Below, piece after piece: positions 1-64,000 of a stretch of 64,000 nt of DNA. Made by a program: the position numbers and the translations under genes. Within the stretch, counting starts at the first letter, position 1; each line of letters starts with the position of its first letter. Origin of the DNA: a bacterium (GTDB lineage: Bacteria; Electryoneota; JAOADG01); assembly GCA_963681965.1 (NCBI GenBank), contig OY820579.1:1344001-1408000 (forward strand). Reading direction: 5' to 3'. The notes under the pieces are model-generated. The model was given only the letters and a program-made list of their open reading frames with translations. It had not been told where the DNA came from and searched no databases.

Positions 1-1432
1 CTCCAATTGAAACCCAACGATATTCGGGAATGAGCGTCGCCAAAACAGCCCCTGTTATACCAATAAGAATCCCAATCGAGATAAAAGCTAATCTTGTCTT
101 TTCTTGCTTCAATTGTTGTGTTTTACCATCCAGCAAATTCGCATCGAGTTCGCGTTTTTGTTGTTCCAGATTTCGTTTGGATTCGATATAATGAGCGATT
201 TTTTCCATTGAAGTGAGAATCGCTATCTCGTCTTCGGAACTAAGCGAGATCCATTTCTGCTCGGCTAACTCGAATTGTGTTGGTTCAATTCCCTGTGATT
301 GTAGTCTTGATTCAACTCCACTGAGTTGAAGTTGGAGGGTTTGCCGATCGCGTAAATATTCGGAATACGAAGCTCGCAATCCCGTCAGTGTGTCGTGTTG
401 AGTTGTTGTCGCTTTATCGATTCCCGCTAGTCCGATTTGTTCCTGACGGTTTCGTTCCTCTTTTTTGATCGACAATAAAACCGCTTCATCGGTCCGAACT
501 GTGTCGGTCAAATCTTTAAGTCGAATGAGGTTGTCATCGATCGGTCGTGCTAATTCAAGCGGAATTCTAGCAAACTCATCAAGTAATTCGATCCGATTTC
601 GGCATTTTTCCCATTCTTGATAGACCCGTTCCGATTGTTCCACCATCTCCCGTACTTGGTCATACTCACGGGCATCCTGTAATTTTCGCATCGCATTGGC
701 GGCTTGATCGAGGTACGACATCCGCTGTTCGATCGCTTGTTCTCGATCCAATAGGTGCAGGCACCGCTCCCGCTCAGTCTCTCGTTCGACGATGGCGTCC
801 CGGCAGCGAGCGATTTCTTGCTCGAGCTGGGTAATTTCATAGCCGATCTTTGCACCCTTCGAGATTTTTGGGAATGGGTATTTTGTTAGCGATTCTTCCA
901 GCACTGAAATTGCGCTGGTCACAGTATTGTCGCCTGCTGCCGAAGTGGCGATCCGTTGGATTGTGTTGGTGAGTGACTTTCGATCGTCCGATAAAGTCAT
1001 TTCCGATTGCGGAATAAACATCGTTTGCAATGCTTCGGAAGATGTTAATCCAGTGATTGTTTCACCGATTAAGTCTTTTCGACCGGGCATGAATTGTGAG
1101 GTTAAATCTTCGAATGTGTTGGCATCGGATACCCGGGTTGTTCGCTTACTTCCAAATTCGCGTGTGATCCGAACCAGCCGATCGCCGGTGTGCAGAGTGA
1201 GTGACGTTCGAAACGGTTTTCCATCCCACGGAAGGTACCGGTTCGCGATCCGATAAAGATCTTTATCGCGATTGCCATCCGGAACACCGAACAGCGTAAA
1301 GAAAAGCGCATTGGCTAGAGTTGATTTACCAGCTTCGTTGCGGTCAACCATCAATACAAGGGATTCCTGCGGGAACTTGATCGTTCCCGAAACGGAACCA
1401 AATCCTTCAATATCAAGTTGAACGAGACGCAT
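1..1432 (-). CDS. SMC/Rad50-like (YhaN/AAA_27-type) ATPase with long coiled coil and a hydrophobic segment; 3' end runs off the window
   Basis: Not in the ORF track because no stop falls in the window. Hand translation from ATG 1432 gives MRLVQLDIEGFGSVSGTIKFPQESLVLMVDRNEAGKSTLANALF (Walker A NEAGKST). The frame stays open to position 1, with an E/Q/R-rich coiled coil followed by LAFISIGILIGITGAVLATLI. Confidence 0.85.
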   Translation of the reverse strand, partial: MRLVQLDIEGFGSVSGTIKFPQESLVLMVDRNEAGKSTLANALFFTLFGVPDGNRDKDLYRIANRYLPWDGKPFRTSLTLHTGDRLVRITREFGSKRTTRVSDANTFEDLTSQFMPGRKDLIGETITGLTSSEALQTMFIPQSEMTLSDDRKSLTNTIQRIATSAAGDNTVTSAISVLEESLTKYPFPKISKGAKIGYEITQLEQEIARCRDAIVERETERERCLHLLDREQAIEQRMSYLDQAANAMRKLQDAREYDQVREMVEQSERVYQEWEKCRNRIELLDEFARIPLELARPIDDNLIRLKDLTDTVRTDEAVLLSIKKEERNRQEQIGLAGIDKATTTQHDTLTGLRASYSEYLRDRQTLQLQLSGVESRLQSQGIEPTQFELAEQKWISLSSEDEIAILTSMEKIAHYIESKRNLEQQKRELDANLLDGKTQQLKQEKTRLAFISIGILIGITGAVLATLIPEYRWVSIG

Positions 1433-1467
1433 ATCTATCGCATAATCACTAATATAAAATTCGATTG

Positions 1468-2331
1468 CTATTCGTTATTGGCTGTATAAGTATAGCTGAT
1501 CCAGTGTGAAACGTTGCTCGGATCGTCGGAAAATCGTCGAATCGAGTATCCGAGTACCAGTCCAGTGCTTTCTGTGGAATAAGCCGCGCCGGCAGTTTCG
1601 CCAATGTGTCCCTGTTCCATAAATCGACCAATCCGAACGGCGGTGTTGTCCAATAACTGGTAATTCAGTCCATAGCCCCAAGTCTTTTTTCCCTGACTGA
1701 TCATATGTTTCCCGACCAGATCTTGAGTAGAAGATCCGGCTGTTACTAATAAATCAGTAAGTTGAAGAGCGACACCTGCTTCAAATTTTCGGGGTTCGGT
1801 GATGGTCCGCATTCCACATAAATTCCGAGCGGCACCTCCAATGCGGAAATTACCCAATGGGAGTAAAAAGCCAACGTCGAGCGAAAAGCCATAGACCCAC
1901 CCGTGACCTTTACCGTTTTGTTCCCAGATCAATTTGGCGCCGGCACCAATCGGTAATCCAAATTTCTTGTCAGTGAGCGCGAAAATTGCTTGTGATGACC
2001 GAACCTCGGACGTATCAACGGTGATTTTACGGCGCAAAAACATCAATCCGACAGCACTTGAACCCGTTTCACCCGGTTTTCGAACCGCGACCCCCCACGT
2101 TGTCGGCCACATTGCAGTCGAGTCTGTAGCGAATGCTTCAATTTGCATTTGACCATCGCTTGCCGCAGTGGCGGGATTGTAATAAATCGCCGATGGATCG
2201 ATCGAAAGTGCCGCAGCATGAGCACCCATAGCAACGATTCTACCGCCAACGACCGGTTGGGCAAAGGCTGAGGTAAGGCTGATTGCAATCAAAAACGCAA
2301 AATAGAGACAGTTTTTCATAGATTCTTTCAT
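1468..2331 (-). CDS. Secreted outer-membrane beta-barrel protein, PorV/PorQ/FadL-like
   Basis: Signal peptide (SAFA-Q), AMG..A...D.SAIYYNPA motif, alternating beta-strand pattern, aromatic C-terminal strand WISYTY. Confidence 0.6.
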   Translation of the reverse strand: MKESMKNCLYFAFLIAISLTSAFAQPVVGGRIVAMGAHAAALSIDPSAIYYNPATAASDGQMQIEAFATDSTAMWPTTWGVAVRKPGETGSSAVGLMFLRRKITVDTSEVRSSQAIFALTDKKFGLPIGAGAKLIWEQNGKGHGWVYGFSLDVGFLLPLGNFRIGGAARNLCGMRTITEPRKFEAGVALQLTDLLVTAGSSTQDLVGKHMISQGKKTWGYGLNYQLLDNTAVRIGRFMEQGHIGETAGAAYSTESTGLVLGYSIRRFSDDPSNVSHWISYTYTANNE

Positions 2332-2440
2332 TTCAAACGGTATATTCGATAACTAAATGTAAGGTAGTACTCGATGATGAGTTTGGCAACGTTTTGCACC
2401 AGTTTTGGGAGACCGCTTTTCAGTCGCTACATTTCGTACT

Positions 2441-3823
2441 ATGAATGAATTGTTCCCCGATCTTCTACCTGAAATTCCCCGCGCTTTCGTTGAACCGGCA
2501 GTGGATGCTCCGCTAGCTGAACGGATGCGCCCTCGAACGTTGGATCAATTCGTCGGTCAGCAGCATTTGGTCGGTCCTAACGCGGTTATGCGAAAACTTA
2601 TTGCTCGTGGGAAACCGATTTCGCTGCTCTTTTGGGGTGATCCCGGGATCGGCAAAACCACATTGGCACGGTTGTTAGCCAACACCTTCGACCGGGAATT
2701 TGTCCAGATGTCCGCAGTTCAGGTGGGATTGTCCGAAGTACGGGCGGTAATTGCCCGGGCACGAGCGCTATCTGCCACGGGTCGGGGATTGGTTTTGTTC
2801 CTCGATGAAATACACCGCTTCAATAAAGCTCAGCAGGATGCCCTCCTACCGGCGGTAGAAGAGGGTTCGGTGGTATTAATCGGTGCAACGACCGAAAACC
2901 CCTCATTCGAAGTGATTGGCGCGCTTCTGTCCCGTTGCCGGATACTTCGGTTCTATCCCCTGAAAAAAGAAGATTTGGATCAATTACTTACTCGTGCTCT
3001 GGTGGAAGACACTGTTTTAAGCAAATGGTCGATTCAAATCGAACCGGAAGCCCGTGAAGCCCTGCTCGATTTGTCCGGTGGCGATGCCCGATCATTCTTG
3101 AATACGGTCGAATTGGCATTCGAATTATCAGCATCGGGAAAACCTGAAGCCAGTGAAGTGTTGATCGATCAAGCAGTTGTTGCGCAAGCAGCCTTGGAAC
3201 GAGCAGCTAAATATGACAAAGCAGGCGAGCAACACTACGATCTGATCAGCGCATTTATTAAATCGGTGCGGGGGAGCGATCCCGATGCCGCAATCTATTA
3301 CATGGCTCGGATGCTAGCAGGTGGGGAGGATCCGCTGTTTATTGCCCGACGGTTGATTGTACTTGCGAGTGAAGATATTGGCAACGCTCAACCGTTGGCA
3401 CTGCTTGTCGCTACCAATGCATTCGATGCCGTACACCGCATTGGCATGCCCGAAGCGCGCATCGTATTGGCACAAGCAGTTACCTATCTTGCTACTTGTC
3501 CCAAATCAAATGCTAGCTATATGGCAATTTCCGCAGCTCAAGCCGAAGTCGAAACTTCCGGCGACTTGCCCGTACCATTGCACCTGAGAAATGCACCCAC
3601 TTCATTGATGAAACAAATGGGGTACTCCGAAGGTTATAAATACGATCACGATTTTGGCGGTTTTTCCGGACAGCAGCATTTACCGGATGCAATTGCCGAT
3701 CGGGTTTTCTATCTTCCAAGGGCAATCGGTGCTGAAGCAAAAATCGCCGAGCGAATGCGCCAGCTTTGGACTGAACGGTATCCAAAAGATCAATCCAATC
3801 AACCGACAGAGGATGCGCAGTAA
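2441..3823 (+). CDS. rarA: Replication-associated recombination protein A (AAA+ ATPase)
   Basis: PLAERMRP, Walker [67 protein letters not shown] 2441 preferred over TTG 2405. Confidence 0.95.
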
Positions 3824-6711
3824 TGAATCATTTTGCCAAGACGCATCCTACTAAGATTTTTCAGAATCGCAGTTTTGAACTCTGGCTGATCGCTGTCATA
3901 ATTATCATCAATTGCTCGTTTGTTTTCGCCCAACCGAAAGTAATCAAAAACACTCTGGTAGCGAATCCCGATACCAGCAAAACACCTATCATAGTTGATT
4001 CCACCAAAGTGATCACACCGAAGATTTTTACGATTGTTTCCGATACTGCGAAAACAAAACCCGACTCACTTAAGGCCGATAGTCTCAAGAAAAAATCGGA
4101 TCTCGATACAACCGTGACCTATAGTGCCGATCGTATCGATTTGGATGCAAAAGAAAAAATTTCGATCCTCACCGGAAAAGCGATTGTTCGATACAAATTA
4201 ATGGAACTTCGGGCATACCGCATTCGAGTCGACTGGAAACGCGACATGGTGTATGCCGAAGGTCGACCGGATACGCTCTGGACCGACACGACGGCAACCA
4301 AAATCGACACTGTCGTGTTTGTCGATACTCCGCTCTTTCTCGATCGATCTTCCGCTTCGGATAGTCTCCGGGGTTTGACGATGGAAATGAATTTGAAAAC
4401 GCAACGCGGACGTGTCTTTACGGGTGCTTCGGCGAATAATCAGGGGCATTATCGCGGGGAAGTATTGAAGCGCATGGAACCGCAAGTGATGTATGTGAAG
4501 TCGGGTGACTTTACTTCTTGCGATCAGAATCCCCCGCATTTCCATTTTCACTCCACTGCAATGAAGATGGTCTATAAAGACAAGTTGATCGCTCGACCAG
4601 TCTACCTCTACTTTGGTGAAGTACCGGTCGCCGCGTTACCGTACGGTATTTTCTCGATGAAGCCGGGTCGGCATAGTGGTTTGGTTGTTCCTACTTATGG
4701 TGAATCGGCTTCCCGCGGTCGTTACTTCGAGCACCTCGGATATTATTGGGCACCTAGTGATTATTGGGATTCCAAAGTCACCATGAGTTACTATGAACAA
4801 GCCGGAACGCTCTGGCGTATAGACAACAACTATGCCGTGCGCTACAAACTGAATGGGTCGGTATACGGCAGCTACTCAAACTTGGATGGATTGTCACACT
4901 GGGATGCTCACTGGAGTCATGCCCAACCGATCGATCCTACCCTCTATGTCAGCGGTAATGTGAATTACGTGAGTGACGAATCATTCCGGAATTATTACTC
5001 CCAATCGCTGGATGAGCGGTTAAACCAGGAAGTTCAATCCAACCTAAGTTTGTCGAAAAACTGGGTCGATAGCCGTGCTTCACTCTCTGCCGGTTTCTCG
5101 GGACGTCAGAATATTCAAACTCGAAATTACGATATTACCTATCCCTCGCTCTCGTTTCGGTGGGGAACTGGACCGATCTTTCCCAAAGCCCGACGTGACG
5201 TCCTAGAGGGTTTTGGTGGACCTCCAAAGAAGTCGGAAACTGGCGAATCGCAAGGCATAGAAAGTAACGCTAACGAACCTAGTTTTTGGGAGACATTCAC
5301 TTACGATTACAACATGCAGTTAACCAATAGTGAAACGGGAGTTCTTCAACAAAATTTATATCGACCTGATTCGAGCTTGTACAATCACTGGGAGCGCGTC
5401 AAATCGCAGCGGGTGCTCCATACGTCGAATTGGAATGCTCCATTCAAAATGCTGAAATACTTCACGGTAAATCCCAATCTTCATATTTCTCACGATTGGG
5501 TGCCAGAATTAACGAAATACTCGATTGTCTCGGTCGATAGCAACCAAAATGCGATTCTCGACTCTACCAAAAACCGCGGCTTCTTTACCCGAACCACCTT
5601 TAATACCGGTATTGGTATCGGTACAAAGTTGTATGGATTTTTCGATCCCAAAGGATTATTGGGATTAACTGGCATTCGTCATGTGCTAACACCGGGGATT
5701 GGATTGAATTACACCCCGAACTTCGCCGATCGACAATTTGGTTATATGCAACGACTGACCAATCCTGCGACAGGTGAAGAAATTGTGAGGGATCCTTGGG
5801 TCAGATCGGGTGCTGGTGCAACCGGAAGAAATAAATCGGTGAATATGAGCCTGAATCTTGATAACATCTTTCAAGCACGGTACGAATCGGGTGACGAAAC
5901 CAAGAAAATCGACCTCTTTACTTGGAACCTCTCGACAAGTTGTAACTTGATGGCGGATTCATTGCAATGGGCGCCGATCAACATGAGTTGGCGTGCAACG
6001 CCATTTTCCGGTGGATCGGGATTGATTTCCAGTGTCGGTGTCGACATCAGTTCGACCTACAGTTTATACAAACACGATTATTACAACGAAACAGATCTGT
6101 ATGGTCACGAAGTAAATCAATATGTCTGGGATTTTCCCCATTCGTTGTCGCCATTCCGGTTTACCAATGGCTCGGCAAATCTTTCATTCCAGTGGCAGAA
6201 ACCCAAACCAAGCAATACCCCTTCGATACCAGATACGACCAAACTTCAACCGTCATCGGATCTTCCGCAATTGCCTAATCAACAACAACGGTATATCGAT
6301 CCCTACACTGGTGAAGATACCCGTGCTTTTGGCGATAGTCGATCAATGGTCGCAGCGCTGGAATCGAGTTGGAGTGGTTCGACCGGGTTACAGTTATCTA
6401 CCAATCGCAATAGTCCGCGAGTGATCACGAATGTTGCGACGCTGATTAGCTCGATTAGCCTCAGTATTACCCCAACATGGTCGATCAGTACCGGCGTGAA
6501 TTTCGATCTTGTTACGCACGAAGTAAATGCATCTAAGATCGTGACCCGGAAAGATTTACACTGTTGGGAAATCAATTTTGAATGGAACCCGCGCGGCGCA
6601 TCGCAGGGTTTCATGCTGCGAATTAATCCTAAGAGCACAGACCTACGCGATCTAAAACTGGAAAAGAAGCTTGGGTATAGCAGCTCCAGTGGTTCGCTCT
6701 TTGGCTGGTAA
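3823..6711 (+). CDS. lptD: Putative LPS-assembly outer-membrane protein, LptD family (FCB type)
   Basis: OstA-like N-domain (TVTYSADRI, FTSCD..PHFHF), RHSGLVVPTYGES..RG, large beta-barrel, C-terminal KDLHCWE motif. Confidence 0.8.
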   Translation: MNHFAKTHPTKIFQNRSFELWLIAVIIIINCSFVFAQPKVIKNTLVANPDTSKTPIIVDSTKVITPKIFTIVSDTAKTKPDSLKADSLKKKSDLDTTVTYSADRIDLDAKEKISILTGKAIVRYKLMELRAYRIRVDWKRDMVYAEGRPDTLWTDTTATKIDTVVFVDTPLFLDRSSASDSLRGLTMEMNLKTQRGRVFTGASANNQGHYRGEVLKRMEPQVMYVKSGDFTSCDQNPPHFHFHSTAMKMVYKDKLIARPVYLYFGEVPVAALPYGIFSMKPGRHSGLVVPTYGESASRGRYFEHLGYYWAPSDYWDSKVTMSYYEQAGTLWRIDNNYAVRYKLNGSVYGSYSNLDGLSHWDAHWSHAQPIDPTLYVSGNVNYVSDESFRNYYSQSLDERLNQEVQSNLSLSKNWVDSRASLSAGFSGRQNIQTRNYDITYPSLSFRWGTGPIFPKARRDVLEGFGGPPKKSETGESQGIESNANEPSFWETFTYDYNMQLTNSETGVLQQNLYRPDSSLYNHWERVKSQRVLHTSNWNAPFKMLKYFTVNPNLHISHDWVPELTKYSIVSVDSNQNAILDSTKNRGFFTRTTFNTGIGIGTKLYGFFDPKGLLGLTGIRHVLTPGIGLNYTPNFADRQFGYMQRLTNPATGEEIVRDPWVRSGAGATGRNKSVNMSLNLDNIFQARYESGDETKKIDLFTWNLSTSCNLMADSLQWAPINMSWRATPFSGGSGLISSVGVDISSTYSLYKHDYYNETDLYGHEVNQYVWDFPHSLSPFRFTNGSANLSFQWQKPKPSNTPSIPDTTKLQPSSDLPQLPNQQQRYIDPYTGEDTRAFGDSRSMVAALESSWSGSTGLQLSTNRNSPRVITNVATLISSISLSITPTWSISTGVNFDLVTHEVNASKIVTRKDLHCWEINFEWNPRGASQGFMLRINPKSTDLRDLKLEKKLGYSSSSGSLFGW

Positions 6712-6805
6712 TTCGAAATATTTTCGGGAATAACCACTTTTACCTTGATACCGCAGATTGGGTAGAGTAATTTGTTGGTTACGGATAAATTGAAAGGAGT
6801 TCACT

Positions 6806-7876
6806 TTGTCACACGATAAAACACTTCAATCGTACTTATCGGCAGAAGATCAATCCTTGCTTACTCACACTTGCCGTACGATTCCTAAAGAAATGATTTC
6901 GTTACCGGGATCGGATTATCTTGATCGTACCCTTGTCTATTCCGACCGCAATCCTCAAGTATTACGCAGTCTGAATCAACTCTTTTCCAACGGCAGATTG
7001 GCGAATACTGGCTATCTTTCGATCCTACCAGTAGACCAAGGGATTGAGCATTCCGGTGGCGCATCGTTTGCCCCCAATCCAATCTATTTCGATGGAAAAA
7101 ACATCGTTGAGTTGGCGATCGAAGGTGGTTGCAACGCCGTTGCTTCGACCTATGGTGTATTGGGAAGTGTCGCTCGTAAATTTGCGCACAAGATCCCCTT
7201 TATCGTAAAGATCAACCACAATGAACTATTGACCTATCCCAACAAGTTCGATCAGATTCTTTTTGGAACCATCGAAGAAGCTTGGAACATGGGAGCGGTT
7301 GCGGTTGGTGCAACGATTTATTTTGGTTCACCCGAGTCGGCACGGCAAATCGTGGAAGTCGCACAAGCCTTCCAAATGGCGCATCAACGAGGTATGGCAA
7401 CGGTGTTGTGGTGTTACCTTCGGAATAACGCATTCAAGACGGATAAAGATTATCATGTATCTGCCGATCTAACCGGTCAGGCAAACCATCTTGGTGTCAC
7501 GATCGAAGCCGATCTGATTAAGCAAAAGCTACCGGAAAACAACGGTGGATTTGCTGCGTTGAATATGGGTGACTCGAGCTACGGTAAATTCGACAAACGA
7601 ATCTATACCGAACTTGCCAGCGACAACCCGATCGATCTGACCCGGTACCAAGTAGCAAATTGTTATATGGGTCGCATCGGTTTAATCAATTCCGGTGGTC
7701 CTTCTGGCAAAAACGATTATGGTGAAGCCGTTAGAACCGCAATTATCAATAAGCGTGCCGGTGGAACGGGTCTGATTTCGGGTCGAAAAGCATTTCAGAA
7801 ACCGATGGCAGATGGCGTGAAGCTCTTGAATATTATTCAAGATGTTTATCTCTCGTCGGAAATCACGATCGCCTGA
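6806..7876 (+). CDS. fbaB: Class I fructose-bisphosphate aldolase (DhnA/FbaB type)
   Basis: [29 protein letters not shown] (Schiff-base Lys), [20 protein letters not shown]; TTG start preceded by AAAGGAG. Confidence 0.95.
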
Positions 7877-7962
7877 CAAATTGTGTCGCTCTTATCGTCT
7901 CTGCTCGTGCTGTACTGGTCAGTCAGCAAAATGTTTGTAGTATCACTTAACTTGAAGTGGCA

Positions 7963-9741
7963 ATGAAGAAATTCGCAGTCGCAACTAGATCATTTTGGAC
8001 ACTATTATTGGCGGGTATCGTTTTATTGCCGATACTGCTAGGTTGTCCAAGTTCGAAAACGGAGTATTTTCCCGATTCCGGTCCTGTGATCCGCTGGGTA
8101 GTTGTAACACCTGCTTTTACAATTCTACCCCCGAATGGTCGAGTTCAACTTCAAGCGAAAGTATACGCTGCCGACAGCACGATCTTGACCGACCGTCATG
8201 TGGCTTGGACAGTGGGAAATACCAATATTGCTACGATTTCTAGTACGGGACTGGTCTCGGCGGGATTGGAACGAGGAAACACGTATATCAGTGCCACACT
8301 CGAAGGTGTGACATCCAATTTAGCGATCATTAATGTCGCGTACCCACCATCTTCACTGGCAGTATCACCTGATTCTGCTTCGTTATTGGTTGGTGGTACA
8401 GTTCAGTTGCAATGGACATTTCGCGATTCGACATCGTCGGTGTTAAATCTAGTTCCCACTTTCACCTCATCCAATCCTGTGTCGGTGCTGGTGGATCCAT
8501 CAGGACTGGTGACTGCCCGTCAACAAGGGATGTCTTACATCGTTGCTTCGTACAATCAGCTTCGAGATACGACAATTGTTCGAGTGAATACTGTATTCGA
8601 TTCACTTCGAATCGTTCCCAATTCTGTTGATTTGAATGTCGGTTCGTCGGCATTGCTTTCGGCAATCGCATGGTTCCAAATGCATGCTTACTACCCGACC
8701 GCAGTACAGTGGAACTCACAGAATTCCGCCATCGCACGAGTGAGTCAACAAGGTGTCGTAACAGGTGTTGATACCGGAACAACAACAGTAAATGCTGCAT
8801 TCGGCAATTTGATTGCCCCACCGATAACCGTACGGGTTACGGGTATGTCGATACGGGCACAGTCGTTGCTTGTTGCGGATGCCGATTCGCTTTGGATGAT
8901 CGATATTCAATCGCGCCGGTTTCGAACTTTACAGTTGGTCGATTATCGTATTCGATCGATCAATCGAAGTGATCAGACACATCCAATTGCACTATTGGAT
9001 GAAAATCGGACAATCCATTTCATCGATCCGCTTACTAGCGCTTACGTTGGCGAGTCGGATGGATGGATGGTTGATAGCAACACGATTGGCTGGTCGAATA
9101 ACTCCGATCGATTGCTTGCGAAAGCGACGGATGGACAGATTCACGAACTGAATATTTCTTCATTCACGCACCGACGATTGTTGCCGGATTCGATTATTAC
9201 AACCGATTACCGATTTTCGTCTCGTCCATTTATTGATGACACGACTTGGTTAATTGCCGCAAAAGTGAATAACACGTGGAATTACTATGCGATCGGCTTT
9301 TCCGGTACGATCATTGCCTCGTCGGTGGTAAATGGACAACCGACCGGACCGATAAATGTCAACGATCTTGGATTTGCAGTCGACCTCGAGCGAATACATC
9401 CAACACGCATCACGATAGTGAACAATGCAATTATTCAAACTCCTGATTTCGATCTGACAATTCCGGATGATTATACTGAATGGGTATCGGTGTCGCAATC
9501 CGGATTGATCGCACTTGCCCGTCGTGCTTCAGGAGTGCTGTCGTATTTTACTTTCTCTTCATCAAGTATTCAATTCAGAATCAGAGTATCGGGAAATTAT
9601 CAAGGGTATTCAATTAATGAAGATCCCGAAACACTATATATAATCAACAACAATCGGATCCTTCGAATGGTTCCGGAACAGGATCCTGAACCATACACTT
9701 GGATTTCGTCGGGTGCTACAATTCTGGCGATTGAACGGTAA
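7963..9741 (+). CDS. Lipoprotein with three bacterial Ig-like (Big_2) domains and a C-terminal beta-rich domain
   Basis: Lipobox LLGC; three repeats of V.P....L..G..VQL...W.S.N..IA.V...G.VT....G.T.I.A. Confidence 0.75.
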   Translation: MKKFAVATRSFWTLLLAGIVLLPILLGCPSSKTEYFPDSGPVIRWVVVTPAFTILPPNGRVQLQAKVYAADSTILTDRHVAWTVGNTNIATISSTGLVSAGLERGNTYISATLEGVTSNLAIINVAYPPSSLAVSPDSASLLVGGTVQLQWTFRDSTSSVLNLVPTFTSSNPVSVLVDPSGLVTARQQGMSYIVASYNQLRDTTIVRVNTVFDSLRIVPNSVDLNVGSSALLSAIAWFQMHAYYPTAVQWNSQNSAIARVSQQGVVTGVDTGTTTVNAAFGNLIAPPITVRVTGMSIRAQSLLVADADSLWMIDIQSRRFRTLQLVDYRIRSINRSDQTHPIALLDENRTIHFIDPLTSAYVGESDGWMVDSNTIGWSNNSDRLLAKATDGQIHELNISSFTHRRLLPDSIITTDYRFSSRPFIDDTTWLIAAKVNNTWNYYAIGFSGTIIASSVVNGQPTGPINVNDLGFAVDLERIHPTRITIVNNAIIQTPDFDLTIPDDYTEWVSVSQSGLIALARRASGVLSYFTFSSSSIQFRIRVSGNYQGYSINEDPETLYIINNNRILRMVPEQDPEPYTWISSGATILAIER

Positions 9742-9757
9742 GTAAATTTAATCGAAT

Positions 9758-9796
9758 AAACAGACAGGTCGGGAATATTCCCGACCTTTCTGTTTT
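9758..9796. terminator. Probable bidirectional intrinsic terminator between convergent genes
   Basis: AAACAGACAGGTCGGGAATATTCCCGACCTTTCTGTTTT: palindromic stem with A and T tails. Confidence 0.7.
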
Positions 9797-9817
9797 GCAG
9801 AACCCTCAATTCAGTGA

Positions 9818-10258
9818 TCAAACGAAGTGACGTACTAAAAAAAAGTAGGCAATCACCAAACCGATTATCCAAGTTCCGATAACTAATACAAAACCCGTCG
9901 ATTTCCATTTATTCAGAAGTACTCTATCATCCTCGATCAATTTTGTATTATACTCGCTGATTAACTCGAGTGGGATTAACTTCCATGCTAAAAATAGTAT
10001 CGCAGGTATCAGTACCAGATCGTCTAAGATCCCCAAAACCGGAATGAAATCGGGAATTAAATCGATCGGACTAACTGCATAAGCAATTGCTAGAACAAGA
10101 AGAAGGCGTGCCAGTAGCGGCGTTAATGGATCAGATAATAAACATCCAGCAAGAATCAATTTCTTACGAACGATCTTCGCTTTCCGCGAGATCTGTTGCT
10201 TGATCGTGAGGTTATCGCGATCGGCTTTGCAGGGAAGATCATCATGTATTGGTTCCAT
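9818..10258 (-). CDS. YkvA / DUF1232 family membrane protein
   Basis: YAVSPIDLIPDFIPVLGILDD signature. ATG 10258 chosen; the track gives 10279. Confidence 0.9.
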   Translation of the reverse strand: MEPIHDDLPCKADRDNLTIKQQISRKAKIVRKKLILAGCLLSDPLTPLLARLLLVLAIAYAVSPIDLIPDFIPVLGILDDLVLIPAILFLAWKLIPLELISEYNTKLIEDDRVLLNKWKSTGFVLVIGTWIIGLVIAYFFLVRHFV

Positions 10259-10265
10259 CAATGAA

Positions 10266-10733
10266 TCATCCACCGGCACGCTTCACTTTGGCGTTCAATT
10301 TCGATAGTTCGGTAATGGTTCGATCGCGGACATCACCCTGTAACAATAGCACCGGTTCATTTTCTACCGCTTCCAAACTACCACCGATTCCCAACCGACT
10401 TTTTAACAAGTGCAACAAACGGTGAGCTTCGGAATGGTCAAGCTTTAAGTTGGAAATCAATGTGACGGTTTTACCGGCATGCCCTTTGGAACTCCGCATG
10501 ATGATCGCAAGCTGTCCACTCAAATTGATCCGGTGATTCTTGCCGTGCAGGTTGGAATTATTCCCTGAAGCGGGAAGATCGTGATGATTCAGTTCAATTC
10601 CCGGAGGTGATTCCGGTTCGCGGAGGTGATTGAGCGCGGCAAACGGTCGGTCATCGGGAGCGATTGTTCCGACGGAAAATACTCTAGTGCTAGGTTTTTC
10701 CTCGTGTTTAGGCGATTTCGGATTGGTTTTCAT
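10266..10733 (-). CDS. SUI1/YciH translation-initiation-factor-like protein with N-terminal extension
   Basis: KGHAGKTVTLI, LKSRLGIGGS, LLQGDVRDR, C-terminal KRAGG. Confidence 0.8.
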   Translation of the reverse strand: MKTNPKSPKHEEKPSTRVFSVGTIAPDDRPFAALNHLREPESPPGIELNHHDLPASGNNSNLHGKNHRINLSGQLAIIMRSSKGHAGKTVTLISNLKLDHSEAHRLLHLLKSRLGIGGSLEAVENEPVLLLQGDVRDRTITELSKLNAKVKRAGG

Positions 10734-11029
10734 ATTCGCCTCCTAATTCGTCGTAAATTGATTCTTCGTTATAATGATAACGATTCCTTGACAAGCTCAC
10801 AATGATTTTTTTATCATTCGGTGACGAAGATTGGTGATAGCGATCAGAAAGTTGGAAGACGCGCTTAGAAACATGACCAACACCCATCCGATATGATCCG
10901 TAATTAATGACCGCAATTTTCGTTGTTGCCTACTCGCACTGAAAAATCGTTTGGTTTGAAGAATATAAGTTTTTGAGACAGACCCTACGCCGGGTCTGTC
11001 TCTCTCTCTCAGATCCCTTCGGAGTTCTA

Positions 11030-11404
11030 ATGGAAACACTTTCCCTTCATGATTCAATGCTGATGGAAGAAATCTTTCCAGTTCCAAAATCTGAAGTTCA
11101 GGTTATGATCCGTGTCAACCCGGAATCAAAATCGACTTTTATTCCGAATTTCGAAATATTTACCGATTGTTTCGTGGGTGGTTCGCGGGATCGTACTAAA
11201 GAGCGGAAATTGTCACCCGGAATGATTCGCTTTTTATCGGCAGTAATGAAGGTGTCACCGGAAGTCAAAGTCAGGTGGATTCTTGCTGAGTGGAATTCTG
11301 TGATTGTTAGAGGAAATGAATTCACGATCAAGCGGCTGTTGCAACACGATCAGGTGGTAGACTACAAATATAATTTGCGGATGCAGAGTGTAATGCTCGA
11401 TTAA
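11030..11404 (+). CDS. Hypothetical protein
   Basis: ATG 11030 with GGAG upstream; fills the gap and is followed by a terminator-like hairpin; no family recognised. Confidence 0.45.
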   Translation: METLSLHDSMLMEEIFPVPKSEVQVMIRVNPESKSTFIPNFEIFTDCFVGGSRDRTKERKLSPGMIRFLSAVMKVSPEVKVRWILAEWNSVIVRGNEFTIKRLLQHDQVVDYKYNLRMQSVMLD

Positions 11405-11429
11405 TCTAGATTGAAGCTTTTATCAGTGA

Positions 11430-11466
11430 TGTAAGCGGAGCGCTTAGGCTCCGCTTACACTTTTTT
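11430..11466. terminator. Intrinsic terminator hairpin between convergent genes
   Basis: TGTAAGCGGAGC-gcttag-GCTCCGCTTACA followed by a T-run. Confidence 0.7.
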
Positions 11467-12397
11467 AGCCTTCAGAATCATCGTCAATTTCGTCATCCGA
11501 ATCAGTACTAACGGTCTTTTTCTTTAGCTTAGTAAAGTACTGTTCGTCCTTCACTTTCTCACGTTTACCCGGAAGTCCCCAACCGCCAAGCTTACTTAAT
11601 TCGTTCGTGTAGGTCACCCATTCTTCCGGCGAGACAGTTTGTGGACGTCGCGTCAAGTCAAGTGAACATTCCGCGAATCCGTTAGGCAACGGAGGACGGA
11701 TCGATGGAAGGGTATTGCGCAGCATTTTTCGTCGACCGGCATACGCAGCGCGAATAACCGCATTCAACAATGGCCAGTTGGCAATTTCTGGAGCTGGTTT
11801 ATCGAACGTTACGCGAATGACGGCACTATAAACCTTGGGAGGTGGTTGAAATGCCGACGGGGGAAGTATGAAGAGCTTCTCGACCGATCCAAACAATTGC
11901 ATAAACGTCGATAGCACGCCGTATTCACTGTCTCCCGGTTGTGCCGCAACGCGTTCGGCAACTTCGCGTTGCAACATTACGACCATACCGAGTAACGGTG
12001 GTTGATCGGGTATCGGGTGATAGCGTTGCTTTCGAATTGTTTCGATTGCGCCGAATAAAATCGAACTTGACAAATGATAGGGAAGATTACCGAACAGTAC
12101 GAAGGGGCGATTGAACTCTTTGGTCCAATCGAACTGGGTAATATCGTTGTGTCGAAGAACAAAACCGGGATGACCTTCGTAAGTACGCCAGAGATGATCA
12201 ACCCACCGTTTATCGACTTCCACAGCTACCACTTTTTTTGCATTCTTCAATAAATAGCGAGTCAGTCGACCGTCGCCGGGACCAACTTCAAGCACATCCA
12301 ACTTGTCCAATCCAGACCAGGATCGGGCAATCCGTTCAGCATCTTCTTGATGACGTAAAAAATGTTGACCTAACGATTTCAATAACTGGTGTGACAT
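11465..12397 (-). CDS. rsmA: 16S rRNA adenine dimethyltransferase, with a basic/acidic C-terminal tail
   Basis: KSLGQHFL, VLEVGPGDG, GNLPYHLSS, MLQREVAER, FQPPPKVYSAV. Confidence 0.95.
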   Translation of the reverse strand: MSHQLLKSLGQHFLRHQEDAERIARSWSGLDKLDVLEVGPGDGRLTRYLLKNAKKVVAVEVDKRWVDHLWRTYEGHPGFVLRHNDITQFDWTKEFNRPFVLFGNLPYHLSSSILFGAIETIRKQRYHPIPDQPPLLGMVVMLQREVAERVAAQPGDSEYGVLSTFMQLFGSVEKLFILPPSAFQPPPKVYSAVIRVTFDKPAPEIANWPLLNAVIRAAYAGRRKMLRNTLPSIRPPLPNGFAECSLDLTRRPQTVSPEEWVTYTNELSKLGGWGLPGKREKVKDEQYFTKLKKKTVSTDSDDEIDDDSEG

Positions 12398-12407
12398 TCC
12401 ATTCCAT

Positions 12408-13436
12408 TCAATTCAGTTCGATATCCGGGTGAGAAAGGTTGCGTTCGCGACGTTCGATAATTAATCTGGATGCCATGTGAATTGCATCGCTCATCTTTGA
12501 ATGATCTGCAATCATTTTACCGGCGATGTCGAACGCAGTACCATGTCCCGGAGCAACTCTTAGAAAAGGCAAACCGAGGGTCATGTAGCAAGCTTTTCCA
12601 CCACTGATGATCATCGAAGGTGTTACCCCTTGATCGTGATATAATGCAAAGAGACAGTCGAAATTCTGCCAATTCAGAAACATGACATCGGCTGCAAGTG
12701 GACCTGTGACCATAATCCCTTCGCGTTGTGCTTTTTCTACCGCTGGTGCCAGTGCGGATATGTCCTCGCGTCCAAACAGTCCGCCATCGGAAGCGTGGGG
12801 ATTCAAACCGCACATTCCGATTTTCGGATCGACAATCCCGAACCAATCCGTGATCGAACTGTCGATAACGCGTAATTTGCGAACAATTTTATCCCGGTCG
12901 ATCAGTTCCGGCACTTTTCGTAACGGTTGATGTAGCGAATACAATGCACAGCGTAGTTGTTCCCACACCAGCATCGTTACTGCTTCTTCTACACCGGCGA
13001 CATTTGCCAGCAAATCGGTGTGACCCGGTGCTGGATACCCATCCATCAGCAATGCTTCTTTCGATACCGGTGCAGTGACGATACCATCGACCCGCCCCTT
13101 CATCGCTAACAGACAGGCCTCTTCAATAGCAATTCCCGCGACATGTCCACCGATGCGGGTGATCGCTCCCGGTTCGATTTCGTCTTCGAAATTCGACGGT
13201 TCCCAGATCGGAACACAATCCGGATCGGACGGAATCAATTCGGCAGAGATGAGTCGCAGAAATTTTAATCGATTGTCTAGCTTTTGATTGTAATAGTTAA
13301 AGACTTCGAGTGGTCCGACCAGTAGTGGTTGACAAATCGCACGAATTGCTGGATCGGACAACGATTTCAGAATGATTTCCGGACCGATACCGTTTGGATC
13401 GCCAACGGTGATGGCAAGGATTGGTACGCGAGACAT
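12408..13436 (-). CDS. pdxA: PdxA-family dehydrogenase with divergent active site
   Basis: ITVGDPNGIGPE, TAPVSK, GHTD, GLNPHA, YHDQG, TLGLPFLR, HGTAFDIAG; lies directly upstream of rsmA, as in canonical operons. Confidence 0.85.
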   Translation of the reverse strand: MSRVPILAITVGDPNGIGPEIILKSLSDPAIRAICQPLLVGPLEVFNYYNQKLDNRLKFLRLISAELIPSDPDCVPIWEPSNFEDEIEPGAITRIGGHVAGIAIEEACLLAMKGRVDGIVTAPVSKEALLMDGYPAPGHTDLLANVAGVEEAVTMLVWEQLRCALYSLHQPLRKVPELIDRDKIVRKLRVIDSSITDWFGIVDPKIGMCGLNPHASDGGLFGREDISALAPAVEKAQREGIMVTGPLAADVMFLNWQNFDCLFALYHDQGVTPSMIISGGKACYMTLGLPFLRVAPGHGTAFDIAGKMIADHSKMSDAIHMASRLIIERRERNLSHPDIELN

Positions 13437-13438
13437 GG

Positions 13439-15388
13439 TCAACCCCTTGCGATATTTCGAACGGCGTTTTGCTGCGCTTCGTAGAATAATGCCAAATTAA
13501 GCGCCATCCAAAGTGCAATGCCACTCCCGGACGGGAGTGCTTTCGAAAACAGAAATTCGACACCTTCGCGATCAAACCAATGTGATTGCTCGGCACAAGC
13601 CATGAGACGGTCTCTTGCACTTGCTCGCAACTGTCCGGAAAACCAACTATCTAGCGGAACCGGAAAACTGGTCTTGGTTCTGGTGCGAATAGATTCGGGA
13701 ATGCGATTTCGGTAAGCTTCACGTAAGATTAATTTGGCAACATCATGTTTTTGAACCGCTTCCGGTAATGGTAGTTGAAATGCACGAGCTTCATCGTCTT
13801 CTGATCGAAATCGAACTTTTAATGAAGCGGGTAGCGATAACCCATATTCCACCACAGGTTTCCCGACAAACGGAACTCGACCTTCGATCGATGCCGCCAT
13901 CGTAGTGGCATCTATGCGACCCAACAATCCCGGTAGATGAACATTCCATAACAGTTGAACGATCTGGTCGTCGTAACTGAGGGTCGAAATCCGTTCGAAT
14001 TGCTCGCGCCAGAATGTATCGAGGAATGGGTCTTCTTCGTAATGTTTTGCACGATCGATCCCAAACAAGATCACCGATAACGGTAATGGAATCCAGCGAT
14101 AAGCCCGAAGAAAATGATCCAGAGGGCTTGGAAAACTACTACGACCGTAAGCTGCCGATAGTGATTCGCGGATGAGTTCAGGTTGAGAAAATAAGCCCGG
14201 ATTATCTTGCAGCAGTCGACTGCGATAATAATCGAACGGTGCACGCATCAATAGTGGATAGCCACCGAATAGTTCATCGGAACCTTCACCGGTAAGGACG
14301 ACTTTTACCTCTTTTGCCGCTTCGCGAGCCAGTTGAAGCAAAGGTGGTTCGTTCGGAACCGTTAGCGGCATACCCCGTTGTTGAATTAAATAAGTCCAAT
14401 CGGTCAGGTAATCCGATAGATCGTAGGTATACTGAGTATGTTTTACCTTCAGAGCGCGAGCAACCAATTCGGCAAACCGGCGTTCGTCGAATCCGGATTC
14501 TTTGAAACTAATTCCAAACGTTCGTACCTGATCCGGTGCGACTTTTACCATTTCTGCCAGCAGGATCGAGGAATCAACGCCACCGGATAAATAGGCGCCT
14601 ACAGGAACATCTGCCCGGAGTTCGGCAGCGACTTCAGCCGCCAATAATTCTTGTACTCGCTGAGCAATATGCTGTTCTTGAGCCGGTTTCGGTGAGATAA
14701 CATCGACCGGTGATCGCCAAAAATAACCGATAGAGATCGATCCATCTGACGTTAAGCGTAACCATCCACCCGGAGGAACCGCTAGGAGATTACCCCAAAG
14801 AGTACGTGTTCCCAGTACCGGTTGTGCGTGACGGATGTATTGACCTAAGGCGTGTTGATCGATCCGGGGAGGTACGAGCGAACTGGCAAAGATAACCGGG
14901 ATTTCCGAAGCGAAGACAAACCAGGCAGGCTGTTTAGAATAAAAGAGTGGTTTGATGCCGCCACTATCGCGTGCCAGCAACACTTCTCCGCTATCGCGAA
15001 ACCACGCGGCAACTGCGAACATCCCGGCTAATTTCGGCAAGGCATTCCACCCATCGAGCGCGAGTAGTTCGACCAGAGTTTCAGTATCGGAGGAGCCGCG
15101 AAAACGCACACCTCGACTTGCTAAGTATCCACGTAACTCGGCATCGTTATACAATTCACCATTGTAAGTGATCGTTACACGACCATCTAATGAGGTCATC
15201 GGTTGCTTGCCGGTAGGCGATAAATCGACAATCGACAATCGTCGATGAGCAAATCCACAATTACGGTCTTGAAAAATGCCCTCGTCGTCGGGACCGCGAT
15301 GCGCCATCGCGCGATTCATCGCTGCCAACCATGGAGCTGGTGGATGAAGATCGGGAGATAACCCGACGATGCCGGCTATACCACACAT
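13439..15388 (-). CDS. asnB: Asparagine synthase (glutamine-hydrolysing)-family amidotransferase
   Basis: N-terminal MCGIAG, HRGPD, HRRLSIVD, YNGELYN, LSGGVDSS, LTGEGSDELFGGY, IEGRVPF. Confidence 0.9.
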   Translation of the reverse strand: MCGIAGIVGLSPDLHPPAPWLAAMNRAMAHRGPDDEGIFQDRNCGFAHRRLSIVDLSPTGKQPMTSLDGRVTITYNGELYNDAELRGYLASRGVRFRGSSDTETLVELLALDGWNALPKLAGMFAVAAWFRDSGEVLLARDSGGIKPLFYSKQPAWFVFASEIPVIFASSLVPPRIDQHALGQYIRHAQPVLGTRTLWGNLLAVPPGGWLRLTSDGSISIGYFWRSPVDVISPKPAQEQHIAQRVQELLAAEVAAELRADVPVGAYLSGGVDSSILLAEMVKVAPDQVRTFGISFKESGFDERRFAELVARALKVKHTQYTYDLSDYLTDWTYLIQQRGMPLTVPNEPPLLQLAREAAKEVKVVLTGEGSDELFGGYPLLMRAPFDYYRSRLLQDNPGLFSQPELIRESLSAAYGRSSFPSPLDHFLRAYRWIPLPLSVILFGIDRAKHYEEDPFLDTFWREQFERISTLSYDDQIVQLLWNVHLPGLLGRIDATTMAASIEGRVPFVGKPVVEYGLSLPASLKVRFRSEDDEARAFQLPLPEAVQKHDVAKLILREAYRNRIPESIRTRTKTSFPVPLDSWFSGQLRASARDRLMACAEQSHWFDREGVEFLFSKALPSGSGIALWMALNLALFYEAQQNAVRNIARG

Positions 15389-16278
15389 TACTTGGCTTCA
15401 ATCAGTCGCGCCGCACCGACGGCTGGTGGATACATCGATTGGACAACTTCCATCGTCCCGATATGTTCGATTTCAATAAGCAGCTCCTGATACAACGCGG
15501 TTTCGTTTGATAACAATCCACCACTGAATGCGACTTGACGAACCGCTTGTTCACCACCCAGTCGGTCTTGTAGTACGGTCAGATGCCGGACTAAATGATT
15601 CGAAGCCAATCGTACTAATTTTTTTGCTACGGGATCGGTCTTTGCCGTTTCCAATACAAGTGGTGCTAATTCACCGTATTTTGCTGGTGTCCATTCCGTT
15701 GAGTAAATGATGGGAACTGAATCGACGATCGACTGAATATCGAAATGAGTATTGATTTTTTCGGTAAGCTCTGTCTTCTCGCCACGACCGTCGTGTGCAA
15801 GCAAGCAACAGCGAATTGCTTCCCGACCTAGCCAGCAACCACTCCCTTCATCGCCTAATTGCCAACCCCAACCACCAACGCGCAATGGTTCGGAACTATC
15901 CGACGATTTACCGTATGCAATAGAACCCGTACCAGCGATGAGTAACATCCCCGGACCACCATCGAAAGCGCCGTGAAGTGCGATTGCGGCATCGGTCTCG
16001 ACTCGAACCGGCAATTTCATCGTTTCGGCAATGAGTGAGCGCAATTGATCGCGTTCTCCATATTTTCCGGCACCCGCGATACCAATCGAAATAGCTTCAG
16101 TCGGTTCGGATACAATATTGCGCAATTCTGCGCATAACGAGACGACTAAATAGACTGCTTCAACGTAACCAATTCTTTTCAAGTTACCGACACCGCCATT
16201 TACTGTCGCCAGCACGTTACCATTTTTGTAAGCTACTGCAGTAGTTCCAGTACCACCACAATCCATCCCGACAATCAT
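15388..16278 (-). CDS. BadF/BadG/BcrA/BcrD-type GlcNAc/MurNAc kinase
   Basis: GMDCGGTGT, IGIAGAG, ETDAAIAL, IAGTGSIA, RVGGWGWQLGDEGSG. Confidence 0.85.
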   Translation of the reverse strand: MIVGMDCGGTGTTAVAYKNGNVLATVNGGVGNLKRIGYVEAVYLVVSLCAELRNIVSEPTEAISIGIAGAGKYGERDQLRSLIAETMKLPVRVETDAAIALHGAFDGGPGMLLIAGTGSIAYGKSSDSSEPLRVGGWGWQLGDEGSGCWLGREAIRCCLLAHDGRGEKTELTEKINTHFDIQSIVDSVPIIYSTEWTPAKYGELAPLVLETAKTDPVAKKLVRLASNHLVRHLTVLQDRLGGEQAVRQVAFSGGLLSNETALYQELLIEIEHIGTMEVVQSMYPPAVGAARLIEAK

Positions 16279-17789
16279 TTGAGATCCTTTCCAATCGTTT
16301 CGTTCAGCCGAATCCGCCGTATCAAGGCGCGTTTCCGCGATTCGGTTTTCGACCAGATTTTCAAGCTGTGATGTCGCAACGCATCGGTATTGTCCGGGTG
16401 TCTGCGATAATGGTACAATACTTCACGGATTCGATGAACACGATATCGTTCACCGCATTTCAAAATCATATCGTAGTCTTCACCGTAACTGCCGAAACTC
16501 AATTCGTCGAATCCGCCGTTTGCCAATAACACACTGCGTCGCCAGATCCGCGCAGCACCAGCGCCATCGCGCCGGAGCACATTATTTCGATTGTATGCGG
16601 CGTGCGTTATGATACCGATTTCCGGTAATGGAGTCCCGGCTTCGTCGACTAGATCGTAATAACTGATTGCGACTCCGATCTTTCGATCGCCGTCCAACGC
16701 TTCCACTGCTCGTTGCAATGTTACTGGAGCGTAGGCGTCGTCGCTATCGAGTTGCGCCAGATATTTGCCACGCGTAGCGAATAGCCCGTCGTTCAATGCT
16801 TCGCCGATCACATTGGTCGTTCGTCTGATCAACCGGATCCGGGAATCGGTTGCCATCTTGCTTTCAACTACGGCAATTGTGTTGTCGGTAGAGGCGTTGT
16901 CGACAACAATGATTTCAAAGTTGTCATAAGTTCCGGTTTGAACCGATTCAATCGCAGTGCCGATAAATCGCGCACGATTGTATACCGGAATCACAACACT
17001 AATCACTGGATCACCTGGCTTCAGTTCGGGATCCGGCGGGCATTCGACAATCCCTTCTTCACCTTCTAGCCATGCACCTCGACGTTTTAACGAATCGTAG
17101 AACACCGATTCAATTTCCGCTTCTTCGGCTGGGTCGAGGAATAAATACGAAAATCCGCCTAATTTTCCTTGTCCCGGAAAATATAGCTTTGCTGCCCGTT
17201 GTCGTTCTTCCTCGGTCATGATGGGTTGTTCAAGCGATTGCCGAATAAGCGGTTCGGCGATATGTAGTGTCTGGAACCGTTCCCCAAGTCGTAACCGTAG
17301 ATCATACAAAGGAGCAAATCGCAGACCATTGCGAATTCCGTGAACCGCCTGCAGTGCATCGCGTGAAATCCAAAGGCATGGGCTACGGTCTTCCCGTTCG
17401 GTAATATCGCCGTGATCGTCGATTAAATCGACGCGTCGCTCGGTACCATTTTCTACTAGCAGATAGTCTGTGAAACCCCAGCCGGTATCGCGACGTGAAC
17501 TGAACAACCGGTCGATCCGCGATAGGCAATTCGGCAGTATGGTCACAGTTGTCGGCAGTAAACCGAGCCATGGGGCAGTTGCTTGTTCGAAAAAAGCTTC
17601 TAGAAGATCCCCGGCGGAAGCGTCTTCCGGGAGATTTATCCGCTGAATTCGGGAATCGTCTGGTGCTCCGACGATTGTGGGTGGAAGGTAGACTGAAAAC
17701 TCGATGCTGGTTTGCTGTTGTAATGATTGCCAAAGTGCCGAAAAATCGCCGGGAGCGGGCAAAATGAGAAGATCGAACCGGTGCTGCAT
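16275..17789 (-). CDS. Two-domain family 2 glycosyltransferase (degenerate N-domain, intact C-terminal GT-A domain)
   Basis: SVVIPVYNR, IIVVDNASTD, QLDSDD, YGEDYD, LYHYRRH. Confidence 0.85.
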   Translation of the reverse strand: MQHRFDLLILPAPGDFSALWQSLQQQTSIEFSVYLPPTIVGAPDDSRIQRINLPEDASAGDLLEAFFEQATAPWLGLLPTTVTILPNCLSRIDRLFSSRRDTGWGFTDYLLVENGTERRVDLIDDHGDITEREDRSPCLWISRDALQAVHGIRNGLRFAPLYDLRLRLGERFQTLHIAEPLIRQSLEQPIMTEEERQRAAKLYFPGQGKLGGFSYLFLDPAEEAEIESVFYDSLKRRGAWLEGEEGIVECPPDPELKPGDPVISVVIPVYNRARFIGTAIESVQTGTYDNFEIIVVDNASTDNTIAVVESKMATDSRIRLIRRTTNVIGEALNDGLFATRGKYLAQLDSDDAYAPVTLQRAVEALDGDRKIGVAISYYDLVDEAGTPLPEIGIITHAAYNRNNVLRRDGAGAARIWRRSVLLANGGFDELSFGSYGEDYDMILKCGERYRVHRIREVLYHYRRHPDNTDALRHHSLKIWSKTESRKRALIRRIRLNETIGKDLK

Positions 17790-17878
17790 GAACTACTCCG
17801 TTATTCAAACTGAAATGGTTGCAAGGAGATGGGAACGACCGTTATTTTACGACAATGTAACTCTTCGAGCAAACCGAA

Positions 17879-20272
17879 TTGAAGATTTCGAAAACCCGAT
17901 TGGCTAGATCTCTCGCCTTGTTGATTTTGTTCGCTTTCCACATTCCACTGCTTTCCGCCGCGGAATTATGTGTTGATTCCCTTAAATACTCTCCTGATCG
18001 TCCACTGGTTTTGGTTTTATCTGGTGGTGGAGCACGGGGGATTGCGCATATCGGTGTGCTGCGCGAGTTGGAGCGAAATCGGATCGAACCGGATCTAATC
18101 GTCGGTTCTTCGATTGGAGGAGTCGTCGGTGCACTCTGGAGTAGTGGTTTTAGCAGCGACGAAATTGCCGAATTTTTTAGAAACTTCGATTGGTCGACTA
18201 TGTTTTCCGATAAACCACGTCGAACGGCAATGTTCCTGAGCAAACGCGACTACGATCAGCAAGGGTTACTTACACTTCGCTTTGGTCCGGGAGGTCGACC
18301 CATTGTTCCGACGGCAATCACCAATGGACAAATGCTGTTCAACAACCTCCGGCATCTCTTCGAAAAAGCCCCGTTCCAACCCAATCCGTCCTTTAATGCG
18401 CTTCGTTATCCTGTGCGGATCGTCAGTTGCGATTTGAATACCGGTGAACGGAAGATTTTCGATCAAGGAGACTTGGCAATTGCCTGCCGGGCTTCGTTGA
18501 GTTACCCGTTATTTCTCTCGCCGGTGCCGTTGGACGGACATTTATTTGTGGACGGTGGCGTTGCGGAAAATATTCCCTCAATTGTTGCCCGTGAATTGTC
18601 GCCAACGGGATTAATATTAGCAATCGATTGTACCGCACCGGTTCGTCAGGATACTCCACCGTCGACTCCATGGGAAGTTGCCGATCGAGTGACGACAATC
18701 CTCCAGATTGACCGCAATATCGAGTGTCAAACGAAAACTGATATTATAATAAAACCTTTGTTAGATAAAATATCCCCGACCGACTTTTCAACTGTGGATT
18801 CCGTGATTGCACTCGGAGAGCAAGCAGGCATCGCACTGATCAAAGATCACCCCGAGTTATTGAAGCGGCAGCGAGAAATACCCGGTGCCGACAAAGTCTA
18901 CGTGTTGGGTGACGATATTACCGGTCAGACTCGCCGAAAGTTGGAACGTCCATTATCGGATCGATGGGAACAGTATTATCGATTGGCGAATATCTATCGC
19001 ACCAATAATTGGATCAACGGTTACGTGAAGGCGGTCGACCATTTTGGCGACCGACTATACTATACTGTTCAGCCACCAATCTTAAGATCGCTGGCGGTGG
19101 TGGGAACCTCGCGTAATTTCTCCGACCTGATGAAAGGTGAAACTGGACTAAAAATCGGTGAACCGCTGCAAATTAGGGATCTTGACCGAACCGTAGAATA
19201 TCTCTATGGTTCCGGTATGTTCGATATGGTTTATCCCGTTCGTGAAGCGATCCCCGGTGGAATCAAATTGACTTTTATCGTTCAAGAGCGGACACTTCCA
19301 GTTTTGAGACTTGGTGCCGGATATGACAATCACCGCGGTGGCAGCGGGCAAGTTCAGTTGTTGTATGACAATATTTTCGGAATAACGACTCACGGTGCCG
19401 CGACTTTTCAATTCGGTGAGAAAGATGCGATCGGAAGTTTGCGTTTTCATGCCGATAGATTAATCGGTCGAGTTGGCGCAATCGATTTCGAAGTCAATGC
19501 GACCCATACTGCGTGGCCAAGATTTGAACAGAGTAATCTATCCGCAATCAGTTATAATCGGGTGGGAGGAAGTGCCTCGCTTGGTCAATCAGTCGGGAGA
19601 TGGAGTGTGGTTGCTGCCGGATTGCGAGTGCATAATCTTCGGGTCACGGAAGCCGATACGTCGCGAAAGTATCAGATTGCACCGTTTTTCATCCAATATT
19701 CCATCGATACCGAAGATCAGTCGCCATTTCCCACATCAGGTACCCGCATCATGACCGCGTGGGAAACAGCACAGGGTAAAAATATCACCGATTATAGCTA
19801 TAGCCGCTTTTACTATTATCAATCAACGTCGTTCAAGATTTCTAAACGTTTAGTTCTGACTCCCCAAACGATTGGTGGATTTAACAGCTCTTCATCGCCT
19901 CGATCGGAATGGTATCGGATTGGGGGACCCTGGGACTTTTGGGGGCTTGCCACTGGTGAGCGAGAGTCCAGAAACTTAGGTGTAGCGGCAATTACCGGGC
20001 GGTATGATTTGATCTCGCGTTTGGTCGCAGATACGTACATCGAAATGCGTGCGAACATCGCGGTTTTGTCCGAAACCCACGATTTGCGCTGGCAGCAAGG
20101 GCAAAGAGTAATCGGGGGCGGTGTCGCCGTGGCAATGTCGACTTGGTTAGGTCCTGTTCGATTAGTCTGGGGATGGGCAGGGGAAGAAGTTGCCAAATCA
20201 ATCCCCACTGTCTCAGTATCTTTGGGCAGTTCGATCCCCAATCCCCTTGGACCGAGAACAATATTCAAATGA
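17879..20272 (+). CDS. Patatin-like phospholipase + POTRA + BamA-type barrel (PlpD-like)
   Basis: Signal peptide, LSGGGARGIAHIGVL, GSSIG, VDGG; central POTRA-like segment; C-terminal barrel ending TWLGPVRLVWG. Confidence 0.85.
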   Translation: MKISKTRLARSLALLILFAFHIPLLSAAELCVDSLKYSPDRPLVLVLSGGGARGIAHIGVLRELERNRIEPDLIVGSSIGGVVGALWSSGFSSDEIAEFFRNFDWSTMFSDKPRRTAMFLSKRDYDQQGLLTLRFGPGGRPIVPTAITNGQMLFNNLRHLFEKAPFQPNPSFNALRYPVRIVSCDLNTGERKIFDQGDLAIACRASLSYPLFLSPVPLDGHLFVDGGVAENIPSIVARELSPTGLILAIDCTAPVRQDTPPSTPWEVADRVTTILQIDRNIECQTKTDIIIKPLLDKISPTDFSTVDSVIALGEQAGIALIKDHPELLKRQREIPGADKVYVLGDDITGQTRRKLERPLSDRWEQYYRLANIYRTNNWINGYVKAVDHFGDRLYYTVQPPILRSLAVVGTSRNFSDLMKGETGLKIGEPLQIRDLDRTVEYLYGSGMFDMVYPVREAIPGGIKLTFIVQERTLPVLRLGAGYDNHRGGSGQVQLLYDNIFGITTHGAATFQFGEKDAIGSLRFHADRLIGRVGAIDFEVNATHTAWPRFEQSNLSAISYNRVGGSASLGQSVGRWSVVAAGLRVHNLRVTEADTSRKYQIAPFFIQYSIDTEDQSPFPTSGTRIMTAWETAQGKNITDYSYSRFYYYQSTSFKISKRLVLTPQTIGGFNSSSSPRSEWYRIGGPWDFWGLATGERESRNLGVAAITGRYDLISRLVADTYIEMRANIAVLSETHDLRWQQGQRVIGGGVAVAMSTWLGPVRLVWGWAGEEVAKSIPTVSVSLGSSIPNPLGPRTIFK

Positions 20273-20302
20273 GGGTGAATTCCTAACTATATTGGGGTCA
20301 AA

Positions 20303-21334
20303 GTGAAGGTGTTTATTGTGATTAGAATTTCTCTAATAATTCTTATCCTGATGGCATTATTCGTGACCATCGCAACTGCGGTTCCCGAACTGCCTGATGG
20401 AGTTTGGATTCACTATTCCGGCGCATTACGCGGTGCAATCGACCCTTGTGGATGTAAAATTCCTATGGGGGGAACTGCACGGAGAATGGGTGAGATCGAT
20501 CGAATGATGAAAATTGCCAGCTCCGATGCCCACCTTGTCGTCGATGCTGGAGAGTGGCGCGATTTAGGGGATCCGATCGATGGCAATACCCGTACAGCAG
20601 CGTTGTTGAAAGCGCTAAAAACTGGTCATTTGGCTGCGGTGAATGTCAGTTTACGTGATGTCATGTTGAATAGAACATTCCTCGATTCGATTGCGATTGC
20701 CGATTCAATCCCATTTGTCTCTGCCAATCTTCGAATTGATTCGATCATGGCTCCGCTGTTTCCTGCCTATCGGATTGCTCGCGGTAAAGTTATGAATAAA
20801 CCGTATGCGGTTGCTTTTATCGGCTTAACCGATCCAACCTATACCCGGTATTCTAATCGGAAAATTGGACTCGTCGCGTTAGATTGGACGTTGATTTTAC
20901 GTGACGTGATGGATGAGTTGAAAAAAGAAAAAGTGAATGCGATCGTGTTGCTAACCGATGCAGCACCAAGTCGACTCGACACGTTAATGGGGAAGGTTGC
21001 AGTTCAATTCATTGTCACAACGAACCCGGAATGTCAGTGGAACCGCATCACGAAAACCGACCATGGTTACATGATCGCGCCGATGACGATGGGAAAACAT
21101 TGGGAAGCGGTGAAATCGATGGCTACCGGACCCGATCCGTGGATCGCAAACCGCACGGAATTGTCAGCTTCGGTACCGGAATCGGAAGCGGCACATAAAA
21201 TTATCGAAGAGTATCGCGCCAGATTTATTAGAAAGCCTGTACCGGCACCTGCAGTTCCGCCACAAGTAATCAAGTCGGAATTATCACAACCCGCAAGTGC
21301 TGCAACTCCTACACCAACGCCGAGTGGAAAGTGA
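20303..21334 (+). CDS. Secreted UshA/5'-nucleotidase-like metallophosphoesterase-fold protein with CGC motif
   Basis: Signal peptide; GAIDPCGC...GGTARR, LVVDAG, IPFVSANL, VAFIGL; lacks the canonical GNHE motif. Confidence 0.6.
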   Translation: MKVFIVIRISLIILILMALFVTIATAVPELPDGVWIHYSGALRGAIDPCGCKIPMGGTARRMGEIDRMMKIASSDAHLVVDAGEWRDLGDPIDGNTRTAALLKALKTGHLAAVNVSLRDVMLNRTFLDSIAIADSIPFVSANLRIDSIMAPLFPAYRIARGKVMNKPYAVAFIGLTDPTYTRYSNRKIGLVALDWTLILRDVMDELKKEKVNAIVLLTDAAPSRLDTLMGKVAVQFIVTTNPECQWNRITKTDHGYMIAPMTMGKHWEAVKSMATGPDPWIANRTELSASVPESEAAHKIIEEYRARFIRKPVPAPAVPPQVIKSELSQPASAATPTPTPSGK

Positions 21335-21341
21335 GAATTTG

Positions 21342-21752
21342 ATGATTGCTATCGACCGTGACGAACTGTTTCTGCACGCCACGACCGTACGCGCGAATGC
21401 ACGCGCGAAATACTCCGGGTTCGCAGTCGGAGCCGCGCTTCAATCTTCCGATGGCAAAATCTACGATGGCTGTAATGTCGAGAGTAGCAGTTATGGATTA
21501 TCGATCTGTGCAGAACGAGTTGCGTTAACGAAAGCGCTTTCCGAGGGTGCTTCAAACTTCTCTAGAATATTAGTTGTTGCCGACACGCCGACACCGGTAT
21601 CACCTTGTGGTGCATGCCGACAATTACTCCACGATTATGCACCCGATGCGGTAGTGATTATGGCTAATTTAGCTGGCGATTCGATCGAAATGAAGGTCAA
21701 GGAATTACTTCCTGCTGCATTCGACGATTCTTTCTTGTCCATACAAAAATAA
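21342..21752 (+). CDS. cdd: Cytidine deaminase
   Basis: YSGFAVGAAL, GCNVE, CAERVA, SPCGACRQ. Confidence 0.95.
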   Translation: MIAIDRDELFLHATTVRANARAKYSGFAVGAALQSSDGKIYDGCNVESSSYGLSICAERVALTKALSEGASNFSRILVVADTPTPVSPCGACRQLLHDYAPDAVVIMANLAGDSIEMKVKELLPAAFDDSFLSIQK

Positions 21753-21779
21753 TTCACTGTTTTTCACTGCGAGGATAGT

Positions 21780-22412
21780 TTGGAACGAGGAATTTTGATC
21801 GGTATCGCCGGAGGAACCGGCAGTGGAAAAACGTTAGTAGCGAAATCGATCTTCGAGCGACTTAGCTCGGAAGATGTAATGGTTATCCAGCAGGATTCCT
21901 ACTACCGCGATTTATCCCATCTACCCACCGAAGAACGCGCGAAATTCAATTTCGATCACCCACAGGCATTCGAACGCGAGTTGATGCTCCGTGATATCGA
22001 AGAGTTGCTTGCAGGTCGGACAATTCAATTACCGATTTACGATTATTCAAAACACACTCGCAAAACCGAGACGGTTTCGGTTGGACCGCACCACGTAATT
22101 GTGCTCGAAGGCATTCTAGTGCTGGATGATCCCGATCTTCGCGATTTGATGGATATTAAAGTCTATGTCGATACCGATGCCGATATTCGATTAGCACGAC
22201 GAATTCTGCGGGATATCAAGGAACGTGGGCGTGAAATCGATAACGTACTGCGGCAATATGAATCCACTGTTCGCGTGATGCATTTACAATTCGTCGAACC
22301 ATCCAAACGCTACGCCGACATCATTGTTCCCGAAGGGGGTTACAATCTGGTGGCAATCGATTTATTAGTCACTAAGATTCGCGATCTGTTATCGAAACGG
22401 GAGCGATCATGA
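21780..22412 (+). CDS. udk: Uridine kinase
   Basis: GIAGGTGSGKT, QDSYY, NFDHP, LEGIL, FVEPSKRYADII. Confidence 0.95.
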   Translation: MERGILIGIAGGTGSGKTLVAKSIFERLSSEDVMVIQQDSYYRDLSHLPTEERAKFNFDHPQAFERELMLRDIEELLAGRTIQLPIYDYSKHTRKTETVSVGPHHVIVLEGILVLDDPDLRDLMDIKVYVDTDADIRLARRILRDIKERGREIDNVLRQYESTVRVMHLQFVEPSKRYADIIVPEGGYNLVAIDLLVTKIRDLLSKRERS

Positions 22413-23002
22413 ACATTATTCACACCGATCACGGCTGGCTCGAAGTAATTGTCGGACCGATGTTTTCCGGAAAAACCGAGGAATTGATCCGACGAGTTCG
22501 TCGCGCGGCTATTGCGGGACAGACTGTTGGAGTATTCAAACCGGCTATCGATCAACGGTACGATGTATCCGATATTGTTTCGCATTCCGAAATCCATTTC
22601 CCTTCGAATCCAGTCACCTCGGCTGATGAAATTTACCAGCAATCGCAAAACTTGAAAGTGGTTGGGATCGACGAAGGACAATTTCTCGGTAATGGGCTGG
22701 TACCAGTAGTGGAAGCAATGATTGCCGAGCGCAAACGCGTGATTATTGCCGGTCTTGATTTGGATTATCGCGGCGAACCGTTCGAACCGATGCCATACTT
22801 CATGTCGACTGCCGAGTATCTCGACAAAATTCTGGCAATCTGTATCCGGTGTGGAGAACCCGCTTCACGTACTCAACGGATGAGAGCTGGTGGTGAACGA
22901 GTCGTCGTTGGCGCAAAAGATCTTTATGAAGCGCGGTGCCGAAGTTGTTGGACAAATCCAGATGCAATCTCCAAGCCTGTTGACGCACCCAAAATTCTCT
23001 AA
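22409..23002 (+). CDS. tdk: Thymidine kinase
   Basis: GPMFSGKTEELIRR, IDEGQF, AGLDLDYRGEPF, C..C and YEARCRSC zinc site. Confidence 0.95.
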   Translation: MNIIHTDHGWLEVIVGPMFSGKTEELIRRVRRAAIAGQTVGVFKPAIDQRYDVSDIVSHSEIHFPSNPVTSADEIYQQSQNLKVVGIDEGQFLGNGLVPVVEAMIAERKRVIIAGLDLDYRGEPFEPMPYFMSTAEYLDKILAICIRCGEPASRTQRMRAGGERVVVGAKDLYEARCRSCWTNPDAISKPVDAPKIL

Positions 23003-23101
23003 CCAGTCAATATACTGATTATTAAAATATTATAGCAAAAAGCGCTGTCGTGGTTACAGTGCGTATTACATGATGTACCTGTTTTATTTACTGAGGATGT
23101 A

Positions 23102-23959
23102 ATGGTAAAATTGGAAACTACAGATCATCCCGATTTGACGCCTATTCTGTCATATATCAAGCACAGGTTTGAGCTAGAAAGAAAACAACTGTGGAAACCG
23201 GTTGAAATTGGAGTTGTACTTGGTTCGGGATTGGGTGCTCTATCTGAACAAGTAGAAGAGCCTGTGGTTATTCCAACTTCTGATTTACCCGATTACCCGG
23301 TATCGACAGTACCGGGGCATGCCGGAAAGCTATTCATCGGGATGCTCGCCGGAAGGCGCGTCGCGCTCTTTTCCGGACGTGTTCATTATTATGAAGGGTA
23401 TACTCCGCAACATGTAGTGATGCCATTGCGAGTACTGCATGGACTTGGAGCGATGGGATATCTGGTAACCAATGCGTCCGGAGGCATTCGCGACGATCTT
23501 GGTCCCGGAACACTGATGCAAATTACCGATCACATCAATCTGATGGGTATGAATCCACTACGCGGTCTGCACCAGCCGGATTTGGGTCCTCGCTTTCCCG
23601 ATATGTCGACCGCCTACACACCGGAATGGGCGAAAATTGCTCATGAAGTTGCTGTCGAATTAGGTATCCCATTAAATAGTGGAGTGCTGGGGGCGTTAAG
23701 CGGACCAACTTACGAAACGCCAGCCGAAGTTCGCATGTGGCGAGCAGTCGGTGTCGATGCCGCATGTATGAGTACCGTTCCGGAAGTCATTGTCGCTTCT
23801 TCGCTCGGGATGAAAGTATTGGGAATTTCCTGTATCACCAATAAGGCTGCAGGACTATCCGATCAACCGTTGAATCACGCCGAAGTGACTGAGGTTGCGA
23901 ATCGTGTGCGTGATCGCTTTATCAAACTCCTGCTGGGAGTATTGCCACGCTTGCAATAA
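23102..23959 (+). CDS. punA: Purine-nucleoside phosphorylase (trimeric type)
   Basis: VLGSGLG, STVPGHAG, GRVHYYEG, TNASGG, GPTYETPAE, MSTVPE. Confidence 0.9.
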   Translation: MVKLETTDHPDLTPILSYIKHRFELERKQLWKPVEIGVVLGSGLGALSEQVEEPVVIPTSDLPDYPVSTVPGHAGKLFIGMLAGRRVALFSGRVHYYEGYTPQHVVMPLRVLHGLGAMGYLVTNASGGIRDDLGPGTLMQITDHINLMGMNPLRGLHQPDLGPRFPDMSTAYTPEWAKIAHEVAVELGIPLNSGVLGALSGPTYETPAEVRMWRAVGVDAACMSTVPEVIVASSLGMKVLGISCITNKAAGLSDQPLNHAEVTEVANRVRDRFIKLLLGVLPRLQ

Positions 23960-23997
23960 TCAAGCATCGACCAATCTTCGTTAATCTGATCGTTACA

Positions 23998-25488
23998 ATG
24001 ATGGTTGCGATCGGTTTCGTAGGATCGAGTGCCGTGGCGCAAGGACGCTACCCGCCAAATTCTTGGGAGACTTGGCGAAATCCCGGTAGAATCGACCGGA
24101 TTGTCGTGACCAATTACGAAACTTTCGTTGTTGCACAAAATGGAATCTGGGTCTGGGATCGTTTGCATGAACGATGGGATGTCCCTTATACGATTGTTCA
24201 AAGTTTTTCCGAAGCGATAAATTTATCCAATATTCAAAGCATTCACCTCGAAGGTACCGAACACCTCTTTGTAAAAACCAGAGACGGCGTGATTGTTCGC
24301 GAGGGACGTGACCGAAATTGGTCGCGGATGGTATTTTCCGATTCCATTCCTTACGATACATCACTAACGATCCCGATCAAGCCCCATTTGGAAAATTGGA
24401 TGGCTCCTCCACAGTGGACCATCTTTCCCGATGGTCGTGCATTATACTCCGATGATAATTGGTACCATTGGAGAAATGCATTCATCGACAATCGAAGCGA
24501 TCTTTGGTCGATTATCGACAATGTCGGTGTCGTTCACGGCAGGGATCAATCGCACCGGTGGTCGATGAACCAACTTGGTCCATCGGTATCAACGATAAAA
24601 TCCATTGCTCGGAACCGTAATGGCTGGGTAGTCGCGAGTGGGGGAGCGGGAATTTCTTTTTTCATCGAATCCAATCGCGAGTGGACTTGGTGTAAACCAC
24701 TGGCAAATCGGTTTCAGTTATCATCCCGAGCGATTAACGATGTGGCAGTTACCGATGGCGATACCTATTGGTTAGCTACTAATATAGGTGTATTGACTGG
24801 ACGACAGGATAATCCCGATTGGGATTTAATCGACGATTTTCGCTCGATTCACGTTTCTAGCATACTGCCGACACCCTATGGTATTGCTTGCGGAACGGAT
24901 CGCGGTATCGAAATGATCGGACCCAACCGATCGATACACATACTCTATGAATCGTCTAATCGAGTCCTGAATGTGAATCAATTGGCTATTGATTCCGATA
25001 CACTTTTTTGTGCCACTAATCTGGGTATGTTAAAAATTATTTTGACTTCGGGTCAAACGTCATTCCTTCCCGGTCCACCCGGTATCGCTAGCGACAGTTG
25101 GATGTCGATCGCCGTCACACCCAGCGAAATGTGGGTCGGGGGATATCGCGGTGCGGCGGCGTTCGACCGTAGCAGTGGAAAATGGGCTTCTTGGTCGTCA
25201 AGCACTTATTTCAACGATTCTTCGATCAATGCGATTGCTGCAACCGATAGCACGGTTTGGTTGGGTGGTTCCAAAGGTCTCTTTCGAATTGACCGCGATC
25301 CTAGTGGTCGGCTGGAAAATGATCCCAATGCGAAAGTGTCACCGAGAGTGAATCGCTATACGGTCAAAGATGGATTACCTGAGAATGAGATCTACCGTAT
25401 CGTTCTTGACGGAAACCGTCTGGTGATGGCGACACAGGGTGGTTTTTGTACCTTCCGGTATCTTCATGAGGGTCGGATTCTGGAATGA
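23998..25488 (+). CDS. Secreted beta-propeller protein (two-component-regulator-propeller-like repeats)
   Basis: Repeats such as INDVAVTDGDTYWLATNIGV, LFCATNLGM, VWLGGSKGL, YTVKDGLPENEI. The true start may lie upstream (see findings). Confidence 0.65.
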   Translation: MMVAIGFVGSSAVAQGRYPPNSWETWRNPGRIDRIVVTNYETFVVAQNGIWVWDRLHERWDVPYTIVQSFSEAINLSNIQSIHLEGTEHLFVKTRDGVIVREGRDRNWSRMVFSDSIPYDTSLTIPIKPHLENWMAPPQWTIFPDGRALYSDDNWYHWRNAFIDNRSDLWSIIDNVGVVHGRDQSHRWSMNQLGPSVSTIKSIARNRNGWVVASGGAGISFFIESNREWTWCKPLANRFQLSSRAINDVAVTDGDTYWLATNIGVLTGRQDNPDWDLIDDFRSIHVSSILPTPYGIACGTDRGIEMIGPNRSIHILYESSNRVLNVNQLAIDSDTLFCATNLGMLKIILTSGQTSFLPGPPGIASDSWMSIAVTPSEMWVGGYRGAAAFDRSSGKWASWSSSTYFNDSSINAIAATDSTVWLGGSKGLFRIDRDPSGRLENDPNAKVSPRVNRYTVKDGLPENEIYRIVLDGNRLVMATQGGFCTFRYLHEGRILE

Positions 25489-26522
25489 AACGCTGTATTG
25501 TATTGATCGTCGTTATCTTGGTAATCGTCTGTGGCACTCTTTCGCAAGCGATTGCTGCTTCCAATTCCTACCCGGTATCGCTCGATGTCGATCGGATTAT
25601 GCGCAGTGCAATCGACGATGTTATCGAGCAGCATTATACTCACGCGTTTTCTCTTGCCGACAGTATTGCCAATATTTCGACCGGTCCCGAAGCATGGGCA
25701 CTCCGCGCGATGATTTATCAAGCTTGGATCATCGACTATGAATCATTCGATCGTGTCGATGAGTTCTATCGAGCGGTCGATTCTACCGAAGAACGCGCGA
25801 ATCAACTTCTGAATAGCTATCCTGCCTTTGCTTATCTCTCACTTGGATTGGTTAATGGATTTCGGGCTTCGATTTTGCTTCGGCAGGATCGCAATATCGC
25901 CAGCGTCAAAGCTGCAATATCAATGAAATCGGCATTGGAAAAAGCCATAACCATCGATCCAACACTGACCGATTGTTACGTCGGACTCGGGAGCTACGAT
26001 TATTGGTCGTCGCGAAAACTGAATTTCCTTCCGTTTTTTGGTGATCGTCGCGATCGGGGAATCAGTCGGTTGAAAACGGCACTGGAAACGAGTAAGCTGC
26101 ATTCTGCTAGCGCGGCGACGGCACTAATCTGGATCTATATTGACCGGGGTGATGGACGAATTGCGCTCAAAATGGCAGAAGATCAACTCCAACGATACCC
26201 TTCGGCGCGAAGTTTTATGTGGGCGGCTGCCGAAGCGGCGTATGCCATCGGTGATTGGAAAGTCGGAATCGAATATTACCAAAAAATATTAGCGAGTTGT
26301 CTTGCCGATCCTATTCAAGGAAATAATTTTAATATCATGAGTTGTTACCACAGTTTGGCAGAGATGTACCAAAAAATCGGTGAACCGGAAAACGCGAAAG
26401 ATTGTATTCGAAAGGCAATGAAATTGCACTTGACCGATGAAATTAGAGATCGCAAAAAGATTGATCTAGCCGATTTTCAAAAGTGGTGGCTGGAATTAAC
26501 TGGATCTGATTATCGTGATTGA
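25485..26522 (+). CDS. Secreted tetratricopeptide-repeat protein
   Basis: Signal peptide; helical TPR-like repeats (LEKAITIDPTLTDCYVGLGSYDYW, YHSLAEMYQKIGEPENAKDCIRKAM). Confidence 0.7.
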   Translation: MKRCIVLIVVILVIVCGTLSQAIAASNSYPVSLDVDRIMRSAIDDVIEQHYTHAFSLADSIANISTGPEAWALRAMIYQAWIIDYESFDRVDEFYRAVDSTEERANQLLNSYPAFAYLSLGLVNGFRASILLRQDRNIASVKAAISMKSALEKAITIDPTLTDCYVGLGSYDYWSSRKLNFLPFFGDRRDRGISRLKTALETSKLHSASAATALIWIYIDRGDGRIALKMAEDQLQRYPSARSFMWAAAEAAYAIGDWKVGIEYYQKILASCLADPIQGNNFNIMSCYHSLAEMYQKIGEPENAKDCIRKAMKLHLTDEIRDRKKIDLADFQKWWLELTGSDYRD

Positions 26523-28050
26523 TTTTCTTACAGAAACTGAACGAACGTTGTTGCAGCGAATCGCCAACGTAGCAACCGAGCGAAATATTCCGCTCAGGAT
26601 TGTTGGTGGTTTTGTGCGCGATCGCTTGTTGCAAGCTGATAACCGATTGCTCACTCCGTTGAAACCGGAAATCGACTTTGTCACAACCAGTAATGCGATC
26701 GAGTTTTCCGAAGCATTGGCGGCAACGCTCCCCGGATCGCGCAGCTATACCTATGGTCACTTCGGTACGGCTCGCGTTGATTGGGCAGGATGGGCGCTTG
26801 AATTCGCAACGGCACGTACCGAATCGTACCACACCGACAGCCGGAATCCAGAAGTTACTCCCACCGATTTCGAGACCGATACTGCGCGCCGGGATTTCAC
26901 GGTGAATGCGATATCGTGGGGAATTACCGGCGATGAATATGGTGTCTTATTCGATCCCTTCGGTGGACTGCGCGACTTGGAGCAAAGGATACTTCGAACT
27001 CCACTTGATCCCGAAAAAACTTTTTCCGACGATCCACTCCGAATGATGCGTGCCGCCCGATTTGTCGCGAAACTTAACTTCCAACTAGAACCTGACACTG
27101 AACAAGGTATTCGCGATCAAGCGGACCGTATCCTGATCGTTCATGCCGAACGGACACTCGACGAATTTCTTCAAATGATGAGTGCTCCAAAACCGCATCT
27201 GGGACTTCAAGTACTCATCCGTACCGGAGTGTTGCAACAGTTACTCCCGGAAATCATGGCTCTCGATGGAGTCGATCAGCGTGGTCGGCATAGTCACAAA
27301 GACGTACTAGCGCACACTCTGCAAGTTGTTGAGAATGCAGCCTCTCTCACCGACGATCTCGTTGTTCGATTAGCGGCGTTATTCCATGATGTAGCGAAAC
27401 CTGCGACCAAAAAATTTGTTCCCGGCTCCGGTTGGACTTTTCACGGTCACGAGATCCTCGGCTCTAAAGTGATCAACCGCATCTTTCGTAGATTACACTT
27501 TTCCAATCAATTAACTAAACAAGTTAGTCGTGTGACGCGTCTGCACATGCGCCCCGTTTTTTTGTCGCAAGAAGGAGTGACTGACAGTGCAGTTCGTCGG
27601 TTGCGGGTGGATGCCGGAGATGATCTGGAACGGTTATTGAAACTCTGTCGAGCCGATATCACCAGCGGAAATCCGCAACGGGTGCAACAATATCTCCGAA
27701 ATTATCAACAAATGGTAATAAGGTTGGATTTGGTCGATAAACGCGACCATCTTAGTACGTTCCAATCGCCAATACGTGGCGATGAGATTGCCGAACTGTT
27801 TGGAGTTCCGCCCGGACCGCGGATCGGAATGATCAAAAGCGCTGTCGAGGAAGCCATTCTCGATGGTGAGATTCCGAATAAGTACGAAAATGCGAAACAG
27901 TGGTTGATGGAACGTAAGGAGTTTTTCTTGGCACAACCTGAAACACGCGTCCGTCGCAAATCGCTCGACGATCTCGACGAACGACAATTGGAACGAATGT
28001 TACAAGTTACCAGGGAGCAACACCATGGAAGAGATGTTACAAACGAGTAA
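26515..28050 (+). CDS. CCA tRNA nucleotidyltransferase / poly(A) polymerase family with HD domain
   Basis: VGGFVRD, EIDF, EFATARTESY, RRDFTVNA, FSDDPLRMMRAARF, FHDVAKP. Confidence 0.9.
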   Translation: MIDFLTETERTLLQRIANVATERNIPLRIVGGFVRDRLLQADNRLLTPLKPEIDFVTTSNAIEFSEALAATLPGSRSYTYGHFGTARVDWAGWALEFATARTESYHTDSRNPEVTPTDFETDTARRDFTVNAISWGITGDEYGVLFDPFGGLRDLEQRILRTPLDPEKTFSDDPLRMMRAARFVAKLNFQLEPDTEQGIRDQADRILIVHAERTLDEFLQMMSAPKPHLGLQVLIRTGVLQQLLPEIMALDGVDQRGRHSHKDVLAHTLQVVENAASLTDDLVVRLAALFHDVAKPATKKFVPGSGWTFHGHEILGSKVINRIFRRLHFSNQLTKQVSRVTRLHMRPVFLSQEGVTDSAVRRLRVDAGDDLERLLKLCRADITSGNPQRVQQYLRNYQQMVIRLDLVDKRDHLSTFQSPIRGDEIAELFGVPPGPRIGMIKSAVEEAILDGEIPNKYENAKQWLMERKEFFLAQPETRVRRKSLDDLDERQLERMLQVTREQHHGRDVTNE

Positions 28051-28807
28051 TAATCCTGTGGAACCGGTCATTGAACCAGTGAATCAATTGCCATCCGATC
28101 CACCATCCACAATCGGGCAAATGCTTGGTTACGTATTTTCCGACCCGATGAAGTTGGGAAATGCAATTATGATCAAATCGCACTGGTGGGTGCCGTTTTT
28201 GATTTGCGGAATTCTTTCCGGTATTTCGGCTTTCTTGACGCAAGATCAGGTGATGGCTTTGTCGGAAAAAGCCATGCGCGATTCCTTCAGCAAACAGAAT
28301 GTGCAAATGACCGAAGATCAGATTGAGACAATTGTCAATGCTTCGAAGACTGCCATGAAAGTTATCCTGCCGTTACAAGGATTCATCGGTCCGATGATCA
28401 TGGCGTTGGTGGGTGGATTGATTTTCATGTTTGTCTGCAATCTGCTGATGGGTGGAAAAGTAAAATTTGCCCACATCTTTGCCGGATTAATGTGGGTCAG
28501 TTTGCTATTCACAGCAAGTACGGTCATCAAAACACCGCTCATTATCATGCAGAACAGCGCGATGGTTGCAATAGGACCCGCTGTGTTACTCCCGGAAGGG
28601 ACGACATCAGGATTTATGTTTGTGCTTTTATCCGGACTCGATTTATTCATGGTCTGGCAAGTTTTAGCATTCGGTGTGGTGTTATCTGCCTTCTACCAGT
28701 GGAGTAAGGGTAAGGGAATGACCGTTTCGGTGGCTATATATATGGGCTTCATCTTGATCGCCGCAGCACTCAGCGCGATGGGGAGTGGTGGCATTAAAGT
28801 CGGATAA
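28025..28807 (+). CDS. Yip1-family (YknW-like) membrane protein
   Basis: VFSDP start of the domain, about five TM helices with a periplasmic loop, LDLFMVW; lies upstream of a MacAB-TolC-like operon. Confidence 0.75.
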   Translation: MEEMLQTSNNPVEPVIEPVNQLPSDPPSTIGQMLGYVFSDPMKLGNAIMIKSHWWVPFLICGILSGISAFLTQDQVMALSEKAMRDSFSKQNVQMTEDQIETIVNASKTAMKVILPLQGFIGPMIMALVGGLIFMFVCNLLMGGKVKFAHIFAGLMWVSLLFTASTVIKTPLIIMQNSAMVAIGPAVLLPEGTTSGFMFVLLSGLDLFMVWQVLAFGVVLSAFYQWSKGKGMTVSVAIYMGFILIAAALSAMGSGGIKVG

Positions 28808-28829
28808 TTCGACCTCGAAGATGCGATCG

Positions 28830-28863
28830 ATGGGGCGCATTACAGCGCCCCATTTGCTTTTTT
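28830..28863 (+). terminator. Intrinsic terminator
   Basis: ATGGGGCGC-attaca-GCGCCCCAT followed by TTGCTTTTTT. Confidence 0.7.
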
Positions 28864-29294
28864 ATCTGCTGAAGTACATTAACTAGCCTGAAATCATGCA
28901 ATCTGAACCGGTTCTTGTCGTCTAAGAATTAGATGCTTAGGGTTGATTTGTCGATTTTGTGGTTGATTTCGACAATCCGATGTTGCGGAAGAGTACAATC
29001 GGAAACTAATCGATCTTGAGCGCTGTTTATTAAGTGTCCAAAGTTACTAAATTACCTGTGATTGATACTTGAATCGATAACCTTCTCCGTGTAAAGGGTC
29101 AAAATCCCATTTTACCAGTTTACCGATTCCACTGTCTAACTGAAGAACAAGATCGCACTTTCTCAAAAGAGAGGTGATGGCTTGTATATTCTGCAACCTT
29201 TTTATTCACCATCGTCACTTACACTTCGAACGACGATGATCTGTAACTCAGTGTGATATTCGCTTCACACTAGCTGAGATTTCGGGAGGAAACG

Positions 29295-30623
29295 TTGATT
29301 CGGTTTACATTACTCTGCTCAATTCTTGTCATAGCGGTTTTAATTCCCGCACTAGCTTTTGCCGCTGACCCAGCGCGCTTCGATCGCGAAAATCCGCAGA
29401 CCTTCGACGATTTATTCCGACAGGCAACGAAAACTAATCAATCGTATCGCTCGTCGTGGGAAGAACAAGTGATTGCCAAGTACACGCTGATGAAAGCGTG
29501 GGGCGATTTTATCCCCAGTGCCAGTACCCGTGCGAATTTCTCGAACAGTCATTCTTCTTCTCCGAATGCTCTGGGAATCGTTGGCTCGGACAATAGCAGC
29601 TCTAGCAGTTACAGTGCATCGTTGTCGTTGCCGATTTGGGATGGTGGTGCACGATACGGTGTCCTTAATAATGCTCGAATCGGTGCGAAATCCGCTCCGC
29701 TAATTCTTACTCAAGCGGAATGGCAACTTGCCTATTCACTCCATGCGGCATTGAATGCGGCAGTGGCTGCTACGGAAATGGTGAAGACTGCTCGTAGTTC
29801 GGTGTCGTTGAAACAGGAACTCCTTCGTTTAGCCGATGCGAAATACCGTTTGGGTGCAACGACCGAAATCGATGTATTGTCGACACAAGTGCAGTTGAAC
29901 AATGCCCAGACATCGTTGTTGCAAGCAGTTCAAGATTCCATTTTGTCACGAGTGAAATTAAATCAGGTGATCGGTGTTGCCGCGAATAGCACCTATCCAT
30001 TAGCCGAAATCGAAGATCGAACTTACGTGATTCCCGAGATTGAAAGTATCGTATCCGAAGCGAAACAGCATTCTCCGCAGGGAATTTTGGCGAATTATGA
30101 ACTCGAACGTTCGAAAAATGACTATCGTATTGCGAATGCCGCTTGGTATCCCCAAGTCGACTTATCGCAATCGTTCAATTGGTCGAATTCCGCCGATGAA
30201 GCGAATAAGTGGACTACTGCTACCCAAAATAAAAGCCAGACCTTAGGTTTATCAGTAAGTTTGCCAATATTCACTGGTTTTCAGCGAGTAGCGACGACAC
30301 AAACCGCGAAAATTGCGAAAAAAACTTCGGTATTGGATCATCAAAGTAAAATGTTGCAAATCGACGAATCGGTTCGCGACTACTATTATCGATTAGTTCG
30401 TGCGAAAGAACAGATAACCAGCGCACAGTCTAATGTCGAATTAGCCAGAAGACAACGGGAATTGGAACAGGAACGGTATCGCGTCGGTTCGTCGACGTTG
30501 CTGAATGTTCAAAACGCTCAGGATGCCGAACTTACGTCGCAGGTTCAATTGATCAATTCAAGATTGAATGAACGAACGACGAAAGCCCTTCTGGAATCGA
30601 CCATCGGACGTGCATTACAATAG
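29295..30623 (+). CDS. TolC-family outer-membrane efflux protein
   Basis: Signal peptide; two OEP repeats (LSLPIWDGG...KYRLGATTEIDVL; VSLPIFTG...RYRVGSSTLLNV); TTG start with GGGAGG. Confidence 0.9.
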   Translation: MIRFTLLCSILVIAVLIPALAFAADPARFDRENPQTFDDLFRQATKTNQSYRSSWEEQVIAKYTLMKAWGDFIPSASTRANFSNSHSSSPNALGIVGSDNSSSSSYSASLSLPIWDGGARYGVLNNARIGAKSAPLILTQAEWQLAYSLHAALNAAVAATEMVKTARSSVSLKQELLRLADAKYRLGATTEIDVLSTQVQLNNAQTSLLQAVQDSILSRVKLNQVIGVAANSTYPLAEIEDRTYVIPEIESIVSEAKQHSPQGILANYELERSKNDYRIANAAWYPQVDLSQSFNWSNSADEANKWTTATQNKSQTLGLSVSLPIFTGFQRVATTQTAKIAKKTSVLDHQSKMLQIDESVRDYYYRLVRAKEQITSAQSNVELARRQRELEQERYRVGSSTLLNVQNAQDAELTSQVQLINSRLNERTTKALLESTIGRALQ

Positions 30624-30634
30624 AAGCGGAATGC

Positions 30635-31891
30635 ATGATGCTGAAGAATAAGAAAGTCTTGTGGATCTCACTCGCGGTACTACTGGTTGGTGGTGCAGTT
30701 GGCGCTAATTTTTACCGTCAGCGAGACACTGGACCCGAATCGAAGTGGGCAGTTGCGAAACAGGGAACACTGGTTGAGACCGTCTCGGGCAGTGGTCGCG
30801 TACAAAGCGAATTGGGCGTGAAGGTCTCGGCACAAGTCGCAGGGAAAATTATCCGCCTTGCTGCAAAAGAAGGAGATCATGTAACCCGTGGTCAATTCCT
30901 TGCCCAGTTGGATCGCGAGACCTATCAGGCAGTGCTTGATCGAACCCAATCGTCACTTACTTCGGCACGTGCCAATCTTGTCAAAGCTACGGCAGATGTT
31001 CGTCGATTACGCGATTTGTCAGAAAAGAGATTGGTCAGCACCAGCGAACTCGAAACGGCGGAAGCGAATCTCTCGCAAAATACCGGAATGGTTGAGCAGG
31101 GTGAAGCGGCATTGAAAGAAGCGCGCGACGCATTTTCGAAAACGACGATCGTTGCGCCGGTCGAAGGGGTTATCACCGACATCCGGAAAAAAGAAGGTGA
31201 ATTAACTCTCGGTGCACAGTTTCAGGAAGATGTCATTCTGGTGATCAGCGATCTCGGTCGGATGACGGTCGAAACCAATATCGACGAAAACGATGTAGTG
31301 AAAGTCAAAATCGGTGACTCGACGCGAGTTCTTGTCGATGCATTTCCCGATACAATTTTGATCGGGCACGTCACTGAAATTGCGCATACGGCACAAGTTT
31401 CCGGTGCAGGAACGCAGGACCAAGTCACGAATTTCCTAGTCAAGATCCGCTTGGATCAGACGCTCCCAACGCTTCGCCCCGGTATGAGCGCGACCGTTGA
31501 CGTTGTTACGGATGTTCGCGACGATGCGATCTTCGTGCCGATTCAATCGATTACCGTCCGGCAGGAAGCATTGGAAAAAAATCAAATTGAAACTGGTTCC
31601 GATGTGACAACTCAGGCACAAAAACGTTTATCCGATCGTTTGAAGCGTGAGAAATTGCCGGAAGTCGTGTTCCGTTACGATCATGGAAAAGCGGTAAAAG
31701 TACCAGTGATTACCGGCATCGCATCGAACCTCGATATTCAGATCAAGCATGGAGTCGCAATCGGCGATACCATTATCACCGGACCCTATCGCTTGGTTTC
31801 GCGCGATCTGAAAGAAGGCGATAAAGTCAAATTGGAAGATCCGAAGAAAAAAGAAGAAGAGCGGATCAAGCGGATGAAAGAAGGGAAGTAA
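30635..31891 (+). CDS. MacA/HlyD-type periplasmic adaptor
   Basis: [48 protein letters not shown]. Confidence 0.9.
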
Positions 31892-31895
31892 TCGC

Positions 31896-32603
31896 ATGAT
31901 TATCGAAATGCGCGGAATCGTCAAACGCTACCAGATGGGCGAAACCGTGGTGAATGCACTTCGAGGTGTGGACTTTGCTATCGATCGCAGCGAATATGTT
32001 GCCATCATGGGTCCGTCGGGTTCCGGTAAATCGACATTGATGAATATGATCGGTTGTCTCGACACACCGACTTCCGGCTCATACTTCCTTGATGGAACCG
32101 ATGTTTCCCGGATGAGCGACGATGATCTTGCTGCTGTTCGCAATCGGAAAATTGGTTTTGTATTTCAGACTTTCAACTTGTTGGCTCGCGCCGATGCGTT
32201 GCATAATGTCGAACTCCCCTTGATTTATGCCGGTGTTCCTGCAGTAGAGCGTAAGCGTCGCGCGCAAGAGATGTTGGATCGCGTCGGTCTTGGCGATCGA
32301 ATGCACCATCGTCCGAATGAGTTGTCCGGTGGTCAACGGCAACGTGTGGCTATCGCGCGCGCATTGATCAATAATCCATCAATTCTGCTAGCCGACGAAC
32401 CGACGGGAAATCTCGATTCGAAAACCGGCGATGAAATCATGGCGTTGATCGATCAACTTTATGCCGCCGGGAATACGATTGTCCTGGTGACTCATGAAGA
32501 AACCATCGCAGAGTATGCTCGTCGTATCGTTCGACTATTCGACGGTATGGTTCACTCCGATTCACCTAATACTGTTCGACGCACCAGTACAGTTGAAGCC
32601 TGA
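31896..32603 (+). CDS. ABC transporter ATP-binding protein (MacB/LolD/YknY type)
   Basis: [37 protein letters not shown]. Confidence 0.95.
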
Positions 32604-32605
32604 TT

Positions 32606-33841
32606 ATGACCAAACTTGACGTCATCGGTTTCATCCTTCGCGAATGCTGGGGTGCCGCGATTAAGTCGCTGCGCGCCAACAAGACTCGTACGCTGTTGGC
32701 TACTACCGGTATTATCATGGGAGTGGCAACCGTCTGTACGATGCTTGCAATCATTCAAGGATTGAACAAAGCGTTTGCAAGTCAATTTGCTACGCTCGGA
32801 ACCGGTACGTTGTACATACAAAAATGGCCGTGGGTTGTCATGGACAACTGGTGGGTCTATATGAATCGCAAGGAAATCAAATACGAGAATTTTAAATTTC
32901 TGCGCGAAAATTCCGAACTTGCGCAAGCAATCACTGGCGTGAATTTCGTCAACTCCAATGTGAAAGGACGCGACGTTACTTTGTTACGTGTTGCCTGTTA
33001 TGGAGTAGATGAAAAATACCTTGATGTGCGCGGTGGCGATGTCGAGAATGGTCGGTTTTTTACTGCCGAAGATGTGAACAATTCACGTGCCTTTGCCGTG
33101 ATTGGGCAGGATGTTGCCGATGAATTATTCGGCATGTTCGACCCGATCGGTCGCGAAATTAAAATTGGACCCTTACCGTTTACGGTAATTGGTTTACTGA
33201 CAAAGCAGGGAAAATCGTTTGGTGAATCACTCGATAAATTTGTAATGATTCCCTATCAAACCTCGCTTCGATATACCGGTCGACACTCATCGATCGCGAT
33301 CATCGCCAAAGCTGCCGATCCCGCCGAAGCCGATGAATTGGAGAGCGAGTTAACCGGTCTGATGCGGGTTACCCGTAAATTGAAACCTCATCAGGAAAAC
33401 GACTTTTCGATCAATCGCCAGAATGCACTGGATGAATTCTATAAAAGCATCACTGGTGGTGTCTACACTGCCGGTATCCTCATTGCCGGGATCTCGTTGC
33501 TCGTCGGCGGAATCGGTATTATGAATATCATGTTGGTTTCGGTAACGGAACGAACCAACGAAATTGGAATGCGTAAAGCACTCGGTGCGACTCGTGCATA
33601 TATCCTCCTCCAATTCTTGATCGAATCTGCAATCATTTGTGCGGTAGGCGGTTTTTTCGGTCTATTGATGTCGTTTGGTTTCAGTGAGTTGATTTCAAAA
33701 TCGCTACCGACTTCGATCCCGATTTGGTTGGCGTTGGGAGCAATCGTGTTTTCGGCATTTGTCGGAATTCTCTTTGGTTTGTATCCCGCAGCTCGCGCAG
33801 CCAAGTTGCACCCGATTGATGCGCTCCATTACGAGGCTTAA
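32606..33841 (+). CDS. MacB/FtsX-family ABC permease 1
   Basis: RTLLATTGIIMGV, GGIGIMNIMLVSVTERTNEIGMRKALGA, YPAARAAKLHPIDAL. Confidence 0.95.
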   Translation: MTKLDVIGFILRECWGAAIKSLRANKTRTLLATTGIIMGVATVCTMLAIIQGLNKAFASQFATLGTGTLYIQKWPWVVMDNWWVYMNRKEIKYENFKFLRENSELAQAITGVNFVNSNVKGRDVTLLRVACYGVDEKYLDVRGGDVENGRFFTAEDVNNSRAFAVIGQDVADELFGMFDPIGREIKIGPLPFTVIGLLTKQGKSFGESLDKFVMIPYQTSLRYTGRHSSIAIIAKAADPAEADELESELTGLMRVTRKLKPHQENDFSINRQNALDEFYKSITGGVYTAGILIAGISLLVGGIGIMNIMLVSVTERTNEIGMRKALGATRAYILLQFLIESAIICAVGGFFGLLMSFGFSELISKSLPTSIPIWLALGAIVFSAFVGILFGLYPAARAAKLHPIDALHYEA

Positions 33842-33895
33842 TCGATTGCTTCACCTTCTATCTATTGTCGATCGTATAAAAAAGAAGAACCCAAG

Positions 33896-35119
33896 ATGAT
33901 TGTTAAAGAAATGATTAACCTATCGCTGACCGCCATCTGGTCGCACCGCTTACGAAGCGGTTTGACACTACTTGGCGTGGTGATCGGAGTCGGTGCAATC
34001 ATTTCCATGATGGCAATCATCACCGGACTGCAAAATAAAATCGATGAGGAGTTGAGTGGCTTGTCTGCGGGAACCTTCCAGATTCAACGCTTCGACGCCA
34101 CCGTTGGATTCGACGAGCATCATCGTGATCGCTATCGACCGCCAATTAAATGGGAGTACATACGGTATATCAGCGAGCTTCCTACGGTATCATCGGTCGG
34201 TGCCGAATCGTGGCAATGGGGTCAAACACTATCTTCCGAGAAAGTCCAAACAAATCCGAACGTTAGTGTTGCCGGCGGTACGACGGAATTTGCGATCAAC
34301 AATGGCTATGCGATTGACCGGGGGCGTTTCTTTACTGAATCTGAAGTCAACGATCAACGGCAGGTTGTCGTCATTGGAAGTAAACTGGCGGATAAATTGT
34401 TCACATCCCATGAGGCGCTGGGGCAATGGATTCGCATTACGGGAAAACCATTTCAAATCATCGGAATTTTTCAAGAAAAGGGTGAGATGTTCGAAGGGGG
34501 AAATAAAAATTTCTTTGCTGTAATCCCCTTGAGTAGTTATGAACGAATTTTCGGTCTTCCCCGCGGTGTGATGATTACGGTCAATGCCAAACACGCTTCT
34601 TTGATGGATCAAGCAATGGAAGATTGTCGCGTGATGTTACGTTCGTTGCGCCATTTAAAACCACAAGAACCGGATAACTTTGCGATTTGGAACAATCAGC
34701 AAATTCTCGATGCCTTCAACAACTTTACGAAATGGATCAAGATCGCCGCGGTGGGTATTGTTGCGATCTCTTTGTTAGTCGCTGGTATCGGCATCATGAA
34801 CATTATGTTGGTTTCGGTTACCGAACGTACCCGCGAAATTGGCGTTCGCAAAGCGCTAGGTAGTACTCGTCGAGATATTCTTACGCAATTCTTAGTCGAA
34901 GCCGTCGTGCTTTCGGAAATCGGTGCGATTCTAGGAACGATTTTCGGTATCGGTTTTCCGCTTCTCTTGGGAGCGGCAACCAAATTCCCAGTTGGTATTC
35001 CGATCTGGACAGTCGTATTGGCATTGGTTTTCTGCAGTGTGGTTGGCGTGGTTTTTGGTGTCTGGCCTGCAATCAAAGCTTCGCGCCTCGATCCAATCGA
35101 AGCATTGCGGTATGAGTAA
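33896..35119 (+). CDS. MacB/FtsX-family ABC permease 2
   Basis: RSGLTLLGVVIGV, GIGIMNIMLVSVTERTREIGVRKALG, WPAIKASRLDPIEALRYE. Confidence 0.95.
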   Translation: MIVKEMINLSLTAIWSHRLRSGLTLLGVVIGVGAIISMMAIITGLQNKIDEELSGLSAGTFQIQRFDATVGFDEHHRDRYRPPIKWEYIRYISELPTVSSVGAESWQWGQTLSSEKVQTNPNVSVAGGTTEFAINNGYAIDRGRFFTESEVNDQRQVVVIGSKLADKLFTSHEALGQWIRITGKPFQIIGIFQEKGEMFEGGNKNFFAVIPLSSYERIFGLPRGVMITVNAKHASLMDQAMEDCRVMLRSLRHLKPQEPDNFAIWNNQQILDAFNNFTKWIKIAAVGIVAISLLVAGIGIMNIMLVSVTERTREIGVRKALGSTRRDILTQFLVEAVVLSEIGAILGTIFGIGFPLLLGAATKFPVGIPIWTVVLALVFCSVVGVVFGVWPAIKASRLDPIEALRYE

Positions 35120-35156
35120 GACCCACTAAACTTAGAGAATTTTGACAATCTGTAGC

Positions 35157-35184
35157 GAGTGATTAACCAATCACTCGTTTTTTT
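35157..35184 (+). terminator. Intrinsic terminator after the exporter operon
   Basis: CGAGTGATT-aacc-AATCACTCG followed by TTTTTTT. Confidence 0.75.
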
Positions 35185-35495
35185 ATTGCTAAAGCCAACT
35201 CTGACAGAAATTTATCTACCGAAACACCTTTTTATCAGTCGTATTCGATTAAATTTGGAATATGAGGGATTGTTTCACAGTAATTTGCGGTGAATTACAC
35301 CACTTCGGGCAATCATAGTATGGTAATTCAATTCAGGAAATCCTTGATTTTGTCGATCTTTAATACGAGTAAGTCGTTTCCGATTCCAATGATGCTGTCC
35401 TAGTTTCCAGAAATGTGCGATTTCTAATTTGGTGTGCAAAGTTTGTTGGTGGATGGTAATCGAGCACCTATTTTAGTAAAAAAATCGAGACCAAA

Positions 35496-36299
35496 ATGAA
35501 CTTCCATGATCATATAAAACAGATCAATCATGACCGGGGCTATCTTTGCTTAGGGTTAGATCCCGACCCCGAGAAGTTGCCTGCGGGATTGTCCGGAACA
35601 GACGGATTGTATACTTTCTGCCACAATGTATTGGTTGCGTGCGCCCCTTCGATTGCTGCCGTGAAACCCAATCTTGCTTTTTTCGAACAATTCGGCGCTC
35701 CGGGCTGGCAAGTTCTTGATCGATTGCGCGCGAATGGTCCATCCGACATCTTGTGGGTATTCGATGCGAAGCGCGGTGATATTGGCAATACTGCTAAAAG
35801 TTACGCTCGTGCGCTATTCGACGGTTTGAATGCCGATGCTGTTACCGTGAACCCGTATCTTGGTACCGATTCCGTAACTCCGTTTCTTTCGCGAGACGAT
35901 CGCGGCGTGTTTCTCCTAGCGTTAACTTCGAATTCGGGTGCAGCCGATTTTCAATATCACGGAAATCCTCCCCTTTGGCAGCGCGTCATCGAAAAAAGCT
36001 GTGAATGGGATAATAACAATCTTGGTTTTGTGGTGGGAGCTACTCGCGAAGAAGAATTAGCCGATGCCCGCATGATCGCCGGTTCACGACCGATCTTGAT
36101 ACCCGGTGTCGGTGCTCAGGGAGGATCGCTAGCGGCTGCGGTCCGAGACGGATTGGGTAACGGTAAATATACCGGTCTGATTAACTTGTCGAGAGCGATT
36201 TTGTACGCCTCGTCTGCCGGTGATTTCGCCGATCAAGCAGCGAAAGTTGCCGAGCAATACAATTTACAGATTAATGAACTAATCGGGAACCATGTCTAA
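35496..36299 (+). CDS. pyrF: Orotidine-5'-phosphate decarboxylase
   Basis: LCLGLDP, KPNLAFFE, DAKRGDIGNT, TVNPYLG, LIPGVGAQGG. Confidence 0.95.
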   Translation: MNFHDHIKQINHDRGYLCLGLDPDPEKLPAGLSGTDGLYTFCHNVLVACAPSIAAVKPNLAFFEQFGAPGWQVLDRLRANGPSDILWVFDAKRGDIGNTAKSYARALFDGLNADAVTVNPYLGTDSVTPFLSRDDRGVFLLALTSNSGAADFQYHGNPPLWQRVIEKSCEWDNNNLGFVVGATREEELADARMIAGSRPILIPGVGAQGGSLAAAVRDGLGNGKYTGLINLSRAILYASSAGDFADQAAKVAEQYNLQINELIGNHV

Positions 36300-36996
36300 A
36301 AAGACTGCACTGAAATTACCGCTCCCTAAAGTGTGGGATCGTATCGAATTGATACCGTTGGAAATGCCGTCGGTAACGCCGCTCTCGTTGCGCGTTGCAG
36401 AACTTCTTACGATCGACAATGCCAAATATCGGTTTGTATTGACTGCACCGGAAGTGAGAGCCTCGGGACCATTCTCGATCGGTAATCGGTTCCTCTTACG
36501 GTACAATGTGCCAAATGGCGTTGTCGAAGCGAAAACCACACTTTTAGTTGCCGAAGATCAGACGAAAGTTCGACATTGGTTATTCGAATACCCGGACACA
36601 TTTACAATTTTACAACGTCGAACTTCGATTCGTGTTTCAGTATATTTGAATGGCGAGATCGATCTAGTTCACGAATCGATGAGTGAGAAGCGCATTGCAC
36701 AATTTTTAGGATCGGTGACTGAGTTATCTGTTGCAGCAGCGGTAATGACATTCAACTTTGATACCGATAATCGTCTTTCGGCGCGTGCGAAAGTGTATTT
36801 TCGCTTTTCATTACCGGAAATTGGTCCGATGGGTGAATTGTCTGCCAGAGTACTCCGAGTTCAAAAAATTCGAGTCAATATGCAGATTCAGACAATCGTA
36901 ACCATCCAGTTCGTTAAGATGCCCAACGTCGTGGAAAAAGCACTCGCTGAATACTGTAAAAAACGCGAGAAATTTTTGTTGGAACGACTTAAATGA
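36292..36996 (+). CDS. YcgR/PilZ-like protein
   Basis: N-terminal beta domain, then QRRTSIRV (RxxxR), ELSVAA (degenerate D/NxSxxG), ARVLRV, IQFVKM. Confidence 0.6.
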   Translation: MSKKTALKLPLPKVWDRIELIPLEMPSVTPLSLRVAELLTIDNAKYRFVLTAPEVRASGPFSIGNRFLLRYNVPNGVVEAKTTLLVAEDQTKVRHWLFEYPDTFTILQRRTSIRVSVYLNGEIDLVHESMSEKRIAQFLGSVTELSVAAAVMTFNFDTDNRLSARAKVYFRFSLPEIGPMGELSARVLRVQKIRVNMQIQTIVTIQFVKMPNVVEKALAEYCKKREKFLLERLK

Positions 36997-37003
36997 GGAT
37001 ACT

Positions 37004-37588
37004 ATGTCTTTGACTCAGGATCAAGCAGTCGCATTACTCGAAAAATCCGGTGCACTTCTGACCGGTCATTTTATTTTAACCAGTGGATTGCATAGTGATC
37101 GCTATGTTGAGAAATTCCGGTTGCTGGAACGCCCCGAATTTTGCGCACCCTTTGCCGAAGCAATTGCCGAGCGATTTCGCGATTTGAAGCCAACAGTGGT
37201 CGTCGGTCCTGCCATGGGCGGTATTATTCTTGCCTATGAAGTTGCGCGGTTCTTGGGTGTTCGAATGGCGTTCCCGGAGCGGGTCGAAGGCAAATTCGCA
37301 TTCCGACGTGGTTTTGAGTTCTCTTCGGAAGATCGAATACTTGCAGTTGAAGATATTGTAACCACTGGTGGATCGATTCAGGAAGTAATTGATGTATTGA
37401 CCGAACAAGCCGGAAAAGTGGTTGGTTTAGGGCTTATTTGCGATCGTAGTGGCGGAAAAGTTCAATTTCCGGTGGAAACATATTCGGTTGTTCAGCTAAA
37501 TATCCAAGCTTGGAAAGCAGATGAATTACCTCCTCATTTGGTGAATACTCCAGCGGTAAAACCCGGCTCAAGAAGTTTGAAGCAATAG
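37004..37588 (+). CDS. pyrE: Orotate phosphoribosyltransferase
   Basis: GHFILTSGLHSDRY, GPAMGGI, VEDIVTTGGS. Confidence 0.95.
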   Translation: MSLTQDQAVALLEKSGALLTGHFILTSGLHSDRYVEKFRLLERPEFCAPFAEAIAERFRDLKPTVVVGPAMGGIILAYEVARFLGVRMAFPERVEGKFAFRRGFEFSSEDRILAVEDIVTTGGSIQEVIDVLTEQAGKVVGLGLICDRSGGKVQFPVETYSVVQLNIQAWKADELPPHLVNTPAVKPGSRSLKQ

Positions 37589-37613
37589 AAAAATCGTATA
37601 ATTTAGAATGACG

Positions 37614-37637
37614 GTAGCGCAGATCTTCCGATCTGCG
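37614..37637 (+). repeat. Solitary GTAG-type REP-like palindrome
   Basis: GTAG-CGCAGATC-ttcc-GATCTGCG; same architecture as 57247-57270 and 60378-60400. Confidence 0.55.
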
Positions 37638-37718
37638 TTATTCGTCTCTGTTCACAATTCTGATTGCCAGATTCCTGTTTCGGTTGAAAGCTGTACCTTA
37701 GTTAATGAGTATCGGTAA

Positions 37719-38486
37719 ATGAAAATTTGTGTGTTAGCCAGTGGATCGAGTGGAAATTGCACCTTCGTTGAATTGGAGGGGGTGCGCTTCTTAGTCGATG
37801 CCGGGATTTCTGCCAAGAGAGTTGTCGAAGGACTCCGCGATATCGATGAACGGATCGAAGATATCGAGGGAATTCTATTGACCCACGAGCATTCCGATCA
37901 TATTGCTGGAGTGCACCGTCTTCTTGACAAATTCCATCTTCGACTCTATTCCAATCGTGAAACCTTTCGCCGGCTCCATCTTACCGTTCGCTCTGGTCAA
38001 TGGATTGAACTGACACGCGAGGCATTATCGATCGGTCCGGTTCAGATCCACCCATTTGCCGTAAATCATGATGCCGCCGATCCATTTGGGTATCGGCTGG
38101 CAAATTCACATACTTCAGTCGGCGTCATTACCGATTTGGGTTCGGTCACTAATCTCGTTCGTGAACAATTGGCGGGAGTCACAGCGCTAGTAATTGAGGC
38201 GAATTACGACCATCAAATGCTGATTAATGGACCCTACCCTTGGGATTTAAAACAGCGGATTGCCTCGCGATTGGGACATTTATCGAACACCGATTGCGGA
38301 ACGTTGTTGGTCGATCAGATCCACGATGGACTTCGGAAGATTTTTCTTGCGCACCGTTCGGAACACAATAACGATCCGATTTTGTCGCTTGATACCGTTC
38401 AAAAAATCTTATCTGAAGCAAATGTCGATGCACCACCCATTTCGATTTCGCATCAACGAAAATTGTCCGATCTCTGGGTAGGATAA
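37719..38486 (+). CDS. MBL-fold metallo-hydrolase (YycJ/WalJ-like)
   Basis: LASGSSGN, VDAG, THEHSDH, HDAADP, TDLG, EANYD, GHLSN. Confidence 0.9.
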   Translation: MKICVLASGSSGNCTFVELEGVRFLVDAGISAKRVVEGLRDIDERIEDIEGILLTHEHSDHIAGVHRLLDKFHLRLYSNRETFRRLHLTVRSGQWIELTREALSIGPVQIHPFAVNHDAADPFGYRLANSHTSVGVITDLGSVTNLVREQLAGVTALVIEANYDHQMLINGPYPWDLKQRIASRLGHLSNTDCGTLLVDQIHDGLRKIFLAHRSEHNNDPILSLDTVQKILSEANVDAPPISISHQRKLSDLWVG

Positions 38487-38599
38487 TCAATTACTTGAAT
38501 TTGTGAGCGAATCTGGGTTTATTCGAGTTTCGATTGTATATTTTTTTGTGATTATCTAGTAATAGGTTGTTTGTCTATTTAATCGGAGGATTCCAGCGC

Positions 38600-39295
38600 A
38601 TGCGCATGATACCTATCGCAGTCTTGTCTGCAACATTCCTGCTGGCAAGTATTGGTTGTGCAAAACAGGAGAAACCAGCAGTGAGTGATACATCGAAAGC
38701 CACACCGGAAGTGGCGCAAACTTCTAAGATTGACAAATCAAAGATCGAAGCTCCGGCAGATCAAATGCCGAAATCCGATGAAGTCGCAATTATCGACGTT
38801 CAGGGATTTGGTCGAATTGTACTTGGGTTCTTCCCTGAGAAGGCACCGAAACATGTCAAGAATTTCATCGATTTGGCGAAGCAGGGCTTCTTCGATGGTA
38901 CGACCTTCCATCGCGTGATTCCCGGCTTCATGATTCAGGGTGGCGATCCTAATAGCAAGGATGATGATCCTAATAACGACGGTATGGGCGGACCGAGCAC
39001 CCGCGTGAATGCCGAATTCACCGATCTGAAGCACCTTCCCGGTACTCTTTCGATGGCGCGCTCGCAGGATCCTAATAGCGCTGGTAGTCAATTCTTTATT
39101 TGCCACAAGGCAGCAGCATTCTTAAACGGTCAATATTCGGTTTTCGGACAGGTATTGGCGGGTATGGATGTTGTAGATAAAATCGCGAATGCACCACGCG
39201 GTGCAGCCGACAATCCTTATGCGATGAACTGCTCGAATCGTCAGAAAATCGCAATGAAAGTGACAATAGCTAAGTGGAGCGAAGTCATTCAGTAA
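38600..39295 (+). CDS. Cyclophilin-type peptidyl-prolyl isomerase, lipoprotein
   Basis: GGAGG plus ATG 38600; lipobox SIGC; APKHVKNF, FHRVIPGFMIQGGDP, SAGSQFFI. Confidence 0.9.
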   Translation: MRMIPIAVLSATFLLASIGCAKQEKPAVSDTSKATPEVAQTSKIDKSKIEAPADQMPKSDEVAIIDVQGFGRIVLGFFPEKAPKHVKNFIDLAKQGFFDGTTFHRVIPGFMIQGGDPNSKDDDPNNDGMGGPSTRVNAEFTDLKHLPGTLSMARSQDPNSAGSQFFICHKAAAFLNGQYSVFGQVLAGMDVVDKIANAPRGAADNPYAMNCSNRQKIAMKVTIAKWSEVIQ

Positions 39296-40107
39296 CACCT
39301 GCCGAACGGTCGCTCAGTCGCGCGGAAATTCGCGAACTGACGGCACTGGCAATCAAGAAATATCGGAACGAGCGCGGTCGTACAATTGCCGAAGGGGAGC
39401 AATTGGTGGCGGAAGCGCTCGTTTCGGCTTGGTCTGTACATGAAGTCGTAGCAACCCCACAATTTATTGCTAGTAAAGGGATGATCAAGCTCTTCCCGCT
39501 GATGGCTGAGCGTGAAGTCGCACTACGATCCGTTCCCGAAGAAGTGTTGAAGAAAGTCTCGGAGTTAGCTACATCGCCCGGTGTTCTAGCGACGGTCTCG
39601 CCTCCGGTATGGGGCGACAAACCGTTCCGAACTGGCGTAGTACTCGCGTTGGATCGCATTAGCGATCCGGTCAATCTTGGATCGATCGCTCGAACGGCTT
39701 GTTTCTATGGGATTGAGCGGCTATTATTGTCGGAGGAGTGTGTCGACGTACTCAATCCGCGTGCTTTACGAGCCTCGATGGGCGGTCTGTTTTTTCTTAC
39801 GATTCTGACGACGAAATCGTTGAAAAATGAATTACGAAAATTGCAGCATGACGGAGCCAAAATTGTTGTTGCCGATGCCGTAACCGGAACGGATGTACAA
39901 CTGAATCCATCAGAGCTACCAATGGTTTTGGTGATGGGTAGCGAAGCGCATGGAATTCGACCGGAAATTATTGAAATTGCCGATTACCACTGGCGATTAA
40001 ACCCGATCGGTCGGGATTTGACACTAAATGTCGCGGCTGCGACTGCCATTTTGCTGGATCGATTTTCCCGGATGACTGCTCGGAGTATCCCCAGGGATTT
40101 TTCATGA
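39274..40107 (+). CDS. TrmH/SpoU-family RNA methyltransferase
   Basis: AEGEQLV, LDRISDPVNLGSIART, RASMG, MGSEAHGI, LNVAAA. Confidence 0.9.
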   Translation: MERSHSVTPAERSLSRAEIRELTALAIKKYRNERGRTIAEGEQLVAEALVSAWSVHEVVATPQFIASKGMIKLFPLMAEREVALRSVPEEVLKKVSELATSPGVLATVSPPVWGDKPFRTGVVLALDRISDPVNLGSIARTACFYGIERLLLSEECVDVLNPRALRASMGGLFFLTILTTKSLKNELRKLQHDGAKIVVADAVTGTDVQLNPSELPMVLVMGSEAHGIRPEIIEIADYHWRLNPIGRDLTLNVAAATAILLDRFSRMTARSIPRDFS

Positions 40108-40940
40108 ATGATGCGCCGGATCGTCAGGAAGAAGAGAAAATCCCATACAGTCAATACCCGGAATTGTTTGAATCGACATGGGTGCTTATACTTACTTTGA
40201 TTTGGGGTGAATTGATGATTTGGGGATTGAAACAGCTCCCCATCAATGAACCTTTTTCACTCTGTCTGAGTACGGGTGGTTTGATCTTACCGGCACTAGT
40301 ATGGACGATGCGCAGTCGATTCACACTAAAATCGATTTTTCGGTTGCAATATCCCGGTTTTTATCATTTATTGCTTGCTATCCCATTCAGTATCGGGGTA
40401 TCGATCATTGTAGATGCTGTAGATCGATGGTGGTCCTTGTTGATTCCCCCCGATCCGGAATATGTTGCTGCTTTGTCCCGAAGTGTGACTGGTAATACCG
40501 TATACGAAGTAGTCGCGATTGTGATGGCTGCCGGATTTCTAGCACCACTTTTCGAAGAGATGCTCTTTCGCGGGTTGTTACAGGGAGTGATGGAGATTCG
40601 CACCTCCTTCTATTCCGCGATTCTATGGACAGCCGCAATATTCAGTGTTTTTCACGGTAATTTTTCGCTGCTACTGCCACTGATTCTGCTAGCGATCGTA
40701 TTGGGTGCAATGGTTTGGCGCGTCGATTCGATATTTCCAGCCGTCGTAGCACACAGTGTGAATAATCTCTTGATGCTGTATTCGATGAAGAAGCCGGATG
40801 GAGCGATATTTCCCGGTTATTTGGATGGACATCATGTCGCCCTGATTTGGTTGAGTGTCGCGATAGTATTAGCAGTAATTTCCGGTTATTTGTACTTCCG
40901 CTTTCCCGATGAAAATAGTCTTACGGAGACAACCGAATGA
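40104..40940 (+). CDS. CPBP (Abi/CAAX) intramembrane metalloprotease
   Basis: APLFEEMLFRG, FSVFH, AHSVNN. Confidence 0.9.
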   Translation: MNDAPDRQEEEKIPYSQYPELFESTWVLILTLIWGELMIWGLKQLPINEPFSLCLSTGGLILPALVWTMRSRFTLKSIFRLQYPGFYHLLLAIPFSIGVSIIVDAVDRWWSLLIPPDPEYVAALSRSVTGNTVYEVVAIVMAAGFLAPLFEEMLFRGLLQGVMEIRTSFYSAILWTAAIFSVFHGNFSLLLPLILLAIVLGAMVWRVDSIFPAVVAHSVNNLLMLYSMKKPDGAIFPGYLDGHHVALIWLSVAIVLAVISGYLYFRFPDENSLTETTE

Positions 40941-41182
40941 ATGCGCTTCCCTTCAAATTCAATCCTCAGCGCCACCGTCGATTGCTTCGATTAACGAAGA
41001 TCAGGCGTATCGCGATGATGATATATATCGTTTGTCTGTCATTCTTCGGTACAGCGGCTGTATTTACATTGATGGCCCCGAAAAGCTGGGATTGGGTATT
41101 GATCGGTGGAGCCTTGTCAATCTTGAGTGGTATGTTCTTCTATTATATCTCTTCAGAGCTGAAACGGGAACATGAACATTAA
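40937..41182 (+). CDS. Small two-TM hypothetical protein
   Basis: Overlaps both neighbours (ATGA coupling upstream); two hydrophobic helices. Confidence 0.6.
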   Translation: MNALPFKFNPQRHRRLLRLTKIRRIAMMIYIVCLSFFGTAAVFTLMAPKSWDWVLIGGALSILSGMFFYYISSELKREHEH

Positions 41183-42656
41183 AGTTTCGGTATTGCGAAA
41201 TCAATCGGAAATCGTACTTCGCTGCAATTCCGGCGAATACGAATTGTGCTGGAACGATCAATCGGCGCGGTTGACACTTGGTGCCGAACGCAAACTGACT
41301 TGTTCCTCAGTCATTCGAACACCTTGGTGTCGTCGCACCTATTTGGGTGATCATCCGATACCAGATAGTTTCCCGGTTGGTGTCATTGGTAAGAGTGAGA
41401 ATGGAATTGTCAGCTCGCGTCGGTGGTTGTGTTTGGAGACAACCGACCAAATCGAGAGTACCGATCCGTTATATACTCAAGCTTGTGCGATTGCGAATTC
41501 CGAAGCTACCGACGCGATCCTATCCTATCGGGATGAACGACCCAAGAGCGAAGATTTCATCACAATGGATTGGCAGAAAATTTCCACTCCCGTAGTATTT
41601 CGACCCCTTACTGACGATGCAACAATCGAGATTAAAAAAGTGCGAGTCGGTATCGGGTTTCATTGGGATACCTCACGCGATTTACTATATCGCGGAGAAA
41701 TTTCCATTCACCTTCTCGCTGATGGTTTGTGTGCAGTTATTTCGACCCCTCTGGAAGAGTATCTTGCAGTAGTGAATAGTTCTGAAATGCCCGCCGACTT
41801 ACCCCTCGAATTCTTGAAAGCGCAGACCGTTGCTGCGCGGAGTTGGTTACTGGCAAATTTGGGAACTCACCATCCCGGTGCTCCGTTCGATGTATGTTCG
41901 GATGATCACTGTCAGTGTTATCATGGTGCAATTAAGATAAAAGAGCACAGTTTACAAGCGGCGCGGGAAACCGAAAGTGAAATATTGGTGACACGAGATA
42001 CTGCTGACAACCGACGTATAACCGACGCGCGCTATGCGAAAACATGTGGGGGACGGTTTGAACCGGGTAATCGAATCTGGGGTGGAGAAACCCCTGGATT
42101 GCTCTATTCCCACGATCATTCCGATTTATCTCAAAAATCTCCGATTGCCTCGGAAACCGAAGCTTCATCAGTGATTTTGGACGAATCGATACCCGATTAC
42201 TGTAACCCAAAAAGGTTTCCCTATCCCGCATCATTAGCGTATTGTGAACCATTTTACCGCTGGCGTAAAGAACATTCTAATGCTCAAATTGCCGAATGGA
42301 TTAAACGATCGACTGGAATTGAAGTAGGTTTCATCCACGCGATTGAACCACTGAGACGTGGACCATCCGGACGATTACACCATCTCCAAGTGGCAGGTCA
42401 TCTGGCAACGGTTGAATTAAAGGGTGAATTGGCAATCCGTCGGGCGTTATCCGATTCTCATCTTCCCTCTTCCGCATTTGTGGTCGAAATTGTTGCCGAT
42501 CGAATTGTTATAGCGGGCGCGGGATGGGGACACGGAGCCGGTTTGTGTCAGACCGGAGCAGCCGTACGAGCTGGTTTGGGACAGGATTATCGAACAATTC
42601 TGTCGGCGTATTACCCGGATTCGCAAGTCGAAAAAGTACTTCAGGTAGAGCGATGA
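41172..42656 (+). CDS. SpoIID/LytB-domain protein
   Basis: LEEYLAVVNSSEM, LKAQTVAARS, DVCSDDHCQCYHG, RGPSGR, GAGWGHGAGLCQTGA, ILSAYYP. Confidence 0.9.
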   Translation: MNIKVSVLRNQSEIVLRCNSGEYELCWNDQSARLTLGAERKLTCSSVIRTPWCRRTYLGDHPIPDSFPVGVIGKSENGIVSSRRWLCLETTDQIESTDPLYTQACAIANSEATDAILSYRDERPKSEDFITMDWQKISTPVVFRPLTDDATIEIKKVRVGIGFHWDTSRDLLYRGEISIHLLADGLCAVISTPLEEYLAVVNSSEMPADLPLEFLKAQTVAARSWLLANLGTHHPGAPFDVCSDDHCQCYHGAIKIKEHSLQAARETESEILVTRDTADNRRITDARYAKTCGGRFEPGNRIWGGETPGLLYSHDHSDLSQKSPIASETEASSVILDESIPDYCNPKRFPYPASLAYCEPFYRWRKEHSNAQIAEWIKRSTGIEVGFIHAIEPLRRGPSGRLHHLQVAGHLATVELKGELAIRRALSDSHLPSSAFVVEIVADRIVIAGAGWGHGAGLCQTGAAVRAGLGQDYRTILSAYYPDSQVEKVLQVER

Positions 42657-44167
42657 ACATTCCCGACGACAAACCTTTACCGCAGCTCTCGTCGTCAAAA
42701 GTCGAGCGGTTAGAGAAGTATCGCCGCTGGAATACCAGTTGGCTGGGGCGTGTCGATAGTTATTTGATTACTGCGATTGTTGCGTCGATCATGGGTTTGT
42801 TCATGCGATTGTTTCAACGGACAAGAGTGTATCATCGCGAACGCTTAGATTTTGTAAAACTTCCCACGATGCTGTTGCCAAATCATGTTTCGATTGCTGA
42901 CGATTTCTTCTTGTGCCCTCCGATATTTTATTGGCGAAGCATCTTCCGCTATGGCTGGATGCCGTATCATGCCCCGGAGGAAAAGAATTTTTTCAAGGGT
43001 AAAATTCTCAGTTACATGATGCGGAAATTAAAATGTGTACCGCTAACGCGTGGTGCCGGATTTATGCAGCCAGGGCTAGTGCGATTGATGGAATTAGCGC
43101 ATACCGATAATATGCTGTGGATGTATCCCGAAGGCGGTCGCACCCGAACTGGCGATATCAACCGTGGAAAAGCCGGTGTGGGCATGATTTTGTATCGGAC
43201 GCACGCCCAAGCCATTCCGATTTATCACACCGGTCTGCACGAAGTACTTCCAATCGGATCCAGGTTTCCTAAGTTGTATAAGAAAATCGATATCATCGTC
43301 GGCAATCCGATCGATTTTGAGGATTTGTTTCTTCTCCCGGATGAACCGAAAACCTGGCAAGCGATTGCTGATCGAATTACGATTAAACTCTCCGAGTTAC
43401 GCGATGAATTGGATGAAATTCTCGGAGTGAAAAAAAATCTGATTTCTGATTCGAGTGTCGACGATACCGTTGGAGAACAAAGAAATAGTGGAAGAATACC
43501 AATCCCGTTAATAAAGAATATTGCTCCACGGGTTCGCTGGTACGACCTGAAATGGCAATCGACGCTTGCTAACTATCTGACGGTGCTGCGATTAATTCTG
43601 GTGCCGGTATTTGTTTACTTATTCCTCTCGGAAAATTTGTTTACCCAGATTTCGGCGACATTAGTTTTTATTTTTGCCGCGATCACCGATGCAATTGATG
43701 GATACGTGGCTCGGAAACGCAATGAGGTTACCAATTTTGGTACTTTTGCCGATCCACTGGCAGACAAGCTCTTGACAATTACCACTTTTTTTCTGATTGC
43801 ATTTCGAAAAGAATTCTCGGCATTTTTCCTGAATCTTTTCGTGTTTATCTCTTTGATTGCTACACGTGAAATTGGAATTACGATGTTGCGAATTTGGGCA
43901 ATCGATCAAGGGGTACCGGTCAAAACATCGGTGTGGGGTAAAGCGAAAACCGGAATTCAACTCGGAACATTGATTGGAACACTGCTCTATTTTAATGTGC
44001 GCGATATCCTCGAAAAATACGGAATCGAAGTAGAGTATTTAAACGATAAAACGATGGTTCCGGTATTGCACGGTTTGTTTTTCCTTTGCCTTGTGATCAC
44101 GATAATTTCGGGTTTTCTTTATCTCAGGAACCTCTCCTTTCAGAAAAAGAAAAGAAACGATCAATAG
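42653..44167 (+). CDS. Fusion: tafazzin-like LPLAT acyltransferase + CDP-alcohol phosphatidyltransferase (PgsA / CMP-forming cardiolipin synthase family)
   Basis: ATG 42653 overlaps the SpoIID stop (ATGA). N-domain NHVSIADD, YPEGGRT; C-domain ANYLTVLR, DAIDGYVAR-x7-FGTFADPLADK, REIGIT.LR, GKAKT..Q; continuous frame. Confidence 0.85.
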   Translation: MNIPDDKPLPQLSSSKVERLEKYRRWNTSWLGRVDSYLITAIVASIMGLFMRLFQRTRVYHRERLDFVKLPTMLLPNHVSIADDFFLCPPIFYWRSIFRYGWMPYHAPEEKNFFKGKILSYMMRKLKCVPLTRGAGFMQPGLVRLMELAHTDNMLWMYPEGGRTRTGDINRGKAGVGMILYRTHAQAIPIYHTGLHEVLPIGSRFPKLYKKIDIIVGNPIDFEDLFLLPDEPKTWQAIADRITIKLSELRDELDEILGVKKNLISDSSVDDTVGEQRNSGRIPIPLIKNIAPRVRWYDLKWQSTLANYLTVLRLILVPVFVYLFLSENLFTQISATLVFIFAAITDAIDGYVARKRNEVTNFGTFADPLADKLLTITTFFLIAFRKEFSAFFLNLFVFISLIATREIGITMLRIWAIDQGVPVKTSVWGKAKTGIQLGTLIGTLLYFNVRDILEKYGIEVEYLNDKTMVPVLHGLFFLCLVITIISGFLYLRNLSFQKKKRNDQ

Positions 44168-44485
44168 AATTTTATTATTAATTTTACGGTTTGTTGATTT
44201 TTACTAACAATCTTGATAATTGACAATATAAAACATGTTTAACTACTGATAGAATGTTAATTATTCTTGCACTCCATCCGTTACTTCATCTTGCTCCTTA
44301 CTTAAATATTCTTTAATGAGGATTGCAATCCCCTGCTGCTACACACTATACAAAAAGTAAGTAAAAATTTATTGAAGATTTACACTGATCAAATGATGAA
44401 TATCATTTTGTCAGTTATCTTTGTAACGATCCTAGTCGCTGATTATTCCTTGGAAACGATACCGATAACTGGCTCTAATTCTCAT

Positions 44486-44512
44486 TAATTTCTCGATAAA
44501 ATATGCCGAAAT
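44486..44512 (+). promoter_or_regulatory. Possible sigma-28 (FliA)-type promoter
   Basis: TAAT-N15-GCCGAAAT against consensus TAAA-N15-GCCGATAA, upstream of an operon that ends in a chemoreceptor. Confidence 0.3.
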
Positions 44513-44800
44513 AAAAAATGAATGTCGAGTAGGCGTAGTGTTTTTGAAGCAGTTGAACAAACGGACAGTAAAAAAAAATCCTCATCGAGAACTCTGCAAT
44601 TTTCGAGAGATTTATATGTATTTTGTGAGTACTAGATCGTGAAGTTGGGGTTGTCTAATATAAATTCTAGTACTCTTTTTTCAACGTTCCCATTCAATTA
44701 CCACCGACGCTTAGTACTCCGCATCATTCAATCAACTACGATGTAAACAAGCACTTCTAGATCGAAATTCTTGAACAAATTAACATAGAATGGAGGCAGA

Positions 44801-46048
44801 ATGTCAATGATTGGTAACAGTATCCAATCCTGTCGAATCGTTAACGCACTAATCGTGATCTTGATTGTTGCGATCGGTGTGGGAACCATTCAGGCATCCA
44901 CTGGCATAAAAACCTATGGATATTTTTCGGTCAATTATGAGGATGTCGGGAAGCTACCTGATAAAACGAATAGTCCCGGTGAGTTTACCTATCCTCATCT
45001 AAATCTTATGTTTCAAGCGACTTCGGGGAATAATTTTCGAACATACGTCAACTTATCGGGTGATGATGCTGATGTCATCAATGTGAGAAATTACTGGGGT
45101 GAGTACGTTTACCGCGATTATTTAAAGTTCCGCGCGGGTAAGATCTATCGTCCCTTCGATCTATTCAACGAAAAACTCGACGCAGTACCAACATACCTTG
45201 GTATTGAACCTCCGGAATTGTTTGATAAAGATCATTTACTGCTTCCTCGAACCGATAACTTTCTCGTTCACGGAAACATCCCGCTATCGGGTAACATGTT
45301 GAAATATGCCGTAATGACCGGGAATTCTGAAATCGTATCCAACTCGCGACCGGTCTCATGGGATTTGAATTATAACGTTGAAAATTATCTGATCGGTACT
45401 TCCGGATATTATTCCAACGAAAAAGATGGTCCGGTGATGGGAGTTGGTGAAGGATCCCCTAATGGTGGTATTCTTCCTTGGATGGCAAGTGATAAATATT
45501 CTGTCTTGGGTGGCTATGCGCAAGCGAAGTTTGGTGGTCTATTAGTCCAAGGTGCATATTGGACAGCCAAGCACAATGCCGTTCGTGATCCAGCGAAAGT
45601 CTTGTCGATCAATCGCGGTAGATTGAACCAGCGTCAATTGGAACGATTCGGTCTGGATGTTGCTTCGCCAACGACCGCCGATGTCAAGACAGAAGCAAAA
45701 TATGATATCAATACGTATTACATTCGCTTCGGCTATACTCTACCCGAAGGTTTCATTCCCGGTGTGACTTGGGAATTGACACCGTTCTTGTTCCTCGATT
45801 ATTACAGCAATCCGGAGACGATCGCGAAGAAGTCGGATGGCGGCGATAACGAAGCTGGTGTGTCGGACGATGGTAAATTTACCAAGCCGACCATCGGTAT
45901 TGCTATTCGTCCCAATTCAAGCGTTGCGTTGAAAATCGACGCTAGTACGCATCAATATAAATGGACCGATCCAGCAGATGTTGCAGCCGGTTCGAAAAAT
46001 GTCCATTATGAAGAAATCCGCTTCGATCTATCTTTCTTCTTCGAATAA
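44801..46048 (+). CDS. Outer-membrane porin-like beta-barrel protein
   Basis: GGAGG RBS, signal peptide, TYGYFSVNY first strand, LKFRAGKIYRPFDLFNE, terminal strand IRFDLSFFFE. Confidence 0.7.
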   Translation: MSMIGNSIQSCRIVNALIVILIVAIGVGTIQASTGIKTYGYFSVNYEDVGKLPDKTNSPGEFTYPHLNLMFQATSGNNFRTYVNLSGDDADVINVRNYWGEYVYRDYLKFRAGKIYRPFDLFNEKLDAVPTYLGIEPPELFDKDHLLLPRTDNFLVHGNIPLSGNMLKYAVMTGNSEIVSNSRPVSWDLNYNVENYLIGTSGYYSNEKDGPVMGVGEGSPNGGILPWMASDKYSVLGGYAQAKFGGLLVQGAYWTAKHNAVRDPAKVLSINRGRLNQRQLERFGLDVASPTTADVKTEAKYDINTYYIRFGYTLPEGFIPGVTWELTPFLFLDYYSNPETIAKKSDGGDNEAGVSDDGKFTKPTIGIAIRPNSSVALKIDASTHQYKWTDPADVAAGSKNVHYEEIRFDLSFFFE

Positions 46049-46068
46049 GAAACAATGAAAGGGAGAAC

Positions 46069-46506
46069 ATGAAAATGTATCGGTTTATCGGTTGTTTATT
46101 GTTGGTGGCAGTGCTGTCAATGGCTGCTTTCGGTCAAACTGTGATCATCGTGAATAGTGCCAATCCAGTTAAGGCTGCAACTCGCGCAGAAATTGCCAAT
46201 TTCTATCTTGGCAAGACCACACAATGGAGCGATGGAACGAAAGCAGTGCCGATCGATCAAAAGAAATCGTCACAAGCTGGAGCTATGTTTCTCGAGAAAA
46301 TCGTCAAAATGAAAGAAAGCGATTTCAAGAAAACATGGGTCGAGAAGATGTTATCGGGCGAAGCCGAACCATTGCAGGTGAAAGGTTCTGACGACGAAGT
46401 TGTCGAATTTGTAAAAGCGAATACCGGTGCGATCGGGTATATCAGCGCAAAGTCGGTTGCAGATGGTGTTAAAGTCTTGCCAATCGACGGCAAAAAAGAG
46501 TGGTAA
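46069..46506 (+). CDS. Small single-domain PstS/PBP-like periplasmic protein
   Basis: Signal peptide; VIIVNSANP, FYLGKTTQWSDG, EVVEFVKANTGAIGYI. Confidence 0.8.
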   Translation: MKMYRFIGCLLLVAVLSMAAFGQTVIIVNSANPVKAATRAEIANFYLGKTTQWSDGTKAVPIDQKKSSQAGAMFLEKIVKMKESDFKKTWVEKMLSGEAEPLQVKGSDDEVVEFVKANTGAIGYISAKSVADGVKVLPIDGKKEW

Positions 46507-46602
46507 CAACGTTAGTTAACAAGTAGGTACTGTAGGAAGTGGATTATCGAATTGGATAGTCCACTTCCGAACGGTAAGTCGAATAAAAAATCTAGGTGAT
46601 CC

Positions 46603-49044
46603 ATGATCCAGGAAAATTCGAAACTCTTTTCCATCAAGGGAAAATTGATTGTATTGATGACAACCTTCACCTTGTTGATCTCTACTTTCACATTTTTTTA
46701 TTTTCCTGCCAAGCAGAAAACGGTTCTTGAGCAGGAAAATCAAGCACGAATTAGCACTGTAACCGAAATGGTTGCATTGGGTGCTGGCATTGGACTTGGA
46801 ACGGATCAGCTGATCGTCGTCAAGAATGTTTTCGATTGGGCGAAACTGGACAGCAATTTGAAATATATCGCGGTACTGGATAAGTCCGGTGATAAAATTT
46901 CTCAATTCCCCAAAGATCTTCAATTGGATATTGCAGCACTGAAAAATGCTGGTGATATCTCACGCGATAACGGCATCATTCGCGTCGTTAAAGAAATCAA
47001 GTACAATAATCAAATGATCGGTACCGTTCTGCTGGGTGCCGATTTGTCCGCGTTAAACAATGAACTATCGAGAACGCGTGTCGCTGCTGCGATCGTCAGC
47101 TTAGTTATCCTAATCTTTGGTGTCATCGTATCCACACTATTGGGCGGATATTTTAGTAAGCGGCTCGGCAAATTGGTATCTCTAGCCGACGCAGTTAAAT
47201 CGGGTGACTATTCGACTCGTTTGGACGATTCTGGACAAGACGAGATCAAATTACTCGGCAATTCCATGCTGGAAATGAGCACTGTACTGCAATCCAAGGA
47301 ACAAGAAGTCAATTCCGCTTTGAATGAAGCCAATGAAGCAAAGGAACGCGCAATGTCGGCACTGCTCGATTCCGAGGCGAAAGCCGCTTCGTTGAATGAG
47401 ATGGGTCGGGAATTGCAGGAGAAGCAAAGTGAAATCGCCGGTGCATTGGAAGAAGCAAATGTTGCGAAAGAAAGAGCTGTTGTGGCACTACGCGATTCCG
47501 AAGCAAAGGCGACATCGTTAAATGAAATGAGTCGTACTCTGCAAGGTAAACAAGATGAAATTGCTTTTGCCCTCAAAGATGCCGAAGTCAAAGTTTCATA
47601 TTTAAACACGATCCCTGCACCGATCATGACGATGGACACCGAGTTGAATCTGGTATTTATGAACAAATGTGCATTGGATGCCGCTGGTACGACAATCGAT
47701 GTCATTAAAGGACGAAAGTGTTTCGACTTTTTTAAGAATCCACACTGCAACACCGATCAGTGTTGTTCGATGAGAGCAATCCGAGATCAAAAAGTTCATT
47801 CCAGTGAAACAACTGTGACAGCATGGGGAAAACAAGTTCCGATTATGTACACCAGCGCGTCACTTACCGATCATAACGGCAATGTCACAGGCGCATTAGA
47901 GTACATTAGCGATATTTCCAATATTCGCAAGGTTGTCGACGAGGTTAGTACTGTCGCGGCACGGTTGCAAAAAGGCAGCTTAAAGGATCGAGTCTACGTC
48001 GAAGGAGCTGAAGGTGATTACAAACGCCTAATCGATAGTTTTAATTCCGCGATCGACAATATTCTTAAGCCGATCGATGAGACGATTTCGTGTTTGAAAC
48101 ACCTTGCCGAGGGCAATCTAACTGTTCGCATTACCGGTGACTATTCCGGCGACCATGCTGCGCTCAAGGAAGCATTGAATTCTACGCTCGAGCAATTGAA
48201 CGAGCTATTGATCGAGATCAACGTTACAGTCGATCAGGTAACAACGGGTGCAGAGCAGGTTAGTTCTGCAAGTCAGTCCCTTTCGCATGGGGCAAATGAA
48301 CAAGCGAGTTCGCTCGAGGAAATCTCGTCGGCGATGACTGAAATTGGTGCCCAAACGAATCAAAATGCTTCGAACGCCACCTTTGCCAATAAGCTTTCCG
48401 ATGAAACCAAAGAAAAAGCCGAGTTGGGCAATAAACACATGAATCAGATGTTGAAGGCGATGAATGATATCAATGAATCGTCCTCGCAGGTTTCGAAGAT
48501 TATTAAGGTGATCGATGAAATCGCATTCCAGACTAATCTCCTCGCGTTGAATGCCGCCGTTGAAGCTGCCCGTGCCGGTGAGCACGGCAAAGGCTTTGCC
48601 GTTGTCGCAGAAGAAGTTCGAAGTCTGGCACAACGGAGTGCGAAAGCTGCGAAAGAGACTTCGGAGCTGATTGAAGGATCGAAGAGCCGTGTCGATAACG
48701 GAACTAAAATTGCCCAACAAACCGCGAAAGCGCTTGAGGAAATTGCGTCTGGTGTACGGAAAGTATCCGACTTGATTAACAATATCAACTCCGCTTCCAG
48801 CGAACAGGCTGCCGGATTTGCTACGGTCAATACCGCCTTGTCGACTGTCGATCAAGTCACGCAGTCGAATTCCGCAATTGCCGAAGAAAGTGCCTCGTCA
48901 TCGGAAGAATTGACTAGTCAGGCGTTGCATGTACGCGACTTGATCTCGCGATTCAAAGTGAGCGACAGCGATGGATCCAATCGACCGATGCGTACCCGAT
49001 CAATTTCCGCATCGACTAATCGCGGGTTAAGAAGGTTCTCATAA
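46603..49044 (+). CDS. Methyl-accepting chemotaxis protein (2 TM, periplasmic sensor, HAMP, coiled-coil repeats, PAS, HAMP, MCP signal domain)
   Basis: [44 protein letters not shown]; HAMP DEIKLLG; [12 protein letters not shown]...FMN. Confidence 0.95.
47272..47592 (+). repeat. Intragenic tandem repeat, 126-bp (42-aa) unit, about 2.5 copies
   Basis: Units start at 47272, 47398 and 47524: [12 protein letters not shown]...[10 protein letters not shown] / [12 protein letters not shown]...[10 protein letters not shown] / [12 protein letters not shown]. Confidence 0.85.
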
Positions 49045-49081
49045 AATAACTCTTATCTTCTGTAGAAATATTGAGTTAACT

Positions 49082-49115
49082 GGGCGGTGTTATCGTCAAA
49101 CACCGCCCTTGTTTT
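49082..49115 (+). terminator. Intrinsic terminator
   Basis: GGGCGGTGTT-atcgtca-AACACCGCCC followed by TTGTTTT. Confidence 0.7.
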
Positions 49116-49201
49116 ATTCACTCGTAGCCTACCAACGGATTGATTGAGCCGGTCGTATCATTAGTAGTTCATATCGTAAACTATAATGGAAGGGTACGGC
49201 A

Positions 49202-49576
49202 ATGGTACAGCATTTAACCAAAGCAACATTTTTAACGCAAGTGTTCGATTTCGAACATGAATCGGCATGGCAATTCAAAGGAACAAAACCGGCAATTATC
49301 GATTTCTACGCCGATTGGTGTGGTCCTTGTAAAGCGGTTGCTCCGGTTTTAGAAAAACTTGCTGGAGAATATTCCGATAAAGTCGATGTCTACAAGATCG
49401 ATACCGAAGCAGAACAGGAATTGGCTGGTGCTTTCGGAATTCGAAGTATTCCCAGTATTCTCTTCATACCGATGGAAGGAAAGCCGATGATGCATGTCGG
49501 TGCTTTGCCGAAGGAAGCGTTTAAAGAAGTTATTGAACGCGATCTACTTGGTTCGACTAATTCGGTTTCTGCATAA
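49202..49576 (+). CDS. trxA: Thioredoxin
   Basis: IIDFYADWCGPC, FGIRSIPS. Confidence 0.95.
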   Translation: MVQHLTKATFLTQVFDFEHESAWQFKGTKPAIIDFYADWCGPCKAVAPVLEKLAGEYSDKVDVYKIDTEAEQELAGAFGIRSIPSILFIPMEGKPMMHVGALPKEAFKEVIERDLLGSTNSVSA

Positions 49577-49599
49577 TTCAATATTAATTTGAAGATTGT

Positions 49600-49640
49600 A
49601 AAAGAATAAGGGCGACCCTAATGGTCGCCCTTATTCTTTT
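49600..49640. terminator. Bidirectional terminator
   Basis: AAAAGAATAAGGGCGACC-ctaat-GGTCGCCCTTATTCTTTT between convergent genes. Confidence 0.8.
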
Positions 49641-49677
49641 ACAAAGAACCAACTACCAATTTCTAAGTACTACTAAT

Positions 49678-50784
49678 CTACTGGTGTTGATACGAATAGG
49701 TCGTCGAGAAATTATCCCATTTCAATTGATAATATCCGACTCCGGCAGAATCAACTTCCGCTTTCATGAAGATCGAGTCGGCATAACTGAATTCGGTATA
49801 CCAACTTCCACTGCTATTTCGCAGCGAAGAGCCGGTAATTGCCCAGCGAATCGGAGTCAAGTCAAGCGCAGTACTGATGCCACTTCCGGTCCACCGGTAA
49901 TATGCACTATCCAACGCTACCGGTTGAATAAAAGTACCAGTGAGCCAATAAGAATAATCGTTCAATGCCCCACCCCAACCGCGACCAAAATAGGTCAGAT
50001 CGAAGCGAGCTGTACCCGACAATTTCGCAATCGAATCGGTTGTCAATCGCTTACTGTTTACTTCGTAGCTATATTTCCCGTGATGCACCGTATCACCACC
50101 GTAAAGATCCCAGCGATACCAACTCGAATCCTGAGTTCGCGTTGGGTAGCGCCAGATATCCGGATTGAACCGCACGCTCTCCGCTAATGTATCTGCAGTG
50201 GTCTTTTTGTAATTGCCATTCGTTTGCCTGAGAAATTCGGTCGTGTCGGGATACGAATGAAGTGCACCATAGCCGTGTTGAAATTGATCGACTAATAAGG
50301 TGATTTCGTATATCCGATCTAGTATCGGGGGGGCAATCGCTGTCTGATCGCCTTGAGTAAAGGTGTGAATCACCACACTGTCAGTATTGGTGTAGGGTGA
50401 ATTGCCATAAGAATTAAAGGCATACACCCGGTAATAAGTGAGCGTGGTTAAATTGACCGTCGAATCGGTAAACCGAACGACATTGGAATCGACGACACCT
50501 AACACCGAATAGCCAGTATCGCTTAACACTTTTCGATCAATCCGGAATCCGGCTTCGCGTTGCGAATTATCCTGCCAAACTAGCAATACCCGATGCGATG
50601 AGATAATTTCTGCTTGAAAACTAGTTGGTGGAGCCGGGATCGTTGTGTCGGGATAAGTGGTAGTTGTATCGGTATTATTGTGATTCGACACCGGATTCTT
50701 ATTGCTTTCTTTTTTACATGAAGAGAACGCCAGAATCAGTAGGATAGTGAACAATGTGAAAACACCGAACCATCTGGATTTCAT
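49678..50784 (-). CDS. Lipoprotein with a fibronectin type III domain
   Basis: Lipobox FSSC; PAPPTSF...LVWQDNSQREAGFRIDR...YYRVYAFNSYGNSPYTN. Confidence 0.75.
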   Translation of the reverse strand: MKSRWFGVFTLFTILLILAFSSCKKESNKNPVSNHNNTDTTTTYPDTTIPAPPTSFQAEIISSHRVLLVWQDNSQREAGFRIDRKVLSDTGYSVLGVVDSNVVRFTDSTVNLTTLTYYRVYAFNSYGNSPYTNTDSVVIHTFTQGDQTAIAPPILDRIYEITLLVDQFQHGYGALHSYPDTTEFLRQTNGNYKKTTADTLAESVRFNPDIWRYPTRTQDSSWYRWDLYGGDTVHHGKYSYEVNSKRLTTDSIAKLSGTARFDLTYFGRGWGGALNDYSYWLTGTFIQPVALDSAYYRWTGSGISTALDLTPIRWAITGSSLRNSSGSWYTEFSYADSIFMKAEVDSAGVGYYQLKWDNFSTTYSYQHQ

Positions 50785-50811
50785 GTAATACTCTCCTGCC
50801 CGTCTGATTTG

Positions 50812-51777
50812 CTAATGTTTTGATTTACTTTTTGAGAATCGGTCGACGATTACCGATAAAATGATCGATAAAAATAATGTAACTGCAACAACCACCAGAC
50901 TGGTTTGTGCGGATATTTCCAGCCAGTGCTTCACGAGCATCTTCACCCCGATGAATGCCAAGATCAAGGCAATTGCCAGTTTCAAATAGCGAAAGAGCGG
51001 TAACAGTCGGTCCAACACGAAAAAGAGTGAGCGTAATCCCAGAATTGCAAATATATTCGATGTATATACCAGAAACGGATTGGAAGTAATCGAAAAGATT
51101 GCTGGAATCGAATCGACTGCAAAGAGAATATCGGTAGTTTCAACTGCAATCAAAACCAGAATTAACGGCGTTAGCATCCGTTTTCCGTTTTGCTTTGAAA
51201 AGAACCGTGCACCATCGTAGTAGTCTATCACTGGAAAACGTTTGCGCATCCAGCGGAGAATCAAATTGTTTTCCGGTTTTACGTTGGCATCTTCTTTCGC
51301 TAATACCATTTGAATGGCGGTATAAACCAGAAATGCCCCGAAGATATAGAGTATCCATTCGAACCGGGAGATTAAAATGGCTCCTGCTGCCACAAAAACT
51401 CCCCGGAAAAACAAAGCTCCGATAATGCCCCAGAATAACACACGATGGCGGTATTCGCTTGGAACCGCGAAATAACTGAACAAAAGAACGAAAACGAACA
51501 AGTTGTCGACCGAAAGCGAATACTCGACGAGGTAACCGGTGACAAACAAGATTGCTGGTTTTGGACCATATTCATTGAAGATCCAAAGTGCAAACAATCC
51601 GGCAGCAGCAACATAAAATCCCACCCAAGCAATCGCTTCCCAAAACTTCGGTGAATGAGCTCTTCGTTGACCGAAACCAAGGTCGATCGACAATAAAGCG
51701 AAGACGATGACATGGAATACAATCCACATCCATAAGGGAGGAGATATTTCCGACATTAATTGTGTTGTTGGTTCCAT
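50812..51777 (-). CDS. TerC/Alx-family membrane protein
   Basis: GYLVEYSLSVDNLFVF, HRVLFWGIIGAL, ETTDILFAVDSIPA, TSNIFAILGLRSL. Confidence 0.95.
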   Translation of the reverse strand: MEPTTQLMSEISPPLWMWIVFHVIVFALLSIDLGFGQRRAHSPKFWEAIAWVGFYVAAAGLFALWIFNEYGPKPAILFVTGYLVEYSLSVDNLFVFVLLFSYFAVPSEYRHRVLFWGIIGALFFRGVFVAAGAILISRFEWILYIFGAFLVYTAIQMVLAKEDANVKPENNLILRWMRKRFPVIDYYDGARFFSKQNGKRMLTPLILVLIAVETTDILFAVDSIPAIFSITSNPFLVYTSNIFAILGLRSLFFVLDRLLPLFRYLKLAIALILAFIGVKMLVKHWLEISAQTSLVVVAVTLFLSIILSVIVDRFSKSKSKH

Positions 51778-51829
51778 TGTTTACCTTTTTCTGCTAGTAT
51801 AATATACGGAGAATCCACAAATTGGAAAA

Positions 51830-51847
51830 TTGAGAAAAAAGTAACAA
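51830..51847. promoter_or_regulatory. Rex-like operator 1
   Basis: TTGAGAA-AAAA-GTAACAA against consensus TTGTGAA-N4-TTCACAA. Confidence 0.45.
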
Positions 51848-51970
51848 ACTGGTCGAGTGAATTTCTGCTTGGGTGTGTCGATAGAGTGGTAATGTGTGAA
51901 AATACGCGCGTTCACGTTTGATGATGCAAGACATGTGATATGCGTTCGAATTTGCATCGAATCATTCTGA

Positions 51971-51988
51971 TTGTTACCTTATTCACAA
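51971..51988. promoter_or_regulatory. Rex-like operator 2
   Basis: TTGTTAC-CTTA-TTCACAA, upstream of the NAD-linked hydrogenase operon. Confidence 0.6.
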
Positions 51989-52260
51989 ATGATGGTACTC
52001 ATAACTGAAGTATTATCCATTAGTTGAAACGCTGTTGTATCGCGATGCGACATTTGGAAACGATCCCCTTGTTACCCTTGCTGGACGCCACTTGCCGAAG
52101 TACTTCTATTTTCGCATACCGACGTTTTTCATTCAATATTCCGGTTAAATTGCGAATTCCGATACGTGGATCGTAGAGAGTTCGTTGTAGTTGTTTTCGT
52201 CACAACGTCTCATTTTCCGGATTGATTTCGACACGATTCTTATTGTAAGGAGGACGCAAC

Positions 52261-52758
52261 GTGTTGAATTATGTCAAACCAGCACCACCATCGACCGATA
52301 AACGATGGAAGTTGGTTCAAGCGGAGATGCGGAAATTTGGAAATTCGCACTACGCGTTGATTCAAACACTACACGCTGTTCAAGACGCCTTCGGCTTCCT
52401 CGATGACGATGCCTTGACCTATGTCGCAACGGCATTGCGAGTGCCACTCAGCCGCGTGTACGGTGTCGCAACGTTCTACCACTATTTCACACTCAAGCCT
52501 GCCGGGCGACACACCTGTACAATTTGTACCGGTACCGCATGTTACATCAAGGGAGTGCCGGATCTCCTCAAAGCGATCCAAGAACGATTCGGTGTCAAGT
52601 TAGGCGAAACTACCGAAGACAATGCAATCTCGTTTCTCTCTGCCCGGTGTGTCGGAGCCTGCGGTTTAGCGCCCGTTGCGGTGATCGATGGTGAAACCGT
52701 CGGTAAATTGACGGCTTCCACTCTGATTTCGAAACTGGAGGAGGTAGCTGCGAAATGA
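52261..52758 (+). CDS. hoxE: Bidirectional hydrogenase subunit HoxE (NuoE-like 2Fe-2S)
   Basis: AAGGAGG plus GTG; VYGVATFYHYF, CTGTAC, CVGACGLAP. Confidence 0.9.
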   Translation: MLNYVKPAPPSTDKRWKLVQAEMRKFGNSHYALIQTLHAVQDAFGFLDDDALTYVATALRVPLSRVYGVATFYHYFTLKPAGRHTCTICTGTACYIKGVPDLLKAIQERFGVKLGETTEDNAISFLSARCVGACGLAPVAVIDGETVGKLTASTLISKLEEVAAK

Positions 52759-54377
52759 TTCTTGAAGATCTCAATATTCTCGCGGAAAAGTCGATCGAAG
52801 AAGTTACGAATGCCACCCATCGCATCCATGTCTGTATGGCTGCCGGATGCATCTCCTCTGGCAGCGAAAAAGTTCTGCTGGCGCTTCGCGAAGAAGTGAA
52901 GAAGCGTGGTAAGGATGCCGAAATCCTCGTCAAAGGTGTCGGATGTATGGGTCCCTGTTCCGGTGGTCCGGTGGTAACGGTTGAAACCGAAAATATCATG
53001 TACTGCCATGTCGAACCGACCGATGTAACCGATATTATCGATCAGCTCGGCGATCAACCCGTCGAACGAATTCTGAATCCCACCAATGTCCCCTTCTTCG
53101 AACGACAAGTAAAAATTGTGCTCGAGAACTGCGGTAAGATCGATCCTGATCGGATCGACGATTATCTCGCCGCGAACGGATATTTCTCGTTGTATCGCAG
53201 CATCTCGCACCTTTCGCCATCGGAAGTGATCGATGAAATCGTGAAGAGCGGTCTGCGTGGTCGTGGTGGCGCTGGTTTCTCGACTGGACTGAAATGGCGA
53301 ACCGTTGCCAAAGCGAACAGCTCAGCTAAATACATCGTCTGCAATGCCGATGAGGGCGACCCCGGTGCATTCATGGATCGCAGTGTCCTCGAAAGCGATC
53401 CGCATCGCGTCCTTGAAGGCATGGCAATCGCTGGCATGGCGGTCGGAGCGCACAAGGGTTTCGTATATGTACGTGCCGAGTACCCGTTGGCAATCAAGCG
53501 ACTGCAAAATGCGATCAAGCAAGCGGAACGGAATGGAATCCTCGGCAATTCGGTGATGGGTTCAACGTTTAACTTCAGCGTTGAGATTCGGCTCGGTGCC
53601 GGTGCATTCGTCTGTGGTGAAGAAACCGCGTTAATGGCATCGATCGAAGGACGACGCGGTACCCCGCGACCCCGTCCACCGTATCCATCCGAACGCGGTC
53701 TGTTTGGGCAACCGACATTAATCAACAACGTCGAAACCTATTCCAATATTCCGACGATTATTCGCAACGAAGCGGCATGGTTCCAGAAGATCGGTACCGA
53801 GAAGAGCAAGGGAACGAAAGTTTTTGCGCTCGCTGGACAAGTTGTCAATACCGGATTGATCGAAGTACCGATGGGTATCACTTTACGCGAAATCGTGTTC
53901 GATATCGGTGGTGGTATTCCCAATGGCAAGCAGTTGAAAGCAATCCAAACCGGTGGTCCTGCCGGTGGGTGTATTCCCGTGTCCTGCATCGACGAACCGG
54001 TCGATTACGAAACCTTGACTCGCCTCGGATCGATGATGGGATCGGGGGGAATGATTGTCATCGACGAGACTTCGGATATGGTCGATGTCGCGAAGTATTT
54101 CATGGATTTCAGTGTCTCGGAATCGTGCGGAAAATGCGTGCCGTGCCGGGTTGGAACAGCGCAATTGTACGATTTGCTTGAGAAAATCCTACGCCACGAA
54201 GGCAGTGAAAAAGATGTTGCAATGCTGGAAGAGTTGTGCGACTTGGTTGGAGCGACCAGTTTGTGTGGTCTCGGTCAAGGCGCGCCAAATCCGGTGAGAA
54301 GTACATTACGGCATTTCCGTCACGAATATGAAGCGCATCTTCAGAGTGAAGCGGAGATGGAGGGGGTGGTTGAATGA
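52755..54377 (+). CDS. hoxF: Diaphorase large subunit HoxF (NuoF-like)
   Basis: N-terminal 2Fe-2S cysteines; SGLRGRGGAGF, CNADEGDPGAFMDR, GAFVCGEETAL, ESCGKCVPCRVG. Confidence 0.9.
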   Translation: MILEDLNILAEKSIEEVTNATHRIHVCMAAGCISSGSEKVLLALREEVKKRGKDAEILVKGVGCMGPCSGGPVVTVETENIMYCHVEPTDVTDIIDQLGDQPVERILNPTNVPFFERQVKIVLENCGKIDPDRIDDYLAANGYFSLYRSISHLSPSEVIDEIVKSGLRGRGGAGFSTGLKWRTVAKANSSAKYIVCNADEGDPGAFMDRSVLESDPHRVLEGMAIAGMAVGAHKGFVYVRAEYPLAIKRLQNAIKQAERNGILGNSVMGSTFNFSVEIRLGAGAFVCGEETALMASIEGRRGTPRPRPPYPSERGLFGQPTLINNVETYSNIPTIIRNEAAWFQKIGTEKSKGTKVFALAGQVVNTGLIEVPMGITLREIVFDIGGGIPNGKQLKAIQTGGPAGGCIPVSCIDEPVDYETLTRLGSMMGSGGMIVIDETSDMVDVAKYFMDFSVSESCGKCVPCRVGTAQLYDLLEKILRHEGSEKDVAMLEELCDLVGATSLCGLGQGAPNPVRSTLRHFRHEYEAHLQSEAEMEGVVE

Positions 54378-55099
54378 ACGGTCAACCGGTACAAGTAATC
54401 ACGATGTTCATCGACGATCGGGAAGTCGGTGCGCGATCCGATGAGACAATTCTGCAAGTCGCGAAAGAGAACGATATCTATATCCCGACACTCTGTTTCC
54501 TCGAAGGACTATCGTCGGTCGGTTCCTGCCGAATCTGCGTGGTTGAGGTGGAAGGTACAAATCGGTTGTTACCGGCATGTGTCACGCTAGTATCCGAAGG
54601 AATGAGAATCCGCACCAGTTCGGCACGGTTATCGGCATATCGCCATAAGATTCTCGAATTGCTGTTTTCCGAGCGCAATCATATTTGCGCGGTATGCGTA
54701 TCGAACGGTCATTGCGAATTGCAGCAGATGGCGGAAAAACTCGGCATGAATTTCGTGCACTATCCCTACCGCCATGCACAGTACAAAGTTGATGCGACCC
54801 ACGACCGGTATGTTTCCGATCAGAACCGCTGCATCCTCTGCTATCGTTGTGTTCGTGTCTGTGGTGAAATCGAAGGTGCTCACACACTCGATATCATGTC
54901 GCGCGGGATCAATACGCGAATTATCTCCGATCTCAATACCGATTGGGGAATTTCCGAAACCTGTACCCGCTGTGGTAAATGCGTGCAAGTCTGTCCGACT
55001 GGAGCACTAAGTGAGCGTGGTCGATCGGTCGCGGAAAATGCCAAACGACGCGCCTTCTTGCCGTACCTCACGATGATGCGGAAGGAGGATGCGGAATGA
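54374..55099 (+). CDS. hoxU: Diaphorase small subunit HoxU
   Basis: IPTLC, SCRICVVE, HICAVC...C, CILCYRCVRVC, CTRCGKCVQVCP. Confidence 0.9.
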   Translation: MNGQPVQVITMFIDDREVGARSDETILQVAKENDIYIPTLCFLEGLSSVGSCRICVVEVEGTNRLLPACVTLVSEGMRIRTSSARLSAYRHKILELLFSERNHICAVCVSNGHCELQQMAEKLGMNFVHYPYRHAQYKVDATHDRYVSDQNRCILCYRCVRVCGEIEGAHTLDIMSRGINTRIISDLNTDWGISETCTRCGKCVQVCPTGALSERGRSVAENAKRRAFLPYLTMMRKEDAE

Positions 55100-55629
55100 G
55101 CAAGCCGAAATTTGCCACCATCTGGCTCGACGGCTGTTCCGGTTGCCATATGTCCTTCCTCGATATCGACGAGCGCATCGTTGCACTATCCGAATTGGTC
55201 GACGTGGTCTACAGCCCATTGGTCGACAGCAAGGAGATGCCCGAGGATGTCGATATCACTTTGGTCGAAGGGGCAATCAGCAGCGTGGAAGATCTCGAAA
55301 AGATCCGAAAAGTTCGTAAGCGTACTAAGATTCTCGTCGTCATGGGCGACTGTGCAATAACCGGCAACGTTCCTGCGATGCGCAACTCGTTCGGTCCGGA
55401 AAAAGTACTTGAGCACGCGTACCTCGAAACGACTTCGCACCATCCGATGATTCCCAATGAAGTCATACCGAAACTGCTGAAGAACGTCCGTCCGGTGCAC
55501 GATGTAGTAAAAGTCGATGTCTATCTTCCCGGCTGCCCGCCGCCGGCGGATGCGATTTTTTATGTTTTGACTGAATTGTTGGCTGGGCGAGAACCGGAAA
55601 CAACCAAAGTTTCCCGGTTCGGGAAGTAG
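55096..55629 (+). CDS. hoxY: NiFe hydrogenase small subunit HoxY
   Basis: WLDGCSGCHMS, GDCAITG, PGCPP. Confidence 0.95.
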   Translation: MSKPKFATIWLDGCSGCHMSFLDIDERIVALSELVDVVYSPLVDSKEMPEDVDITLVEGAISSVEDLEKIRKVRKRTKILVVMGDCAITGNVPAMRNSFGPEKVLEHAYLETTSHHPMIPNEVIPKLLKNVRPVHDVVKVDVYLPGCPPPADAIFYVLTELLAGREPETTKVSRFGK

Positions 55630-55640
55630 GGGGAAAGACA

Positions 55641-57062
55641 ATGCCGAAACAGATCGTAATCGATCCCATCACCCGGATCGAAGGGCATTCGAAAATTACG
55701 CTGCAACTGGACGATCAGGGCGTCGTTCAGAAAGCCCATATCCATACGACACAATTCCGCGGATTCGAAAAATTTTGCGAAGGTCGCCCGTTTTACGAAA
55801 TGCCGTCGCTCATGGCGCGTACCTGCGGTATTTGTCCGGTATCGCATTTGATCGCTTCCGCGAAAGCATGCGATGAAATGCTCTCGGTTCAGATTCCGCA
55901 TACCGCGATGAATTTGCGCCGCATCATGAATCTTGCGCAGATCATTCAATCGCATGCGTTGAATTTCTTCTACCTGTCTGCTCCCGATTTTCTATTTGGA
56001 ATGGACGGCGATCCGAAGAGCCGCAACCTGTTCGGGATGATGAAAGAGAATCCTGAATTGGCGCGCGACGGAATCCGGATGCGTCAGATTGGACAGCAGA
56101 TCATCGAAATTCTCGGTGGTAAGCGCATTCATCCCGCGTGGGTGGTTCCTGGCGGTGTCAATGAAGCACTCTCGCTGGAACGCAGTGGGATCATCATGAA
56201 AATGATTCCGGAAGGAATCGACATCATGAAACGAACGCTCTACTGGTTCCGCTGGATGATGGAAAAATACCAACCGGAAATCGGCACGTTCGGAAATTTC
56301 CCGTCGTTGTTCCTCGGTCTGGTCGATGCCAATGGCAACTGGGAACATTACGATGGCAAATTGCGCATCGTCGATCCCGCCGGGAATATCATCGCCGATC
56401 ATTTCGAGCCGCAGCAGTACATGAAGATCATTGGCGAAGCGGTTGAGCCGTGGACCTATATGAAATTCCCATACTACAAACCGATGGGTTATCCGCATGG
56501 GATGTACCGTGTCGGCCCGCTGGCGCGATTGAACATCATCGACGCTTTCGGAACGCCGCTTGCCGATCAGGAACTTGAAGAATTCCGCGGTAAAGAGCGC
56601 AAACCGGTACTCAGTTCGTTCCATTATCATTGGGCACGGCTGATCGAAATTCTTCATGCGATGGAGAGTATCGAGAAGATGTTGAACGATCCCGAAATTC
56701 TCAGCAAGCATATTCGCGCCACTGCCGATCCGAATTGCTACGAAGGGGTTGGCGTATCGGAAGCGCCGCGCGGTACGTTGATTCATCATTACAAGATCGA
56801 TGAGCAGGGAGTGGTGACTTGGGCGAATCTCATCATTGCCACCGGTCACAACAATCTGGCGATGAATCGCGGAATTCTGCAGGTCGCGAAGAATTTCGTC
56901 GATGGCACCAATTTGCAGGAGGGGATGTTGAATCGCGTCGAAGCGGTCATTCGTGCATTCGATCCCTGCCTCAGTTGCTCGACGCATGCCAATGGCAAGA
57001 TGGCAATGACCATCGAACTTCTGGACTACGAAGGGAATCGCGTCAGTACGCTCGAGCAATAA
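55641..57062 (+). CDS. hoxH: NiFe hydrogenase large subunit HoxH (group 3d)
   Basis: ITRIEGH, L1 ARTCGICPVSH, EAPRG, L2 DPCLSCSTH followed by a C-terminal extension. Confidence 0.95.
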   Translation: MPKQIVIDPITRIEGHSKITLQLDDQGVVQKAHIHTTQFRGFEKFCEGRPFYEMPSLMARTCGICPVSHLIASAKACDEMLSVQIPHTAMNLRRIMNLAQIIQSHALNFFYLSAPDFLFGMDGDPKSRNLFGMMKENPELARDGIRMRQIGQQIIEILGGKRIHPAWVVPGGVNEALSLERSGIIMKMIPEGIDIMKRTLYWFRWMMEKYQPEIGTFGNFPSLFLGLVDANGNWEHYDGKLRIVDPAGNIIADHFEPQQYMKIIGEAVEPWTYMKFPYYKPMGYPHGMYRVGPLARLNIIDAFGTPLADQELEEFRGKERKPVLSSFHYHWARLIEILHAMESIEKMLNDPEILSKHIRATADPNCYEGVGVSEAPRGTLIHHYKIDEQGVVTWANLIIATGHNNLAMNRGILQVAKNFVDGTNLQEGMLNRVEAVIRAFDPCLSCSTHANGKMAMTIELLDYEGNRVSTLEQ

Positions 57063-57083
57063 GACGCGTTCGAATAAACTCAA

Positions 57084-57372
57084 GTAGGGGCGGGCTCCCA
57101 CGCCCGCCTGTTCTTGTATCTTTTCTTTGGTTTCATTGTATCCTGTTCTGTCGTTGCGAGGACGACGCGAAGCGGCGGACATGGCAACCTACTCTTTTCG
57201 TCTTTTCCCAATACCCAATCCCTATCACCCACACCCTATTCTGTTGGTGGCGCAGGCCTCCGAGCCTGCGATTTTCCTGTAGTACTACCTAACTCCGAAT
57301 CGGCATTTTTGATCCTTATCTGTCATTGCGAGGACTGAATTCACCGAAGGTGAATGAAGGACGTGGCAATCT
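57084..57372 (+). repeat. Left mosaic array of REP-like palindromes
   Basis: GTAGGGGCGGGCTCCCACGCCCGCC (57084); TTGTATCCTG..TGTCGTTGCGAG..TGGCAACCT (57136-57190); GTGGCGCAGGC..GCCTGCG (57247); GTAGTACTACCTAACTCCG.. (57279); TGTCATTGCGAG..GTGGCAATCT (57321). Confidence 0.8.
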
Positions 57373-57497
57373 ATTTTTTTTTACACGATACACTGATTAA
57401 ACTCCGTGGCACAAATTCTCCTATCACTCATCAATTGCTTGTAAATACTCTCCATCCACATTATTATTGATATACCACCTGTCCGACCGGAGCCACT

Positions 57498-60167
57498 ATG
57501 ACTTTCCGCTATCGTACTCTACACCAATACCCGCTCGCATTCGCGACGATGCTTGTCTTCGCTCTGTCGATCCTTCTCCCGCAAATTTCTTACGCTGTCA
57601 CGGTACAATCGACGCGATTACCGCACCCGTTCCAATTCACCGAGAACAAAGGGCAGTGGGACAGTGCCGTCCTGTATAAATGCGAGGTGCGCAGCGACGG
57701 CTTCACTTGGTTCCTCGAGCGCGATGGTGTCACCCTCGTCACCTCCATCATCGATTCTTCTTCTTTGGTAGGGGCGGTTCGCGAACGCACCGATCCTTTT
57801 TCCAGTAGGGGCGGGCTCCCACACCCGCCCGCAAGCGGCAACGACGTTGCCGCCGTAGGGGCGTATGGCATACGCCCTGATCATGAATCCTTTCCATTAA
57901 AATCCCACGCGCTCAAATTCAAATTCGTGCAACCATCCGGGGACACGGGCGGTTCGCGAACCGCCCCTACCATGAATAAATACGCATCCGCAAAATGGAT
58001 TGATGCATAAGGTGAACTATCGTGGCACAACAATTATTTCTTGGGGAATGATTCCTCGAAGTGGGCGCCGGATTGCCGCAATTTCTCGCGCGTGGTGCAT
58101 CACGATGTTTGGGATGGCATCGATGTCGAATGGTATGAGAGCAAGGGACATCTCGAATTCGATTTCGTGATTCATCCTGGTGCCGATCCCAAGCAAATCA
58201 AGATGGTGTGTGAAGGGTTGGAAGCGCCAATCACAGGCGGAGGACGGACACTCTTGTCCGTCGGCTCAATAATTTCTGTCATAAAAAGGAGTCGGACAGG
58301 AGTGTCCGACCTCCACTTATCGAATGAACTTTCGCTTCCCACTTCCCTCGGCGAATTGCGAATGAGAATTCCGGGAGCTTACCAAACCACTGCGAATGGT
58401 ACACACGGAAATAATGTCACGGCACAATTCAGACTCGTGTTAGAAAATCTCTTCGCGATCGATCTGCCGAATGACTACGATGCATCTCAGGCTCTCCGGA
58501 TCGATCCGCTGGTCTACTCGACGTTTGTCGGTAGTACAGGTGACGACGAAGCATTAGCACTTGGAGTTACCAGTACGGGATCTGTTGTCATTGCAGGATC
58601 ATCCAGTGGATTTGACTATCCTACTACTCCGGGAACGATCGAACGGATGAATGCCGGATTATCGGACTGTATCATTTCCGAGTTGGATTCAACCTTGTCA
58701 CTCCTGCAATTCAGTACTTATCTCGGTGGTGTATTCAATGATTTCAGCAATGGATTGACAATTGATTCACAGAATTGTATCTACGTGACTGGTTCCACTG
58801 AGAGCGACAACTTTCCAACGACAACGAATGCATATTGCCGTTCGCATTCCGGATATCGAACTGATGATTGTTTCGTGTTACAAGTGAATTCCACTGGTTC
58901 GCAATTGCTCTACAGTTCAATGATAGGAACAAGCGCTCAAGATGTTAGTAATGATATCATAGTTGATGAATCGGATAGTAGTTGTATCATAACCGGATCT
59001 ACCGGTGGTACAAACTATCCAATAACGGCTGGTGCATATACACCTCCCTTCAACGTAGGAGCAGTCATTACTAAATTCGATATGTTCCATCCAACCTTAC
59101 TATTCAGTACTTACATTGGTGGCACAAACGGTGCTGAAGGCAAGTCTATTGTATATATTCCGCTAGATCAATCACTAATCATTGGAGGTTATACTTTCAG
59201 TTCCAATTTTCCATGCTCAAGCGATGCATTCGATTCATCTTTTCATGGAGGAGTAGATGCCTTCATATCACGAGTGAGTCACGATGGTAGCATTTTAATG
59301 AAGAGTACTTATATCGGTGGTTCCGGTGGGGATAGAATTCATGATATAGCATTGTCGCAGGATAGTATCATTATCGCTGTCGGTGTTACTGCAAGTAGTG
59401 ATTATCCCCATACTGAAAATGCATTCGATACAACCCAAAATGGAAATTATGATTGTTTTGTTACTGTTATAAATAATAATTTGTCTCATCTATTATATAG
59501 TTCATTTTTTGGTGGCACTGATAACGATATTGGTATGGCAGTTGCTCGTAATTCTTATGAAATTATTGTTACTGGAACAACTTCTAGCACAAATTTTCCG
59601 ACAACAATGAACGCGTTGCAACAGTCTTATAGTGGAGGTTCAAATGACTGTTTTGTCGTTCGTATTTCATTAGATAATCCCAATCATTTTTATAGTACAT
59701 TCCTTGGAGGATCGAGCGACGATGGCGGAGAGGATATTTGTTGCATATCAATCAGTAAAATATGCGCCATTGGCTTAACATCAAGTGCTAATTTCCCAAT
59801 TTCATCATCATGTTTTGATACATCGAGTAATGGTCAATATGACTGCTTCATCACCCAATTCACTATCGATACTACTTCGGTTCAGGAGTCTTCACTTCAC
59901 CCAAATTCCACACTTCTAGTTAAGAATTATCCCAACCCCTTCAACGCCACCACCACTCTTTCCTACACCCTCCCGTCCTTGTCTCGCGTCGATCTTCGTC
60001 TCTACGACCTCACCGGTCGCGAAGTATCGACGCTGGTGCAGCGTGAGCAGCGTGCCGGCACCTATCGCGTGTTGCTCGATGGGTCGCGCTTAGCCAGTGG
60101 AACCTATTTTGTGCGGTTGCAGGCGGGAATGTTTTCGAAGACGGAGAAGATTGTGTTGTTGAAGTAA
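57498..60167 (+). pseudogene. Secreted SBBP beta-propeller-repeat protein with conserved N-domain (DUF7948-like) and T9SS-type C-terminal sorting domain; interrupted by one in-frame TAA (58008-58010)
   Basis: ORFs 57498-58010 and 58041-60167 are in the same frame. Signal peptide, FTENKGQWD, NYFLGNDSSKW, EFDFVIHPGADP, RIDPLVYST, repeated YST.LGG..D / G.T.S.NFPTT, and terminal NYPNPFN...LYDLTGREV...LASGTYFVRL...KIVLLK. Confidence 0.8.
57768..58316. repeat. Six REP-like palindromes inside the coding sequence
   Basis: 57768-57791, 57805-57830, 57855-57877 (GTAG-led, + strand); 57946-57970 (reverse, ends CTAC); inverted pair 58236-58262 / 58291-58316 (GGAGG.CGGACACTC.TGTCCG.C). Confidence 0.85.
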
Positions 60168-60180
60168 TTCATAGTGTGAA

Positions 60181-60583
60181 GTAGATGCGAACATCCGTGT
60201 TCGCCCGTATCTTCTTTGGTAGGGGCGGTTCGCGAACCGCCCGAAACGTGATGTCTGAAAGACATCACGCGGATATGAAAAATAAATCAATGAATGAATC
60301 CGGAAATATTTCTGCGTCATCAATGGATTAGGGCGGTTCTCGAACCACCCCTACCACAGGAAGCATGATTCAAAAAACGCAGGCTGAAGCCTGCGGCTAC
60401 ACAAGAGAAGGTTGCCACAGCCCCTACGGGGCTTCGCAACGACAAAGCAGGATACAAGAATCAAGATACAAGCGGTGGTCAGAACAAGTTCTGACCTACG
60501 GAAAAGAAGGAATTCGCCCAAGCGGAGTTGGGCAGTACTACGGAAAAGAATGAATATGCCCAAGCGGAGTTGGGCAGTACTGC
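60181..60583. repeat. Right mosaic array of REP-like palindromes, mostly inverted relative to the left array
   Basis: 60181-60206; inverted pair 60219-60242 / 60331-60354; 60378-60400; 60409-60458; 60477-60499; tandem GCCCAAGCGGAGTTGGGCAGTACT at about 60515 and 60557. Confidence 0.8.
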
Positions 60584-60737
60584 ACAATACAATACCTACC
60601 TCTCACTAATATCATGTTTATTGTAAAAATATAATTAGTCGTCTGATATACCCCACCCCAATTTCGTATATTATTTGTTCTTGTTTACCGAAATCCGGCG
60701 TCGATAAATATTCACGCCAACAACTCAAAGGTGTACC

Positions 60738-63383
60738 ATGATTCCGTCATCCGAAATTCGTCGTCAATTCATCGAGTACTTCGAACAACGCGCCCACACG
60801 TTCGTGCCGAGCGCGCCAGTCGTGCCGCGCGACGATCCGACCCTGCTTTTCACCAATGCCGGAATGAATCAATTCAAGGATGTGTTCCTCGGTCAGGGAA
60901 CCCGCACGTATTCCCGCGCCGTCAACTCACAGAAGTGTTTGCGCGTTTCCGGAAAGCACAACGACCTCGAGGAAGTCGGCGTCGACACCTATCATCACAC
61001 CTTTTTCGAAATGCTCGGCAATTGGAGTTTCGGCGATTACTACAAGCATGAAGCCATCTCGTGGGCATGGGATCTGCTGACGAATGTCTGGAAACTGCCG
61101 AAGGACAAGCTCTACGCGACAGTATACGAAGACGACGACGAAGCGGAACAACTTTGGAAAGAGCTGACCGACATCGATCCCACACACATCTCGCGCTGGG
61201 GTAAAAAGGATAATTTCTGGGAAATGGGCGATGTCGGACCGTGCGGACCGTGCAGTGAAATTCATATCGATCGCGGAATCGAGTACGATGCCGACCCGAA
61301 AGCTGGCGTCAATACCGGTTCTGCACGGTATATGGAAATCTGGAATCTGGTATTCATTCAATACAATCGCGACGAAACGGGCACACTCACGCCGCTCCCC
61401 TCGAAACATGTCGATACCGGAATGGGCTTCGAGCGCCTCTGTTCTGTAATGCAGGGTGTTTCTTCTAACTACTCTACCGATGTTTTCCAGCCGTTAATTC
61501 AGAAAGTTGCCGAGCTATCCGGCGTTGCCTATAGCGATGGTCCCGCAGGCACACCGCACCGAGTTCTCGCCGACCACGTTCGAGCGGTATCATTTGCGAT
61601 CGCCGACGGTGCGCTTCCCGGCAATGAGGGGCGCGGTTATGTCTTGCGTCGCCTGCTCCGTCGTGCTGCCCGCTATGCCCGTCAGTTGGGCGTTACCGGT
61701 CCATTGGTGAATGAACTGGTGCCAGTCCTCGATGCGACCATGGGTGAATTCTATCCCGAACTGCGCGCCAAGAAAGACCATATCATCCGGGTGATCCGCG
61801 CCGAAGAACAGAACTTTTCCCGCACGCTGGACAACGGTATCGAACGGTTCGAATCCGAAATTGCGAAGCTACCCAAAGCTGGAACACTCTCCGGTGAAGT
61901 CGCATGGCAATTGTACGACACCTTCGGTTTCCCGCTTGACCTGACTGAACTCATGGCGCGGGAAGCTGGTTATACCGTCGATGTCAGTGGATTCAATGCG
62001 CAATTGAATGCACAACGCGAACTGGGTCGGGCATCGACTAAGGTGAAGCATCAACAAGCGGTTTTGAGCGAATGGATCATTGAGCGCGAAGGAAGTTCGC
62101 ATTTCACCGGATTCAACCGGATCGATCAAAAATCGGATGTCCTCCGCTGGCGATTGGTGAAAGAGCAGGATGAAGACATCCTCGAAGTAGTATTATCGGA
62201 AACCCCATTCTATCCCGAGGGTGGCGGTCAGTTGGCTGATTTCGGAACTCTGGCGGCGAGTGGTTTTTCCGCCGAAGTCTTCGATGTAACCAAGTCCGAT
62301 TACGGTCCAGTACACCGTTGCCGGTTGTTGGAATGGTCGGAAACGATGCCCGAAACCGTCACAGCGGAAGTGAATCGTAATCGCCGTCTCGATCTGGCGC
62401 GTAACCATACCGCGACTCACCTGTTGAATCAAGCGTTGCGCATCTTCTGCGGTCATCATATCCATCAGGCGGGTTCGCTCGTACATCCCGACTATCTTCG
62501 CTTCGACTTCACGCACTACGAAAAAGTGCCCTTGGATAAAGTTGTTGCCATCGAGAAATGGGTGAACGAACAAATTCTTGAAAACCTTCCGGTCGAACCG
62601 ACCGAAGAAGCTATGAGTGCGCTGAAAGCCGATATCGAAGCGGGCAAGATCGAAGCGATGTTCGATGAAAAGTACGGTGATACTGTACGGGTTGTGCGTG
62701 TTCGCGATCCCTTTACCCGGGAAGTTGTCTCACAGGAGTTGTGTGGTGGAACTCATGTTGCGACTACCGGCGAATTGGGCTATTTCGCCATTACCACTGA
62801 AACCGGTGCCGCTGCCGGAGTGCGCCGTATCGAAGCTGTTACCGGTCGTGCTGCGCTGGCGCGAATCCTCGATCAGGAAGCGCAATTGACACGGATGCAG
62901 GAACTCCTCAACAGTAGCGGCAGCGATATCGTTGACAAATTGACCAAAACACTCGACGAGAAGCGGGCGCAGGAAAAAGCTTTTGCCGCCCTCGAAACGC
63001 GTTGGGCACAGGCAAAGATGAATGAACTGCTAGCCACTGCTCCAATGATTGGCAGCGTGCGGGTGATCGCTGCCGAAATTGAAGGGGCATCAACCGATAC
63101 ATTGAAAACGATGTGCGATGCCGTCCGCGAACGCGAGCGAGGGGTTGTGGTGGTGCTCGGTTCGCGCGCGATGGGGAGTGCTTCCTTTGCTGCCGCAGTG
63201 ACCGAAGATCTCCTGACACTGGGTAAACTAAAAGCGGGCGATATTGTGAAGGAGGTCGCCAAGGCTGCCGGTGGTGGCGGTGGTGGCAAGGCGCACTTGG
63301 CAACAGCTGGTGCGAAAGACCCGGCACGCCTATCGGATGGCTTGGCTGTAGTCAAAACAACGATCGAAAAGTTGATTGGGTAA
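60738..63383 (+). CDS. alaS: Alanine--tRNA ligase
   Basis: DPTLLFTNAGMNQFK, HHTFFEMLGNWSFGDY, VDTGMGFERL, LYDTFGFP, HTATHLL, ELCGGTH, GGGGG in the C-Ala domain. Confidence 0.98.
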   Translation: MIPSSEIRRQFIEYFEQRAHTFVPSAPVVPRDDPTLLFTNAGMNQFKDVFLGQGTRTYSRAVNSQKCLRVSGKHNDLEEVGVDTYHHTFFEMLGNWSFGDYYKHEAISWAWDLLTNVWKLPKDKLYATVYEDDDEAEQLWKELTDIDPTHISRWGKKDNFWEMGDVGPCGPCSEIHIDRGIEYDADPKAGVNTGSARYMEIWNLVFIQYNRDETGTLTPLPSKHVDTGMGFERLCSVMQGVSSNYSTDVFQPLIQKVAELSGVAYSDGPAGTPHRVLADHVRAVSFAIADGALPGNEGRGYVLRRLLRRAARYARQLGVTGPLVNELVPVLDATMGEFYPELRAKKDHIIRVIRAEEQNFSRTLDNGIERFESEIAKLPKAGTLSGEVAWQLYDTFGFPLDLTELMAREAGYTVDVSGFNAQLNAQRELGRASTKVKHQQAVLSEWIIEREGSSHFTGFNRIDQKSDVLRWRLVKEQDEDILEVVLSETPFYPEGGGQLADFGTLAASGFSAEVFDVTKSDYGPVHRCRLLEWSETMPETVTAEVNRNRRLDLARNHTATHLLNQALRIFCGHHIHQAGSLVHPDYLRFDFTHYEKVPLDKVVAIEKWVNEQILENLPVEPTEEAMSALKADIEAGKIEAMFDEKYGDTVRVVRVRDPFTREVVSQELCGGTHVATTGELGYFAITTETGAAAGVRRIEAVTGRAALARILDQEAQLTRMQELLNSSGSDIVDKLTKTLDEKRAQEKAFAALETRWAQAKMNELLATAPMIGSVRVIAAEIEGASTDTLKTMCDAVRERERGVVVVLGSRAMGSASFAAAVTEDLLTLGKLKAGDIVKEVAKAAGGGGGGKAHLATAGAKDPARLSDGLAVVKTTIEKLIG

Positions 63384-63512
63384 CAGTATTTATGAATTGG
63401 GGTATCGCTACGATGCCCCAATTTTTTTTCTACCGATAATCGGAATCCTCGATTTTTACTCGAAAAATGTCGATATTCCTGTATCGACCCTAATATCGAA
63501 ACGGGGGGTAGT

Positions 63513-63896
63513 ATGCCATTCAAATGTTGTTCGCTATGCAATAAATGCTGGGAAGAGTTCCTTGACTTAGTGAAGGACGTTTCCTTGCATCTGAATGGTT
63601 ATCAAGCCGGTTTTAAGAATCCCGATGATGGTCTGATTTATCTTACTCACGACACTGACGGGTGCCATTCCACCATTGCGATCCGAGCTGCCGATCTCCG
63701 ACCGTTGTACAAAGGACCCGATATTCAGGTCCGAAACACCGGTCAATCTACTTGCGAAGGACGATGCTTAAAGTCGGACGATTTCGATGTCTGCAACGCT
63801 GAATGCGATTTAGCTTGGATTAGGCGTGCCTTGCAGTCGTTTAGATCGCACCGAGTACCTGATCATTTACTGCCACCGCCCCCTGTTGCTCAATAA
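63513..63896 (+). CDS. Cys/His-rich hypothetical protein, possibly metal binding
   Basis: GGGGG RBS-like sequence; CCSLCNKCW, HDTDGCHST, CEGRC, CNAEC. Confidence 0.65.
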   Translation: MPFKCCSLCNKCWEEFLDLVKDVSLHLNGYQAGFKNPDDGLIYLTHDTDGCHSTIAIRAADLRPLYKGPDIQVRNTGQSTCEGRCLKSDDFDVCNAECDLAWIRRALQSFRSHRVPDHLLPPPPVAQ

Positions 63897-64000
63897 ATTG
63901 CGCCTCAACGAGACGATGAATAGGAAGTTCCTGCCATTTTGATTGATTAAGACGTCAATTTATTCTTATTTTTGTTCCCAATCACTTTTTTTTTGTGGGA

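Follow-up and report, generated by a model that had tools for sequence, protein, structure and literature searches.

The genes and features discussed here lie on the forward strand of a 64,000-nucleotide stretch of DNA, which we call the window. At their centre is a single gene that encodes an acyltransferase domain (the N-domain) joined through a linker to a CDP-alcohol phosphotransferase domain (the C-domain). Positions are those of the window, and residues are those of the fused protein.

39274..41182, + strand: three genes overlapping end to end, further upstream of the fused gene (ORFs, Pfam)
39274-40107, + strand: SpoU methylase
40104-40940, + strand: Rce1/CAAX-like protease
40937-41182, + strand: 81-aa membrane protein
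41172..42656, + strand: SpoIID-domain gene (Pfam PF08486), directly upstream, its stop overlapping the start of the fused gene
42653..44167, + strand: whole fused gene, 504 codons plus stop (ORF translation, both Pfam domains)
42692..42814, + strand: two N-terminal helices, residues 14-26 and 30-54, the second hydrophobic (AlphaFold2 secondary structure)
42818..43423, + strand: acyltransferase core of the LPLAT/AGPAT fold, residues 56-257, of a tafazzin-related bacterial family (PF01553, structure matches, trees)
42881..42904, + strand: NHVSIADD, the catalytic HX4D (H78, D83) and, right after it, another Asp (D84), as in tafazzins (family conservation, 7zkq_T alignment)
43037..43075, + strand: VPLTRGAGFMQPG, Gly-rich loop and Gln139, matching the CoA-diphosphate-binding loop of tafazzin
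43124..43153, + strand: YPEGGRTRTG, the PEG(T/G)R block general to LPLATs (E160, G161, R163 and R165 invariant)
43214..43258, + strand: IPIYHTGLHEVLPIG, with a His two residues ahead of a Gly, common to tafazzins and not in PlsC rows
43424..43552, + strand: linker, residues 258-300, variable in sequence and length (pLDDT, identity between relatives)
43553..44164, + strand: PgsA domain (CDP-diacylglycerol--glycerol-3-phosphate 3-phosphatidyltransferase) with six predicted membrane helices (TIGR00560, 7drj match, AlphaFold2)
43688..43768, + strand: DAIDGYVAR...GTFADPLADK, the CDP-alcohol phosphotransferase signature D..DG..AR...G...D...D, residues 346-372, ending in K372

The open frame spans 42524-44167 (+) in the ORF list. 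The start at 42653 gives a protein of 504 amino acids, forms an ATGA with the overlapping stop of the SpoIID gene, and yields an N-terminus that is matched in a 67%-identical relative. The overlaps suggest that the three further upstream genes and the fused gene are probably read as one transcript. The preliminary description, made from the letters alone, had seen two domains in one ORF, and Pfam bears this out: PF01553 (Acyltransferase) covers residues 69-191 (E 2.4e-13, 50.5 bits, cut-off 23) and PF01066 (CDP-OH_P_transf) covers residues 304-446 (E 1.2e-36, 126.8 bits, cut-off 22). The motifs it quoted are likewise present, namely NHVSIADD at residues 77-84, VPLTRGAGFMQPG at 129-141, GKAGVG at 172-177 and IPIYHTGLHEVLPIG at 188-202.

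Could the fused frame be a sequencing or assembly artefact? We give this idea practically no credence. The source genome is one closed contig of 4,244,867 bases (99.91% complete), and the fused frame recurs in a second genome of the same genus (G001, 67% identity) and in one of another genus (G003, 66%). Positions 42600-44200 are spanned, with 0 differences and 0 gaps, by run contigs of two studies, which may be the source data, and the cluster containing the fused protein (P0002) is present on 10 contigs from four sources. Moreover, the fused forms carry 30-45 additional linker codons, which no single indel could produce. The fusion is real, and the suspicion of an assembly artefact can be dropped.

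How did the fusion arise? The order comprises four genomes, and the acyltransferase and PgsA occur together in all of them. Three encode the fused form (the source genome G000, G001 and G003), and the fourth (G002, of the sister genus) carries two separate genes with an ATGA stop/start overlap at the position of the linker. Residues 256-300 are 13-16% identical between fused relatives, compared with 70-73% in both domains, and residues 268-289 are modelled as disordered (AlphaFold2 pLDDT <50). Elsewhere in the phylum, 29 genomes carry the acyltransferase gene, and in none of them was a C-domain match found beside it. PgsA adjoins the acyltransferase in only 3 of 91 loci, and PgsA fusions otherwise seen are with CinA-like domains (21 of 33 matches), none with acyltransferases. 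The fusion is thus young, confined to one order, and derived from two overlapping neighbour genes. The record titles label the rest of the phylum Calditrichota.

A recent fusion of this kind may be a gene-order accident in which the junction between stop and start was lost and the halves keep unrelated jobs. We regard such an accident, free of functional coupling, as a serious contender, though with chances clearly below even. It would fit the two overlapping genes of G002, the unconserved and disordered linker, the 29 genomes of the phylum that leave the acyltransferase unlinked and the mere three protein clusters that show this architecture in a collection of 5.8 billion, where we searched for it. 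The constant neighbours of the acyltransferase gene in the phylum are SpoIID, CAAX-like and TatD genes rather than lipid genes. SpoIID stands beside it in 11 of the 33 loci examined (L007-L011, L013-L017 and L021), all in this phylum, and a CAAX-like gene lies upstream of it also in L019 and L021-L023. Since the C-domain is unlinked in 29 genomes and the neighbours are not lipid genes, the fusion may say little about function, and the Rosetta-stone argument of the preliminary description is a weak one. Nevertheless, the move of pgsA to the side of the acyltransferase gene dates to the order's ancestor, 4/4 genomes still have the two together, and the fused form has been kept across two genera at ~66% identity. 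Co-location is at least plausible, since the two halves work on glycerophospholipids on the same side of the membrane.

The N-domain has the hallmarks of the LPLAT/AGPAT-fold superfamily: the PF01553 match of 50.5 bits, HX4D, PEGxR and a fold matched at Z 19-21. Its two N-terminal helices, with a hydrophobic stretch at residues 36-55, presumably anchor it in the membrane, by analogy with PlsC and tafazzin. Among 19 family members N77, H78 and D83 are invariant and D84 is present in at least 90%; HX4D and D84 align with H76, D81 and D82 of Yarrowia tafazzin (7zkq_T), whereas PlsC rows show D-P. In the VPLTRGAGFMQPG loop, P130, R133, G134, G136 and Q139 are invariant in 19/19 members. The loop aligns with T129, R130, the Gly-rich loop and Q138 of 7zkq_T, is two residues shorter, and is of a type absent from the PlsC rows of the alignment. 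The IPIYHTGLHEVLPIG block holds P189, Y191 and G194 without exception and H192 in at least 90% of the 19 members.

Is the N-domain closer to tafazzin than to PlsC, as was first proposed? For this we used tafazzins recovered by our searches in place of the human motif strings of the preliminary description. By BLASTP it matches a Salix tafazzin with 100 bits over 245 aa (E 7e-29) and the genome's own PlsC with 40 bits over 81 aa (E 7e-9). This PlsC, of 216 aa, is the second of only two PF01553 genes in the genome. The best 150 matches among 1.84 billion representatives include named tafazzins from plants, a green alga, a fungus, Capsaspora and Plasmodiophora, and a protein 39% identical to the N-domain (P0046) belongs to a cluster with one member named 'monolysocardiolipin acyltransferase' by JGI. 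The best structural match of the AlphaFold2 model is Yarrowia tafazzin 7zkq_T (Z 21.4, rmsd 3.3, 234 residues), compared with Z 19.1 over 205 residues for Thermotoga maritima PlsC (5kym_A).

The trees point the same way. In all four, the family shares a clade with eukaryotic tafazzins and a bacterial tafazzin-like group, and canonical PlsC stands outside it. The clade containing the family holds 51 of 87 rows (SH-aLRT 93), with PlsC separate at 99. Elsewhere the family is sister to the tafazzin clade (88.1/92), or joins the eukaryotes and the bacterial tafazzin-like group with a support of 0.885. With a site-mixture model, the tree shows a three-way fork between the family, the tafazzin clade and a third bacterial group. 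Eukaryotic tafazzins and a Myxococcota-type bacterial group make up a clade with a support of 99-100 that leaves the N-domain family outside, and the PlsC rows form their own clade at 99-100. An AU test rejected forcing the family into PlsC, marginally (p 0.038), and did not reject grouping it with other bacterial acyltransferases (p 0.076). The N-domain does not nest within ordinary PlsC clades, and it is not an ordinary, housekeeping PlsC.

Profile scores divide less clearly. Custom HMMs, both trained on sets drawn from matches to the N-domain query itself, gave 150.8 bits for eukaryotic tafazzin and 143.2 for PlsC. The family profile favours T. maritima PlsC 5kym (44.4 bits over positions 36-249, nearly its whole length) over Yarrowia tafazzin (31.1 bits). 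On the PlsC model TIGR00530 (cut-off 102.95), the N-domain scores 25.1 bits, similar to the Salix tafazzin (32.1) and unlike the genome's own PlsC (76.4). The best NCBIfam match of the N-domain is an Aas-type model, NF006386, at 36 bits against a cut-off of 1221, and this model is matched equally or better by the genome's own PlsC and by tafazzins. The proposed likeness to tafazzin therefore survives in the BLASTP, tree and structure comparisons, but the profiles score nearly equally or lean to PlsC.

Might the genome then have two lysophosphatidic acid acyltransferases, with the N-domain as a PlsC paralogue that prefers other acyl chains and supplies a phosphatidic acid pool for PG? Many bacteria carry several PlsC paralogues, and NCBI names relatives of the N-domain '1-acyl-sn-glycerol-3-phosphate acyltransferase'. 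The PEGxR block and HX4D are as in ordinary LPLATs, and the 44.4 bits of the family profile against 5kym and the near-equal HMM scores would also suit this explanation. However, the low TIGR00530 score, the position in the trees and the marginal AU rejection speak against it. In addition, CdsA acts between PlsC and PgsA, and a fusion of the two would therefore not join consecutive steps. We consider a PlsC paralogue unlikely.

To what extent does the N-domain keep the working parts of tafazzin? We mapped 13 tafazzin positions taken from structure work on the Yarrowia enzyme, as given in section 6 of the preprint. In that section, the Gly-rich loop 132-136 and a strictly conserved Gln138 lie at the CoA diphosphate, and HX4D is followed by Asp82-Pro83, with Asp82 pairing with Arg101 of an extra loop. 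The same section has a basic residue 204 and Trp205 stacking on the CoA adenine and Phe119/Phe120 at the bend of the acyl pocket; Pro83, Arg101, Phe119/Phe120, Tyr202 and Trp205 shape this bent pocket and hold the adenine. We found that the family keeps D82, T129/R130, the Gly-rich loop, Q138 and the basic residue 204 (K173 here). However, 6 of the 13 positions are missing: Pro83, Arg101, Phe119, Phe120, Tyr202 and Trp205. In the fused protein, F85 stands for Pro83, P104 for Arg101, M122/M123 for Phe119/Phe120 and A174 for Trp205. The extra loop after HX4D is present but has no equivalent of Arg101. Trp205 is also missing in the plant tafazzins recovered here, which have Arg instead. Because Pro83, Arg101, Phe119/120 and Trp205 are missing, the family is related to tafazzin but is not itself a tafazzin.

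The C-domain was first assigned broadly to the PG/cardiolipin-synthase family, and only the first half of that label has held. The domain exceeds the cut-off of the PgsA model TIGR00560 (118.6 bits, cut-off 109.1) and falls far short on the cardiolipin synthase model ClsA, NF053678 (61.3 bits, cut-off 240). It matches Staphylococcus aureus PgsA 7drj in sequence (E 2e-14) and as a model (Z 18.5, rmsd 2.7, 32% identity over 173 superposed residues). Across 18 PgsA of this type, D346, D349, G350, A353, R354, G363, D367, D371 and K372 do not vary. In S. aureus PgsA, K83, R110, R118 and K137 hold the 3'-phosphate of PGP, according to the account of these residues in PMC8640168; they correspond to K372, R405, R413 and K432 and are invariant in 18/18. 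Because all four basic residues are kept, we read the C-domain as a PgsA rather than a cardiolipin synthase. PF01066 is found in two further genes of the genome, one encoding PssA and one a PgsA-like paralogue that lies under the TIGR00560 cut-off (99.7 bits) and lacks two of the four phosphate-holding residues. CdsA and PgpA are encoded elsewhere in the genome.

These data also bear on the more daring idea of the preliminary description, in which a eukaryote-type (CDP-alcohol) cardiolipin synthase, or an enzyme that directly feeds one, forms the C-domain, and the N-domain remodels the acyl chains of cardiolipin in the manner of tafazzin. A PLD-type cardiolipin synthase was not found in the genome (TIGR04265 had no match, and the sole PLDc_2 match is a nuclease-helicase), so any cardiolipin would need a CDP-alcohol-type enzyme. 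PgsA and eukaryotic cardiolipin synthase are also close relatives with largely identical pocket residues, in the comparison that PMC8640168 offers. Nevertheless, the C-domain clears the PgsA cut-off, stays far below that of ClsA, and keeps every basic residue for the head-group phosphate of glycerol-3-phosphate. The cell also needs a PgsA, and the sole alternative, the PgsA-like paralogue, has a lower score and is without two of these residues. Finally, PLD-type Cls is over cut-off in 3 of 41 genomes of the phylum and the acyltransferase is present in 33 of 41, and the two therefore do not travel together. We find the cardiolipin explanation very unlikely.

The architecture, the intact catalytic motifs in both halves, the placement of the families and the history of the fusion are established. 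We propose, with moderate confidence, that the product is a bifunctional membrane phospholipid enzyme of recent origin that combines PgsA activity with re-acylation of lysophospholipids, for which we infer the substrates, the acyl donor and the benefit of the tether. The C-domain would be the cell's PgsA, converting CDP-diacylglycerol and glycerol-3-phosphate into phosphatidylglycerol phosphate at the cytoplasmic face, with CdsA acting ahead of it and PgpA after it. The N-domain would be a monotopic acyltransferase at the same membrane face, held there by its two N-terminal helices, and would most likely re-acylate lysophospholipids (lyso-PG, lyso-PE or similar) with acyl chains carried on CoA. 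The carrier may be free acyl-CoA, or a bound CoA that shuttles chains between lipids. The latter mechanism, in which CoA stays bound, has recently been proposed for tafazzin. It is doubtful for the N-domain because the acyl-pocket and adenine residues of tafazzin are missing. We saw no evidence of a fixed interface between the halves; the flexible linker would only tether them, and fusion would provide equal amounts and a shared location. Our literature searches returned no activity data for any member of the bacterial N-domain family.

The physical linkage to PgsA would also accommodate an N-domain that makes acyl-PG or a similar lipid, with the head group of what PgsA produces as its target in place of a lysolipid backbone, and nothing else points there. 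In mycobacteria, a CDP-alcohol transferase gene neighbours the gene of an acyltransferase that attaches an acyl chain to the head group of the transferase product. To our knowledge, however, all characterised members of the acyltransferase fold family acylate backbone hydroxyls of glycerol-3-phosphate or lysolipids. Moreover, the standalone acyltransferase is conserved across the phylum without linkage to PgsA. Head-group acylation is highly improbable, and re-acylation of lysophospholipids remains our preferred reading.

A bolder, joint proposal deserves mention, although we hold it to be speculative and rather unlikely. Bacteria may hold the ancestral stock of tafazzin, the fused enzyme may be a working phospholipid remodeller that performs CoA-mediated transacylation on newly made PG, and the phylum's second, PgsA-like paralogue, short of two phosphate-binding residues, may be the missing cardiolipin synthase of the CDP-alcohol type. 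The bacterial sister group of the eukaryotic tafazzins carries the record titles Myxococcales, Bradymonadia and Myxococcota, and also includes MAGs labelled Pseudomonadota, Pseudomonadales, Chloroflexota and Dehalococcoidia. As part of the same speculation, the Calditrichota-type family of the fused gene would be the next branch outside tafazzin and this sister group. If true, remodelling would be wired directly to PG synthesis, following the same logic that mitochondria apply to cardiolipin.

Why does this gene matter? Both halves come from well-known enzyme families, and it is therefore not a new kind of system. However, our literature searches found no report of an acyltransferase-PgsA fusion, in agreement with the preliminary description, whose author knew of none. 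Tafazzin also matters in disease (Barth syndrome). In a survey from 2012 (PMC3378450), the bacterial look-alikes of tafazzin were described as no more than very weak and were omitted from the final trees. Today's sequences reveal that tafazzin has a bacterial sister group with good support and another related family, which includes the fused gene, and the origin of tafazzin thereby becomes testable. These small bacterial proteins also offer material for studying the newly proposed CoA-mediated mechanism. Furthermore, the fused (G000, G001, G003) and split (G002) forms are a natural experiment on tethering a remodelling enzyme to a synthase.

Comparison with known systems places the fused protein among familiar enzymes. 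Aas of E. coli is a 2-acylglycerophosphoethanolamine acyltransferase fused to an acyl-ACP synthetase, and it re-acylates lysophospholipids. As in the fused gene, Aas carries a PF01553 domain inside a fusion protein, but its partner is other than PgsA and the N-domain lies far under the NF006386 cut-off; with only two PF01553 genes, the genome has no Aas. With PlsC (5kym), the N-domain shares the fold, HX4D, PEGxR and the two N-terminal helices, whereas four of its features are absent from the PlsC rows: a second Asp, an extra loop, a Gly-rich loop containing a Gln, and a His ahead of the last-block Gly. With tafazzin, the shared features are the fold, HX4D and the second Asp, the longer loop that follows, the Gly-rich loop and Gln, and the basic residue at 204. 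However, the N-domain is 24-29% identical to tafazzins, falls outside their clade, is bacterial and fused to PgsA, and its activity is putative. Finally, the C-domain shares with S. aureus PgsA (7drj/7drk) the signature motif and the four phosphate-binding basic residues, and the fused protein differs from that enzyme by an N-terminal extension of 300 residues made up of the acyltransferase and the linker.

The fusion gene is read from one frame with the following features.

42524-44167, + strand: open frame; the start at 42653 gives a protein of 504 residues
Residues 69-191: acyltransferase domain (PF01553; Pfam, E 2.4e-13)
Residues 304-446: CDP-alcohol phosphatidyltransferase domain (PF01066; Pfam, E 1.2e-36)

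The single frame and its two Pfam matches confirm the preliminary description of one ORF carrying an LPLAT and a CDP-alcohol phosphatidyltransferase domain. Its start codon (ATG) overlaps the stop codon (TGA) of the SpoIID-domain gene immediately upstream, and the N-terminal start position is the same in the closest relative. AlphaFold2 (34-row alignment; mean pLDDT 88.6, pTM 0.58) models two confident domains joined by residues 268-289, which lie at pLDDT <50. Complex prediction for the separated halves (A1 with A6) returned a score of 0.00 against a mark of 0.32, a result that counts neither for nor against binding. A promoter and terminator scan of the region gave no signal above chance. 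From sequence, we regard the gene as a new combination of two known enzyme families with a narrow distribution.

The concern that the fusion is an assembly artefact was not borne out. The genome is a single contig of 4,244,867 bases and is 99.91% complete. The same fused frame recurs in two relatives, one from the same genus (G001, 67% identity) and one from a different genus (G003, 66%), and protein cluster P0002 is present on 10 contigs from four sources. Run contigs from two studies also span 42600-44200 with zero differences, and are possibly the source data themselves. Together, these four lines rule out an artefactual origin.

How widely is the fusion distributed? The order contains four species genomes, three of which carry the fusion; the fourth, G002, has a split form in which the stop of one gene overlaps the start of the next (ATGA). 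Between fused relatives, identity is 70-73% in the domains and 13-16% in the linker, whose length also varies. An orthologue of the N-domain (the acyltransferase half; 37-68% identity) is present in 33 of the 41 phylum genomes searched; the 8 family f6 genomes yielded none. Outside the order this orthologue stands alone as a gene, about 250-290 codons long. No match to the C-domain (the phosphatidyltransferase half) adjoins it in any of the 29 phylum genomes outside the order that carry it, and where the two share a contig there they lie at least 150 kb apart. A PgsA-like sequence adjoins an N-domain relative in 3 of 91 loci, all from the order. Related public records (38-43% identity) are titled Caldithrix abyssi and Calditrichaeota MAGs, which identifies the phylum as Calditrichota. 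The proposed search for the same architecture, run twice in a collection of 5.8 billion proteins, returned clusters P0001-P0003 with both domains but found it nowhere beyond these three; such searches depend on word matches, so distant fusions may escape them. The fusion is young and local.

Both enzyme families have other fusion partners among the matches. No PF01066 fusion was present among 25 N-domain relatives scanned, which did include five other acyltransferase fusions (P0175, P0190, P0191, P0125 and P0149). Three of these join cytidylate kinase to PlsC, in the same order as the genes beside this genome's own PlsC; of the remaining two, one carries a short-chain dehydrogenase and one a carrier-protein domain. 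Among whole-protein matches (P0006-P0029 included), 21 of 33 are PgsA fused to a CinA-like domain (PF02464), one of them named from Slackia, and single matches join PgsA to radical-SAM, PEP-utilising or BCCT-type domains. PgsA is often found as a fusion partner.

The fusion gene is the last of five genes in the window that overlap one another in series; before it come a SpoU methylase, an Rce1/CAAX-like protease, an 81-aa membrane protein and SpoIID. Among 33 loci examined, 11, all of them from the phylum, have SpoIID immediately upstream of the acyltransferase gene, and a CAAX-like gene is upstream in four further loci; TatD lies downstream at others. None of these constant neighbours is a lipid-metabolism gene. 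pgsA therefore arrived downstream of a long-standing gene cluster, and the fusion came later. The string of SpoU methylase, CAAX-like protease, small membrane protein, SpoIID and acyltransferase is conserved across Calditrichota (window 39274-44167; loci L007-L023), so that a lipid acyltransferase gene travels with a SpoIID-type cell-wall gene. Downstream of the fusion gene lie three further genes.

44801-46048, + strand: 415-aa ORF with a hydrophobic N-terminus and no Pfam match, separated from the fusion gene by a 630-base gap
46069-46506: 145-aa PBP-like protein
46603-49044: 813-aa methyl-accepting chemotaxis protein (PAS and HAMP)

The G+C content around 44801-46048 is 0.40, below that of neighbouring 2-kb windows.

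The C-domain had been assigned to the PG/cardiolipin-synthase family. The PgsA part of that assignment held, with 118.6 bits on TIGR00560 (cut-off 109.1), but the cardiolipin synthase part did not, with 61.3 of 240 bits on the ClsA model. The best solved relative is S. aureus PgsA, both by sequence (E 2e-14) and in structural comparison (Z 18.5, rmsd 2.7 over 173 residues, 32% identity). In the accessible text of PMC8640168, Lys83, Arg110, Arg118 and Lys137 of that enzyme surround the 3'-phosphate of the product. A HMMER alignment equates them with K372, R405, R413 and K432 of the fusion protein, which are invariant in 18 of 18 PgsA of the C-domain type from the phylum. Since human cardiolipin synthase retains most pocket residues of PgsA (same text), these residues favor PgsA without excluding a synthase. 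We predict that the C-terminal half is PgsA. CdsA and PgpA are encoded in the genome, so the route to PG is complete with the fusion gene as the synthase.

The genome encodes three PF01066 genes. Besides the fusion gene, these are PssA (126.9 bits on TIGR00473), whose adjoining gene is likely psd by our reading of the ORF, and a 217-aa PgsA-like paralogue that scores 99.7 bits on the PgsA model, under the cut-off. The paralogue locus lies outside the window (L002:389-2076, about 1736485-1738172 of the genome's contig). There, a UbiA-family prenyltransferase (346 aa; weak matches to chlorophyll synthase and archaeal GGGP-type transferases) overlaps the start of the paralogue, and CdsA is about 5 kb upstream. 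In the paralogue, a type present in 37 of 41 phylum genomes, Gly and Thr/Ser replace the phosphate-binding Arg118 and Lys137 of PgsA. It may use an uncharged alcohol acceptor, with a CDP-alcohol-type cardiolipin synthase as one candidate. PLD-type cardiolipin synthase (TIGR04265) has no match in this closed, 99.91% complete genome and exceeds the cut-off in 3 of 41 phylum genomes, all of family f3. The genome's sole PLDc_2 match (L018) was rejected as a cardiolipin synthase, as it heads a 1061-aa nuclease-helicase frame with helicase domains. A literature search on the polar lipids of Caldithrix found no usable paper.

Is the N-domain an ordinary PlsC? Apart from the fusion gene, the genome carries a single PF01553 gene, 216 codons long. 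On TIGR00530, NCBI's PlsC model, that gene reaches 76.4 bits, compared with 25.1 for the N-domain and 32.1 for a plant tafazzin. The N-domain is therefore not the housekeeping PlsC. Searching 1.84 billion representatives with HMMER gave 3809 matches at E <=0.001 and 378 at E <=1e-10. The best 150 of the 3809 include proteins named tafazzin or monolysocardiolipin acyltransferase by their sources (Salix, Nyssa, Physcomitrium, Marchantia, Plasmodiophora and Capsaspora) and close look-alikes from one green alga and one fungus. The pairwise match of the N-domain to Salix tafazzin extends across 245 residues at 26% identity (100 bits, E 7e-29), and that to its own genome's PlsC across 81 (40 bits, E 7e-9). 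P0046 is 39% identical to the N-domain; JGI names one member of its cluster monolysocardiolipin acyltransferase, and NCBI names the cluster PlsC.

Profiles separate the two enzymes less sharply. Searched against PDB sequences, the single fusion protein matched no acyltransferase chain (E up to 1); only the family profile matched such chains, namely PlsC 5kym over nearly its whole length (44.4 bits) and Yarrowia tafazzin mainly at residues 70-154 (31.1 bits). The profile scoring suggested earlier thus gave a mixed answer: the N-domain is low on TIGR00530, but self-built HMMs, trained on matches to the N-domain query itself, are nearly equal for it (150.8 bits for eukaryotic tafazzin versus 143.2 for PlsC). 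The same HMMs give 175-186 versus 76-84 for the bacterial group in the tafazzin clade. Structurally, the model comes closest to Yarrowia tafazzin 7zkq_T (Z 21.4, rmsd 3.3, 234 residues), with T. maritima PlsC next (Z 19.1, rmsd 3.4, 205 residues). Foldseek E-values do not separate PlsC from tafazzin (1.5e-5 versus 4.9e-5), and ESM Atlas matches are bacterial "Acyltransferase" clusters only (Delongiibacteriota, Gemmatimonadota, Myxococcota).

All trees drew their rows from the best 150 matches to the N-domain query, a sampling that favors its relatives and may leave out the closest bacterial kin of tafazzin. With FastTree (148 rows), a 64-row clade (support 94) includes the tafazzin clade (34 rows, 100) and the N-domain's family (21 rows, 93). 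In a quick IQ-TREE LG+C20 analysis (87 rows), a 51-row clade (SH-aLRT 93) contains, besides a few other bacterial rows, the tafazzin clade (23 rows, 99) and the family (19 rows, 88); canonical PlsC stands apart (9 rows, 99). Nesting of the N-domain within ordinary PlsC clades, the contrary outcome named in the preliminary description, was thus not seen. Under LG+F+G4 (41 rows), the family forms a single clade (88.7/92) whose sister is the tafazzin clade (88.1/92). In a quick C20 mixture tree of 41 rows, a clade with support 92 holds an unresolved fork between the family, a third bacterial group and the tafazzin clade. AU tests (41 rows, LG+F+G4) marginally rejected union of the family with canonical PlsC (p 0.038) and did not reject union with other bacterial acyltransferases (p 0.076). 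A FastTree of 63 rows with named loci recovers the family (0.954), the eukaryotes (0.945), eukaryotes plus a bacterial group (0.996) and these with the family added (0.885).

The bacterial tafazzin-like group deserves separate mention. The tafazzin clade contains four bacterial rows. One has an identical counterpart on a 38.6-kb contig of a MAG whose title reads Proteobacteria; for the remaining three, genes with 45-57% identity occur in that same MAG or in MAGs titled Myxococcales and Myxococcota. In the tree with named loci the group has 12 rows (support 1.0) and is sister to 7 eukaryotic rows (0.996); it is represented by loci L029, L030, L031, L032, L033, L035, L037 and L038 from public MAG records and by proteins P0131, P0135, P0143 and P0171. 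Its titles are Myxococcales, Bradymonadia, Myxococcota, Pseudomonadota, Pseudomonadales, Chloroflexota and Dehalococcoidia, and it bears the Asp-Asp-Pro and Arg-Trp of tafazzin. A Myxococcota MAG (L030:3071-6926) has two tafazzin-like genes in tandem (3983-4738 and 5213-6106), with a 4HBT thioesterase (3071-3757) on one side and, on the other side and the opposite strand, an alpha/beta-hydrolase (6051-6926), a set that could form a cycle of deacylation and reacylation. According to the accessible text of a 2012 survey, bacterial look-alikes of tafazzin were very weak and were omitted from the final trees (PMC3378450). Our literature search on bacterial or myxobacterial tafazzin-like proteins found no paper on this sister group.

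What might the fused enzyme do? Its family assignment and the solved S. aureus enzyme suggest that the PgsA half would synthesize PGP on the cytoplasmic side of the membrane. In the acyltransferase half, HX4D is intact and two helices stand at the N-terminus, of which the second is hydrophobic (AlphaFold2 and sequence); this half presumably lies on the same membrane face. We propose that it would re-acylate lysophospholipids using a CoA-linked acyl group, because a normal PlsC is encoded elsewhere, its kin are lysolipid re-acylating enzymes and the CoA-diphosphate loop is kept. In two-membrane bacteria, lipoprotein maturation yields lysophospholipids, and re-acylation is required. With only two PF01553 genes, this genome lacks an Aas-type enzyme, so re-acylating these lysophospholipids is a plausible housekeeping job for the N-domain's family. 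The tether to PgsA would position lysolipid repair beside PG synthesis. It may equally be a neutral accident, since the linker is unconserved and modelled as disordered, and acyltransferase-PgsA linkage is absent elsewhere in the phylum. Whatever the tether does, the most likely roles of the fusion gene are those of a predicted PgsA and lysophospholipid acyltransferase. Altogether, the fusion itself stands as first described, but its interpretation does so only in part: kinship to tafazzin is supported and cardiolipin synthase identity is not.

How close, then, is the N-domain to tafazzin? In a 15-row alignment, its family and the tafazzins have in common four features that five PlsC rows lack: a second Asp after HX4D, a longer loop next, an RGxGxxQxG loop and a His two residues ahead of the Gly in the last block. 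The accessible part of a 2026 preprint (10.64898/2026.02.05.703992) reports that Yarrowia tafazzin holds acyl-CoA and lists the binding residues, which we mapped onto the N-domain by alignment.

Residues of Yarrowia tafazzin and their N-domain counterparts
His76, Asp81: H78, D83; kept
Asp82: D84; kept
Thr129, Arg130: T132, R133; kept
Gly-rich loop 132-136: G134-G136, two residues shorter; kept
Gln138: Q139; kept
Basic residue at 204: K173; kept
Pro83: F85; not kept
Arg101: P104; not kept
Phe119, Phe120: M122, M123; not kept
Tyr202: R171; not kept
Trp205: A174; not kept

The missing Trp205 and acyl-pocket residues argue against CoA bound as in tafazzin; the Trp is also absent from the plant tafazzins among the matches. 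The view that the N-domain is more like tafazzin than PlsC draws support from search matches, pairwise comparison, trees, structure and motifs, and is weakened by the near-equal profile scores, the lost residues, the fork in the mixture tree and the marginal AU test. Given these losses relative to Yarrowia tafazzin, we place the N-domain in a bacterial sister family rather than among tafazzins in the strict sense. This family and the second bacterial group bracket the origin of tafazzin.
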